Source: Monocercomonoides exilis PA203
Lineage: Eukaryota > Protista > Preaxostyla
Assembly: GCA_001643675.2 (NCBI GenBank)
Contig: LSRY02000019.1
Span: forward strand, 124,001-188,000
Reading direction: 5' to 3'
Length of the DNA stretch: 64,000 nt
Shown: piece by piece, positions 1 to 64,000 of the stretch
Position numbering within the stretch: position 1 is the stretch's first letter
How the letters are laid out: each line of letters begins with the position of its first letter
Translations under genes and position numbers: made by a program
Notes under the pieces: generated by a model
What the model saw: the letters and a program-made list of their open reading frames with translations, nothing else
What the model was told of the DNA's origin: nothing
The model's database searches: none

Positions 1-2928
1 AGAACCAGAAGAGGAAGAAGAAGAAGAGGAGGAGGAGGAAGAACCAGAAGCCAATGCAGACGAAGAAGAAGATGACAGAACAGAAGCAAGATTATCTGAC
101 GAATACTGCACAGTTGTCTCATAAGACCCCCTCTGAAACTCGAGAAAGTCTGCTGAGCCAATTTGGCTTTCCTCCGAAAAATGCGACGATCCCATCGACT
201 GCTGCTTGGAGGAGGACTTGAGCACATCTCCGCTGAACGGCGACTGGAACGAGCTGAAGGCGTCAACATGGTGCAGCGAAGGGGAGGAGAACCCAGACCC
301 AACGAAGCTGTCCATGTCATTTGGCGAGGGAGACAGCAGCGCCTGTGCCGAGCGAGGGGACAGAGAGCCAGCAAATGACTGGGGAGAGCCAGCGGGGTAG
401 GCAGAGCTGATGGCAGAGAACGGGAGAGCAAAGAGAGGAGAGGCGCCCATTGCAGAGTTGGAGGACTTTGCAATTGTCGCTGCTGTTTCAGAGAGATATT
501 GCAGATCGTCTTCAGGCAGCATGTTTGTGTCGTCAGAGGGAAGAAGACTGAAACTCTCAGACGAATGGCGTTGGAGCTTGCGCGGATGATACGGCTCAGC
601 TGTGAGAGAAAGGGAGAGGGAAGAGGTTGAGGAATTACGCAAAAGCTCCTTCGGTTTGGAGGAGTTGGAGGAGGATGAGGATGAGGTAGAGGAAGAGGCA
701 GCAGTCTTGGAGCGCAGTTGGAGAGGGATGATTGTTGGTCGTGCATTCAGCAGAGAGGAGTCGGCAGAGCTGAGGCTGCTTGTGGTTGGCAACTGCACAT
801 ACTCAGAAGGTGGGGAGGTGATTGAGCGTGGTGAGGAGACCAGCGAGGAAGGCGGTGAAGAGGCAGTTGATTGGTGCTCAGAAGGCTCAGAAAGAGTTGT
901 GTGGTTCTCTTTGCTGTGCAGCTGATGTGTCTGCTGCAGCGTCTGTGGAACTGAAGTTGGCTGGGAGATCTTTTGGTAGGAGATTTGAGAGTTTATTCCT
1001 TGCAGACGCCGGATTGGGGGAGAGGAGTGAGGAGTTGTTGATTGCATGGAAGGAGAGAAGGAAGGGAAGTGCGGGTGGGAGGTATGGCGATGGGGCGATG
1101 TGAGAAACGGAGAGGAGGTTGGGAAAGAAGGAGAGGAAGAATTGGCAGAGGTGGAAGAGTTGGAGGAAACAGATGAAGGAATAGAAGAAGAAGAAGAAGA
1201 AGTAGAAGTAGAAGAAGATGATGATGATGACATCGACACAACCATTTTAGGATGGCTGCCTGAATGAGAAATGGACGAAATGGTAGAAATAGCTGGAACA
1301 GCTGTTGGAGTGGGAGCAAACAGGGAGGAAGGGAAGGAGAACGAGGCAGATTCCAGTGAATGTGCAGGAGAAGTGGTGGAAGCATACTGATCATGATAAG
1401 TGATGAAAAGGGGGGACTGACAGGAGGAAGGAGAAGAGGAGAAGGCAGGCGAGGCAGAAGGTGAAGAGGCTGTTCCATATGAAGTTATTGAAGTGAAAGA
1501 GGCAGCAGGAGAATGTGTTGTCTGAGAAGCAGAGTGGACAAGAACAGGAATGTCACAGGAGATAAGCGTGGACTTGACAATGGTGCTTGTGGGAGACAGA
1601 GACAATTCAGCAGTAGCAGAAGAAGAAGAAGTGAGAGATGCTGTTGAAAGTACCTTTGGTTGAACAGAAAAAGGATTGTGTGACAGTTTTTTCTTATCGG
1701 GTGAGTTTGTCGTGACATTTTGAATACCGCTTTTACTGTCGAATTGATGAGGGTGTGTTCTGCTGGGGAGGAGAGATGGGAATGAACTGAAGATTGGGCG
1801 ACTTTGAGGAGGAGATTGAGTCACAGAAGAAGATGGTGCAAGTGAAGTGACTGATGATGATGTCGAAATGGAAGAAAAAGATGATGAAGAAGAAGGCATC
1901 GCCGTCATCGATGCAGAAGGGAAGGAAGATGATGGAGTGGAACTGGAAGCAGCAGAAGAAGAGGAAGAATGCTCTGAATGAGGTGAGTCATCTGACGAAG
2001 AATCTGCTATCAAATCAACATCCATCGCAAACAGCGAATGCCCCAGAAGCTCTGCTGCTGTAGGTCTCATCAGGGGATTTGTTGCCGTGCATGCTGTTAC
2101 AAAGCTTTTCATCTTTTCAGAGCATCGCAGTTCTGGCAGTGGAAGAAACTGCTGAAACGAGAGTTGCGATAAATGCATAGATAACGCATTGGACGAAACA
2201 GAGACAAATGGATGCGTTCCAGTGAGAAGCTCGAGCGCTGTTATTCCCAAAGACCAGACATCCGATTTCAGATTAGGATGTGAAGGATTTGTGATCTCCT
2301 CAGGAGCTGTCCAAGGAGTAATAATTCGGATTCTTTTTTGACTCATTGCTTGTGGAAAAGATAAAAGACGGCTCATTCCAAAGCATGATAGCAAAACTTC
2401 ACCTGTTTTAGATATAATAATATGTGAGGCACTAAGGGCTTCATATCTCCTCCCCAAAGTGTGAAGGTAAGCCAAAGCAACTAAAGTCTCATGAAGTATT
2501 TTTACAACTTGTTTCTCTGAAAAAGGACCTTTTTGAGTTAAAAACTTTTTTGCGCTGTTTGGGTAATAATCAACAATTAGCCACATCTTGTTTCCAACAG
2601 TAAGGTTTCCTCGAAACGTAACAAAACGAGGAGGTGTATTTCTTTTCAAAAAATCGAGATCGGACAGAAGAGCTCTACTATGATTTCCTAAAAGATTAAG
2701 TGAAATAGATAGAATGGTACACGGTGATTCTGTTGGTTTGTAGGTGCTGCATTCAAATTTTGTTTCCATCAAAATTTTGAACATGAAAAAATGCAAACAA
2801 AATTTTTAATTTATTTATGAAAAATGCAAAAAACACGTGCAAACGCTCGAAAAATGCTAGTTTCATCTTCTGCACGAGGTGGATCACTGATTTCAAACTG
2901 CTCCGCTGCTAAGGCAGGGAAAATTGAC
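1..2928 (-). CDS. STE20-group pseudokinase, STRAD/STLK-like, with long Ser-rich C-terminal tail (runs off the window start; first exon not located)
   Basis: Not in the ORF track because the minus frame from 2784/2769 has no stop before base 1. Manual translation gives ...IFRA|TYKPTESPCTILSISL...WLIVDYYPNSAKK...LAYLHTLGRRYEALSASHIIISKTGEVLLSCFG...PWTAPEE...KSDVWSLGITALELLTGTHPF...RPTAAELL. Predicted intron 2747-2844 (GTTTGC...TGCAG) joins exon 2845-2928 in frame. Confidence 0.85.
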
Positions 2929-3238
2929 CTTTATCAGTATTCATTTATAAAAAGCATAAGAAAATAGAATTCCTAGGATTTTTACGCTAATAAATAAAAT
3001 TCAAACATGAAACAGTTCGCAGTTTAAAATTAACGCGCCAATAGCTGGTAATAATTGTTTGATCGTTTGTTCGATCAATAAATCTATTATTTTAAAAAAA
3101 GAAAGAATTTTTTTTTATGAAAGGTATTGGCTCATGTTTTTGGATATTCGTCAATCCAAGAAGACTTTTGATAAAATTGTAACAAAATTGTAACTTTAAA
3201 CAAAAAATTTAAAAAGAATAAAAAAATTTTTTCTCATT

Positions 3239-6200
3239 CTAATATTTTAATTGAGATTTTCCCCGACTTCCCCTTCCTCTTCCTCTGCGAACTCCTCTTC
3301 CCCTCTCAAAACGGCTTGGCTCACGACTTTCCATCAATTGTTCAATTCGTGAAGCATGAGCTGTTTGATTTGCAAGTAATCCTTCAGTTTCCCTCGACAG
3401 CTCATATTCAAATTTGCTTTCAACATCCCTTAGCAAAGAACGAATAGCGAATTTCTGAAGAGGTGTGAACTGATCTTCCATTGCATCCAAAATCCCGCTT
3501 TCTTCATCGCCTTGCTGCTGCATTGCCTCGATGGATAATTCATTTTGACTTCCTGCATCGGACATTGTTTCATCAGTTGTAAGTCCTTCAACGGCAAAAG
3601 TTGGGGATGATGAAAGTGTGGGTGAAAGCTGTGGTGTAACAGAAAACGAAGGACAAGGTGAGCTCAATGCAGAGAAAGTTGGAGATGGCGAGAGATCTGG
3701 AGTTGATAGAGCAGATGGCTGTTCTCCTGTGGCTGCAAGCTGGTCGTCGTGTGAATGCTGATGCATTATAAGTCCAATTTCTGTTCCACGAAAATCGTCG
3801 TTAAAGGCAGACTGATCTCGCATCAATTCCTGCTGTGCAAGTGTCATTGCCGAGCGATCATCGTCATCTTCAGCAAGAGCCATCGCCCTTTCAACATCAA
3901 TCGCTTGTGAAGATGAAGCTGGCGAGGGTGACGAAATCGGCATCATTGCGCGCATATCACCATCTGAGCTAAAACCGCCTTGCACACTTGAAGAATCGGA
4001 CTGAGCATTTGAGAAGTCTTCAAACTCCTCAAAAGACATCACATTCACGCCAGCTGCTTTCAAAGACTGCAACTCTTCTGACGGCAATTGTGATTGACTA
4101 ATGTCACTTCCGCCTGCTGACCTTCTCGAAGACGTATTTGACTGCCTGTTGCTTTCATCCATCCCAAGAAAGTGCCTCACATCTGATGCTTTTAGCAATC
4201 CAGAATATGTGAAATTTCCTTCTCTTGTAACAGCACTTTCTATTTTACGCTTCCATTTTGCTCTTCTCAATATGTTTTCTTCCACAGTTGATTGAGAAAT
4301 AAGACGATAAACATGCACTTCTCTTGTCTGGCCAATTCTATGCGCTCTGTCTTCTGCCTGCGCATCCATTGCAGGATTCCAGTCTGAGTCATAAAAGATG
4401 ACTGTATCTGCTCCAATCAAATTCACTCCAATACCTCCTGAACGGGTTGAAAGCAGAAACAGGAATATTCTGGGCGTAGTGTTGAACAGCTCCATCAGCC
4501 TCTGTCTCTTATCAATAGGCGTTGCTCCATCCAATCGAAGATATGCATATCCCATCGAAGAAGCGAAAACTTCCAAGATATCCAGCATTTTCGACATTTG
4601 TGTGAAAATTAAGCAGCGATGACCTCCCTTTTGCAGATTTTTGAGCAAAGCAGCAAGACATTGAAGCTTTCCGCAATCATGCTGCACAAGATGAGGAGGA
4701 GGAAACGACACAGACATTTGAGCTTCTGTGATACGAAAGATCGGTATAAGTGATTCTGAACGCATTTCCGAATCGGTTGTGTGACAATTTGTCAAATGAG
4801 TTTGTGAAAGTGCATGAATTGATGGAAGCTTCAAATGGAGTGGCTTGATAATACAAGAATCATCAATTTTTGAACTCATGCTCACTTGAGAGTGGAAAGG
4901 AGAGTTTGAGGCGCTTGTATGAACATATTCTGCCTTTACAGAATTTCTTGGACTGAATGATGAGTGTGTAAATGAAGAACTAATAGAGGCAGTATTGGAA
5001 GATGGTATGTTCGTTTCATCAGCTTTCATCACAACTGTAACAGGCTTTATAATGTGAGGATTTTGAGTACGCCTTTTAGCAGACGAGGATACAACTTCAT
5101 TTAGAATAGAAAATGCTCCATCGCAATTGCAGTTCTCTGTGCAGTTGCCAAGAAAAGAATCAATTGATGAATTCATCTTTGAATTAGAATACGATCTGTA
5201 AGGATCTTTTGAATAATTTTGTTTTGGCTTCCATATCCTCCCCACTCCACCGCTAACACGCGAAATGCCATCTGTTTCTGCAGTCCATCCTCCTCCAGAA
5301 GATGCGTGCATGGTCGAAGTAATTGGATGAAGAGAGATTGGATCTGATGAGAACAGCAACGAGTTCAAGCAGTTTATTGAAAATACTTCCTTTTGAAGAG
5401 CTGACAAAGCAGAATAAGGAGGCGATTGTTCAGCAGATGGACTCTGATTGATCGATGATTTGAATGGAGAGATGTGACTTATGTTTGGAATGACTGGTGT
5501 GATTGTAATGGAATGAGGCTGGCAGACAATGCATTGAGACAAGATTGTTGAGGAATATGCTTGATGCAGATGAAATGGAAGAGCCACAAGATGTAATAAA
5601 ACATCCGAATAATCAAAAGAAGGATTGCAATTTTCTTCAACATTTGATGAAATTTCTTCACAAAACTTGTGCGGATAACGCATTCTTGAGCATACTCTTG
5701 CATGATAGTGAGCATATTGTGGATGAATGGTTTTTCCATCATGGCAAAGCAAGCATCCGCAGCAAGTTTCAAGGCGTGGGACTGATATTTGGTTGATATC
5801 TTGTTCCATTTCCCCAGAAAGGGCAGGCGTATCCTCATTCTCCCATTTACCACTGATTGTTTTTGAAAACTTGGCGATGCTTGCAATCGACAAGAGCGAA
5901 GCATCAGGCTGCATCTTTCTTTGTGGTGACGCAAGCGGATTGTTTTGCATGAAGCTGTTTGAAAGAGGCTTAATATCCACCAAGTCGTGCTGTGTTTCCA
6001 ACAGATTTGCAGTTTCGCGCTGCTCAGTCGGAGAAGCAGAAAGCGGTGAAGCAGAAGAATTCGATGGAGAATCAGCAAAGAGGCTGTCCACAGTTGATGG
6101 CGTGTGTGGTCCTTGCTGCATGGAATTCGGAGGAGTCGTCTGAAGAGAAGGAGAAGGTGGCTGTGGTGTCAGACGAATACTGAACTTTGTTTTTCCCTTT

Positions 6201-9200
6201 GTGGTTACGCGAGAAATGGGCAAAGGTGGCGTTGAAGACGGAGAAATGTTTGACGAAAATGGAGAATCGGTGAATTGGTTTTGTGAACTGTCTTCTTTCA
6301 AAGGTTGAGGGATCATTTGTTGGGCATTTGGTGATTGCGAAATTGAAGTGGAGCTCTGAAGTGCAGAAGGTGATGTGGAAGCGACCTGAGATCTTGCAAC
6401 ATTTGGAGTTGATGATTTATCTGAAGCAGCTGACAGATAAAAAGGCATCGCTGATGAAGGTGAACGAAGTGTTTGAGGCGAAAGTGAGGAAGTCTGCTGA
6501 AATGATGATTGAATTTGTGGAGGATAAGCAAAAGGTGATATTGATTGTAGATTAGGATGTGAAGTGAATATTGTTCCGATCGATTTGCGTGGATCTGATT
6601 GTTCTTCCGAAGAAGTTGGCAAATGAGTAGGAAAAGTCATGTTTGAAGCATATGGCAAAGGAAAAGAAGAAGCCATCTTTCCGTTAATTGAAGCAGGTTG
6701 CATATTATTTACAGGAGAAGAGACTTGTCGAGTCTCAAAGCCGCGGTTCGCAGGACGCCTTCCTCTCTTTCTTCCTCTTTTGTGTGCAGTGTTACTTGCT
6801 GCTGAAACAGTTCTTCTGGCTTTAAGCAGAGAAGTAGTCGACATATCACTGCCTGACAAATTGAGTGAATTGCTCCTCCACAAATAACCGTTCTGAGAGC
6901 CTGTCTGTGATACAGTGAATCCACCAGACAGCAAACTGTCCAGCTCATCTGCATCGTCGCTGTCTGCATCACATTCAGAATTGGCTTGGTTGTCTCCGCT
7001 AATTTCAAAGAACTTGCAGCTAAGTGGATCTTCCTTGTTTCCTTGACCATTTTCTTGCGCCTGGAGTGGAATGCCTCGAATGGCTAGTTGCATTTTGTGC
7101 GATGTTTTTTCTGAGAAACGAGAGTTGAGCAAAATCTGGTTGAAAGCTGCTCTTTTTTGCATAATTGCCATCGAGCGCACATTTACAGCATTCTTTGTTG
7201 TTGTGCTTGATGGCAAATTATTCGCTTCAGAGCTCTTCAAAGTTAGCTCTTCATCGCTTATGTCAGTCAAAACATTGCTCATCTGAATAGTTGCTTCCTG
7301 TTTATTTGTAGCATTTAATCTTCTTTCATCTGACAGTCCGTTTGCATATCTCTCAGAATCAGATCTGAGCGGAAGCCCGCCTCTCATCAGCATCACACAG
7401 CAGTCGCCCATGATTGGCATCAGCGTTTCTCTGCTGCATCGAACCTTGTTCAGCCTAAGGACACTCTCCAAATTGGCTGCACGGCTCTCCAATTTCGATA
7501 TCTCATACGCCACACTTTGCTCAGCCATTGTCTGCGTTGAATTGATGAGAGGGTTCGTCTGTTCAGAAGATTGAGCTTGGGGGAAAGAAGAAGAGGAAAG
7601 ACGAAATACACCAGAATGAAAGATTTCTGGCTTCTGTGTGAATTTACGCAAATTGGATATTTTGCTCTTAAGTTGATCTATTTTTGTGTGATATGCGTAG
7701 ATCTGCTCTTCAAGTTCTTTGTTTGCACCCGAAGAAAGTGTAGTTATTCTGTTTGCAATTGCTCGTGAATTAGGCAAATTTGAAGCTCCAGACAGGCAGA
7801 AAGGTGAAGAAACAGGAGAAAAAGCATTTTGAGATCCGACGTCTCGCGAAGTGATTGAAAGAAGCGAAAACAGGACTGGAAAAGACACAGCAGCTGACGG
7901 GAGCTGAAGTGAAGAGGTCTGCAATGAATGGACTAAAGCTGTGATTAGCAGAGAAAACAGGCTGCCTGATGCTGATATGCCCATTCTCGACAAAAGTCGC
8001 TTGCCGAATGACAACTGCGGATCATCGGAGAAAGCATTCAGCGATCTGTACAAAGTAGAAAGAGAAAATGAAGCAAAGCGGAGAGCAGAAGAGAATTGAG
8101 CAGCAAAACCAGGAGAGACAAATGAAATAAGTTCGAAAAGAGAAGATGATGATGAAATTAGCTGTGTTGAAATGAAAGAAAGGAACTTTGGGATTGATTC
8201 CAGAAAAGAGGAAGAAAACGAAGAGGAGTCCGAAGAAGAAGCAGAAGATGGTGAAGGTGTGGTTGAAGTGAGTGAAGGAGATGAAATATTGGTAGGTGTC
8301 CGTGAATACTCAGAAAGGGTGACAGAGAAAGGCGAAGTGGCAGATGAAGGGCTGGATGAAGTGGAATCAGAAGGAGCAATGAATGTTTCTGAAATGAGCT
8401 GCTTCTGCGAAGTTGTGAGCGAATCTGCTGCTTCAGAAAGCATACGGCTCATCGCTTCGCCTGAGGCAAATGGAAATCCCAAGTGGAGTGTGGGAAGAAT
8501 TGTTTGGAGAGAAAGCACAGGGTCATCAGCAAACACGTTGAATATGCACGATGGATAGGAAGAAGATGGAGCAGGAGAGCTGTCGTTCTTTGTGCTTCGA
8601 GAAGAGGATGAAGTGTCTGTGGATGCTCTTTTTGTTGATGACAATGGACGTTCCACAATCATTAAATCTGGACTTTTAGCAGATCGAATTTTGTCAACGT
8701 TTTTAGGTGCTGTTTCAGCTTCATCCATCGCTGCCTCTTCATTTGCATCAGCATCTTCGTCTTCATCTTGATCGCGTTTCTTGCTTGCCTTCATCATTGC
8801 TTCATTATACAGTTTTTCTTCTTCTGCTTCTTTCAGCGCTTCGAGCCTTTCTTTCTTTTTGATTTCAATTGCATTTCTTGTCTCGATTGTGCCCATCATC
8901 CACTCCACAGACGATGTAACACAAGGTGTGATGCGAACAGCTGGCAGTGCAACAGGCGATGCAACTGGAGGTGCTTCAAACAGATTTGGATGATTGCACA
9001 CTTTCCGCAGCTGCATAAGAACATTGCACATTCCCATGTAGTTGCCAGATGCCAAAATCCGCTTCGTGTCTGAAGCAGCCATGAACTCTTCATACAAAAG
9101 TCTTTGCCTCTTCGACAATGGGCACACAATGATATGCTCATATTTTGCAGGCAACTGCTTTTCGACATCTTGTTTCAGACGACGAAGAATGAAAGGTCGC

Positions 9201-12200
9201 AGCACATTGTGCAATCTCTGTACAATCTCTGGGTTCAAATCATTGCTGGCACTTGAACGTTGTGCATCATCCTGTGCTCCACTGCCTATTCCCCCACCAT
9301 CATCGAGCATTCCACCGCCAGAAGAGCCACCATCTTGCAGTGCAGTCAGAGGGATGTTGAACCACTCGTTGAATTCTGCATGCGATGAAAACACATCTGG
9401 CATCAGAAAGTGCATCAGAGACCAAAGCTCCATGACTGAGTTTTGGAGAGGCGTACCTGTCAGAAGAAGTCTGTGTTTGGTGTTGAAATGCAGCAGCTTT
9501 TGCCACCTCTGCGTCTTGAAGTTCTTAATGTTGTGTGCTTCGTCAAGAATCATGTAGCACCACGACTTCATCCGAAAGATTCGATAATCTTGAGTCACCA
9601 GCTTGTATGTCGTGATGCAGATGTGAAACGCATTGGGTCTTGACCAGCCCTCACGCTTTGCTTTTCTCTCTTGAGTAGAGCCGTAATATGTCAGGATCTT
9701 AAATGCAGGACACCACCGTTTTATTTCTATTTCCCAATTGACAAGTACAGAAGAAGGAACGATGATCAAATGTGGACCCCAGATCCCTTTCTCACACGCA
9801 AGATGGGCAAGCAATGAGACAGCCATGACTGTCTTTCCCAAGCCCATTTCGTCTGCCAGAATGACATTGAGGTTCTTCTCGTACATTGTTGCCAGCCAGT
9901 CCAAGCCGATGATCTGATACTCACGCAATGGGCCTGGCCCGTGAATGAGATGCGGAACTTTCGTTCGCACAACAGACGATGCTAATGTGAAGCCTGTTGG
10001 AGCTGCAGCATTTGCTTCCTCACGAACAGTTTCGATTAAATTGTGATGGTCAGTTGATGTTGATCCAGCAGCTCCAGACGTTGAAGATGAAGCAGATGAA
10101 TTTGTTGATGAATGTGAATGCTGTGGTGATGCATTGTTGATTGTTTTGTTGCTTTTAACAGGAGTATTTTCTGATGGAGATGAAGCAGGCTGATTTGACA
10201 TCTTCAAATACAACTGTTTGAAATGACTGAAAGGATCGTCATCATCATCAGAGCTAATTGAATCAGCTGAATCGTCACTTTGCGAAAACGGACTGTTTGA
10301 GCGATATCTTTTTGAATGAACATTCTCAATTTCTTCTTTTTGAGACACATTTTCTGTGTATGTTTTGTTGTTGACTGAGCGTAGAATCATTTCAGACTTA
10401 ACTTTCACTTTTTCTTCCTCCTTTTTCCATGACTTTGTGCGTCCTCTTGTTTGAATCTTATCTTGAATGTCCTTCGCTTTCTTCTGTTCCAGTTCTTCTT
10501 TCTCCTTCTGAAGCTGATCAAACAACTCTTGTTTCACAGGATCAGCCCCACTTTCTGTTGCATTCACCTCCAAAACATCCGGCAATGATGCATCATTCAC
10601 CGCGTTTGCAGATGCAACTTCAAGAATGGATCCTTCACCCTGTGACCCTGCCATTTCAGGCGAGAAATCAGAGGAAAACGGAGAAAATGGAGAAATCGAT
10701 CTTTTCTCCTGCCCTTCGCCGTGTGAATCTTTTGTTTCGGTTGTCCTTCCTTTTCCTTTTTCATTCAATGAAGGTTTCTCTTCCTCTTCATCATCATCAT
10801 CATCAATGGTGATTGGTTCCTTCCCATACAGATTTTGTATCAGTTCCTCAATTGGAATATCAGCTGCCTTTTTCAGCTCAGACAATTCTGAATTGTCTGC
10901 ATCTGCATCAAACTCTTCGTCAGTCGCAATCTCATCCACATCGTCTTCTGCTTCTGTTGCTCCGCTTCCATCAAAGTCAATTTCATCGTCTTTCTCAATT
11001 TCATCCAACGAGCTTGGCACAAACGATGGCTGAATGATTTCACTTGGTTTGACTTCTTTCACAGTTTGCTCCTTTTTCGCGCGCGAGCGTGTTGTCCGAA
11101 TTAGTTCTGAGTCAATTTTCACAGATCCCCGATGCCGTCTTGTTTTTATCCCGGATTTGTCTTCGGGTTTTGGAGCATCTTTTATTGATTGTGAAACATT
11201 TTTCGCTTCTTCGCTGTTTTTCTGCTGTGCTGATTGATCCTTTGAATCAGACTTCCCTTCACTGCTGTCTCCTTCAATGCGAGCAGCAATAGAAGAGCTC
11301 CAAGACTCCATTTTCCCAACAAAATCGTCGAACGACTGTGCCTTGATCTCCGTCACTTGTTGATTTTTCACCATCTGCTGCTTTAGTTCTACGTATTCCC
11401 TCACCTCGTTCCAGAAGTCCCGAATCATTCTCGCAATTTTGGCGCATTGTTGTTTATGAAATGCTTCAAGTGCTTTCTCTTGTGTCTGGAAATAGCGCAT
11501 AATTGACTTGTTGACTTTCTGGCTGCTTGAAAGCAAAGAGCGTCGATATTGTGCAAGCTTTTCAGCTGCCACTTTAACATCTGAACAGAGATGAGACCAA
11601 GAAGAAACGGAATTAGTGAAGCTAACAGAAGTCGTTGACAACTGAGTCGTTGCAGAGGTACCTTTTTTGTCTGATGGTGTTCCAGACAATGCAGCAGACA
11701 GAGAACGTTGTGCTTGAATAAGTGGTTGGACTGTCGAAGGATATGCATTGAGTGCTGAGCTTTGTAGCGAAGGATGCAATTCCAGATGATTTCGCTGAGA
11801 GTTGTCTCCGCCTCTTTTCCTTCTTGTTGCTTTCTGGGTGTCTGAAAGAGTGCTTATCAAGACAGGCGGTTCCAGAGGAAGTGACTCAACCAGTCTGTTT
11901 CTCAAATGTATTGAAGAATATCGTATCATCAGCGTCTTTATCTCTATTGGCGCTGGCATTCCTCTTTTCAAGACGAGTTCTGGATATGTTCTAAGGTGTA
12001 TCACATAACCATTTGTGCTTCCTTCTTCTTCATCTTTTTGCATTCGTTGCTGCAGTTGTTTTGCTCGATACGTCTCTTCATCTTCGGTTGCTTCATCGTC
12101 CTCTTCTTCTTCGTTTCCTGGTAAGCTGTTATCTTTTTGACTTCCATTACCAGTTTTTTCATTTGACATGGATTCCTGTTTGTTCATGGACTTTCCCATT

Positions 12201-13102
12201 TGATCATTTGCGTTGCTCATATTTCTTTCCCCTAACTTTTCATCTGAGTTTGCATTATTTGAGCCGACGTCATCTTTTCCCTGATTCTCGTTTGTTCTTT
12301 CTTCAGTCTTTACCGTGTTCCTTTGCTCTGTGAAAATTGTTCGTGGTCTTCCTCTCCTTCCTTTCTTTCGAGTTGGTTCGTCTGTTTTCTCATCTGATTG
12401 CCTTTTAGCAGTTTTACTCTTATTTCTCCTTTCCTCCATTAGTCTGTCTAATGCTTCAAATGCTTTTCTTTCTTCTTCTCTTTCTTTTTCTCTTTGAGCT
12501 TTCCTTGCAAGTTCTTCTTTCTCTAATTCTTCTTGTTTCCTTCGCTTTTCTTCTGCTAATTGGTTTTTTCTTTCTTGTTCTCGCTCTTTAATCCGTTGCT
12601 CTTCTCTTTCTAATGCAATCAATTTTTGAAGATTCTTTTGTTCTTCTGTCAAAAAAATAGTTTCTTGATGAGCAGGCAACGTGCGGTTCTGAAAGACAAG
12701 GGAATTTGCAGCAGCAGAAGATTGAGATTGAGAAGGGCTCTGAATTGTTGAAGCTGTAGCATCGCGGGATAAAGCTGATGGAAAATGAAACGAATGTGAC
12801 AAAAGTGCATGAGAAGTTGACATTGTCAGCGGTGATGGAGATTTTGTAAGCATAGAAAGTGGAGAAAAATAAGAGTCTATGCGAGACGTTGGGCGAGGAT
12901 TTGTTGCATTGCATGGAGGAGGCAGTTGAAAGCGATGAGAAGTTGAAAGAAATGCTTGAGGGAGTTCTGTTTGCGAAGAAGGGCGTGCCATTGGGTAAAG
13001 AGGTTGTGATGGGATTTGTTGTTGTGGAAAAAAACTTGAACGCGGTGAGCTTTGCTTTTGAAAATTCTGTGACGCCGCAGATCCTATTTGATTTTGTTGC
13101 AT
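3239..13102 (-). CDS. SWR1: SWR1/SRCAP/Domino SNF2-family ATPase (H2A.Z exchange)
   Basis: 3287-aa ORF. HSA-like helix (WSHLCSDV...[12 protein letters not shown]). ATPase lobe 1: [63 protein letters not shown]. Long insertion, then lobe 2: [40 protein letters not shown]. AT-hook-like GRP/RGR motifs. Confidence 0.95.
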   Translation of the reverse strand: [3287 protein letters not shown]

Positions 13103-13370
13103 AAATAAAAATCTAAAACAGCAATAATTATAAATCGTTAATAATTATAATCTCAAGTATACGATGCCAATTAAATATTTCTTTTATGGCAATATGACTA
13201 TAATTTTTAAATATCGCTTAAAAAGCAAAAGAAATCAAAAAAAATATGAGTCGCTGATCTCTTGCCCATATACCGTAACACTTTATGAACAAAATTTGTT
13301 AAATTTTTTGGCATTTTTTTGCAATTGAGGAACTATCCCAACTTTACTGATTAGATATATTTTTTTGAGG

Positions 13371-15950
13371 ATGAGCAAGTTGTCAAAGAATCCTGATTTT
13401 GAAACTTTACTTTGTTTCCAGCAACTTTCTCTTGAACCTGCAATTTCAAAATCACCATCGTTAAGTCAACCATCACCTGATACATTTTATGTTTCAAATA
13501 AAGTTTTCGATATTTCTATGGATAATTCTGATGAAAAAAGAACATATCAGAATGATTCTTTTTCTGATTTGTTAGAAATGAAGTTTCACAGTAATCCTCT
13601 GCAAATTACAAGAAGTCCTCTGAGCCCCAATAAAAAATCTACATCTGAAACAAAAAATCTAACTTTTATTGCAATACCATCTGCACATATGCAATTGTCA
13701 AACGAAAATGTCGTTGATGTTGATTCGTTCGAAATTATTGATGATGCAATAAATATCTCTTCAAACAAACATGAACTTCAGTCGAAAGAAAAAATGCAAA
13801 GTCAGATTGCCGAATGGGAAGGTATATTGCCTGATGTTAAATTTCCAGCAAATGATAACAAATCTTTTGACTTCAATTTGGTGCAGCACCATGGGAAATG
13901 CAAATACGTTGAACAAAATCTGGAAAAAATTCCAAAAGTTACGCATCCAAATGATATGTTTGAACAAAAAAGGTCTTCTACAGCCCCGACTATCCACAAG
14001 ACATACAGTTCCAATAATGCAAATATTTATTATCCTGCTGATACTTCAAGAAAAAATCATGATAAAATAAACGATAAGCGAATTCCGTCAAGTCTTTTGC
14101 TTAAACTTGATTTAGATTCATTTCCATGCTCTGATCCATCCGTCACAGATCGGTGCAAATCAACTTCAACACCTTCATCTCATTCTGCTTTTAGACCTTT
14201 TTGCTCTCATCGTTCTGCCTTATTCGGTGTTGCACGGCAAACCACGCATCAACAACGACCTTCATCGGAATTATCATACGCTTTTCCAGCGCAGAAAGGA
14301 GATTCGATCAATTTGCTTCCTCTGCACAAAGAGGAAGGTTTAAGCATCATTACGACACACATCACAGAGCAGCCTTTGCATCTCTCTGAAAAAGGAACTA
14401 AATCTCCACGTCGAACAAAGAGCTCTCCTTCAACTCCTTCAACTCCTTTAAATCTTACTCCAAGTCAGGCAGAACGATATCGCCGATGGAAGCGCAACAG
14501 GCGGAGCAGACAGTTTCGCTCAAATTCTTCGCGTGGCAATGAAGAGAGTGACAATACAAGCCGAACGCATCGACTTATCCAAACTGAGAACTTTGTGAAA
14601 CTTATCGAGATGCCCTTGCTCTCCAACACAAACGCTTCCAAGCCGCAGCAGGCACACTCACAGCAGTCTTTGCGGAGCAGGAGCAAATCCACTTCTCCTC
14701 TTTCGTTGCCCTTGCAGAGCAATGCAGCATTTGCTGAATTCTCGAAGACTTTGCCAACGGCAGCACAAACGCTTCCGTCAACTCTGAAGAATGATGAGCT
14801 GAATGAATTGTTGGGAACATTAACTGCTCGTCGAATGTGTTTATCTCCATCTTCAACTTCTCGTTCGCGAAAAGCTTTTTATTCTTTCAAAGATACAAGT
14901 CATACTCAAAAGAACATCCCTGATTCTGACAAGAGCCACATACAACAAAAATTAGAAAACGATTTTGAGAAAAAGAAAGAAAACAAAATTGAACAAGCAA
15001 AAGAGAATGTGGAAATTGAGGTACTTGAACGAGATTTGCCTCCGAAAGACAAAATGGAACGAACTCCATCGCTTAAAAGAGTGAATGATAAAGAGCTGAC
15101 TGCAAAGGAAGCCATTTCCACTCCAAAGCAGCAGCACAAAACGCTGTTGGATTCCACTCCGCTTTCATCCTCGCAGAAATCGCTTTATCACCCAGCCGTT
15201 TTGAGCTTGTCTTCTCTCCCTGCTGTTACGTCGAGCTCTCTCTTTTCTGTTTCTCCTCCTGCCACCCCCAAATTCGAGCCGTTGCAGCGCGGAAGCTCGC
15301 TTAAAGATGTGCCGCCAGTCAATTCCATTTCAACACCCAGACGTAATGCAGAGCACACAATTGCCTCTTCGCCTTCCACAATGCTGTCTGACTTGCATTG
15401 CTCCCCAATGCCTCAATCATCGTCTCATCAGACTTCTCCTCTTCGTGTTCCCACAGATCTGCCTTCTGCAAAGACGTCAGCTGAGGCTGTGCCTGTTAAC
15501 AAGAGACATTCTCCTCAGCGCACATTCAAAAAGCTCACTGCCATTCCACTTCACCCTGTGGCCATTTCTCATTCGTCTGCTCTTCCGCCTGTGGTGACTC
15601 AGTCAAATAGATGTGCCAAACTGCTTCATACAAACCACTTTGAAGCGGAAGAATCTGGGTCTGAGGCTGAAAACTGCGAAAGCTCGTCCTGTGAAGGAAG
15701 CATTTCGTCTCATAGAAATGACAGCAGTGATGGCGTTCAAAGCGAAACAGACGAAGAAAATGCACACAAAAATATACACAAAGATTATCATCATTCTTCT
15801 AATGCTCTTGGCAGTCGTTCTCCTGCTTCTGTTTCGAAGCGCAGGCAGGCAAAAGTGCAAGAAGAGTCTGGAACAGCACCTGATCCTCATTCGCTTTTTT
15901 CTTCATTTGCTCCGTCACCTCCACTTCGCAAGGGATATTTGTTTAATTAA
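13371..15950 (+). CDS. Hypothetical Ser/Pro-rich, largely disordered protein
   Basis: Long ORF (about 860 aa, first ATG 13371) with coding-like composition, divergent from SWR1. No recognised domain; basic patch RYRRWKRNRRSR. Confidence 0.7.
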   Translation: MSKLSKNPDFETLLCFQQLSLEPAISKSPSLSQPSPDTFYVSNKVFDISMDNSDEKRTYQNDSFSDLLEMKFHSNPLQITRSPLSPNKKSTSETKNLTFIAIPSAHMQLSNENVVDVDSFEIIDDAINISSNKHELQSKEKMQSQIAEWEGILPDVKFPANDNKSFDFNLVQHHGKCKYVEQNLEKIPKVTHPNDMFEQKRSSTAPTIHKTYSSNNANIYYPADTSRKNHDKINDKRIPSSLLLKLDLDSFPCSDPSVTDRCKSTSTPSSHSAFRPFCSHRSALFGVARQTTHQQRPSSELSYAFPAQKGDSINLLPLHKEEGLSIITTHITEQPLHLSEKGTKSPRRTKSSPSTPSTPLNLTPSQAERYRRWKRNRRSRQFRSNSSRGNEESDNTSRTHRLIQTENFVKLIEMPLLSNTNASKPQQAHSQQSLRSRSKSTSPLSLPLQSNAAFAEFSKTLPTAAQTLPSTLKNDELNELLGTLTARRMCLSPSSTSRSRKAFYSFKDTSHTQKNIPDSDKSHIQQKLENDFEKKKENKIEQAKENVEIEVLERDLPPKDKMERTPSLKRVNDKELTAKEAISTPKQQHKTLLDSTPLSSSQKSLYHPAVLSLSSLPAVTSSSLFSVSPPATPKFEPLQRGSSLKDVPPVNSISTPRRNAEHTIASSPSTMLSDLHCSPMPQSSSHQTSPLRVPTDLPSAKTSAEAVPVNKRHSPQRTFKKLTAIPLHPVAISHSSALPPVVTQSNRCAKLLHTNHFEAEESGSEAENCESSSCEGSISSHRNDSSDGVQSETDEENAHKNIHKDYHHSSNALGSRSPASVSKRRQAKVQEESGTAPDPHSLFSSFAPSPPLRKGYLFN

Positions 15951-16472
15951 CTTCATAAATTAGAATTGTTTCTTTTCATTTCTTTTCTTTTTCTGTTTTT
16001 TGCTGAAAACTTTCAATTTTTATTTGATTGAATTCATCATTGTTATTTTTTATTTTCATATTGTAAATCTTTTTCAAATGTTTTGTAATTTTAACTTTTT
16101 AAACAAAAAATTGATTGAAGTCAACATCAAAAAAATTCTGTTTATCTCAAAAATTCAGAAAAAGCAAAAGCCAATTGTGTCTTGAAACATTTCCATTTTT
16201 TTCAATAAGTTTATTTAATGGCACTCAAATTAAAGTTTCAAAGCACAAATTTTTGAATAATTATTTGACAGAAATGGAGAATAAATAAAGAAATAAGTTC
16301 TTTCGTTCATGGCATCATGAAAGTCGAATATACAATGAATATTTTTTTTTGTTAATAACAACCTTAAAAATGCACAATTTCCTGGATGTTGCGCAATCCA
16401 TCTTAGATAAGTTTTTTTAATATTTTTTATTTTTCTTAATATGGTCAACTGATCTCAATAAATCAAAAATTT

Positions 16473-18691
16473 ATGAATAATCAACTTTCAAATCAGATCG
16501 AACAATCTCGCACTAAAGAAAGTGATCAGGATTCAGATGTAATAGCAAGTTTGGTACTGTTTTAAGGATACAATCTCAGTTCTTTTTATTTTTTAAACAT
16601 TCAATATTTCTTTAATTTTGTAATCATTAATGTGTAGACTTACAAGGGGCTGTTACTCTTTTAAAGGCTCGTATCGATGCAATGGAAAAGCGTTTTTCTG
16701 AACGTCAGGAGCACCTTCAATCCCTTTCTCTTCTACTTCCGCTTGCAAGAGTTTCGTACACTTTCTCTGAACTCATCCAAGTTACTTCGGTTGTTAGACT
16801 TCACAAAAAGGCAGTTCTATGCATCAAGGCAATGAGCGAAGTTCAGACACCAATTCCACTTGGCACACCTTTGAATAAATCATTGTTCAATGTAAAAATC
16901 ACTTCCCACGATCTAGCCTTTTCAGGAAGAGAAATTATTAGCACACAAGAAGTGCCATTTCGTTACCTTACCCAGCGAGAAGCCGAAGCAGAAGGGTTGG
17001 ATGTTCATTCACCACCTCTTTCAGAAGCTCATTTCATCATTACTTTCATTCTTGACAAACCCGTCACGTATAAAATTGGAGTTTATCGACCTTTAAGCAG
17101 CATGACAACGCAAAGGCAGGAGCTTGAAATAAAGTCTCATGTTGCCCAAACTGGATCATCTACGTTTGGAGAAGCACCTTTGCCAACAATAAAGCATCAA
17201 AAAGATGAAGTGTTTGCTTCACCTTCTCCTGGCCATCGACCAATTTCTTCATATCCAGCAACATCACCTCAAGCTTCTGTTTTTTCTTCATTCTCCACTC
17301 CTCCTGCTTCGATGCTTAAGGCGCAGACAGAAGGGGATTTCGCAGTCCCTAGCACAGGATCCACTTCATATGCCATTCCTGACCGTGTTTCATCTTCTTC
17401 TCCTTTTTCAGTCACATCCCCAACAATTTCCGCACAAAGTTTTTCCATGGTGCCATCTCACAGCAGCTCTGCTTATCCCGTATCCAGCTCTCCCATGGTG
17501 TCATCCATGATGTCATCATCTTTCAAGCATGCTCCTCTATTTTCGGCTCCTTCTCCTTCGCCACCATCGTTTCAGTCATATTCCACTGTTGTCAGTGCTG
17601 TTCCTTCTCACGTTCCTTTGTCCATATCACCAATGCCAACTTCTGTGCTGGGCTCAACCACACCTCCGCTCCTTCCTCCGCTTCAATCAGCTTCTCCTTA
17701 TTCCTCGATTTCTGGTTCTTCAACAGGAAATGACGCTCCCATAGATGTTCTTGGAAGAACACCTGCTCCTTCTTATATGTCTGGCACACCATTTGTGACA
17801 ACCCTTTCATCGTCACTTGTCCAATCAGGGCAAATAGGCTCTGTTGCTTCGTCTATTTCTTCATCAGGGCTAAATCCTCCCTCTCAGTCAAGCATTTCTG
17901 GTGTTCGAGGCAGACATCTGACCACTTTGCACATCCCAACCTCGCCTATCTTCATTCGCTATGCATTTGCATTCAACGAGAAGAAGAGCGCTGCTGGGTT
18001 AGCTGTGAGCGATCACGGGCTGTGTCTGAGTTATGAGCGTGATGCAGTGGGGCGTCGAATGGGTGTGACTGATGAAGTCATGGAAGGATCTTCATTCTTC
18101 TGGAGAATGCGGATTAAGCACCTTGCACCATCTACTCCAATGCTTCTGGGGATTGTTGATGAATCGTTGTGGATGCCTGGGCAAACACTGACTTCGCTCA
18201 AAGGCGCTGTTGTTGTGGATGTGCAGGATCTGTCGGTGTTTGTGAATGGAGAGCAGCAGAGGATATTTGCGAGACAAGAGAAATACCAACTGAAAGAAGG
18301 CAGCTGCATTGACTTCTATTTGGACTGCAAAGACGAAAAACTCTACATTTCTTTGGATGAAATGCCGGCAAAGGAGATCAAAGAGATTACACCGTTCCCA
18401 CAGAAATGGATAGCAGCAGCCGAGTTGTATTCGCACGGCGATGCTGTTCAGCTTGAATTCCCTTATCCACGAATTGTCATCGACCATTCTGATGACGAAG
18501 ACCAGGAAGAGCGAATTTGGAGAGAGCAGGCAGAGCTTGTATACATGCAGAACCCACCACTGTCCGTTCCTGAGCCTACATGGACGTCAGACAAACAGTT
18601 TGAAGAGACACCGAAGAAGATTGAGACACCAGGAAATGAAGAGGAGGAGACAGAAGACGATGATTGTAACCCAAAACCGGTACAGATTTAA
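16473..18691 (+). CDS. SPRY/B30.2-domain protein (2 exons)
   Basis: Exon 16473-16548 and intron 16549-16637 (GTTTGG...GTAG) join in frame to the 669-aa ORF. C-terminal FFWRMRI...MLLGIV...GSCIDFYLDC...LYISLD...WIAAAELY is SPRY-like. Confidence 0.75.
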
Positions 18692-19067
18692 TAGGCAGTA
18701 ACTGTTCATTCATCGAATTAAATCGGAAAATCGTTATTCATTCTTATTTTTATGCTTATAACTTTAGCTTTGAAAAAAGACATTTCAATTGCATGTTTGG
18801 GTGCTTTATCATTTCTTTGGCATTCAAATGTGTTTTTAGTTATTTCTCATCTGCTTGATCATTTTACAAAAAGACTCGTTTCACAAAGCGCCATTTCCAT
18901 CTCATTGTTTTTTTAAAATTCTGTCTTCTTCAATTTGTAAACAATATTCTGATTCAAATTTAAAAAAATCAAATAAATATATTATTACAGACATCAAAAG
19001 AAAAATTAGCATAATGCCTTGACTAACACAAATTTTTATAAACCGAAAATCTAAATCACGATAATTG

Positions 19068-22000
19068 TCACATCCATCTTCTTTTTTTATTAAAGATTGA
19101 TTCAGATGTTTGATACGTGTATCTTGTTGGTGGTTGTTGGCTAAATACAGCATTTCTTTGGAAAGGTTTTTCTGAAGGCTGCTTCGTTGGAGCTTTGTGG
19201 ATTGCTTCTTGTCTGCCAAAAGGTGCAATTACTGGCGAAGCTGTGACAGGAAGATTGAGTCGAGGAATAAATGGATGTTTTCGATGCTCATCAACCTGAC
19301 GATCAACATTTTGCAAGTGTTCTGTTGGAGCATTTGAACGAACTTGTGACGATAAATGCTCATTTTCTTGCTCTTCAATGCGATTCTGATCGCTTGCCAT
19401 TGTAACTTTCTTTGGAGTTTGATGAATCCTCCCCTCTTCTATTTGCCTTTTTGATGAAGCAGGTCTCTCTTCTTCTTTTATCCCTTCTGGTGTCTGTCTT
19501 TTTCCAACTTTTTGATTCAAAGGAGAAGCAATTGCATGACTTTGCTGGAAGTGTACTGTTGCAGGTGACTGATTCCTTGTAAGCACCGATCGAGGTTGAA
19601 CAGACGAAGCTCTTTTCTTCTCTTCTTTTTCTGCTGTTCCAAATGCCTGCTTTTCATTTGACTTCTGGAAAATCGGTCTTCTTTGAACAGAATCTGCTTG
19701 CCTCGATCTCATCCCCACATCTCCAGCTGCAGTTGAAGGCCGATTCAACGATGCTCCTCGCTGAAGTGATTGAGATCGTTTGCCGATTGCTGAGCTTGGG
19801 CGCCTGAGAGCCGAATTCTGTACAGCTGATGAAGCAAGCAAATTGCTCTTTTCTTTGCTGCTCAAAGAAGAGTCTGGCTGTTCATCACGTTTTTGGCGTG
19901 TTAATTCACGAGAAATATGAGCAGAAGATGGAGAAAAGCGCGAGTGAGATTCGATCAATACAAAAGGTGGCTTTTGCGACTGAGGCGCATTGCTTGCCTT
20001 TGTTGGTGTTTGCGAACGAGATGCTGTTTGAACAAGATGAGGTGAAGGAGAAAAAGTGACTCTTTTCTTTGCCGAATTTTCAGCTTGTTTTGCAATTGGC
20101 GTTGTGTCTTTAACAGGATTTTTGTTCGAATTCAAAGGTGTTCGCTTTTGTGCAAAGAGACTTTGTTTCGAAGGAGATGAAGCATTCGATTTTTTGGGTG
20201 TATCGTTTAATTCTGGTTTCGGTCTTTCATTTTTCTCTTTTGCTTCGCTGGGCTCTTGTAGTTCGTGTGATGGTGCAGGAGATGATTTTTCGTATGATCG
20301 ATGTGGAATTATTGCAGGCTGCTGCCTTTTGATGTGCTGTTGTCGATATGAAGAGAATGTTGAAGGGGAATGTGTTGTATTAGTCCCATTGGATTGCAGA
20401 GGATCTGCCATCTTTGCAGTTTCTGGTGAAGCAGTAACCAAATGCTCAGAGTTGTGTGGTGGAGATTCGTCAAGTATGTCGACATGAATGACTGGTATAA
20501 CTTGTCGATATTCTTCTTCAAGGTCGGTATCAGGATAGTGATCATGAGAGTGTTTTGAAGTGTCATCGGGAGATAATGGAAAAGAACTATCAACAAGATT
20601 GGTTGATTGTTTTGTGACGCCATGATGAAGTGGTTTAGAAGTGTGAAGTGCTGTTTCAGAAGTAATAGAAGATTGAACATTTTGCGATTGAGGTGACGAC
20701 TGAAGTGCTGATGTGTCTACAAATGGTGTTGTGGAGTGAAGTGGATTTATTGCTTTAATCTCTGGACGATCTGCAAGATTTTTTGATTTGTGAGAAACAA
20801 AAGTTTCTTCTTTCGTTCCTCTCAACTGCATCATTTCTTCTTCTTTGTCGGATACATCCAAAATATTATCTTTTTCATTTAGTTTTCTGATGTTTGATTT
20901 AACTCTCTCAGACTTACGATAATCATCCTCGTAATTGCTATTCTTCTCGTCACCAGCTGAAGAGCTGTGGCTTTTGTATTTCTCATTTGAATGATGTGCT
21001 TCAACTGAATTGTATTCTTTTTCTTCGTTTCCAGATATCAAAATTTCCTTTTCCTCTTCATTTTCCTCTTCTCTTTTGTGTCTTTCCATTTTTCTTTGCA
21101 TTCTCCGGATTCTGCGATTCTCTTTCTCTCTTTCCCATCTCGTGCGCAGCACTCCAATATCTGCGCGCAATAGTTTTATTTCTGAATCTTTCTCGTCCAT
21201 TGCCTCTTGAAGACTCTTCACTTTTTCTTCCATCTTTTCCAATGCAATTTTCCTCATTTCAGATTGTCTTTGAATTTTTGCAAGTTCTTCCTGTTCGGCT
21301 CTCTTTTGAACATTTGGTGGAGAATTCCTCGAATCTGCCTTTTGTGATACATTTGTGGTTGAATTGCGATTGCTTTCATTTGAAAGTGCTTGTTTTCGAG
21401 AAGGAAATGAAGGACTTGGAGAGCAATTAGATGAAATAGATGCATTGAGTTTTGCGTCAAGTTCTGTCTGTTTTTCGCCCGTCAGAACAAAAAGCAATTT
21501 TTGTGCCTTTTTCAAAGAATGCTTCAAAGATGATATTTGCTTATGAAGAGATTCAGTGTCCTCATTTTGAGAGAAGCGTCCTTTTGTTGAATGAGTCGAA
21601 GAAGTCATGTTTGAAGACAAAACAGTTGGCGAACCAATTTCCATGACTCTGTCTGGAGTGGCTGTCACATCAAGTACATCATTTGAAGTGTGCAAACGTT
21701 TGTTTGACTGCCTTTCATCATCTAGTTCACTTTCTTTGATTGATCCAATTGACGAATCGATATTCTTTTCTTCGTTGGCTTTCTTAGCATTCTCATCGCT
21801 CTCACATTCCAGTGTCTCGTCTATTTCTTTGATTCCAACAAGTGCAAGTTCTTTAGCTAGTTCGTCTCGTTCCTTTTTCACTTTTTCTATTTCTTCTTCA
21901 AAACTTCGCATCAAATCCGCAACCCCTTTTTCTGATTCAAATTGTCTTATCTTCGCTTTCAGCCTCTTAATCTCAAGTTGTGCGTCTGACAATGCTATCA

Positions 22001-24080
22001 ACGCATTTGACTCTTCTTCCTTTTCGCTTTGAAGGATATCCAGTGAAGACTGATGAGAAGAGCAAAGGGACTTTAAGTTCTGGACGCAATTATCAAACAA
22101 TAATAACATCATATATAAAAAAGAAAAAAAGAAAAAGAAAGTTAATAAATAATCCTTTTTTTTTTCAATAAAAATGCATACTTTCTCATTTTCCTTTAAT
22201 TTTTCGTTTTCCATTAAAATATCTTGATTTTCCTTCTTTAAGCTCTCAATTTCTTTCATTATAAATTCATAATCTTTGGAGTTGCTTGCATTCTTTTTGA
22301 TTGCAGTTTCATTTTTGTTCCATGCACTTTCCATTGTCTCGTTTTCTACATCTTTTGTTGAATTATCTTGAACAAATTCTTGGTTATCATCTTGTTTCTC
22401 TTCAATGTGTTCTTGTTTCACAATGCTTTTCTTTGGTTCTTTCTCTTCCATTTGCTCACAATTTCCTTTATTGAACTCGTTCGGGTCTATCATTTCTTCA
22501 ACTTCTATTTCACGTTCTTTTTTCTCTCTTGCCTTTTGCAAAGCAACTGCTCGTTCTTCAGCATTGTATGAAGGTTTGTTATTATGTGTTGGATTTTCAT
22601 ACATAAATATTTCATCAGTTTCCGTGCATTCCTGACCAGTGCTAGCAGTCACATTTTGATTAGTGCAAACTTGCTGTTGTATTTCACTTTTTTCGCTTGC
22701 ATCTACAATTGGAATTGAATTCAATGAAATCTGCTTTTCCTGCTTTAATTTTCTTTCGGTTTCATTATTTGAAAGCATTTCAATTTCGGCTTCGTTGGAT
22801 AATGCCTGATGAATAATTGTTGCTTCTTTCGCCTTTTGTTGAAGCTGTTCGCTTTGAGTATTATTGCGCTCATCCACATTGTCATCTGAATTTTGAGGTT
22901 GATCATTGCCTAAGTTGTCTTTTTCTCCTGATAGCTCTACTTCTTCGATGCAATCACTCCCACTTTCTTTCTCAGAAGAAACAATTATTGCATCTTCATC
23001 AAAATCGGATTTCTCTTCGTCATAATCTTCTGATTTTATTCCTTCAATCTCCTCGTGATTTGTTTCTGAATTGATTGGATCCGTTTCATTCTTTTCTTTT
23101 TGTTGATCTTCTTTCATTTCTGCTTGTAAAGATTTCAACTTTTCATATTCTCTTCGAATCATCTGGCCCACTGCATCGTTTCCCATAATGATATGAGCAT
23201 CAAGCCTTGATATGGATGGTACAAATTTAGACTCATCAGGCTGTTGCGAATCTTGTTTGACATTTTCTTCCCTCGTTCCAAAGTTTTCTTTCATTTGCTC
23301 GTTTTTTGATTTGACGTCTTTCTCAGCTTTTTCATGAACATGATCTGTTTCATTATCCTCCGAAACAGAAGAATTATACTTCAAATATGGCGAGTCTGGA
23401 GGAGTTACAAGTAATACTTCGTCATCATCTCCATCTGCTGAGCTGCTTTTTCTTTGATTGATATCGGTTGTCGGAGGCATAGTGATTGTTCTTGTATCGT
23501 GTTGATCATTTAATTTATGTAAATCATCACAATTGATATCGCTTTGTGTATTTTCCTTTTCCGTTGTTCCAGAAGATGTCAAAAATTCTTTTTCACATTC
23601 ATCATCAATTTTTAATTCATTATTTTCGGTGTTGTCTAAAACACTTTCTGAATCTGCTTCGCATGTTGTACTTGCATCTTCATCTTCTATTGCATTTTGA
23701 TCATCAAACGGAAATGAATTCTCTCTAATAATTTCTTGTTGGTTTAGAAATGCAAATTCATTTATCCCGCTTTCTTCATCATCAACATAAATGTCTCCGA
23801 CTTCTTCTGACGTGTAATATTGATTATTAGCAATTTGATTGTTATTGTTTTCGTTTTCTTTTTTTCTTGACAGAACTGGCGTTGAGTAACTGGATAGATA
23901 AAAGTTGAGAGCATTTTGACAATGCTTCACCGATTCATCTTCTTTGGTTGAATCTTTAAATGTTTCAACACTTCTCATAATCATAATAAAAAATAGAAAT
24001 GTTGTTAAAGAATGAAAATTTAAGCATGAATGAATAACAAACGTATTATTTATATCAATGTTTGCTCTCTCTTCAGACAT
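19068..24080 (-). CDS. Large acidic/coiled-coil protein with basic Ser-rich tail; two probable stop-free 3n introns
   Basis: The 1681-aa ORF contains two U-rich hydrophobic stretches bounded by GT/AG: 22080-22181 (102 nt) and about 23971/23974-24042. Heptad-rich segments; no family recognised. Confidence 0.75.
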   Translation of the reverse strand: MSEERANIDINNTFVIHSCLNFHSLTTFLFFIMIMRSVETFKDSTKEDESVKHCQNALNFYLSSYSTPVLSRKKENENNNNQIANNQYYTSEEVGDIYVDDEESGINEFAFLNQQEIIRENSFPFDDQNAIEDEDASTTCEADSESVLDNTENNELKIDDECEKEFLTSSGTTEKENTQSDINCDDLHKLNDQHDTRTITMPPTTDINQRKSSSADGDDDEVLLVTPPDSPYLKYNSSVSEDNETDHVHEKAEKDVKSKNEQMKENFGTREENVKQDSQQPDESKFVPSISRLDAHIIMGNDAVGQMIRREYEKLKSLQAEMKEDQQKEKNETDPINSETNHEEIEGIKSEDYDEEKSDFDEDAIIVSSEKESGSDCIEEVELSGEKDNLGNDQPQNSDDNVDERNNTQSEQLQQKAKEATIIHQALSNEAEIEMLSNNETERKLKQEKQISLNSIPIVDASEKSEIQQQVCTNQNVTASTGQECTETDEIFMYENPTHNNKPSYNAEERAVALQKAREKKEREIEVEEMIDPNEFNKGNCEQMEEKEPKKSIVKQEHIEEKQDDNQEFVQDNSTKDVENETMESAWNKNETAIKKNASNSKDYEFIMKEIESLKKENQDILMENEKLKENEKVCIFIEKKKDYLLTFFFFFSFLYMMLLLFDNCVQNLKSLCSSHQSSLDILQSEKEEESNALIALSDAQLEIKRLKAKIRQFESEKGVADLMRSFEEEIEKVKKERDELAKELALVGIKEIDETLECESDENAKKANEEKNIDSSIGSIKESELDDERQSNKRLHTSNDVLDVTATPDRVMEIGSPTVLSSNMTSSTHSTKGRFSQNEDTESLHKQISSLKHSLKKAQKLLFVLTGEKQTELDAKLNASISSNCSPSPSFPSRKQALSNESNRNSTTNVSQKADSRNSPPNVQKRAEQEELAKIQRQSEMRKIALEKMEEKVKSLQEAMDEKDSEIKLLRADIGVLRTRWEREKENRRIRRMQRKMERHKREEENEEEKEILISGNEEKEYNSVEAHHSNEKYKSHSSSAGDEKNSNYEDDYRKSERVKSNIRKLNEKDNILDVSDKEEEMMQLRGTKEETFVSHKSKNLADRPEIKAINPLHSTTPFVDTSALQSSPQSQNVQSSITSETALHTSKPLHHGVTKQSTNLVDSSFPLSPDDTSKHSHDHYPDTDLEEEYRQVIPVIHVDILDESPPHNSEHLVTASPETAKMADPLQSNGTNTTHSPSTFSSYRQQHIKRQQPAIIPHRSYEKSSPAPSHELQEPSEAKEKNERPKPELNDTPKKSNASSPSKQSLFAQKRTPLNSNKNPVKDTTPIAKQAENSAKKRVTFSPSPHLVQTASRSQTPTKASNAPQSQKPPFVLIESHSRFSPSSAHISRELTRQKRDEQPDSSLSSKEKSNLLASSAVQNSALRRPSSAIGKRSQSLQRGASLNRPSTAAGDVGMRSRQADSVQRRPIFQKSNEKQAFGTAEKEEKKRASSVQPRSVLTRNQSPATVHFQQSHAIASPLNQKVGKRQTPEGIKEEERPASSKRQIEEGRIHQTPKKVTMASDQNRIEEQENEHLSSQVRSNAPTEHLQNVDRQVDEHRKHPFIPRLNLPVTASPVIAPFGRQEAIHKAPTKQPSEKPFQRNAVFSQQPPTRYTYQTSESIFNKKRRWM

Positions 24081-25041
24081 TTTTAACACCTTATCAAAAT
24101 AAATAATATTCAAAAAATATAATTAATTAAATATTTTGCAAACCTTTACCCCTGAAAATGTTTCGTAGAACAGAAAATTTTAAATGTTATTTATAAAGGA
24201 TATATAATTTTTTATTTTCAACGATCATGAAAAATGATTTGTTTCTAATCAAGAAAAAAAGTTGAATTTAAATTAAATACATTATATGTTTTCACATGTT
24301 CAGACTTTATAAATTGAAAAAAACGTTATTCTCAGGAATGTTCTCTTGTTTTATTTTTCTAACAAAAATTGGTTGCTGACTCAAATTTTCGAATTTATTT
24401 TTTGTAAATTAAAACACATTTTCAAGGAGAAATTTTTATTCAATGAATGTTTTCACAGAATAAAAGTTCAAAAAAAAATTTTTTTTTGAAATATATGTAG
24501 CCCTTTTTTTTATTTATTCAAACATGAATGTATTATTTAAGCTAACTGTGATTTATTCCAAGCAGTCGTTCATTTTTGAAATTTAATTTCAACAATGAAA
24601 ATTTTCTTTTTGAAAAACTTCTTTGATTGTTAATTAAATTATGAGAATAATGAAAACTTTTTTTCAGATTATCTTTTTATTCATTCAACTCAAATGATGA
24701 TTTAAAAAAAAACATGATGATGTGTCAAACATTTAAATGATGATTTCAAAAATTCTTTGATTTTGGTTAGAAATCAATACACCAAAAGAAAAGTTAATTT
24801 TTTTTCTAATAAAATACCTAATAATGTTTTCATCACTTTTTATTCCTGATATTGATTTATAAATAAAAAACTTTTTGTCTTTGATGTGAATTATTTTCCT
24901 CTGGCATAAAATAAAAAGCATTATTGTCGAATGACACAGAAGTTTTGCATTTATGAAAAATTCAATCATAAGTTCCATCTTTTTCTATAATCGAATAATT
25001 GTGACTCTGGTATTCTCATGCAAAATAAAATATTGAAATAT

Positions 25042-25297
25042 GGGTGATTATTATTGAAATCATATTTTCTTTAAGAAAATTTTCGGTTTCAATTTCTTGT
25101 TTAGAATTAATGACAATGAACATAAATATGAAATTACTTTAACAAATATTATTTCTGTCTTTCTTTCACGTCAAAGAATATTTTATGATTCAATAAAATG
25201 AATATAACACTTCAACAAAAGTATAATTTTCGAATTCACAAAACTCAAATAATTATGCACACCTCGAAAAAAGTTATGATTTAAAAAATAATCACCC
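25042..25297. mobile_element. MITE family A (256 bp, TIR GGGTGATTATTTTT.AAATCATA, flanked by ATAT)
   Basis: Terminal inverted repeats gggtgattattattgaaatcata / tatgatttaaaaaataatcaccc. ATAT at 25038-25041 and 25298-25301. Homologous copies at 49030 and 61374. Confidence 0.8.
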
Positions 25298-25692
25298 ATA
25301 TTCAAAAGTTGAGAAAAATCAATTAAAGCAATGTGTGGAACAAAAGTCATAAAGCAAAACATTATGTCCCAAATAGATAATGATGTGAAAATAATCTTCA
25401 AAAATAAATTGAACATTGAGTCATTTTGAATAAGAAGTTCACTTAAAAAATACATGAATGTGTGTGTGATTATTTTAAAAATTATCTTTTTTTCAGAAAA
25501 AATTTTTTGTGTGAAAATATGTCTGGAGTCTTATTTAATGAACATTAAACAAATAACATTTGAATGCAAATATCCTTTCAAATGATAAACATCAATTCAA
25601 AAAATCAACACACTGAAAAAAGTTGAAATTTTCAAATATAATTTAACGTGTGATTTTGTCTGCTTCAAAAGTCACAAATTATTGAAAATATT

Positions 25693-26094
25693 GTCACTTT
25701 CCTAATAGGCGGACACTTCCCTGATGGCCGGATAGTAGCCTTTTCTCAGCAGCTAATGAACGTAGAATTTTGATTTTATCCCACATCAATCGTAAGGTGA
25801 ATATGAGTATATGAAGCATTCTGAGAATACTTCATTCTTGTTCATTCATTTTTTAAAAATAATTTTTGTTTTTCAGAGAAATTCGGAAAAACTAATTACT
25901 CCGTGTTTCTCCGAAAAACAAAAATTATTTTAAAAAAATGAATGAACAAGAATGAAGTATTCTCAGAATGCTTCATATACTCATATTCACCTTACGATTG
26001 ATGTGGGATAAAATCAAAATTCTACGTTCATTAGCTGCTGAGAAAAGGCTACTATCCGGCCATCAGGGAAGTGTCCGCCTATTAGGAAAGTGAC
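25693..26094. mobile_element. 402-bp fully palindromic foldback element with 4-bp TSD (TATT)
   Basis: Arms of about 195 bp (GTCACTTTCCTAATAGGCGGACAC...GTGTCCGCCTATTAGGAAAGTGAC) with about 4 mismatches near the centre and a loop of about 12 nt. TATT at 25689-25692 and 26095-26098. Confidence 0.9.
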
Positions 26095-26632
26095 TATTCC
26101 ATTATAAAAATTCTTCAAGTTATTCTTATGCGATGCACACAACCACTTTTTGAAGAGTTTATTTTTATTTTGTCGGAATAATAGAAAATATTGCTTTATC
26201 TTTCATCATAGATAAGTCACATTTTTGTAATGAAGAATCATTTTTAATGGATTTTCTATAGAAAAAGATTATTTCATAAAAATATCGAAATTTTTATTTT
26301 GTTAATCATTTTGGTATTTCTTTATCAAATACAAATAAACAATTTGTGCACTCTGTATTTGTGAGAAATCGGAAAAACTTTGAGTTTCATTTTTTCATGG
26401 TTGCAATCGAAACGTAAAGACAAAGTCATTTTAATATTTTTTCATAATTAAACTTTTTGCAATAAATACTCATTTTCATTTATTGATTAAAAAAATATGA
26501 ACAATATTTTTCGTTATCAAGTTTATTTTTAAAATTAAAAATAAAAATTGATGAATAAATATTTTTAAAAAAATAACTACTATATTGAATGTAAACTTTT
26601 TCAAATTTTCATTTTTCTTCAACTATTTCAAT

Positions 26633-28111
26633 TCATTTGCTTTCTTTCTTTTTTTCCTTTTTTTCCTTTTTTTCCTTTTTTTCCTTTTTATCTTTTTTAT
26701 CTTTTTTCTCCTTTTTTTCCTTTTTCAATTCTTTGTCTGATTTTTCATCCTCTTCTCTCTTCTCTTTTTTCTCTGATTTTTTCTTTTTGTGTTTCTCTTT
26801 TTTCTCTTTTTTGATTTCTTCTTCGGTCTTTTTAATATCTTCTTCACTTTGATCTTCAGTTCTTTTTCGCTTTTTGGACGATTCTCCGTTTTTCGTACTT
26901 GACTGCTGTTTAATCACAATAAACGGTGTTTCTGTCTTTGATTCGACAGGGCGAGTATCTGAACATTGAAATTCTTCCGACGAACAAGAAGATGTGTCAG
27001 GTAAAGGAGAAGGAGACAGCGATGGAACAGGTGAATATAAAGGTGAAAATTCTGGAGGAAACGAAGGTGTTGGTGAAGGTGAAGGAGAAGGAGAAGGTGA
27101 AGTCGAAGGCAGAGGTGAACCTTCAGTTTGAGGAAATGTCTGACCTGATTTATATCCAAAAATTGTTGCAAGTTCTTCAGAAGAATACCTACTAACATCT
27201 CTGCTTTTCATGCGCTTATGATGACTTTTATAATTCAAAAAAATTATTCAATAAAAAAGTTGACATTATAAAAATTATCTGAACAAAAAAATTCGCAAAA
27301 ATAATAAAAATAGAATTCATAAATAATAACAATCAAATTGAGTTCCCAAAAAGTGATTTTCATTCGTTTCATTCACATTTTGCATACGCTGGTCGCACCA
27401 TCACTAAAGAAGAATTTGTGTGCAAGGTTTCCACTGCGTGAGCTGTAGTTTCAGATTTCTCAGAATCAGAATCCTGCACGTGTGATGATAAATGAGAAGA
27501 ATCAACCGTTGATGATATGGATGGAGGTGAAATGGAATTAACTGGAGATGAAAAAGAAGGTGAAGCTGAAATCGGAGGAGAGCGCGATGGTGATAAAGTT
27601 TCTGTTGGGATGGGTGATGGAACTGGTGAGGCGGATGGTGAAGGAGAAGAAATGGATCCTGTCGATCCATGCTTTAATTTCAACTTATTCAGTATAGATG
27701 CATAACTATTGGCTGTTGTTCAAAATTAAAATAGTGAATAAAAAGAATATTATCCATGACACATACACACTCCGAGCCATGCTTCAGAAACGTTTCCCGT
27801 ACCAATGCCTTTTTTATTTTGATTTATTTACCATATTATCAGAAAATTTTTATTACCAATAAATACCTTTTAAATCTGTCTTAATTGGAACATAAATTTG
27901 TTCTTTCGTGCCTGGGTTTTTCCCGATGCCTTTGTTCATTTTGTAATTGATTGCAAAAAATTCAAAGAAAAGTAAAAAAAACATAAAACATTAATTATCC
28001 TATTTTCATGCCTTCACCGGGCTTCCACCCCATCTTTGAAAGCATACGAAATCCATATCCTTTTGACTTAGTCCACGCAATGTTTTGAGTTGCTAAAAGT
28101 GGATTGGACAT
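26633..28111 (-). CDS. PINX1: G-patch protein PINX1/Pxr1(Gno1), 5 exons, about 373 aa
   Basis: Exons 28012-28111, 27867-27929, 27767-27808, 27388-27712, 26633-27224 give NIAWTKSKGYGFRMLSKMGWKPGEGIGKN...KGIG...AWLGVSNSYASILNKL...HHKRMKSRDVSRYSSEELATIFG plus a KKE-rich tail, the PINX1 layout. Confidence 0.85.
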
Positions 28112-28218
28112 GCGACAAAAAGATATTTATTAAGATCTAACCCTTATTCCTTTATAAATATGGATCAATATTATTCATTAACAATTAACGCGTGCATAAT
28201 ATAATCTCCAATTCAACA

Positions 28219-30832
28219 TCAAGATTTAAGTTCAATTAATTTATCACGAATTTTATGTGAATCAGATGTAGTTAAAGATGATTTAACAATCGACTGAATA
28301 TGATTATTTCCATTTTTACCATCATTTTCAGGCTTCTTTTCCTTTTCAGGAACAGTTGCAATAGGAACAGAGTCTTCACGATGAACTTGCTGAGATTTGA
28401 CAGAATCAACATCATCCTTTTTCTGGAGCTGGGCTGAAGGATGTCCAGTTTTCGGTAGTATGTGCAGCACCTCGTCAAAAGCAGCTATTTGAGCAGCAGC
28501 GACAGAGATGAGGCGTGAATACAGCTCAGGATGAGTCGATGTGCGCACGTCAAACGGAACATGAGGCACATTCACGTTGTGTCTGTTGGGTGTTGCCTGA
28601 TATCCAGTCATTGCATTTGATGAGGATGGATTCCCAGAGTCAGAATATTTACCTGTACTGCGATTATCCTGCACATTGCTGGCACTTTCTCCCTCTGGCT
28701 TCTTTTTCCGTTCATCTTTCTCTTTCTCTCTTTCTTTCTCTTTCTCTTTCTCTTTCTCTTTCTCTTTCCCTTTGCCTTTCTCAGTTTTCCTCTCCTTCCT
28801 CCTCTTATCCCCTTCCTCTTCCTTCACCCCTTCCTTTTCCTCTGTGCTTCTCATCAGATAGTTCCACAATGTTTGGCTCTTGTTGCTGAACCGCTTGTCT
28901 GCATCCTTGAAAATCTCGCTGTTCTTCAGCGACTTCTCTGCCTCTACCCACTCCCTCTCAAAGTACTCCTTCTTCCGCGCCCGCTGCTTCTCCCTCTCTT
29001 TTTCTCTGATCTTCCTCTGCTGGTCAAGAATCCTCTGCCTCCTCCTCTGCTCTCTCTTCGCCTCCAGCGACAGCAGCGTCTCCATCCTCTCTTTCTCTCG
29101 CGCGTGTCTGTCAGCCACAGACGCCCACAGCTGCGCCTGCGCCCGGCGGAGCTGCTGCTGCTCTGTGCTGATGCGGTGCCAGTAGTTGCACAGAAGGGTG
29201 GGGAATGAAAAAGAAGGGGTGCGGAAGAGAGAGGAGTTGTCTGGATGGAAAGAGGATGAGGCAGATAAGAAGAGGTTGAGTCGATTTTCAGGCGATGTTT
29301 GTTCTGATTGACTGGATGATGTGTGGTGAAGCAGAGGCTCTGCCGGCTTTTCAGTGTCAGGAGCAGGCGTTGGAGAGCCTTCTAGCCAATCGAGTGGATC
29401 AGGTGAAGGAGGAGGAGAAGATGATGAAGTGTTTGTATTTGGTGTGTTCAATGATTGAGTGATGGGATTGGAAGATGAGATGGAAGATGAAGAATCTTTT
29501 GGAAGTGTGGTTGTGGAAGAGGGAGAGGAAGAAGAAGAGGAAGAAGAGGAAGAAGAGGAAGAAGAGGAAGAAGAGGAAGAAGAGGAAGAAGAGGAAGAAG
29601 AGGAAGAAGAGGAAGAAGAGGAAGAGGAAGAAGAAGAAGAAGAGGAAGAGTAAGAATCAGATGTGTTTTGAGAAGAAGATGGGAAATGTAGTGATAGAAT
29701 GTTGATGATTGGTTCGACCAGCTCATCTGTCTGGCAGCGAAATGAATAAAGTCTGCGAGAAATAGATTTGAGCAAGCTTTCTTCGAGAAGTGCCATTGGA
29801 GAAGAAGAAGAAGAAGAAGAAGAAGAAGATGATGATGATGAATCAGAGGATGATGAAGTGCTGAGTGAATTTTCAGCAGTTAGAGAAGAATTTGAAGTGT
29901 TTTTATTAATTTCTTCTGATATGCGTGTGCTTGAAGAAGAATCCATAGAAGAAGTTGACAATGAGTCAGATGAAGAAGAAGCAGAAGAAACAGAATCAGA
30001 TGATGCAGATGAGAAAGTCGAAGCATCATTCATTGGCGCTGACTGCTGAAGTGCTGGGGCATTTTCGTTTTCTGCTGTTTCCTTCTGAGTTTGTGCAGGT
30101 GCTGTTGGCAAAGAAGAAGAAGAAGAAGAAGAAGAAGCATCAACTGCATCAACAGAAGAGCTGGAAGTTGAAGTAGAAATGGTATCTTCCGAAGAATTTT
30201 GCTCTTTTCCATTCATATTTGCTTGATCGAGTTTTTCTTCTGCCTCTTTCGTCTTGTCATTTGCTTCGCTCATTTCTTTCTCCACAACTGCATCTGATGA
30301 AATTGCAGAGGCAGTTGTGGATGATGCTGAATCAATTGCTGGTTTTGCATCAGATGCAGTAGTTGTATCAGCAGCAGCAGCAGAAGAAGAAGAAGCAGAA
30401 GAAGAAGATTCATCAGCAGCTGGAGCAGGCAGAGGAGCAGGCAGAGCAGCCTGCTTCAATGGAAGCGGCTGTCTGGGTGGTGTGATTGACATGTCAGACG
30501 AAGAAACAGAGTTGTTTGAGACAGACGAAGGTGACGCACCAACAGGCGAGCCTTGTGAAGCGGTTGAAGGCGAATTCATATTTGATCCTTCAGCATAAGA
30601 GGGGGAGGCTGAAGGAGAAGGAGATTGTGCTAAGGAAAGAGACATCCAGCTGGGCGCATAGGACTCGCTGGCGGTGAGTGAGTGCAGGGCATTCGATGTG
30701 GAAGACGAGAGAAACGAGGTCTGATCCAAAAGCCGCAGCGCTTTCACAGAAAGATAACTTGGTTCAGCTTCAGTGGTTGTTGTTGTGGTTGAAGAGAGAA
30801 GATCAGCAAAGGATGAATTAATAGAAGGATCA

Positions 30833-30873
<41 letters not shown>

Positions 30874-32177
30874 TGATGAATCAAACTTGTTTGACGTAAG
30901 TATGTTCAAAAAACGTGTAATATCCTCATCAAAAACAACACCATTTCTTTCACTAAAATCTGAATGTGAATTGCCCATTTTCGGCTTTTTTGGCATTGAA
31001 TTGAATAAATCTGTCACATCCGCCGTGTTCAAATCAACATCTTCTTCCTCTTGTTTCACATTCTCTGTTAAACTTTCTTTGAGTCCGACAATTTGACCCA
31101 AGTCAATTTTGCGAAAACAATCTGGTTGTTCATTTCTCTCCAAATTACTGTTGATATCTTTACCTTCTCTTCTGCTTTCTTTGCCATCACATAATTTGCC
31201 CTCTGTTTTAGGCTCGTCTGTTGCCAAAAGCAAAGAAAAAAACGAATTCATCGATTGTCTTTGAGAATGCACATTTGTAAATGTTGGCGAGCTATCACGT
31301 CTTCGATCATGGTTGTCCGATGCTTCTCTCTCTAATTTATTTTTTGCATCCATTGAGACAAATCGACGACTGGGTAAAACTCTATCAAGCTTTGGAAACA
31401 TACGCTCTTCAACAACGAAAATGATAATATTCATCAAAATAACATTTATCAAATATAAGGAAAGAAAAATTTAAAGGACACACTTCCTTGAAGAGAATCT
31501 GTTGTAAATGGATTTTTTGGTTTTGAAGGTAAAAGACGCGAAGGTGACAAGGGCATAGAAGAACTTCCAACATCCTTTTGCAACATTTGAGGTAGCAAAT
31601 GCGAAGAAACTTTATTGCGCTTGTCTTGTTTTAAATTTTCAGTATCCATGTTTGAAGAGCCTGAAGAGTTTTCTGCTTCCTTTTTCATGGGTTCTTTTGG
31701 AGTAGATTCAGTTTTAACACGTGAAACATCTTCGTTATTCAACTCAATATTTTCTGATTGATTTTCTTCGGAATCTGATTCTTCATTCTGGTCGCTTCGA
31801 TTTACCGTATCAGATTCGTTCATTTGCTCATCGTTTGAATCATCGTCTTCTTCGAGTTGTAGTTTTCCAACACGCCTTTTCTGAACTTTTTCTTTATCAC
31901 TTTTCCCCTGTTTTTGCGCCTTTTTCGCTTGCTTTAATTTTTGAACTTCTTCTTCGTTAATTTTTTTGCAATATTCAATATTTTCTTCAGAATTTTTCAA
32001 AAATTGAGATGGTTCTTTCCATTCATCTGAATTTTTTTTGAATCCTTTGTAATGAATCTTAAATTCAGTTCTATCCCCCAAAGTTCGTAGCGCTAAAATT
32101 TTTCCTTCATAGTAGCACGAGCCTGATAAAACCCACACAATTTCATTCTTTTGAAAATTGTTTTCTTTTTCAGACAT
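28219..32177 (-). CDS. Tudor-knot/chromo-barrel domain protein with long Ser-rich and coiled-coil region (2 exons)
   Basis: N-terminal EIVWV...YYEGKIL...FKIHYKGFKKNSDEW is a chromo-barrel of the Eaf3/MRG15/Esa1 type. Intron 31407-31483 (GTGTGT...GAAG) joins the two ORFs in frame. Confidence 0.75.
29525..29650. repeat. (GAGGAAGAA)n / (GAA)n coding microsatellite, poly-Ser on the minus strand
   Basis: Tandem 9-mer array visible directly; encodes a run of about 41 Ser. Confidence 0.95.
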
Positions 32178-33161
32178 GTTGATCATAACCATTTTATTAA
32201 TATTAATGAGCAACAAGCGGAATATTATTTTTTGTATTTGTTGTTTGTGTGGATCTTGCGTTTAGAAAAATAAAAAGTCACATTTTGTTGAGGAAACATG
32301 AGAAAAAAAGATAATTAGCAATGAAATTCATATGATATTTTAAGTTTTAAAGGTAGGTTTAGATGAAAAATTGAAGAATGCTTTATTTTGTTTATGATGA
32401 AAATTTTACCGTATCCAGACAAGTTTAAAAACTTGAATGAGCTTGGATTTGTCATAGTTACTCTGATGCATTTTTGAAAATTCATTTTTGATGAGTTTTT
32501 ATTGACTTATTTAACTTTTGAATCATTAATTTTTTGAATTGTATTTTTGAATAATTTTTTTGTATTCTCGAAGGTTTTTTAGTTTGAACATGTTAAAAGA
32601 GCGTTTATCTCTTTTTAAACTTCTTGTTCAAAGGTGTGCATAATGTGAGTTGAGTTATTGGAAAATTTGAAAGAAGTATATGATGAAGATTTTTTTTTGA
32701 CTAGAGTTTCTGAAAAAAAGCATGATTATACAACATGCATGGACTGATACTTCTTTCGTTGTTTTTTTTAACTTTTTTTAATATATTTCGATTTTTTTTG
32801 AGTTAATTAATAAATTATTTCGATTTTATTTCTTCTATTTATAGGTTTTCATTTCATTTTTGGTTTCAATGAAAAACATGCAAAAAATAATTCGAATGTT
32901 CTTTATGTTTTTTTCAAAAATATTAAAACAAATAAATTAACAATTAAATAAATTATTTATGATCATTGTTACCAAAAATATAAAATAAATATTTTTAAGA
33001 ATTAATGTTTTGAAGTTTTGACAAAGGAAGCTGTATTTGATTGTTGACCGTTCAATTTTTCACTTGTGTTTTCAGTTATTGTTTCATTTGATCATGCGGA
33101 GCTTAAATTTACTGTAGATGAACTTTACAGTTTTTTTTTAACATTTCTTGCTGGATTAAAA

Positions 33162-34577
33162 ATGATATTGGTGAAATTTGGAGTGCTCCTTCAGCTTATT
33201 TTATTATCTTCTGTGAGGAGCAATGTTATACCTACCCATCATGAAACCGATGCAATTTGTGATTTATCGCAGCCTGATCCTGAAAAATTGATCCTTTCTG
33301 CTTCTTTGCCAGAAGAGAAAAAATGGAAAATTGATGCTGCATACATTAATTTCAATGCCCATCATCTTCCAGAAATAATTTCATCAAAAACACATGAAAT
33401 CGTTGGAATCGACTTTTTGGGCGGGAAGATTCCATCCGATGATAGACATCTTGCACCTTCCGCTCCGGTTGACTTAGCTCTGTATTTTGAAAAAGCATCT
33501 GCTCCAAGTTTTGTTCCAAGCAAATCTCTTGAACTCTTGTTTGATCATTTTCCCGCTCATGAAGGAAGAAAACCAATCGTATGTAAATAAAATTAAATAA
33601 TGTTTTCTTGAAATTTTTTTTTTCAAATCATTTCTTCTTCTTCTTCTTTCTTTAATCCTTTTTTTGCACACGTTTCAATAAATGTTTATTTTATTTTATT
33701 ATTTTAGAATGCATATGTGGCAGCTTCCAATGATAAAGAAGAACAACTTTTTGAGGTGACATTTGATAATGATGATCTTTTGAGAATTCATCCAACAGAT
33801 AAAAAGAAACCATTAACAACAACAACTGAGCATAGCACTTTTAGTGAAGAGAACACGATTGTTGAATCTCACTTTGAAGATGACGCAGATGCAGCGAATA
33901 AAGAAGTTGAAGCGATTGATGAGGAGATTGATAGATTTAAAGAAGTGGCAGATAACATTCAAATCCCCCGATGTTTGATTTCAACAGACGGGGAAAGATT
34001 TTATGCTGGAGAGTGGAAAGAAGATCATTGCATATTTAAAGTTGATTCTGATGATGCATATATTGTGCATGTAGTTGAAGGTTTGTTCGAAAAATATCAC
34101 TAAAGCACTCAAATATTATTATTTCTTTTCATAGATGATGAAGAAGCAGATAATTGGGCTCAAATCGAGGAAGATGGAGACATTTATTATGTAATGTTGG
34201 ACGAGGATGAGGATGAAGAAGAAGATGATGACGATGATGAGCTTGAGGCAGAAATAAAAATGAAAAATCTTTTTGGAAACAGAAGTGAGCGAAAGAAGAA
34301 AAGATATGCAAAGAAGTTGAAGAGAAAAATGAGAAAAGTTGAAAGAAAGCAGAAAAAGTTACTTCGAAAGCAGAAAAAACTGGATAAAAAAGAAGCAAAA
34401 ATTGACAAAAAAGCTGCAAAGAAAGGAGTTGAACAAGAATTGTATAAAAAACCCCAAAGAACAGTTCTTAGACAATTCACAGCAACACCACAGCCACACC
34501 AAGAAAAATCCAAATATTCCTCTCGTTCTGCACCACCACCTCCTCCTCCATCATTAACTACCCCAAATCGAGAATAG
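33162..34577 (+). CDS. Hypothetical protein with predicted signal peptide, acidic then Lys-rich C-terminus (3 exons)
   Basis: MILVKFGVLLQLILLSSVRS looks like a signal peptide. Introns 33579-33707 (GTATGT...TTAG) and 34081-34134 (GTTTGT...ATAG) join three ORFs in frame. Confidence 0.75.
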
Positions 34578-34965
34578 AAAACATGAAAAACGAAACCAAT
34601 AAAGAGAAACAGAAAAAGATTTTTTGGTTCAACTTTAAAAAAAGATGGTGAACAAATATTAATGCTGAAAGCTTTGTTGAATATCATTCTTGGGGGTTAG
34701 TTTTTCTTTTTACAAATTGTTGTTTGCTATTTTTTATTTGCATGATATAAAAATATGACTATTTTAACACATATTTTTTATTTTTTTGTTTTTGAAATTT
34801 AATATTGGGTGCACCGGAAAATGAACGATTCACATTTTGCTCATTTTTGAATAAAAACAGGCAATATATTGCATGTGTGTGGTTCCATCTTTTTGATATT
34901 TTGCATCTGTTTTGTTCTTTTATTTGTTGGTGTTAATCATGTTGATTAAAGATATTAACCTGTAA

Positions 34966-37900
34966 ATGTCTTTATTGTCCCATTTGTCTCTTTCATCATC
35001 TTCGCGCTCACAGAATGTGTCTTTTAGCACACATAAGCATACAGCAAATGATTTTCGCGGAACAAATTCAGGTACTTATCATTCTGAGAGGGAAATAACT
35101 CCATATGATCAATTGAAAAAAACTGCAGGTTTGCCAAATGGATATCTCATGAAACTTTCTCTGAAATAATTTTATGCATAAAATTAAAGAAAAAATTCTT
35201 CAACAGCAATTGAGTAGTAAGACTATCAGTGAAGCAACTGTATGATGAATACATATTCGTTTTATTTTCAAATTTTATCTTTGCTAAAGCACGAAAAACT
35301 CAAAAGATCAGAAGAAAGAATAGAACACTTGGAAGGGAAAATCAAATTATTCCAATCTGATAGAGCAAAATTACAAGCCATCAACAAAGCTTGCCATCAA
35401 AAGATTATAGCTTTGGAAGATAATTTAGATGCGACAAGATCTGTTTGCAATAACCTCAATGACTTTTGCGCTCAAACGGAGAGGAAAATACAAGAATTAC
35501 AATTAAGGAGAAATGAAATGGAAAAATTCATAACTTTTTTGAGAACTGAGTTAACTAACTTAAATAAAACGCTTTCTTCGAGTAAAGAATATGAAGCAAT
35601 GCTCACTGAAGATTTGAACGCGCAAATAAAGAATGTTGCGGAGCTGACAAATGAGTTAAACAAAACAAAAGAAGAAAAATTGAAAGTTAATAGCGAACTC
35701 GTTAATACAAAATTACAATTAGGTTTCATTTAATTTCTTGACTTTTTTTATAATTATTTTGTCTTTATTTATTGGAAATTATTTGATGAAAACATATCTT
35801 TTATGCACTTTTCCTCTAATAAATTTCCTTAGAGCAAACAACTGAAGAGTATCATAAAACGCTTTCAGTATTATCCGAGACTCGTCAAAAACTTGTGATT
35901 ACTGAACAACAAAATTTGCATTTAATTGACCAATGTTCTTCACAACAAAAGGAAATAAAAGAAGCCCAAGTTTGCTAATATTTTAATAAACCGGATTTTT
36001 TTTAATATGAAATATTTATATATATAAATTTTGCAATGATAAAACAGGACTTAAACGATAGGCTATCTGTTTCATTAAAATTTGAAACAGAAAAGAATGA
36101 ACAAGCTGTGTTGAAATTATCAACATTGGAAGATGATTTAAAAAATTTGAAGGAGATTGAGAAAGCAAAAGAAATTGAGCTAGTAAACGAGAAACAAAGG
36201 TTTGACAACTTAATTTAAGTAATAGTTTTCATTTTTTTGAATTCATATTTTCTGCTTTTTTATATTTTTTCAATGAAATACTCCACAACACATAAACGAA
36301 GATGTGAATCTCTTCAATCATCTTTGACTACATTGATGGAACAAAAAATTGAATTGGAGGATAATTTGTCAAAAGAAAAAACAGAATCATCAGCGCTTCG
36401 CCAATGTAATGAGGAATTAATAAGAAATGTGGCTCAAAAGAACGAAGAACTTGCTCAATTATCACAAAAAGTGAAGCTCACTGAAGATTTGGTCAATGAA
36501 GAAAGAAAAGAGAAATCTGAAATGATTGAAGAGATCAAAACAATCAAAGACGAAGCAAACAAAATGGAGAAAATGGCACAAGAAATTCAGATAAAATGGA
36601 ATAAAACTGAGACAGAAAAGAATAAAGAAAAAGAACAACTGCAACAAAAAAATAATGCGCTTGATAAAGAAATTACGCAATTGGAAGAAAAGCTGCAAGT
36701 AATAGAAGTTTGTAAAATATAAAAATTTTTGATGTAATATTGTTAATATTTAATATTTCTCATAGAATGAAAGAACAGAACTTGAAAAATTGAATCATGG
36801 CTTAAAAGAGGAATCAAAAGAAAATTCGGAACAATTAGAACTACTCAGAAAAGAGTCGGAAAAAAGAAAAGAACTTGAAGATAAAATTGGAGAACTTGAA
36901 GCTCAATTAAGCAAAGAAACGCTTGAGAGAGAACGAATAAAACAACAATTCGATCAAGAGTTGCAAAAGAAGGTTTCATAAATATTTATAAACAAAAAGG
37001 TCTTTGCTAAAAGAAATGCATTTATTTTTATTTCGATATTTTTAGAACGCGCTTGTTTCTGCATTGGAAAAAGGCTTTAAAGAATCATCATTGTCATCGC
37101 AAAATGCACTTGAAGAATTGAAATCCGAGAAAGAAAAGTTGAATGAAGAATGGGAAAGAAAGTATGAAGAAATGGAAAATGAAGCTGAAAAAATTAAACA
37201 AGAACTCAATGAAGAAAAGCGAAAAGTTGATGAGCTTACGAAAGAAGCGATGAAAAAAAGAGAGAAAGACAAAGCTGCTGCAAAAGAGAGAGCCAAAGAA
37301 GAAGAAACAAACAAAGAGAGAGAGAAGGTCATAAATGATAGTGAGAAATGGAAAGCCGAAGCTACAAAATTAAAGAAAGAAATTGAAAAACTGAAGGAAA
37401 AAGAAAAAGTTAAAGAGGAACAAAGAGAAAAAGAGCGAGAAATTGAAAGAGAAAAAGACTTTGAATTGAGGCTTTTGCAAAAGAAGGTGAAAGATAATGG
37501 CTTTGAAGCCACTCCAAATAGGAAAAGGAAATCTGAAAATGTTGAAAAAGATACTCCATCAGACAAAGGAAAGAAAAAAAGAAAGACATCTTTAGAGGAA
37601 CCAGAGAAAGATCGAGAAAAAGGCACGAAAAGAAAGTTGAATATGCTTTCAACTGAAGAGTTTTATGATGAATCACAAATTCAAAGTGAAAATGAAAGTG
37701 AAAGTGAATATGCTCGACATTTTACTCCAAGAAAGCGAATTGGAAAAAGTCAGCAAAAGGCAACTCACATGCATTCTATACCCTCTGACTCGGTAAGTTC
37801 AGATATTCGTTCACCTTCTTCTATCACTTCGTCAAGCAAAAATCAAACAGTTGATGGCTCACGCAAGAAAAAGCTGAAGGTGAATGATGACATAAATTCG

Positions 37901-38572
37901 GAGGATATTAATCAGGAAAATGCAAGCAACGACTTTTCGCTACCTGCTCCTGTTAGCCAAAAAGGCAAGATAACTTCAACAAAAAAATCAACATCTTCAA
38001 TTTTGCCTCTTGTTCCTCAGGCTGATACGATTATTCCACATATTCAAAGACCGTCATTTGCTTCTACACTCTCAACTACCTCTTCGTTGAAAACTCCCGT
38101 AACAAAATCTCAATCCTCGTCTCATTCTTTGCAGGACTCTTCAAATGTCACATCTGGATCAACTTCGACATCAGCGTTTTTAAGTGAAATGAATAACGCT
38201 CTGTCGAAAAGGGGAAGAATAATGAGAAAAGATGGTGGAATGTCAGCAATTTTGGCTAATTCGCCTTTAAAACCATCAAATATACAACTAGCTTCATTAT
38301 CACCTTTGCAGACATCTTCTTTGGCTATCACTTTGTCTTCTTCGATGCTTCCATCTGCATCTGTTCATTCTAAATCTGTCTCTTCTTCATCATCCACTCC
38401 AAATCTTAAATCTCCTTATTCAACTCTTTCAACAAGTTCCGTTATAAAAAGTCGAAAGAAGGCAATTGGAGATATTCCCTTTTCACTCGTGCCATCAAAA
38501 TCATCTCTTTTCTCAACAAGACGGACTGATTTTGAAGATTTGATGACTTCAGACGTGTTTGCTTTTGAATAA
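34966..38572 (+). CDS. Synaptonemal complex transverse-filament protein, ZYP1/SYCP1-like (8 exons, about 1024 aa)
   Basis: Exons 34966-35128, 35190-35239, 35290-35722, 35833-35969, 36048-36199, 36302-36707, 36766-36972, 37046-38572, all GT-AG and phase-compatible. Spliced N-terminus LKKTAEKILQQQLSSKTISEATHEKLKRS...AKL...LEDNLDATRSVCNNLNDFCAQ. Long coiled coil; basic S/T-P-rich tail ending SDVFAFE. Confidence 0.75.
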
Positions 38573-38991
38573 GAATGAAATTCTTGCTAAAGTTGTAAAG
38601 GTAGTATTTTTTTTGTACGCATTTTTATCTAACTCAAATTGTTATTTCTTTCTTTTCACTTTTTTCTCATACTCAATTTGCCTTTCTTAATTCTATTTGT
38701 CTTTTAAAAAAGTTTGTTCACTCAATTTTTTTTACCATCGTTTTTTCCATTTCTTTCACAAATACACTACGCTAATTGGATTTATGTTGTTGAAAGGTTG
38801 TATTTATTGTTAGATTCATTGAATATTATGAATGGATCAAATAAATTTTGTGTAAAATTCAAGAATCACAATTGAACGAACTTGTTGAATCATAAAAATA
38901 CTTCAAAAGAAGCAATAAAATAAAATGGCAATCGAATAAAGGCGATAGAGAAATAACATTATCACAAAAACAATGACTACAATTCACCCAC

Positions 38992-41117
38992 TTAGCACTC
39001 TGCTTCGGGGAGAATAAACGTGCTGTCCTTTCTCATTTCAGTAAAGCTGGATGGGTACTTCAACGACCATCCATCTGCTAGCTCAATGACGCCTTTCTGC
39101 GAATCCGATGAAGCAGGCGTTGAAGATGAAGAGGATGATTGAGGTTGCTCTGATGGTGGAACAAGACTTGGGAATATCATTCCTCTTCCATGTATAGCAT
39201 CAGCTGACCTCATGACAATTTCTTCTTTCAGAGGATCTTCAAAGCAAAATTCACTAAACAGTTTTTCTGTGGCTGTTTATTAACAATTATTTATTTGAAT
39301 ATATGTGTTTAGAATTATGAAAAAAAAAAAGCACTTCAAACATGATCAATCTTCAATTTCAAACCTTTTTTATCCAGATTTGATTTGATGTCTTGAACGC
39401 GACCCAAAAAGCTCAAAACTGCGGGCTTCAATTTCTCTATCACGAGTTGGAACTTCTTCACTTTTTTCGCTGTTTTGGACGAACCTGACAAATTATCTTC
39501 CTTCTTTTCACCGTTCTCTTCTTCTTCTTCTTCTTCGATGATTAAAATCGAGCCATTTCTCTGGAAGTAGTGGAACATAACGGTTCTTGCCTTTTGGTGT
39601 GCTTGAACAAGAGCATACTTCAGGGAGACGATCATCGAGGCCAGCATCTGATAATGTGCAGCCATTGCCTCCTTCTGGCTAATAATGCCCTTTTCAAGAC
39701 AGTAAAACACGCCGTACATTCCAAACAGCTCTGCTCTCAGCTCTTCCAGCGCATTGTACTCTGATCCAATCTCTATCTCCGGGTTCACACTGCGCTTGGC
39801 CGGGTCCGTTGCTTGGCCCGTCGTGTGGCCGATTTCGTGGATCATCGAGTGGATGGTGCTTCCGATGGTAAGATGCTCCTCCAGGTCATGGAATATCTGC
39901 TTGGGGAAAAAGAGACGAGATATAAGATTCTTAGAGACCTTCTCCATGGTTGCGCCGGTGTTGACGTAAAACATGTTGACTGCCCCTAAATTCTTTTTCA
40001 GCCATTCATCGTTGGGCAAGCATTGAGCAACTGTCGTATACGGTGCCGTTGCATAATCTCCGGTCCACCTCACAACATCGACTGCACGCAAATGGAGATC
40101 TAAATCTCCTTTAATTTCCTTTCTGAAGCCATCAGATGGGGCTTCCCTTTCCATAATCGAAGCTTCTGTTCTCAGCCTTGAAACAAGTGAATCCAAAGTT
40201 GTGTTTTTCACCATTACAGAAGCAGATGGTGAACCCTTAATACTCTTCCAATCGTCCATATATACTTCAAGTGCAGTAGAAAGTACTAAATCGATCTTAT
40301 AGTCACTTTTAATCCATAGAGAATCAGCTACAAGTCGTGCTTCTTTGCTCCCAGTTTCCAATTCCAAAATCTTTGCATCCAAATACAAGCAAAAACTAAC
40401 ATTATCGCATTCTTTTCTGGCCATTCTTAATTTCTGTGCAATTGCTTGGCACTGAGTCCGATATTTTTGTTCAAAAGGAATTATTTCAATTTTCCCTTCA
40501 TTGCGTCGAATAAATGTGTTTGGCTGCTTTGCCGTCTCAGGAAGAGATTCAAATTCAGAATCGCTTAGATCTTTTGGATAATAGCATCCTTTATCGGAAA
40601 TAGTTACTAAATCAAAAAAGTAGGGTTTTAAAACATCTTGATCGAAAGTTGAAATTCCAACTTGACCTGATGATTTTTAAAAAAATATTATTCAATTATT
40701 ATAAAAAATTTTTTCTTTATAAAAAATATGTTAGAAAAGGATACTCATTATGTTCGTGCAACGGTCTGTTGGTATGTTCAGTAGATGATTTTTCTTTGGT
40801 ATTGAAGAAATAGGAGAGTTTTGCAACAAAAATATTGTTTTGTAGCTACGTAATGAAGAAAGCTCTTCCGGAGTAATATCGGGGCATTTCATCATTTTAT
40901 CAACTGATTTTAATATCATTGATGCATTTTCGTCTGACATATCAAGAAAAATTGAATTCATCAAATCAGCAGCATCGCATAAATATTTCAGTACAAGTAA
41001 TTCTTTTCCATTAAATGATGATAAATCAACTTCGCAGTTAGCAAATGCAGCATTAAATTCTTTCTCTCCTTTTTGTTGATATTGTACTCTTTCTTCGTCA
41101 CACCCAAGATTGTTCAT
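38992..41117 (-). CDS. Peptidase M49 (dipeptidyl peptidase III-like), pentapeptide HEXXH type (3 exons)
   Basis: Motifs GCYYPKDLSDSEFE, TVAQCLPND, HEIGH, NALEELRAEL. Introns 40667-40744 and 39273-39364 restore one frame. Start codon uncertain. Confidence 0.85.
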
Positions 41118-41480
41118 ATCCAGATCAATAATCACCCATAAATAATATTTTAATAAAAATGATTTTATTTTTCTTTTGGATATTGTTTTTATTTCATGTT
41201 GATATGGTAAATAGAATTAAGCCTGTCTGACCTGACAAGTTTTTTTTTGGGTCAGTGACAAATTGACGGACGAGTCATTTTGACTTGTCATTTCCCATAT
41301 TATATTCAAATATATTTCCCTTTCAATGAAAAAACAAAATGGAATGTTAAATGAAATCCATTCAATAATTTACTGAATTGAAAAAATTTTTTGTCAAATT
41401 TTGATCATATTTGTTACAAAGTGTCAGTTGCGGATATATAATAGATTTTAAAACATAAATCAACTCATTTTTTCGTCTCA

Positions 41481-44309
41481 ATGGCTGTTAATCGTTCGTT
41501 ACTTATTAAAGAACTTCCCATTGGACTCCAAAAATCATTAGAGGACATTTCAATCGTGTGCGATAATAGCAATCATGGAATTCTTGACATAATTATTATT
41601 TTTTTTTTTAAATCGAGAAAAATGCATTCGAAAAAAAAATGGACGAGTTGGATAAAGCGAATTGTTGTTTTGTTCAATTGGAATTAGCTTCAACCGATGA
41701 GGATGTTCAATGTTTCAATGATTCGTATATATATATAATAATAACGACTTTTCTTTTCTTTTATCCATTAAATAAACTCATTGCCACAGGCTTCAAGCAT
41801 CCAAATAGACCTGAAGAAATCATGTCTCAAATTCATTAAAAAATTCAAAATGATCTCTTATGGATTTGCTGCTATCGAGTTAAATCAGATTTCAAAACAA
41901 AAGCTGATGGGCACAGAATGTTTTAGTGTCCCAACGAAAAGAAGGGATATGCATGCGGATGTTCAGGCAGAGAAACTTCAGCTGCAGTCAAACAACACAA
42001 ATGTGCATTGTTGTCAACAACGTTGGACTTTTGGATCAATAAAAAACAAAAAGAAGTTCGACAAACCATTATTTCTATTAAAGAGCACAACCAGTCTTTT
42101 AAAGACAACAAACAATTGACAGATCAATTTTTAGATTTAGTTTCCAGATGCAATATATCGTTCTTGTCAGCGGGGTCATCTGAGTTTAACTCATTTGTGA
42201 AGAGTTTGATTCAAAAGGCACAAACAAATCCGACTGCTGAATATACAGAAATATTTCCGTATTTATCAAAGTGGAAAATAAAAAGACTAATAAGCGAAAA
42301 GAAGGCAACAGCAATTCGAGAAAGATCCAGATTAATAAAGGACAAATACATAGCTTTGAAGATCGATGGAGGGAAAATCGTAAATAAATAGTGCATTATT
42401 ATTTCATATCTTATTCATGCAGAAAAATCAACTCCTGGATTTTGGAGCCTTTAACCAGCATGTCATTCTTCTGATGATTATAAAAATCTTGCTGAAATGT
42501 GCATCTCGGAGATTGCAAAATGCGGTGGTGAAGTCAGAAGCATTTGTAGTGACGGCTTGGCAGCTCAAAAAAAAGCATTTCAAGATTCATCACACAATTC
42601 TGATAGAGAAATCGATTTATTGAACTTTAATGTCAAACCTTTTCATGTTTATTGTTTTAATCATTTAATCAACTTAACAATCACACATTCTTTTCAAGAA
42701 GTCCCATTTCTTAAATCAATCAAGGATATTATTATTGAGTTCTCAAAATTATCAAGGAGCTCATCAAAACAACGGATGTTACCTACAAAATGCCCAACAT
42801 TCATACTTCCGAGATGGTTGTGCCTGACAGATATTTGCTTGTTCATAAGGAAAAACAGAGAAATTATATTGGAATCGAAGCTGATGGACAGCCAGAGTAT
42901 TATTAATGCAATTAAAGCGGAAATTTTGTTATTCCCTTTAAAAAAGTTGCATTTGTTTTTTGAAGATGACAACAGCAAGCTTGGAAATGTTTTTCCAAAA
43001 ATTCTGGAGGCAATGTCTTTTTTCAATAACCTTTTCGAATTAAGCCCTTTTCGTTCCGATCATTGGCATATTGCAATTGTGAACGTTTGGATATATCTGT
43101 TCAACTACACTTTGGAAGGCGAAAGATGGGATCTAATTGCACTCGCTTATGCATTAACACCAGAAGGAAAAAATAAACTTATCAGTGATGATTTTTGTCG
43201 TATGTTTTTTAATTCAGAAGAAACGAGAAAAGATAGTTTGTTCAAACATTTGAATATTCTCATAATTGATTGTTTCTTTCTTCCCCATTTTTGAACTCAA
43301 TAAACAACATTTCAACTGTTTTCTAGATCGAGCATCATCATCATCTGTTCCCTCATCATCACAGAATAAGGAAACATCTATTGGAAGGTGCTTTTCAAAA
43401 GAAAAAGAATCAACAGCTTTTCCCTTGTCTGTGAGAAGATTTAAAAAGGCATTATCAACGATTTTGAGAGACGAATCATCAACCGAGTATGTCCACCCGA
43501 GTTCGAACAAGCAACAAATTGAGGAAGAGCAAGATTCAGTAACATCATCATCGAAGCACATCCAGAAAGAAATTGAAAATCTCTTGTTAATTGTTTCACA
43601 ATTTGAGAAGAAAGAAATTTCTTATTCACATATGCGAGAAGAAGCTATTATTTCAGAAAAAGAAAATACAGCAGATTATCTTGGACTAACTGAGGCAGAG
43701 GAGCAATCAGAAAATGACGAATATGATGAAATATTAAATGATGAAGCTTCAACCCTTGTTGAAACAAGATCTTCTCTTATATCTTCTCAAGAAACGCTCA
43801 GTGACGAATCGGATTATCATGCCATAAGCGACTTCTACAAAGATGTTTCCCATGAAGACGAAGATGATGTGATTTTTGCAGGCACAAATAAAAAACTTCA
43901 AGTTATTCACGAAATTACAAAGCGGAAGGAAAATGAAGCTGTCGATTCAATTAGGACGTCAATTGCATCAAATTGGTATTTCAGAATATTTAAATCATTT
44001 AATTCTTTTATCAAAAATTCATTGGGGCAGTTAACTGAGGAAACTAGAGAAAAATTCGCATCGTTATTTAAAACTCACACACTTACTGCAACATCAGTTG
44101 GTGTCCTTGAGAGTTTACCAGTATACTACAGTCATATTGCATCGCTTGGTGAAGCGGAAACAGTTTATGTCAACATTTGTTTTTGCATTGCAACATCTCC
44201 TTGTAGCGAATCCGCCTGTGAACGACTTTTTTCAAGATTAAAGCGAATCTTCGGTGATCATAGACATTCGCTTTCCTTTGATTCGCTAAATTCGTTGCTT
44301 CTCTTGTGA
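41481..44309 (+). pseudogene. hAT transposase with in-frame stops and a spliceosomal intron
   Basis: Cys/His finger-like CPN...CGC...HKC, KIDGG, CSDG, CFNH (CxxH), PRW and C-terminal SESACERLFSRLKRIFGDHRHSL. Stops at 41837, 41924, 42389 and 42452. Intron 43236-43326 (GTTTGT...CTAG). Confidence 0.88.
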
Positions 44310-44659
44310 ATAACATTTACAAATCATTCGTTTTGAAATCAAATAACCATCGTTTGTTATTTTTCACTTCTTTCAAATGATTGAGTTATTTCACATTTCA
44401 TTTAATGAAAATCAAAAATTGAATTCCTAAAAAACAACTATTATTTTTGCAAAACAAGAACATCTTATTTGACATGAGAATAATTCAGTAGTATGTGATT
44501 ATGAGAAAAAAAAACGATGAGATAAAAAAAAATCAGTCTTATCAAATGATCTTGATTCATGTTTATTATAAACTGATTATGAAACATCATTTAACAACGA
44601 ATGGTATTCTAAAGCTGGAAAATTAAACTATTGTGCAAAGAAAGACATTGAAAAAAGAA

Positions 44660-45420
44660 TAGATGGGAAATGCAACAACATGAGAAGCAATAGAGATTGT
44701 GGCAAAGGCGCTTTGGGTTGCAATGTTGAGGATAATGGATGTGATTCTGTTTTTTGAAGCAATTGCACTGAAGGTGTTGGTGGAGCGAGAAGAGGCAGAG
44801 GAAGGAGAAAGGGGAATGATGAAAAAGGTGTCTTTCCGAAAGAAATAAGGTAGTTTATAGAAAGAATCAAACTGAATCTGACGCAACTGAAAAAAGCAAA
44901 GATCCACTGGTTGTTGAGGTGCATGACTTGCTGGGCTGAGGTTTGTAAAAGAGGAAGCAGATGTGGCAAAAGCATAGAGCTTGCAGCAAACCGCAGAAAT
45001 TGAATTGTGATGTGCTTTGTTGGTTGATGGAATTCTACAAAAGATTTCAAGTGCATAAGACAGTTAGAGAGAAGCGGCAGACAAGTATTTAAGAATAGCT
45101 GTTGATGAAATCATAGAAGGATTAAGAAAATGTGAGAAAATTTTTGAAGATGGAGATGAATGTTTAATGATCAGAGAGGATCAAGTGAGAGAGGACAGAA
45201 ATTATGAGAGGGCTTTGGAAATGAAAAAAAGGAAAGAGATATGGGAAGTGCCTGGAGATGGTCATGAAGAAGAAAAAGAGAAGATGAGAGGAACATATAA
45301 GGAGGACCCGTCTGTTTTGTGAAAGAGCGGTGCTGAAGCTGACAAAGTGCAAACTTTCACTTTGAGTGAAGATACAGAAATAAGGATGGCTTTGAGGATT
45401 TATAAGAAGAAAAAGAAATA
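44660..45420 (+). pseudogene. Degenerate purine-rich coding fragment inside the hAT, possibly a non-LTR retrotransposon C-terminal region
   Basis: Stop-riddled frame containing LAGLRFVKEEADVAKA*SL and LSEDTEIRMALRIY, loosely resembling post-RT motifs of CRE-like elements (recalled, weak). Confidence 0.3.
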
Positions 45421-47975
45421 ACTTCTTTTTTTTTGTTTATCTTCCTTCAAAACATTCAAATGAGGGAGAGAAACAGGAGAGTCTGGAAAGTTCAAGAAAG
45501 AATCAGAAGGAGAAGGACGATTAGAGAATGAGATGTTGAAGCATTAGAGAAGAGAAGAGAAGAGAAGAGAAGGAAGAAGAAGAAGAAGAAGAAGAAGAGA
45601 CATGATCAGAGAGCAACTGGCCGGTAATAGCGAGAAAGAAGGGGGAAAATCTCTGTATTGTTCATTCTTTGTGAAGAAGATGAAAGAGACAGATCTTAGT
45701 TCGTTCAACTTATTTTGAGTGGTTGCATAGATGAGGGCATGCAAAGGAAAAGGATTGAAGAGGAAGGAGAAGTCAAGTGTGAATGGAGGGCTTGATAGGA
45801 GAGTAAAAAAATGGAAAGGAGAGCCCAATTGAGAAGAAGAAGAAGAAGTATTAAAAGCAGAAGAGAATGCTATTGAATCTGTGAATGAGGCAATTGCTCT
45901 GGAAAAATGTTTGTGTTTTCTTTTCAAGCTTCAGATCAACAAGTTCTGCGTAAATGTCATTTTTATATTTGTACGATTCTTCCAAACACAGAGGCCTAAG
46001 ATGAATGAATAATCGTTTGTTTCCTTTGATGATGTCAAATAATTCATTTTTTAGCAACCGCTGTTGCTTGAGGCACTTCTTCAACTCTGATTGTATTTAA
46101 TTAGGTCACTGTTGATTAATTATTTCATTGTCAAAAAACGCCTTCTATTTTCTTTGAATGGTCCAAAGCAGCCTTTCCTCTTCATTGATGATTATCTATT
46201 GCAGAACTTCGTTTGCAACATCATCATTCACGAAATTTTTGTATCTTTTGATGACTTGTCTTTTCTCCTTCCATTTTTCATTCGTTGGTAATACTGCCTT
46301 CGGACATGTTATCGATTCATAGAGATTCACGAGGCAGCTCGGCATTTCTCTTCGTTCAAATGTGCACGTTTAATGCAAATGGAGCGATGTATTGTTGGAG
46401 ATGATGGCAGTTGAGAAGAGGCCGATGAAGTTACAGTTGATATGGGCGAAGACAAAGAATAAGTCAAGGCATTCGGTGATGAAAGCATAAACCATTCACT
46501 GAAAGCTGAATTTGTAAGTTTCTTTCCGTCGGTTATCAGAATGTGCAACATGTTATCTTCCGCACAGTCTTCATATTGGATCGAAGACTATCAAAATCTT
46601 TTAATAGCAATCATTGCATGTGCGGATAAAAATCTCGATTATCACGGTCTTAATAAAGGTTATTCCCTTTTTTATTACGAAGTGATGCAAAGAGTATATA
46701 TCCATTAGTGCCTTATTCCCACACTGCTGAATAAATTCTGTTTCTGATCGATACAACTTTTTTGACTCTTTATTTTAACATATTCTTTCGGAAATACTTC
46801 CTTTTGCTCTGGATAATGAAAGTTCAATATAGGTTAAATAGGCCGAGACTTCAGCAAGAATAAAATATGCAAAAAATATTGAAGAAGCACTCTCTATTCA
46901 TTAGTGTTTTTTTTTCATTTTAATCGTTGTTGTCCACGTCTTTTTGACATAACCCTATTTCAGCAACGGATGTTTCAGCATTTCTGTTATCTTCTTTGTT
47001 TGCTGATTGTTGTTGAACGTTCACAATTGCTGTTGATCGTTTTCTTGATAGCTCCCAAAACCTTCGTATCTTCTCATCTTGTTTTTACACAATCACTGCT
47101 GTTTCTCTTTGTAAATTCTTGTGTTCAAAGAATCTGAATGAATTGCATGATCTCTTTCACCTCTAATTGCAACATCGAGAGTTTCTCCCAGAGCTTCTTC
47201 AAAAGCGTCAATCAAATAATTTTGAACAACAATTTCATGAATGATGTAACTTTATAAATTCATGATTTTTTGACATCCAATGTTACGTCCAATCAAACGA
47301 AATAAATGAAAAAATTATGTGGTACATATATTAATCAAAAACTTTCTCAAACTCCTTTTCTCAATAAATACATCTTAAATTTTTGACATTTGATTTTTCT
47401 TTTCAAAGACTAATTTGTGTATAAGAAAATGTATTAAATAAAAATGAAATAATTACATTAATGAAAGAAATCATATACAAAACAAACAAATGATTCACAA
47501 AAATTTCACTGCTTGTTTGTATAAGTTTGTGGAATGATAAAGAAACCCAGTTTTGAAAATCAAAATGTTGTTCGCTGCATGTTGAAACTTCATTGAAAAT
47601 ATGTTAAACAAAAAGAGTAGATCACAACAATAAATAAAACTTATTCAGCAAACATTAACAACTTGAAAATAAAAGAAATGCGCAAGAAGCTTATCACTAA
47701 TCTGAGAGTTCAATCCTGCCACTTAAATGAAAGAAAATGCTATTTCTCCTCTATATCTTTAAAACTGCAAAATTTTTTTATAAATAAGATTGTGACAATC
47801 CCAAAAAAAAAATGCGTTCGAAGGACACAGACATTTTTGCATGATTTTGAGCAACAATAGATAAGAAGAAACAGCTTGAATTTTCAGTGAATATATTAAA
47901 ATGGGCCTATTTGGATAGAATAATTTTTTGTTATCAAACTTTGACGAGTTATTAATAACTCTCAGAAACTTTATG

Positions 47976-48009
<34 letters not shown>

Positions 48010-48219
48010 GTGACGGACGAGTCAAAAAATGATTTGTCAGGTCAGACAGGTTTAAATAGAATCATGTTTTTGGTCTTTTATTATCCAACACTTAAAGAAA
48101 AAAAGAAAATAAATCAAAACCGAAAATTTTTATTTTAAAAACGTTAAATTTTTCACATGTTTAAATATTGTTGAATTTTTGTTAAGAAAAATATTTTCTT
48201 AAAAAAAAAGATACTTCTG

Positions 48220-48459
48220 AGGTTATTCTTTTTGAAAAGTCGCAAATGTTTAATTTTCAAATAAATTAAAGATAACATATTTTGTTAAATATTTTGTTAA
48301 CAAATATGAAACCTCACAAATATGGAATCTATTTTTGGATAATGCTATTTCATACATTTTTTAGAAGATTCTTGAGTGAAAACAGAAATTTGAGCAAAAT
48401 ATGAAATATTTGATATATTTGAAAATTAAACATTTGCGACTTTTTTAAAAGAATTACCC
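48220..48459. mobile_element. MITE family B (about 240 bp, long TIR ...TTCTTTTTGAAAAGTCGCAAATGTTTAATTTTCAAATA)
   Basis: Inverted termini of more than 40 bp, ending GAATTACCC. Second diverged copy at 61640-61876. Confidence 0.8.
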
Positions 48460-49029
48460 ATTTCAACAAATAGCATTTTTTTCCCACTATTTTTTCTTTA
48501 ATTTTTCTTTTTCTTCATCCTTTTCAAAGCTCGAAATAATATTTTAATTTATATAAAAAGTTTTTTGAACAAAAGAAAGGTTTTTTTTTTGCAACATTCA
48601 TTTTTTCAATAAGAAATAAAAACAGGAATGCACATTCGAAAGATTAAAAGATTAACAAACAACCAATAAAAAAAGGAATATGTCACAGAGTTTTGCACAA
48701 TATTTTGTGACCATATCTGATTGAGGCTGTATGCGATGTCTCTTTTCACAGAAAAAACGAAATCATTGATTCAAAAATGATATATTTACAAAGCAATTTT
48801 TAATCATAATTAGTGAAGATTCTCACAAAAACTCGTTTTTCAACAAAAAACATTTTTGGTGAGTCACACTCCATTATGTTGACTCTTTTCAACGATTTAT
48901 TGATTAATCTTTAATAAATAATTTCGACAAAAATGTTGATGTTCCAGAGAAAAAGTCTCAGATTGAATTTTTGAATGTGATGAAACGGGTAATTCTTCTT
49001 GATTTCATAAACTTTTCCGAAAATATTTT

Positions 49030-49280
49030 GGTGATTATTTTTGAAATCATAACTTTTTTCGGGGTGTTCATAATTATGAATTTTCATTGTCGTGAGTTAA
49101 AAAATTATCATTCTAATGAAAAATGTTTATTTATCGTTTCAAAAGCCACAATTTTTCTCAAAAAAAGTTTAGGCATAACGAAATAGTTCTCTCACTTTTT
49201 AGTGTTCATTAATGGATATTCATTTCAAATATCCAAACCCAAAATTTTGACAGAAAATATTGTTTCAAAAATAATTACAC
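49030..49280. mobile_element. MITE family A copy (opposite orientation to 25042-25297)
   Basis: ggtgattatttttgaaatcataacttttttcggggtgttcataatt matches the reverse complement of the 25297 end. Degenerate right TIR tgtttcaaaaataattacac. Confidence 0.7.
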
Positions 49281-49741
49281 ATTACTATCAAAATTTTTAT
49301 CAGAAAAACATGGATATCAATCCAGTGATGAAAATGATCATATGTTACGATTGACTTTATTCTTTAATAACAAAAGATTCATAAAAAAATATCACTTTCA
49401 AAGAAAAATATTTATTTACAGAAATTTTGTTATCATTCACGTTTTACAAAGAAATAATTTTCACCACGAAAGAAGACACGATTTCAAAAACAATCACGAA
49501 AAATACTGGTGAATAATAACAACAGCGGAATGAAAAAATACACGAATTTTCTTTTGCTTTTATTGTGGCAGTTGTGTTATGAGAAAATGAGGATAGATCT
49601 TTTTAATTTTGGTGAGTGGTGAAGATCCAATAACCAAGGAGAACCAAAATTTTTTTTCAAATAATTTTCGTTTTTGATATTTCTTTTGTTGTTAACCACA
49701 ACCCAAATGCATTCAAACTGGATAGAACTACATCGAATATT

Positions 49742-52700
49742 GGCATAGGTTCAAACGCGTTCCTTTTGCAATTTGCGTTTTAAAACCCTCAAATCATAAC
49801 AAATTAATAGATAATAATTATTTAAAAACTTTTTATGGACCGATTTTTTGAAAAAAATTTTTCTTGTTGAAAAAAATGATTTTTGAAAAATGACCCATAA
49901 AAACATGAATTTCATTGAAAAATATTTAAATTGTAAAGAAAACGTGATTTTTACATGTCCAATGTGTTTTTATTATAATATAAATATATTTTATTTGTTA
50001 ATTTTCATCATTAACAATAATGATCATAAAAAATTTTTTTATTAAATATTTTTGATCTAACCCACAATAAAATTTTTTTGTCTGGAAAAGTTGAATATGC
50101 TGTTTAAGATGAAATCGAACTCAATAGTTTGCCATCATTTCATTTTTATATATAAAATTTAACATATTATTATATGTGCACTTGTTTTATATTGAAAACA
50201 GCTTTTATTATCAGTGACACAAACGCATGCATTTTCACTTCCATGTTGTTAAGATGAAAGATTAAAATTTCAAAATTGGTAGCAATGGAACGCAAAAGGT
50301 ATTGTATGGTTCTTTTCATCAAATAAATATTTATTTTGCTATTTTCCTGCAAATATTTACTTGTTCTTTTGTATATTAATATTTTTTTGTATTAGGCTCG
50401 ATCATGGCATGCTTAAATAAATCAATGTTGCAAAATTAAACATTACTTACACAAAATAGCTCAATGTTGAGAAATAAAAACATGTACTAAATAAAAGTTT
50501 GGTTTTTTTTATCATTAAAAAAAGAATTGTTTGAATTTGATTTATTTAACTCTAACAGTGAATTTGATGTTGTGATATGTAGAAGCGAGGAAGAACCATG
50601 CCAAACGATGTAGAAATGGATGGAAAACACGGAAAAGGAAAGTGGAATGAAAACAATTCGGATTGATGGATCGACTGTTATTCGAGATTCATTCAACATG
50701 TTCAATTATCAGATCAAAAAGAGTGTAAAGATGGGAGAAGAGAATATGAAAGCGATATTGAATTTTGAAAAGGCAATTGGAAGTCAGCTGGACCATTACA
50801 TGGTGAATGATGATCATCTAGAATTGTCGAATATCCAACTCCAACTGAAATCTGGATTTGACAATTCAGCTAAAACGATTATTTCAAACAAAGGAGGAGA
50901 ATTGGTGATAAGTGAATGCTCATTCCGTTCAGAGGCTGGAGTGAACAATGGATTTGATTGTGTATTTGTGGATGTGATTGGAGGTAGTGTGGAAGTGAAT
51001 GATGAAAAATCATTCACACAAGAATGACTTGTTGGATGTTCGAGTTCGCTGACAATGAGGAGACTTTCATTTGCTGTGAAAGGTCAGTTGAATTCAAGGA
51101 GAAGTGCATTCATCCATTCAACATCAACACTCAGTGTGACGAACTGTTCAATCTCATTTAAAAGTGGGACATTAACAAATGGAAAGATAGGATACAGCAT
51201 CATTGAGATGGCAGGAGGGAATCTGGTTGTTGATGGATTTGTGATGGAAAGTGGAGTGACACAGAAGATGAATGAGAAATCGCCAATAATGATGACAAGT
51301 GGAGTTGAATTGGAGATATCAAACAGCAGAATGAGTGGAGTGGAAGTGATAGGGGTTGATAGGGGATGTTTGAATGTTGAAATGAAGGAAGGTGGAAACG
51401 TGGATATTGAAGAAAGCAATTTTTAATCAACATGCTCAGGTGGAAATGGAATGAAAGGAGGAGGGATGATGATATCAGTTGGAAGCGGAGGAATATTGAC
51501 AGTGAGTGGAGTGAATTTGTCAGAATGTGAAGTTCCATCAGAGGATGCTGAGAATGGAGGGAGAGGAATGGGAGGAGGGATGTTTGCTGAACTTGCCAAT
51601 CAAATGGGAACGTTTTCATTGGAGAGCATGACATTCAGTGAGTGCAATGCATGGAAAGGGAAGAATGTGTTTGCTTCTGGATGGAATCTGATAGAGATTG
51701 TGAACAAGGAGCACCTGAAATGGGAAATGAGTGAAGGGGAGTTGGGATCATTGGATGAGTTGTGTGGATGGGAGAGGAAGACAACAGGAGAGGATGGATA
51801 TGTGATTCCATTGGTTGTGTATTTGTGGGATAATTGGAGTGTGAATGGGTTTGTTTCGAGAGAGAAAGGAGGAGACTTCAGTGGTTGTGGGTATTCAGAA
51901 GCTCCATGTTCATCAGTTGATCACTTATTTTCTCTGAGATATGGTTCACTTGGAGAAGGGGAATCACACATCAACATTGTGGGATCAGGATTGCTTCAGA
52001 AAGCAATATCATTTTTATCATCATCATCATCAGATACACCAGTTGTGAAGATTGAAGGAGAGACAAATGGAACAGTTTTGAGGATTGAAGAAGAGAAGGA
52101 AAAAGATGGAGAAAATAGAGAGGCAATGGTTGCTTCAGAAGTGATCCTCTCATTTGTGAATGTTTCATTTGTTCTACCGAATGTGCTTGTTCATCATCTG
52201 GCATTCATCAAATCGTCGTCAGGAGATGGGGCACTTTCTGTGAGAAGCTGCTCATTTGTGAGTGAGGATGCTTCAAAAGAAACGAATTTCTGTTTGGTGA
52301 GAGTGGATGGAGGAAGCGTGGAGATCGAAGACTGTGCCCTGAAAGAATTCCATTTGTTGCAAGGATTTATGGAATTGTCCTCAGATGTGAAAGTGGCAGA
52401 TGTGATGAATCTGTCGATCAGTTACACGAGTGTTTCTGGAAGAAGTCTGATATCTATCAGTGAATCCGCTCTCTTATCAGTTAGATCATTGAAAGAAGCA
52501 ACAATGTTGAAAAACAAAGTGAATGTGGATGAAGATGGAATGCTATCGATGAGCGTGAACAGCTCATCTTTCACAAACATCACATGCAATTACAATAGAG
52601 CCGCAATTGTGAGTGCTTATTCATTTGAATGTGAAATGAGATGCTTGGTGGAAGGGTGTGTGATGACGAAGTGTCTGAGTGAGTGGAGCGAAGAGGGAGG

Positions 52701-54148
52701 AAGGATGAAAGTGAGTTTGAAGAGCAGAGGGAGTGAGTTGAGAGTGAGTGGCTGTCAGTTTGGGATGTGCATTTGTTCCATTGTGAAGGGGGAGAGGAGG
52801 AGGGCTGATGATTGATGCATCTGGCCTGGGTGAAACACAGACAGATACAGTAGATGCACCATTTTTGGGAATACTGATCGAGAGCACCAGATTCACAATG
52901 AATGATGCGTTTGTGGGGAAGGATGTGTTCATCCGGCGCAAGTGGATTGAAAAGCAGATCAATGAGAAGCTGTTCTCGCTGGACTTCAGCCAGGATGCTC
53001 TGAAGTCGAACAACTCGATTTGTGGAAGCGACGAAGAGAAAAGAGATATTGATCTAATCCCGCTGGTCACATTCTATTATGGCCAGCAGGTGTTTGTGGA
53101 AGCGAATGGGAGGGATATCAGACAGTGTGGAGAGCAGACGAATCCATGCAAAAGCATCAGCCATGGAGTGTCTCACATTCAAAAGGGGATCATGAATGTG
53201 ATTTTTATTGATGGAGAAGGGGACATTGGAGGAGAATGTGTGATGGGAGATGTGAGTGTGAAGCCAATGAAGAAGGTGAAGGCAACAATCCGTTTCAATG
53301 CAACTGTTCAAGAGATGGGAAATGAAGGGGCTGTGATTGTGTTTGTGAATGAGAGTGTGATGGAGAAGTGTTTGTTTGTGTTTGGAGAGGCATTTGAAGG
53401 GGTTGAGGAGAGTGCTTTGAAAGAAAAGGATGGGAGATTGGAGATTTCAGATTGCTTTTTCAGCTCGTCAGCAATGGATTTTGTGATGAAGAGCATGATT
53501 CTTCATGTGGAGAGAGGAGAGCTGAAGATGAGCGAAACATCATTCAGTGGAATTCATTCATCTGTGCCACTTCTGTCATTCTGTGGAGAATTGGGTGTGT
53601 CAATTGCTGAGACACGAATATCGAATATCGAGTGTGAGGGGGAAGTTGTGCGAGTTGGGGGAAAAGCGAAGGCAGAGATGAAGGAAGTGATGTTTGAGAA
53701 TATCTCAGTGGCTTCTGGAGGAAGCGTGATGAAGATGGATGGAGCTGAAAGGGGGTTGAGTGTGCTGAACTGTTCCTTTGCGAAATGTCGGAGCACAAAC
53801 AAGAAAGGAAAGATGATGAGGATATGTGAGTGTGTAGATATGAGAGTTAGATTGTGTGTGATTGATGGAGAGGAAGGAGATGAAAAAGAAGGAAAGCATG
53901 GGAATGAGAATAATGGAAGAGGTGAAGAGATTTGCAGATGGGATGGATCTCTTGTGGATGTAGTGAAAAGTTCTGTTTTGATGAAAGACACAACAATCTC
54001 GAATTCACCAGAAGGTGGAATAACTATAAGTGGAGAAAATATGTAGATGAAAGTCATAAACGTTTAAAATTATTTACTGAGACTTTTTCACTTTGCAGAA
54101 ATCACAATTGACAATTTTTCTTGTTGTTTATCGTAATACAATAACTAT
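49742..54148 (+). repeat. Left arm of giant inverted repeat (4407 bp)
   Basis: Mirror of 56105-60510. Paired ORF coordinates sum to 110252 (110253 beyond the 1-bp indel at about 52790). Confidence 0.97.
50558..54046 (+). pseudogene. Captured fragment of a multicopy Cys/Gly-rich, beta-helix-like surface protein gene (left copy, extra frameshift)
   Basis: Repeated CG....PC motifs (GCGYSEAPCSS, QCGEQTNPCKS), GGGMMI/GGGMF motifs. Stops at about 50610, 51025 and 51424; frameshift at about 52790; ends abruptly at ISGENM. Confidence 0.8.
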
Positions 54149-54201
54149 TTTCGATTTTTTTTTTATATATATAATGAGCGAATAAAAATAAAGATGATGT
54201 G

Positions 54202-55886
54202 TTATCGTGAAATTGGGAATTGTTGCGTTCCTTTGTTTAATGCATTTGTTTGACTTCTCAAAGTTTTTTGATTCATTATTGAATACAACTTTTTCTTTTC
54301 TTTTTTCTTCATCTCACAAATTTTATATTCTTTTTTTTCGCAAAAACTTTCTGTTTCTTTTTCTAAATTTGATGCAAGTTGGTTTTCATCTTTTTTGCAG
54401 AATCTTCCATTGCTTGACCTTTTTCTTTTTATTTTTCTTTTCCGTGGTTTTAAATCATTTACATCAAATTCAAAAATATCCTCATAACAGTCATTTGTTT
54501 TTTGTTCATCATTATCATCCATTTCGCTATTTTCCTCAGTATTTTGAAGCTTTGGAATGACGGCACAGCTTGAGCCTGATTCATCATTTTTTCATGTTTA
54601 ATGTTTTGTGCATTTTCATTTTCCTTGTCAGTTCTCTCCTTTTCTTCATCTTCTTTATCATCGAATAAATTGGAATGATTTTCATCATTTGATATGTCAT
54701 CTTTAGCATCATTGCCTTCATCCTCAGATTCGTCGATTAATCTTCTTTTCCCCTTTTCAGTAATCACTTTGGATCCTATTTTTTGTAATTTTTTCTTCTC
54801 CTTAAAGAAAGCATCAAGCTCGTTTTCATCCAATAATGTTGCATCTTCATCTTTTTTCTTCTTTTCTTCTTTTCTCAGAATGTATGATGATAACTTGAAC
54901 TTTCTTTCTTTTATTAATACCGTTTTCGTTTTAATTTCACATTTATTATAAGACTCCATGTAATTGTCAAAGTCCCTTTTTTTTATTTTAGAAATATCAT
55001 CGAGAAAACTGTAAACTGTTCCTTTATTATAAATTCTGTACTGAAATTCGTAGGTATATTCTTTTGTTTTTTCATAGGTTCTTCCTCTGATTGGGAGATG
55101 ATGTTTTAAATGTGACCACATGCTTTCTATTGTTTGTGAATGAATTGTTTTGTCAGCTGGATCAGAAAAATGCTCTGAATGATTAATACTGTAATGCGTA
55201 TATCCACATTGCTTAATTCCACTATAAGCAGACCATTTGTCACTGTAAATTTCCGAAGATATATCAATGTTTTTCTTAATGAAATATAACAATGTTTCTT
55301 CTGTTCTATCTGGGACAAATTCAAGTTTTAATTTTTGCGGCTTTCCTTCCACTTTTCTTTCAACTGCTCCCCACAGCCACTGCTGTTCTTTAACTCTTCC
55401 TACCCCATTTTTTCTTTTGTGAATCAGTGTTTCATCCATTTCAACTTTTCTGTTTTTTCCTATTTTTTCGGTATCAAGCGCTTCAAGATAACAGCAGATA
55501 TTACGTAATCTTTTGAAAAAGCTTGAGATTGTGTTCTTTGATAGTTTTGTTTCTATCACAACCTCATTCACAGAATGTTTGTACCAAAAGTGATAAAACA
55601 ATGTCATGACGTAGTAAGGCGATAAATTGAAATCCATAAACAAAGATTCATGATTCCAACTGTAAAGTTTTCCACACGACGAACATTTGAAAGTGTAATA
55701 ATCGCATTCTGGTTTTTTCATTGTCAGATTCATCTCTTTTTCGCATTTCCAGCATTTGAATGACTTTTTAATGCATCCCATCGATGACAAAATATCTAGA
55801 GCTAATTTATTATTCCCATTTGACATAACAAGAAATTCGCAAAAAGTTAATTTTTGAATATCTTCTTTGTTGTATTGAGTCTCCAT
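54202..55886 (-). CDS. Merlin transposase (DDE_Tnp_IS1595/ISXO2-like) with N-terminal zinc ribbon; probable 1-bp frameshift in the C-terminal tail
   Basis: CWKC...CSSC, VEMDET, WLWGAVER, VPDRTEETL, IYSDKWSAY, INHSEHF, HSQTIESMWSHLK. DDE core intact. One extra A in the run at 54587-54592 would join the ORF to 54202-54522, which has NLS-like KPRKRKIKRKR. Confidence 0.93.
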
Positions 55887-56104
55887 GTGACAGAAATTGG
55901 AAAATATATTTTTCAATTTAAATTATGATAGTCAAGTTATGGGAAATTTTTTTGTTACAAATATCGAAACTGCTTTGAAAGTATTAATTTTTCATTTAAA
56001 CCGTTAATTTTCAATATGCTATTTTCACAATATAATAATTAAAAATATTTATATGTTTTCAAAATAATACAAAACGAAATGTGAAATCATTTTAATAATC
56101 AAAT

Positions 56105-59100
56105 ATAGTTATTGTATTACGATAAACAACAAGAAAAATTGTCAATTGTGATTTCTGCAAAGTGAAAAAGTCTCAGTAAATAATTTTAAACGTTTATGAC
56201 TTTCATCTACATATTTTCTCCACTTATAGTTATTCCACCTTCTGGTGAATTCGAGATTGTTGTGTCTTTCATCAAAACAGAACTTTTCACTACATCCACA
56301 AGAGATCCATCCCATCTGCAAATCTCTTCACCTCTTCCATTATTCTCATTCCCATGCTTTCCTTCTTTTTCATCTCCTTCCTCTCCATCAATCACACACA
56401 ATCTAACTCTCATATCTACACACTCACATATCCTCATCATCTTTCCTTTCTTGTTTGTGCTCCGACATTTCGCAAAGGAACAGTTCAGCACACTCAACCC
56501 CCTTTCAGCTCCATCCATCTTCATCACGCTTCCTCCAGAAGCCACTGAGATATTCTCAAACATCACTTCCTTCATCTCTGCCTTCGCTTTTCCCCCAACT
56601 CGCACAACTTCCCCCTCACACTCGATATTCGATATTCGTGTCTCAGCAATTGACACACCCAATTCTCCACAGAATGACAGAAGTGGCACAGATGAATGAA
56701 TTCCACTGAATGATGTTTCGCTCATCTTCAGCTCTCCTCTCTCCACATGAAGAATCATGCTCTTCATCACAAAATCCATTGCTGACGAGCTGAAAAAGCA
56801 ATCTGAAATCTCCAATCTCCCATCCTTTTCTTTCAAAGCACTCTCCTCAACCCCTTCAAATGCCTCTCCAAACACAAACAAACACTTCTCCATCACACTC
56901 TCATTCACAAACACAATCACAGCCCCTTCATTTCCCATCTCTTGAACAGTTGCATTGAAACGGATTGTTGCCTTCACCTTCTTCATTGGCTTCACACTCA
57001 CATCTCCCATCACACATTCTCCTCCAATGTCCCCTTCTCCATCAATAAAAATCACATTCATGATCCCCTTTTGAATGTGAGACACTCCATGGCTGATGCT
57101 TTTGCATGGATTCGTCTGCTCTCCACACTGTCTGATATCCCTCCCATTCGCTTCCACAAACACCTGCTGGCCATAATAGAATGTGACCAGCGGGATTAGA
57201 TCAATATCTCTTTTCTCTTCGTCGCTTCCACAAATCGAGTTGTTCGACTTCAGAGCATCCTGGCTGAAGTCCAGCGAGAACAGCTTCTCATTGATCTGCT
57301 TTTCAATCCACTTGCGCCGGATGAACACATCCTTCCCCACAAACGCATCATTCATTGTGAATCTGGTGCTCTCGATCAGTATTCCCAAAAATGGTGCATC
57401 TACTGTATCTGTCTGTGTTTCACCCAGGCCAGATGCATCAATCATCAGCCCTCCTCCTCTCCCCTTCACAATGGAACAAATGCACATCCCAAACTGACAG
57501 CCACTCACTCTCAACTCACTCCCTCTGCTCTTCAAACTCACTTTCATCCTTCCTCCCTCTTCGCTCCACTCACTCAGACACTTCGTCATCACACACCCTT
57601 CCACCAAGCATCTCATTTCACATTCAAATGAATAAGCACTCACAATTGCGGCTCTATTGTAATTGCATGTGATGTTTGTGAAAGATGAGCTGTTCACGCT
57701 CATCGATAGCATTCCATCTTCATCCACATTCACTTTGTTTTTCAACATTGTTGCTTCTTTCAATGATCTAACTGATAAGAGAGCGGATTCACTGATAGAT
57801 ATCAGACTTCTTCCAGAAACACTCGTGTAACTGATCGACAGATTCATCACATCTGCCACTTTCACATCTGAGGACAATTCCATAAATCCTTGCAACAAAT
57901 GGAATTCTTTCAGGGCACAGTCTTCGATCTCCACGCTTCCTCCATCCACTCTCACCAAACAGAAATTCGTTTCTTTTGAAGCATCCTCACTCACAAATGA
58001 GCAGCTTCTCACAGAAAGTGCCCCATCTCCTGACGACGATTTGATGAATGCCAGATGATGAACAAGCACATTCGGTAGAACAAATGAAACATTCACAAAT
58101 GAGAGGATCACTTCTGAAGCAACCATTGCCTCTCTATTTTCTCCATCTTTTTCCTTCTCTTCTTCAATCCTCAAAACTGTTCCATTTGTCTCTCCTTCAA
58201 TCTTCACAACTGGTGTATCTGATGATGATGATGATAAAAATGATATTGCTTTCTGAAGCAATCCTGATCCCACAATGTTGATGTGTGATTCCCCTTCTCC
58301 AAGTGAACCATATCTCAGAGAAAATAAGTGATCAACTGATGAACATGGAGCTTCTGAATACCCACAACCACTGAAGTCTCCTCCTTTCTCTCTCGAAACA
58401 AACCCATTCACACTCCAATTATCCCACAAATACACAACCAATGGAATCACATATCCATCCTCTCCTGTTGTCTTCCTCTCCCATCCACACAACTCATCCA
58501 ATGATCCCAACTCCCCTTCACTCATTTCCCATTTCAGGTGCTCCTTGTTCACAATCTCTATCAGATTCCATCCAGAAGCAAACACATTCTTCCCTTTCCA
58601 TGCATTGCACTCACTGAATGTCATGCTCTCCAATGAAAACGTTCCCATTTGATTGGCAAGTTCAGCAAACATCCCTCCTCCCATTCCTCTCCCTCCATTC
58701 TCAGCATCCTCTGATGGAACTTCACATTCTGACAAATTCACTCCACTCACTGTCAATATTCCTCCGCTTCCAACTGATATCATCATCCCTCCTCCTTTCA
58801 TTCCATTTCCACCTGAGCATGTTGATTAAAAATTGCTTTCTTCAATATCCACATTTCCACCTTCCTTCATTTCAACATTCAAACATCCCCTATCAACCCC
58901 TATCACTTCCACTCCACTCATTCTGCTGTTTGATATCTCCAATTCAACTCCACTTGTCATCATTATTGGCGATTTCTCATTCATCTTCTGTGTCACTCCA
59001 CTTTCCATCACAAATCCATCAACAACCAGATTCCCTCCTGCCATCTCAATGATGCTGTATCCTATCTTTCCATTTGTTAATGTCCCACTTTTAAATGAGA

Positions 59101-60510
59101 TTGAACAGTTCGTCACACTGAGTGTTGATGTTGAATGGATGAATGCACTTCTCCTTGAATTCAACTGACCTTTCACAGCAAATGAAAGTCTCCTCATTGT
59201 CAGCGAACTCGAACATCCAACAAGTCATTCTTGTGTGAATGATTTTTCATCATTCACTTCCACACTACCTCCAATCACATCCACAAATACACAATCAAAT
59301 CCATTGTTCACTCCAGCCTCTGAACGGAATGAGCATTCACTTATCACCAATTCTCCTCCTTTGTTTGAAATAATCGTTTTAGCTGAATTGTCAAATCCAG
59401 ATTTCAGTTGGAGTTGGATATTCGACAATTCTAGATGATCATCATTCACCATGTAATGGTCCAGCTGACTTCCAATTGCCTTTTCAAAATTCAATATCGC
59501 TTTCATATTCTCTTCTCCCATCTTTACACTCTTTTTGATCTGATAATTGAACATGTTGAATGAATCTCGAATAACAGTCGATCCATCAATCCGAATTGTT
59601 TTCATTCCACTTTCCTTTTCCGTGTTTTCCATCCATTTCTACATCGTTTGGCATGGTTCTTCCTCGCTTCTACATATCACAACATCAAATTCACTGTTAG
59701 AGTTAAATAAATCAAATTCAAACAATTCTTTTTTTAATGATAAAAAAAACCAAACTTTTATTTAGTACATGTTTTTATTTCTCAACATTGAGCTATTTTG
59801 TGTAAGTAATGTTTAATTTTGCAACATTGATTTATTTAAGCATGCCATGATCGAGCCTAATACAAAAAAATATTAATATACAAAAGAACAAGTAAATATT
59901 TGCAGGAAAATAGCAAAATAAATATTTATTTGATGAAAAGAACCATACAATACCTTTTGCGTTCCATTGCTACCAATTTTGAAATTTTAATCTTTCATCT
60001 TAACAACATGGAAGTGAAAATGCATGCGTTTGTGTCACTGATAATAAAAGCTGTTTTCAATATAAAACAAGTGCACATATAATAATATGTTAAATTTTAT
60101 ATATAAAAATGAAATGATGGCAAACTATTGAGTTCGATTTCATCTTAAACAGCATATTCAACTTTTCCAGACAAAAAAATTTTATTGTGGGTTAGATCAA
60201 AAATATTTAATAAAAAAATTTTTTATGATCATTATTGTTAATGATGAAAATTAACAAATAAAATATATTTATATTATAATAAAAACACATTGGACATGTA
60301 AAAATCACGTTTTCTTTACAATTTAAATATTTTTCAATGAAATTCATGTTTTTATGGGTCATTTTTCAAAAATCATTTTTTTCAACAAGAAAAATTTTTT
60401 TCAAAAAATCGGTCCATAAAAAGTTTTTAAATAATTATTATCTATTAATTTGTTATGATTTGAGGGTTTTAAAACGCAAATTGCAAAAGGAACGCGTTTG
60501 AACCTATGCC
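56105..60510 (-). repeat. Right arm of giant inverted repeat (4406 bp)
   Basis: Reverse complement of the left arm. Differences seen: G5 vs G4 run (about 52790/57462) and C/T at 51399/58853. Confidence 0.97.
56207..59694 (-). pseudogene. Captured surface-protein gene fragment (right copy; retains an 864-aa ORF at 56207-58801)
   Basis: Same sequence and same 5' stops as the left copy, but without the G-run frameshift. Confidence 0.8.
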
Positions 60511-61373
60511 CGAATATTATCAATATCTTTTATTTTCACATTTTTTGATCCGCAGACATTTTTGCTTGTTTTTCATTCATTTTTCATCGCATATAATCAC
60601 AGTGTTGAAAATATATAATCACATTTTTTTTATGAATCATTTTTTCATTGAAAAATCGTCTTTTAGATCAAAATTTTCAAATTTTCACTTTTTCAAAATT
60701 AAGATGAAATAATTCTGAATAATATGTATTAATAATAAAAAATGTTTTCGAAAGTGAAAATAGCGTTTTAATGAAGTATTTTCAAAAATAAAAAATTTAA
60801 CCCAATATTTATTAATTTATTTATATATTTTTATTTTTATTTTCTGTGTAAAGCAGCATCAGATATTATCACAACCGGATGAAGTCACAAAAAGTTGAGT
60901 GAAATCCGATGTGATTATTTCCGGTTTAGACTGCACTGCTCCGTAATACTCTAAACCAACATTTAATTCTTTCTGAGTTTGTTTTATTTATTGAAACCAA
61001 AAACCATTATAAAAACTGCAAGAAACAAAACCTATTTGTAATGAAAAAGAGCATTAGATATTTTACGGAAAGAAGTTCACTTTTCAAGAAGCCAATGAAA
61101 TCTTGGGTATGAATAATTCTTTACCGAAACCATTTTTTGTATGTCAATATGAAACGACCTATCTCGGGATGAAACTATCTTTTCGTCATAACTTAGTCTT
61201 TTCGATTTATTCCAATATTGTTACAGAACTATTTTTTTCTTTCACGAAAGAAAATGCTTTTCTTAATGAACGGAACAAAAAACAAAACGACGGGATCAAT
61301 TTATTTTTCTGAATCGAAAATAATTCATGAAATATTACATCGTTTGTCGTTGAAATTAGAAATAAGAAGATAT

Positions 61374-61629
61374 TGGTAATTATTTTTGAAATCATAAATT
61401 TTTTTGATGTGTTGATTTTTCAATTGTTGTTTGTCATTGAATAGAGATTTTGTATTTTTATGAATAATTTCATCAAAACCATTTCAAAAACAAATGAATA
61501 AGCTTATACTAGAATGAAGATATTCCTTATTAATGTTTTAACTTTCCAATGTTCTTTAGTTAATTTTCAAATGAAATTTTCGAACAGAAATTTTTGAAAG
61601 AAAAAATATGATTTCAAAAATAATCGCAC
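61374..61629. mobile_element. MITE family A copy (256 bp)
   Basis: tggtaattatttttgaaatcata ... tatgatttcaaaaataatcgcac. ATAT on the left flank. Same length as 25042-25297. Confidence 0.75.
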
Positions 61630-61639
61630 ATAATAAGTT

Positions 61640-61876
61640 TGATTATTTTTGAAAAGTCGCAAATGTTTAATTTTCAAGTAAATCAAAAATTTAATATTTT
61701 GCTAAATATTTTGTTAACACACATCTTTAATCACTAATACAAAATCTTTTTCTGGATGATGCTGTTTCGGACATTCCAAAGTAGGTTCGTGAGCGGAAAC
61801 AAAATTTTAAGCAAAATATGAAATTTTTGATTTATTTGAAAATTAAACATTTGCGACTTTTCAAAAAGAATTACCC
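61640..61876. mobile_element. MITE family B copy
   Basis: tttttgaaaagtcgcaaatgtttaattttcaa ... ttgaaaattaaacatttgcgacttttcaaaaagaattaccc, followed by ATAT. Colinear with 48220-48459. Confidence 0.8.
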
Positions 61877-62552
61877 ATATTATTAATTATTTATTGATAT
61901 TTATAATTTTAAAAAAAATTAAAGTCAAATCGAGGCATAAAAAAACCTGAAGAAGTAACCATAATCAGAAAAACCGAGCAAACAAATAATAAAAATGGAA
62001 AAAGAAAAATTAGTTATCTTCACTGCTTTTTTTCATTGGCGATGATTTCATCGGTTGAAAAATTTCGTTGTTTCGAATGTTCGTTGCACATGTTCTCTAT
62101 AAGTGAGGCACTTCTAATTCTTTTTATTCTTTCTCTGGAAAAAGCATTCGATTCTGACTTTTTTTCTTATAGCTTTTCTATCTCAAATTGATTCAAAAAA
62201 ATATATAGCTTCTCAAATAATCTATCATCTTCACACAAATCATATGCCTGAATATTTTGATTTCTCAGCCAAACTGCAATTTCGACATCTAACTTTGCAT
62301 CATCCAAATTATTTCTGTTCCTATTTGCACATTGCTTCCACTGCCTTTTAATTCTTCCGAAAAACCATCAACAGGAATCCGTTTCTTTGCCAATCTTTCA
62401 TTAAATGCAATTTCTTCTATCGTTTCAACATTTTTGATTGGTGTTATGACTTCAATTCTGTCAATAGCACCTTGATATCCTCTGTCTCCCATGACTTTCT
62501 AATGTTTAATTCCTTCATCCAACCCATATTTTTCTCTTTCGTATTCTGATAT

Positions 62553-62820
62553 GGGGGAAAATACGGACTTTCAAGCTTTTTTTGCACAAAGCAAGAAAAA
62601 ATTGCTTCACTCATAACTTTATTTTTGTTTCTCAGATTTCAAAACAAATTTTATTTTCAAATCCGTAAACAGGCATCGTTGAAATTAAATCATCAAGTTT
62701 TCCAATATTTCACGAATGTCAAAAAATGGACACATTTTTATTGTGTTTTTTGATCTTAAAAAGTCAATGAAAAGTGCATTATTTTTTTCTGAAAATGCTT
62801 GAAGCAAAATATTTTTCCCC
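62553..62820. mobile_element. MITE family C (268 bp, GGGGGAAAATA...TATTTTTCCCC) inserted in the transposase pseudogene
   Basis: Imperfect TIRs with ATAT on both flanks. Removing the element plus one ATAT restores the frame LEYLHI|SEYEREKYG...MGDRGY. Confidence 0.85.
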
Positions 62821-63358
62821 ATATATGTAAATATTCTAACAACGGCTGCAAGTCTCGTTTGAACAATGAGAAATCATGGATGCGACACTCTACAACTTTC
62901 GAAGCAAACAATGCTTCAAAAGGATAGCAAGCAGCAACTGCAACCTGGATTTTTAATCCATAAACTTTCTTATGCCCATCGCAGAGCAACTTCTGATTTT
63001 CAATACTGCTAGCTTGGTTGTCTGTTCTTATTGACGTTGCATCTACAAGTAGTGCAAATGTACCAAAAGATTCGTCTGTATCAGAATATTTACGTCTTCT
63101 TTTCTCCATGTTCATTTTTAACAAAACTTTTTACAGGAGTGGATGCATATGAATTATTGCATCAGAAATTATGTGGCTGCTTCTGTAAAACAAAAGCCCA
63201 ATTCTTGTTTGTGTTGTTCCAGAAGACAGCCATTCGATGAAATAAAGTATTTTGTCAGTAAGCGATAAGGAACCTTTTGGTCCTTTTTTCGGAGTCTGGC
63301 TTGTTTCGTTTTCTTGTTCGCAAATGATGCTGAATATTTGTTTTTCAGTTTATTTATA

Positions 63359-63808
63359 CAGTCTAAACCGGATATAATCACATCGGTTTTTGCACAACTT
63401 TTTGTGACTATATCCGATTGTGATTATACACGATGCTGTTTAACACAGGAAAAATTAAAAATAAATTTTTAAAATAATTAAAATTGGGTAGATTTTTTTA
63501 TTTTTGGAAATTCTTCACAAAAACACATTTTTCAATTAAAATAACAATTTTTTATGTTTGATTATGTTATTTTGACTTATTTAAACAAAATTTTGAAAAA
63601 GCGAAAAATCGGATTTTTTGATCAAAAAATCGATTTTTCATTGAAAAAATCACCCATAATAATAAAAACTGTGATTATATATTTGCAGCCCTGTGATTAT
63701 ATACGATGGAAAATGAATGAAAAACAAGCAAAAAATGTCGGTGCATGGAAAAATGTGACTATAGGCGAATGTGATTATATTCGACGTGATTATATCCGGT
63801 TTAGACTG
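63359..63808. mobile_element. pogo/Tc1-mariner-type MITE (450 bp, TA TSD)
   Basis: Perfect 23-bp TIR CAGTCTAAACCGGATATAATCAC. TA at 63357-63358 and 63809-63810. Internal GTGATTATA repeats. Confidence 0.9.
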
Positions 63809-64000
63809 TATCTATCAAATGATTTTTGTTTGCTTAAGTGATCAAATAGCTGTCCCTCTGGCTCAGGATCTGATAATTCTCTAATTTCAGTGTTCACAAT
63901 TTTCTTTTCAACGCTATCTTTATGTTAATCAGCTTTTCGAAAAGCCAAATCAAACGTGTCGTTTGTTTCTTTTCTGTAAACATCAGATCATTCAAAAAAA

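Follow-up and report, generated by a model that had tools for sequence, protein, structure and literature searches.

The window analysed here is a stretch of 64,000 nucleotides from the genome of the oxymonad Monocercomonoides exilis PA203, a eukaryote without mitochondria. On its plus strand, positions 34966-38572 carry a gene whose eight exons (Table 1), once joined, give 1021 codons with no internal stop and end in DVFAFE. All seven introns have GT..AG borders, lengths of 50–110 nt and a GC content of 15–26%, and an in-frame TAA lies immediately 5′ of the ATG of exon 1. When 34966-35128, 35190-35239 and 35290-35722 are joined, the frame reads LKKTA/EKILQQQLSSKTISEAT/HEKLKRS, so that the splicing of a 50-nt micro-exon put forward in the original prediction, and the peptide strings derived from it, are borne out by an open frame and by a micro-exon of identical size and phase in each of three orthologues. 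The gene is present as one copy in the M. exilis genome. We conclude that M. exilis has a real gene at this locus, with eight exons and in a single copy.

Table 1. Features of the gene, in positions of the window
Feature	Position	Strand	Description
Exon 1	34966..35128	+	163 nt, end phase 1; carries the ATG, the 46-aa head rich in Ser/Thr and the helix start TPYDQLKKTA
Conserved alpha-N-end-like block, residues 47-131	35104..35469	+	Coding span with 2 introns; proposed head-to-head self-assembly motif
Exon 2 (micro-exon)	35190..35239	+	50 nt; codes for 17 residues within the conserved head block; AG/GT flanks
Exon 3	35290..35722	+	433 nt, as in 4/4 orthologues; completes the head block, which reaches residue 131, and continues into the rod
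Exon 4 (rod)	35833..35969	+	137 nt; GT..AG borders, open frame; L001 counterpart 158 nt, same end phase
Exon 5 (rod)	36048..36199	+	152 nt, also 152 nt in L001
Exon 6 (rod)	36302..36698	+	397 nt; open frame; RNA-library contigs of 100% identity at 36375-36589
Exon 7 (rod)	36766..36972	+	207 nt; no counterpart in L001
Exon 8	37046..38572	+	1527 nt with the stop codon; encodes the last part of the rod, up to residue 669, and the entire tail; open frame; RNA-library contigs at 37087-38461
Tail, residues 670-1021	37514..38569	+	Proposed to serve nuclear import and binding to the chromosome axis or DNA
Conserved basic patch in tail, residues 890-911	38174..38239	+	Local identity peak against L001
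C-terminal acidic-aromatic end, …EDLMTSDVFAFE	38531..38569	+	48% identity to L001 over the last 21 residues

Orthologues on three contigs from other samples (L001, L009 and L010) were compared with the M. exilis gene, giving four sequences. In the three contigs exon 1 measures 157–166 nt, the micro-exon 50 nt and exon 3 433 nt, the introns between them being GT..AG; in all four sequences exon 1 starts with MS and ends in phase 1. With its size, its phase and its introns recurring in the orthologous contigs, the micro-exon cannot be put down to a chance splice. For the micro-exon the mean nucleotide identity is 0.70, and for the opening 180 nt of exon 3 it is 0.76; the introns on either side give 0.53 and 0.58. 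Differences among the orthologues in this region fall mostly on third codon positions (98/28/244 at first, second and third positions), a bias that reflects purifying selection on the gene. At the protein level, residues 41-130 are 72–78% identical between orthologues and the rod about 20%, the figure of 72–78% applying to residues 41-120 in the comparison with L001; within exon 3, identity to L001 drops from about 80% in the first 60 residues to about 25% beyond. Strong conservation is limited to residues 41-130 and the extreme C-terminus, which in L001 reads NDLFSSNVFHFP; residues 881-920 of the tail form a local peak of 38% identity to the same orthologue. Protein length varies (1021 aa in M. 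exilis, 864 aa in L001) and so does that of the rod (623 and 472 residues), a difference that sits poorly with the reported length conservation of transverse filaments.

The protein consists of a 46-aa head, a proline-free rod of 623 residues (47-669) with heptad-positive segments, and a basic tail (residues 670-1021) with a net charge of +16, 30% Ser/Thr, eight [ST]P sites and six stretches of at least three Lys/Arg. The long coiled coil and the basic S/T-P tail ending in DVFAFE had been described correctly. The protein thus has the layout expected of transverse filaments, in which a short head is followed by a long coiled coil in the centre and a basic tail at the C-terminus; many nuclear coiled-coil proteins are built in the same way. 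The Lys/Glu-rich composition of the rod lowers lambda to 0.097, at which raw BLOSUM scores between rods are meaningless; they were therefore discarded as evidence.

Residues 50-127 align without gaps with residues 44-121 of Arabidopsis ZYP1A (sequence as in PMC9957857), with 26 of 78 positions identical, the identities and the score having been determined by hand rather than by a program. As a coiled-coil null, the head block was set against four other coiled-coil rods in 2,061 placements; these had 6.0 ± 2.5 identities and never more than 15, which places the ZYP1A match at z ~7.9. The shared runs (LK-TAEK, KLK-S-E, LE-K, AKL, LE and T---C--L) keep a constant offset of 6 from the N-terminus, TAEK for instance lying at residues 53-56 in M. 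exilis and 47-50 in ZYP1A. Among the 26 shared residues, 19 are invariant across the four oxymonad sequences; Leu50, invariant in all four, lies opposite L44 of ZYP1A. The ZYP1 strings given in the original prediction, including the DPYAFD end, agree with ZYP1A/B in PMC9957857.

The likeness to ZYP1A and ZYP1B of Arabidopsis thaliana (Q9LME2 and P61430 per PMC9957857) extends to size (871 and 856 aa; the M. exilis protein has 1021 aa and that of L001 864) and to the order of short head, long rod and basic tail. It also includes the C-terminus, GDLFS…DDPYAFD in ZYP1A: in both proteins an acidic-aromatic end follows DL[FM][ST], although in ZYP1 DLFS and the terminal AFD are 8 residues further apart. 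The rods, in contrast, are unalignable, the oxymonad tail is far richer in Ser/Thr, and the PCH2-binding segment of ZYP1 (residues 661-725, PMC9825157) has no recognisable counterpart in the oxymonad protein.

With residues 107-146 as the query, human SYCP1 (PDB 6F62) ranked first among 177,635 PDB sequences, but at E=0.36. The alignment is gapless and lies on the motif ATR--CN-L---CA, in the alpha-N-end of mammalian SYCP1 (residues 101-175/206). Other queries placed 6F62 at ranks 4, 6 and 12 (E=0.83–2.1), and SYCP1 was not listed when PDB was searched with a 40-column profile, with exon 3 by phmmer or with a two-sequence profile. In profile searches the unrelated proteins P-Rex1 and NDEL1 scored like SYCP1. 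A phmmer search of PDB with the end of the rod (residues 514-669) returned no SYCP1 chain and no alpha-C-end similarity. Gapless extension of the 6F62 alignment puts Leu50 on chain position 12. This position would be L109 if the 109-residue chain consists, as we assume, of three tag residues followed by residues 101-206, a numbering with which the sequence of chain positions 47-55, QRKAIQELQ, is consistent. On that extension and numbering, human SYCP1 L109 would be the likely counterpart of Leu50. The SYCP1 string given in the original prediction matched the 6F62 sequence in the HMMER output.

In SYCP1, too, conservation is concentrated at the self-assembly ends (PMC10588951). The two proteins differ in the head that precedes the helix (about 100 aa in SYCP1, 46 aa here), and the oxymonad protein shows neither a match to Pfam SCP-1 exon by exon nor similarity to the alpha-C-end at the end of its rod. 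That Arabidopsis ZYP1 carries the SYCP1 N-terminal motif was reported by Billmyre et al. 2023 (PMC10588951), whereas yeast Zip1, Drosophila C(3)G and the SYP proteins of C. elegans lack the alpha-N-end motif (PMC10588951), their likeness to the oxymonad protein lying in the head-rod-tail layout and the presumed role. The idea of a resemblance to both families stands for ZYP1, whose 26 identities are well above the null maximum, and is tentative for SYCP1, the top PDB match but at a non-significant E-value. The link between the SYCP1 and ZYP1 heads was already published, so the gene adds a member from the metamonads and is not the new bridge between animal and plant filaments that had been proposed.

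The relation to ZYP1/SYCP1 reached formal significance in no database search, the SYCP1 match above being the best. Scanning Pfam exon by exon and with the four orthologous head blocks gave no match to SCP-1 (PF05483) at E≤10, so the protein is not filed under that family; the matches obtained were sub-threshold coiled-coil families, none at its curated cut-off. Generic coiled coils (tropomyosin, ERM helical, CENP-F, rootletin) appeared below threshold in Pfam and PDB through their heptad composition, but they leave both the conserved head block and the C-terminal motif unexplained. Among 1.84 billion representative proteins, in a library without protein names, phmmer with exon 3 found no transverse-filament-like protein at E≤0.001; it recovered one oxymonad orthologue and one spurious repeat protein. 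Searches with exon 8, whole or as its last 141 residues, found no homologues among proteins of 280–889 aa, an ESM Atlas feature search returned generic coiled coils, and a scan of JGI metagenomes yielded 0 confirmed loci.

The original prediction also called for a search for other synaptonemal complex (SC) and axis genes. Of these, HORMA was found in the M. exilis genome, together with Spo11 and Mnd1. Six-frame searches of the genome, which are insensitive given its many introns, showed none of PF05483, Cor1, SPO22, ECM11 and SYCP2_ARLD; this silence is uninformative because control genomes were equally silent for three of the five profiles, including PF05483. SC-like structures and SYCP2-3 candidates have been reported before in Oxymonadida (PMC8131943), so that the gene, offered as evidence for SC-based meiosis in a metamonad, adds a component and is not the first evidence. 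RNA-library contigs of 100% identity map at low depth to exons 6 and 8 only, in four libraries of one study; none crosses a splice junction or shows a transcript start or end, and they could be DNA carry-over rather than transcripts.

Because the resemblance to ZYP1 stands well above the coiled-coil background and SYCP1 is the top PDB match, we consider it probable, with some reserve, that the gene product is an SC transverse filament of the ZYP1/SYCP1 type. By homology, two parallel chains would form a coiled-coil rod, whose 623 proline-free residues correspond to a predicted length of about 90 nm. The block at residues 47-131 would be equivalent to the alpha-N-end of SYCP1 and ZYP1, joining dimers head-to-head at the midline of the complex, and the filament may be anchored to the chromosome axis or to DNA by its basic tail, which is rich in Ser/Thr, contains clusters resembling nuclear localisation signals and has a conserved acidic-aromatic end. 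What has been observed directly is the gene model, the domain layout, the sequence matches and where conservation lies, the micro-exon included; the mode of assembly, the localisation and the meiotic role we infer by homology.

The main competitor, to which we assign a small but real chance, is a lineage-specific long coiled coil with another role (nuclear lamina or matrix, spindle, cytoskeleton), its resemblance to ZYP1/SYCP1 being due to chance and composition. The head-rod-basic-tail layout is indeed widespread in nuclear coiled-coil proteins, no E-value is significant, and all Pfam and Atlas matches and most of those in PDB are generic coiled-coil noise; biased composition inflates rod scores, as it does for randomised SC proteins (PMC4132317). 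Composition explains less well why the ZYP1A match falls in the sole strongly conserved block, gapless over 78 residues at an offset of 6 and about 8 SD above the null, why SYCP1, a target set beforehand, ranks first in PDB, or why the C-terminal ends agree with ZYP1A too.

Less probable again is a true homologue repurposed for a non-meiotic, vegetative role. Such a change has a precedent in kinetoplastids, where relatives of SYCP2-3 went to kinetochores (PMC8131943), and it would suit the difference in rod length between orthologues and the identical contigs in four RNA libraries, probably not from meiotic cells, though their depth is very low and carry-over could explain them. The genome papers searched make no mention of a sexual cycle in M. 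exilis, but its genome retains the meiosis-specific Spo11 and Mnd1, and selection has kept precisely the head-to-head block and the C-terminus of the protein. Very improbable, finally, is a wrong gene model (an unused micro-exon, a pseudogene or two separate genes): although no RNA junction was seen and the contigs are confined to two exons, the frame is open across eight exons with canonical splice sites, the three-exon structure is the same in four genomes and substitutions across the micro-exon are biased to third positions.

In the usual description, the transverse filaments of different kingdoms are analogous and share no conserved sequence (PMC9825157, PMC4132317). A single exception, the self-assembly motif at the N-terminus, has so far been reported from vertebrates and Arabidopsis (PMC10588951). 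What is new here is the metamonad member, not the link between the heads of SYCP1 and ZYP1. If the transverse-filament reading is true, Metamonada would be a third, deeply diverging lineage with this motif. As the conserved head matches the self-assembly motif of ZYP1 and SYCP1, the transverse-filament “rungs” of the meiotic chromosome zipper are probably older than the split between oxymonads, plants and animals. On balance, and by a narrow margin, we favour the broader view that the alpha-N-end defines one filament family of animals, plants and metamonads; in that case the last eukaryotic common ancestor would have had an SC with head-to-head filaments of the ZYP1/SYCP1 type, and M. exilis would have a cryptic SC-based meiosis. 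The gene would then be a specific marker for an unobserved oxymonad sexual cycle, and the four sequences would provide a seed for filament searches in other protists.

Joining the eight exons on the forward strand gave an uninterrupted reading frame of 3066 nt, made up of 1021 codons and the terminal stop; a TAA lies in frame immediately 5' of the ATG. All seven introns are GT..AG, 50–110 nt long and 15–26% GC, and most have GTTT as donor. The gene occurs once in the M. exilis PA203 genome as searched (82,301,135 bp in 101 contigs, the window being contig 13, 124001–188000; published ONT assembly: PMC8767320). Joined gene models were used for local alignment and statistics, whereas database searches were run exon by exon. 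The peptides of the original prediction, including the DVFAFE end, match the joined-exon translation exactly.

That prediction required the splicing of a 50-nt micro-exon (exon 2). RNA support for it is weak: Logan contigs 100% identical to the gene were found in four metatranscriptome runs of one study, at low depth, confined to the interiors of exons 6 and 8, spanning no junction and possibly reflecting DNA carry-over. Comparative support is strong. In all three contigs from other samples that carry orthologues (L001, L009 and L010), an exon 1 of 157–166 nt ending in phase 1 is followed by an exon of 50 nt and then by exon 3 of 433 nt; the introns between them are GT..AG and 41–67 nt long. 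Averaged over the orthologues, nucleotide identity reaches 0.70 for the micro-exon and 0.76 for the opening 180 nt of exon 3, as against 0.53 and 0.58 for the introns on either side; differences are distributed 98/28/244 over codon positions 1/2/3. The excess of exon over intron identity, with this codon-position bias, shows that purifying selection maintains the reading frame through the micro-exon.

Coordinates of the window gene, its protein and other features mentioned in the text
Feature	Sequence	Position	Strand	Description
Window gene	window	34966-38572	+
Exons 1-4	window	34966-35128, 35190-35239, 35290-35722, 35833-35969	+
Exons 5-8	window	36048-36199, 36302-36698, 36766-36972, 37046-38572	+
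Head	window protein	residues 1-46		Ser/Thr-rich, TP at end
Rod	window protein	residues 47-669		no proline; heptad-positive segments throughout; 43% charged
Tail	window protein	residues 670-1021		net charge +16; 30% Ser/Thr; 8 [ST]P sites; six runs of at least 3 Lys/Arg
Upstream ORFs	window	33717-34577	+	long acidic (DE) and basic (KR) runs
Downstream ORF	window	39336-40424	-	362 aa; HEIGH zincin motif
Orthologue	L001	870-3754
Maf-like fragment	L001	3808-4104	-	PF02545, E=1e-10
HORMA-domain exons	G000:C47	1005934-1006615
HORMA-domain exons	G000:C5	393776-394045

These orthologues encode the relatives recovered in protein searches. A phmmer search with exon 3 against 1.84 billion proteins returned one (P0001), and a word-based search with alignment two more (P0003 and P0004). 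The contigs are L001 (6.4 kb, 41% GC), L009 (1.0 kb, 38% GC; ENA ERZ27274625) and L010 (1.9 kb, 27% GC; Logan SRR13490893), the last close in composition to the 26.6% GC reported for Streblomastix strix. A further match to exon 3 (P0002; E=2e-6), a tandem-repeat protein of 731 aa with much Cys, Thr and Asn, rested on nine short stretches at the NDF-C region and was judged a compositional artefact. The L001 orthologue is full-length (864 aa, seven exons) and has the same layout without a counterpart of window exon 7. Its proline-free rod spans 472 residues versus 623 in the window protein, so the two oxymonads have not kept filament length constant. Their proteins are 72–78% identical over residues 41–120, ~20% in the rod, 38% around the basic patch (residues 881–920) and 48% over the C-terminal 21 residues. 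The rod start and the C-terminal end are thus the parts under selection, a pattern that has also been described for SYCP1 (PMC10588951).

The full ZYP1A and ZYP1B sequences, as printed in PMC9957857, were compared with the window protein by hand. Arabidopsis ZYP1A 44–121 aligns without gaps to window residues 50–127, and 26/78 positions are identical (hand count); counted from the N-terminus, the two stretches stay offset by 6 throughout. They have the runs LK-TAEK, KLK-S-E, LE-K, AKL, LE and T---C--L in common. Nineteen of the 26 identical positions are invariant across the four oxymonad sequences. As a control, the 78-residue block was slid gapless over four other coiled-coil rods (the protein's own, that of L001 and two long coiled-coil ORFs of the same genome; 2,061 placements), giving 6.0±2.5 identities (maximum 15) and BLOSUM62 scores of -42±22 (maximum 44). 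The ZYP1A match, scoring ~110 (summed by hand), lies 7–8 SD above this background. The BLOSUM62 lambda is 0.211 at the head block's own composition and only 0.097 at rod composition, so raw rod-versus-rod scores are meaningless. The C-termini are also alike (ZYP1A …GDLFS…DDPYAFD; window protein …EDLMTSDVFAFE; L001 orthologue …NDLFSSNVFHFP).

Searches for SYCP1 with single exons mostly came back empty. Since the Pfam SCP-1 profile matched neither any exon nor the four orthologous head blocks, the protein is not filed under that family; no SYCP1 chain appeared in PDB searches with whole exon 3 or a two-sequence profile, and the rod end showed no similarity to the SYCP1 alpha-C-end. With window residues 107–146, the human SYCP1 alpha-N-end (6F62 chain A), a pre-specified target, ranked first among 177,635 distinct PDB sequences, which is supportive, although by E-value alone the match is not significant (E=0.36, 14.5 bits; gapless, query 11–38 to chain 79–106, on ATR--CN-L---CA). 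It ranked fourth with the L001 segment (E=1.3), sixth and twelfth with four-sequence profiles, and was not among the PDB matches of one 40-column profile; unrelated proteins, P-Rex1 and NDEL1 among them, scored like SYCP1 in the profile searches. Gapless extension places window Leu50 at chain position 12, which would be human L109 if the chain comprises three tag residues and residues 101–206, an assumed numbering that fits chain 47–55 reading QRKAIQELQ. In SYCP1, changing L109 (mouse L106) to Glu abolishes synapsis (PMC10588951).

The window protein is probably a ZYP1/SYCP1-type transverse filament. It would form parallel dimers whose N-terminal blocks join head-to-head at the SC midline, with the basic tails binding the axes. 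That it is instead an unrelated, lineage-specific coiled-coil protein is unlikely. Repurposing of a true homologue outside meiosis is less likely still. The genome encodes Spo11 (TP6A_N), Mnd1 and HORMA-domain genes, and SC-like structures and SYCP2-3 candidates are reported for Oxymonadida (Tromer et al., PMC8131943); six-frame searches of the genome, insensitive here because introns are many, did not show Cor1, SPO22, ECM11 or SYCP2_ARLD. Meiosis genes are not a topic of the genome papers on M. exilis and Preaxostyla that were consulted. An erroneous gene model is very improbable, the structure of exons 1–3 recurring in the orthologues. Under the transverse-filament reading, the bridge between animals and plants originally proposed is not new: Billmyre et al. 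2023 (PMC10588951) had already linked SYCP1 and ZYP1 motifs, and the novelty is therefore that a third lineage, one that diverges deeply, has a member.

The HORMA-domain exons, on two contigs, are candidates for Hop1, Mad2 or Rev7. Downstream of the window gene, the sole Pfam match of the 362-aa ORF is MPTase-PolyVal, under the cut-off (E=6.5e-4); in L001 the downstream neighbour is another one, a Maf-like fragment, and there is thus no synteny on that side. Directly upstream, a Pfam scan of 33717–34100 gave no family, and the ORFs there may be the 3' part of an adjoining gene.

Follow-up and report, generated by a model that had tools for sequence, protein, structure and literature searches.

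The window, a 64,000-nucleotide stretch of a Monocercomonoides exilis contig, contains a Merlin DNA transposon of 10,769 bp at positions 49742-60510 (C13:173742-184510 in contig coordinates), which confirms the observation of the original prediction. Positions below are those of the window, and features are on the plus strand unless stated otherwise. The element begins with GGCATAGG at 49742, starting with GG, and ends with its reverse complement at 60510. The 8-bp TSD CGAATATT lies directly outside both ends (49734-49741 and 60511-60518), and the predicted GG...CC termini and perfect TSD are thus borne out. The left arm (49742-54149, 4,408 bp) is repeated in inverted orientation as the right arm (56104-60510, minus strand, 4,407 bp), on the other side of a unique core (54150-56103). 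The core measures 1,954 bp and not the 1956 bp given originally. Inverted repeat makes up 81.9% of the element, as predicted (about 82%). The AT-rich terminal part of the left arm (49742-50534, 793 bp) is element-specific, starts with GG and constitutes the family TIR, with 85-96% identity to about 25 sister ends. The inner end of the arm is an element-specific spacer of 106 bp (54044-54149). These lengths match the about 800 bp of repeat outside the cargo and about 100 bp inside it that had been proposed. A search of the terminal 819 bp of the arm for direct repeats revealed no such family, hence no tandem repeats in this part of the TIR.

The two arms are 99.95% identical over 4.4 kb. They differ by one substitution (51399, a C, opposite 58853) and by a homopolymer indel, the left arm having one more G at 52788. 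A reversed-pattern control gave 0 matches; this result and the identity of the arms over 4.4 kb exclude chance. When the element and one TSD copy are taken out, the TIR of an older transposon is restored, and this site with its single TSD copy aligns, free of gaps, with the partner TIR that remains intact near 63780. The TSD and the reconstructed empty site indicate that the element moved as a unit, in agreement with the earlier view that it is mobile.

The only ORF of the core (54459-55886, minus strand, 475 aa as assembled) encodes a Merlin/IS1595 transposase. It matches PF12762 (DDE_Tnp_IS1595) with E=1.7e-21 and 77 bits (cutoff, 27). The catalytic residues Asp151 (55434-55436), Asp216 (55239-55241) and Glu254 (55125-55127) align with the DDE triad of an IS1595-type protein, and N-terminal CxxC pairs are also present. 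The Merlin assignment is upheld by the domain, the triad, the GG ends and the 8-bp TSD. The description of the core as containing only a Merlin transposase with an intact DDE core requires one correction: compared with two sister copies, there is a frameshift near codon 432-436 (near 54592), which truncates the low-complexity tail and leaves the DDE core intact. The dN/dS ratio is 0.18 against copy C16a and 0.12 against copy C16b, and judged by these values the transposase lineage is under purifying selection. A protein search with the transposase returned only two distant IS1595-type matches, and the protein is absent from the M. exilis proteins in the database searched.

Cargo and host paralogs

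The cargo spans approximately 50535-54043, as delimited by the extent of host homology. Of the proposal that about 3.5 kb of each arm is a fragment of a host surface-protein gene, the host origin stands and the single gene needs correction: the cargo appears to be chimeric, combining two ectodomain pieces from two subfamilies of a receptor tyrosine-kinase-like family, with later patches. Piece B (50535-50989) corresponds to about 130 codons of a subfamily B receptor-kinase ectodomain and has 75-81% amino acid identity to P0038, P0043 and P0053. Piece A (50989-54043) corresponds to about 950 codons of a predicted β-helix ectodomain of subfamily A, and is a mosaic of host patches. As a whole, the cargo shares 55-81% amino acid identity with parts of M. 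exilis proteins of 1,600-1,900 residues that contain TM and PK_Tyr_Ser-Thr regions, which rules out a novel element-encoded ORF unrelated to the host. The cargo itself lacks both the membrane anchor (TM) and the kinase. A Pfam search of the cargo was blank and a fold search returned right-handed β-helix proteins only, with low TM-scores; we therefore do not claim an enzymatic function.

Both arms contain an in-frame TGA (51025-51027, mirrored at 59225-59227) and an in-frame TAA (51424-51426, mirrored at 58826-58828), which are Trp and Ser, respectively, in the C16 sister. An apparent stop at codon 496 in the cargo comparison proved to be an alignment artefact. The right arm, which overlaps gene model MONOS_3978, retains 864 open codons (58801-56207, minus strand) collinear with the transposase. 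Longer open frames are found in C16a (1,074 codons) and C48 (1,022 codons); most cargo copies have stops or deletions. The cargo dN/dS of 0.36-0.55 fits selection as well, and the less diverged part of the cargo is not significantly more neutral than the converted part (p=0.09). We regard the cargo as most probably a passenger.

Along the cargo, the closest partner outside the element family shifts (C14/C11/C41, C2, C18, C20). A patch of about 270 bp (52147-52410) is 98% identical to loci on C18 and 84% identical to the sister element. A reciprocal test gave 98% identity to the C18 loci and 84-86% to C5 for the present copy, and 96% to the C5 loci and 85-86% to C18 for C16a. The cores of these two copies are 96% alike; their divergence is 14.8% in cargo positions 1249-3150 versus 4.2% in the core (p=4e-28). 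The patches, which differ between copies with such similar cores, indicate gene conversion, most likely from host to element. For the C18, C5 and C20 host loci, the direction of conversion, gene integrity and absence of transposon ends are read from coordinates and identities only.

Sister copies and family history

The search for further copies suggested by the original prediction yielded about 25, recognised by paired ends, and a perfect 8-bp TSD is present in 12 of the 19 inspected. Left and right ends pair within the copy in 18/19 cases, though the copies differ from each other. Smaller copies have TIRs of 335-818 bp, and sisters of 3.5-5.4 kb have no transposase. Five family copies contain the present transposase lineage, and in all five the cargo adjoins the transposase. 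There is a second mirrored element of 10.6 kb (C16:~1369300-1379900), whose core is 83% identical to ours and whose arms are 99.8% alike (1 kb compared). The cargo boundaries are identical in the copies compared, and one copy, on C12, has the mirrored junction in common with ours (76% identity). Non-autonomous sisters contain a single cargo copy and an unrelated inner right end of ~600 bp; none of 30 transposase loci has this short right end next to it. Inverted identity in the C49 copy extends 300 bp or more into the flanks, and that copy has no TSD left; in C16a it continues across the transposase and into a nested element.

The earlier proposal that cargo was captured on one side and copied to the other fits the one-cargo sisters, but this copy is not where the copying took place. 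That the C12 copy has the same junction at 76% identity implies that the mirrored layout is old and inherited. This rules out a recent single capture mirrored here, and the near-identity of the arms reflects continuing homogenisation instead. A Tn10-like composite of two complete small Merlins is ruled out for this copy, as the inner arm ends have no TIR.

Capture and arm copying are supported, and we consider the following overall history likely. Between its transposase and its left end, an ancestral element would have picked up ectodomain sequence of receptor kinases, and so have gained the chimeric cargo now seen across the family. Homologous repair starting in the shared terminal repeat may then have overwritten the right end with the whole left arm (end, cargo and spacer), as proposed for TIR extension in Galileo. 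This would have been a single ancient event, with the mirrored form transposing ever since; we infer the starting form, having found no transposase copy that still has the short right end. The arms of each copy would overwrite one another, so that every mutation, stop and patch appears in both. Host paralog clusters would patch the cargo by ectopic gene conversion and could thereby keep it ORF-like in the absence of selection on the element. The non-autonomous copies with one cargo, and the foldback MITEs of 1.74 kb, would be deletion products.

Could the second arm have been made or homogenised by a nanopore fold-back chimera or polishing collapse? The assembly is a Canu/ONT assembly with ten rounds of Pilon polishing (PMC8767320), our evidence consists of read contigs, and the additional G at 52788, missing from contigs whose depth is about twice that of a single copy, probably reflects an error. 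However, the flanks are unique and different, the direct TSD rebuilds an older TIR, the 2-kb core is unique, and diverged copies on other contigs have the identical layout. Contigs joining flank to arm and arm to core occur in several runs, one from 2016, and include both left junctions. Both alleles of the arm substitution at 51399 are present at depths of about 37 and 40, compared with 28-47 for unique parts; copy-specific arm stretches have depths of 60-77, contig depth being only indicative. The rebuilt empty site, the two alleles and the depths mostly dispose of an artefact, which we regard as very unlikely.

The two biological alternatives concern the cargo. It could be a working gene for a secreted or truncated β-helix protein, or a source of hairpin RNA (for RNAi against receptors or as a shield for the element), with mirroring kept by selection. 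Its constant position next to the transposase, the long open frames in two copies, a dN/dS of about 0.4, four Piwi/Argonaute loci in the genome and the dsRNA that convergent 3.5-kb arms could form are all compatible with this idea. Against it, most copies are disrupted, ours by two stops, there is no sign of fixed element-specific sequence, patches being exchanged for host versions, and just 6-7% of sequence words are present in RNA runs; we find this alternative improbable. The element could also have spread receptor sequence and seeded or diversified kinase clusters, with conversion from element to host or both ways. The 98% and 96% patches are common to contig-specific clusters, and unclassified repeats overlap kinases across the genome (PMC8767320). 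But the missing TM and kinase regions, the start of non-element matches at the chimera junction without element ends or spacer, and the fact that no single cluster matches the whole cargo make such a source role unlikely, as does the disparity between about 25 elements and 332 kinases (PMC6759080). With cargo that is mostly broken and has the same boundaries, and TIR-less relatives that lack the element's junction, the suggestion that the element helps to explain, or drives, the expansion of the receptor family is not supported. Under the history of ancient capture and host patching, the element probably borrows from this family rather than having built it.

Relation to known elements and implications

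The IS1595 domain, DDE triad, 5'-GG ends and 8-bp TSD (8-9 bp in Merlin) agree with the Merlin superfamily (IS1595/IS1016-related), for which the available text of PMC8101967 describes seven families in the same organism. There, Merlin TIRs are 24-462 bp, and 23-29 bp for most M. exilis families, with inner borders called unclear. The 4,408-bp TIR with host cargo falls outside 24-462 bp, which is a descriptive range and not a classification criterion. That text makes no mention of cargo or kilobase arms in Merlin, and our literature search, which covered sources other than subscription journals and Repbase, found no cargo-bearing or kilobase-arm Merlins.

Very long inverted arms that make up most of the element (82% here) are a feature of foldback-like transposons such as Galileo and FB. 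Drosophila FB-NOF has kilobase inverted arms around a coding core, but its arms are internally repetitive and non-coding, and its core is not a Merlin transposase. In Galileo (P superfamily) and foldback-like elements, TIRs are lengthened by copying internal sequence from end to end, and conversion creates chimeric copies (PMC3573991). Galileo TIRs reach about 1.26 kb, are longest in copies without transposase, recruit element spacer and contain tandem repeats (PMC3573991), whereas here a 4.4-kb arm without detected internal repeats has recruited a host gene and the transposase is kept. Pack-MULEs and Pack-TIRs also carry chimeric host gene fragments between TIRs with a TSD, multiplied by transposition, and in MULEs acquired sequence can become part of extended TIRs (PMC3310237, PMC8277862). 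They are non-autonomous MULE, hAT or Tc1/mariner elements (PMC3310237, PMC8277862), and PMC8277862 does not mention Merlin. In the present element, by contrast, cargo and transposase travel together, the cargo occurs twice, and host paralogs probably serve as templates that renew it; the IS1595 domain and 8-bp TSD differ from the Mutator-type transposase and ends and the 9-11 bp TSD of Pack-MULEs.

With this element, the range of TIR lengths known in Merlin grows about tenfold; it is a DNA transposon that has a transposase and arms consisting mostly of host gene. In M. exilis, part of the unclassified repeats overlapping kinases is transposon cargo, as are gene models MONOS_3978, 17547, 17554 and 16463, and dating insertions by near-identical TIRs fails in this genome. 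Kinase expansion is not explained by the Merlin element. We consider it doubtful, though conceivable, that the element acts as a mobile, self-homogenising shuttle that carries receptor ectodomain patches from one kinase cluster to another by two-way conversion, and/or that its convergent arms yield a 3.5-kb hairpin RNA by which Argonaute regulates the largest host gene family. The reciprocal C18 and C5 patches allow conversion between a transposon and a multigene family to be tested cleanly, and gene capture, TIR extension with homogenisation, and ectopic conversion with host paralogs come together in one traceable family.

Structure and setting of the C13 element

The Merlin element on contig C13 of the M. 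exilis assembly (G000) spans 49742-60510 (G000:C13:173742-184510; 10,769 bp). Its termini are GGCATAGG at the start and the reverse complement at the end, each immediately flanked by the target site duplication (TSD) CGAATATT. The left arm (49742-54149) and right arm (56104-60510) make up 81.9% of the element and enclose a core of 1,954 bp; a single substitution (51399) and an extra G in a G homopolymer (52788) are all that separates them. The element is inserted into the left terminal inverted repeat (TIR) of a decayed DDE_Tnp_4-type transposon. With the element and one TSD copy removed, the site aligns without gaps to the older transposon's intact other TIR, whereas retaining both copies requires a 7-bp gap; thus, the TSD is real. 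Ends, arms, TSD and reconstructed empty site bear out the original prediction of a giant mirrored-arm element with an 8-bp TSD, and the observed structure is real and accurately described.

Read evidence came from Logan contigs over 49350-55300 (four runs, all from one sample). The left flank-arm junction is present, reaching only 25 bp into the arm, as is the arm-core junction (two runs, 31 bp on the arm side); none of the Logan contigs matching this interval crosses both arms. Depth in these contigs is indicative only: each allele of the arm SNP occurs at approximately single-copy depth, and the arm stretches specific to this copy are covered roughly twice as deeply. Since contigs without the additional G at 52788 reach roughly two-copy depth, this G was probably introduced in assembly, leaving a single site at which the arms differ. 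That the structure as a whole is an assembly artefact we consider very improbable.

The sole ORF in the core (55886-54459, minus strand) encodes a 475-residue transposase matching PF12762, with N-terminal CxxC pairs and D151/D216/E254. The protein extends by another ~90 codons, in another frame, in two sister copies; the C13 frameshift near codon 432-436, within the acidic/basic tail, is either a true lesion or a homopolymer error. The transposase is under selection, with a dN/dS of 0.18 against C16a and 0.12 against C16b (two sister copies on contig C16), which indicates that the lineage has been active. Every defining Merlin feature tested is present. The only departure is TIR length, which lies above the range given in PMC8101967 (24-462 bp, and 23-29 bp in most M. 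exilis families). Pack-TIR elements work alike, but the C13 element retains its transposase; Galileo also works alike, but the C13 arms are host-gene-derived and lack tandem repeats. No cargo-bearing or kilobase-arm Merlin was found in the literature searched, most subscription journals and Repbase being outside the search.

The decayed host transposon (~49710-63800) is PIF/Harbinger- or ISL2EU-like, with imperfect ~400-bp TIRs, DDE_Tnp_4/DDE_Tnp_1 remnants (62289-63124, minus strand) and a small foldback (61630-61883). A related foldback with 104-bp arms lies at 48221-48458, and another at 25690-26097 (198-bp arms, 97%, 12-bp loop). Elsewhere in the window, an uninterrupted 3,287-residue ORF (3239-13102, minus strand) has SNF2 and Helicase_C domains ~1,400 residues apart in a SWR1/INO80-like layout. 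A broken hAT-like transposase (42497-44309, plus strand) has a weak C-terminal Dimer_Tnp_hAT match, and a 362-residue ORF (39336-40424, minus strand) matches MPTase-PolyVal zincin weakly, below the threshold (E=6.5e-4).

Sister copies and arm-to-arm copying

In the nanopore assembly (82.3 Mb, 101 contigs; PMC8767320), the terminal 18-mer occurs 51 times, almost always in facing pairs (control, 0), and 12 of the 19 copies read have a perfect 8-bp TSD. The family comprises 1.74-kb foldback MITEs with ~800-bp arms, 3.5-5.4-kb copies with a single cargo and no transposase, and large copies bearing transposase. The inner 600 bp of the right end of the one-cargo copies is unrelated to the left arm. 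Among the large copies, C16b (~10.6 kb) has a core 83% identical to that of C13 and cargo on both sides; its arms are 99.8% alike across the 1 kb compared and include a transmembrane-coding piece. C16a is 20.4 kb long with arms of 7,171 bp, and in C16a and C59 the mirrored part comprises the cargo and all or part of the transposase. The C12 and C13 copies share the junction of mirrored arm and transposase 3' end (76% identity). These mirrored sisters indicate that the layout is a heritable family trait and no accident of the C13 locus.

Two 5.4-kb copies on contig C1 (G000:C1:817245-822642 and 847013-852408) are 99.95% identical, in opposite orientation and 24 kb apart; only one has a TSD. An 8.5-kb copy (G000:C32:1051969-1060448) has the ends typical of the family and a TSD of 8 bp, but its transposase is a distant Merlin type (30% amino acid identity) lying between 1.7-kb internal inverted arms that contain 30-bp tandem repeats. 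A more distant Merlin lineage (~70% DNA identity) likewise has inverted arms that are almost identical, with sequence resembling receptor cytoplasmic regions next to the transposase.

A tree built from the first 330 bp pairs a copy's own left and right ends as sisters in 18 of 19 cases, although different copies diverge by several percent. The C49 copy (G000:C49:550012-554300) lies in the middle of a perfect palindrome larger than the copy itself: inverted identity extends at least 300 bp beyond both ends, and no TSD is left. In C16a, inverted identity passes through the transposase into a nested Merlin, the target site being mirrored rather than duplicated. Together, these patterns indicate that arm-to-arm copying happens in place, heedless of element boundaries. 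The same mechanism has been proposed for Galileo TIR extension (PMC3573991), but the Merlin scale is larger. The nested Merlin belongs to another family (G000:C16:1003764-1011583; 7,820 bp; ends GGCAAAGG); its arms are ~860-930 bp long, and it carries a transposase of its own as well as the cytoplasmic/kinase portion of a receptor gene (74-82% amino acid identity).

Cargo and exchange with host genes

Host homology in the C13 left arm runs from ~50535 to 54043. The C16a cargo is a single open frame of 1,074 codons and is chimeric: residues 1-130 share 75-81% identity with one group of M. exilis proteins, and residues 126-1074 share 45-73% with a different group, DNA matches breaking at the same point (~50989). 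All homologues are M. exilis proteins; full-length relatives are 1,600-1,900 residues long, contain a transmembrane segment and match PK_Tyr_Ser-Thr at the C-terminus, which supports the original proposal that the arms carry host-derived sequence. The cargo ends short of the membrane segment. Its predicted structure is almost wholly β-strand (pLDDT 72), with right-handed β-helix proteins as top structural matches. The C13 cargo has two in-frame stops, each in both arms. One, the codon 138 TGA (51025), also occurs in two diverged sisters (C6:333118 and C34:538117), so it is either old or was spread between elements by conversion.

The cargo is also a mosaic. The C13 and C16a cores are 95.8% identical, compared with 85.2% for arm positions 1249-3150 (p=4e-28). 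C13 segment 52147-52410 shares 94-98% identity with six loci on contig C18 and 84% with C16a; for the corresponding C16a segment, identity is 94-96% with seven loci on contig C5 and 85-86% with C18. The top non-element partner changes along the C13 cargo. No family ends were found at the C18, C5 and other cargo-matching host loci among the matches listed. These identities are most simply read as the result of host clusters converting each element patch by patch, followed by arm-to-arm copying; the direction, from host to element, is likewise inferred.

Origin of the mirrored arms

The full-length relatives belong to the largest family in the genome, 332 kinases (PMC6759080), and it had been suggested that the element could help to explain this expansion. 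Our results do not support this: conversion appears to run from host to element, and we regard the element as an unlikely source of the kinases. A functional cargo, or putative hairpin RNA from the arms, seems equally unlikely. Four Piwi loci in the genome favour it, and the cargo dN/dS is 0.36-0.55, a value that host-to-element conversion would explain as imported from selected host genes. A two-way shuttle or a hairpin RNA regulator, taken together, is doubtful, if slightly less so. We consider it likely that the ancestor was asymmetric, its cargo and transposase lying in that order between a left end and a short right end, that a single old event copied the left arm over the right end, and that the cargo is a passenger.
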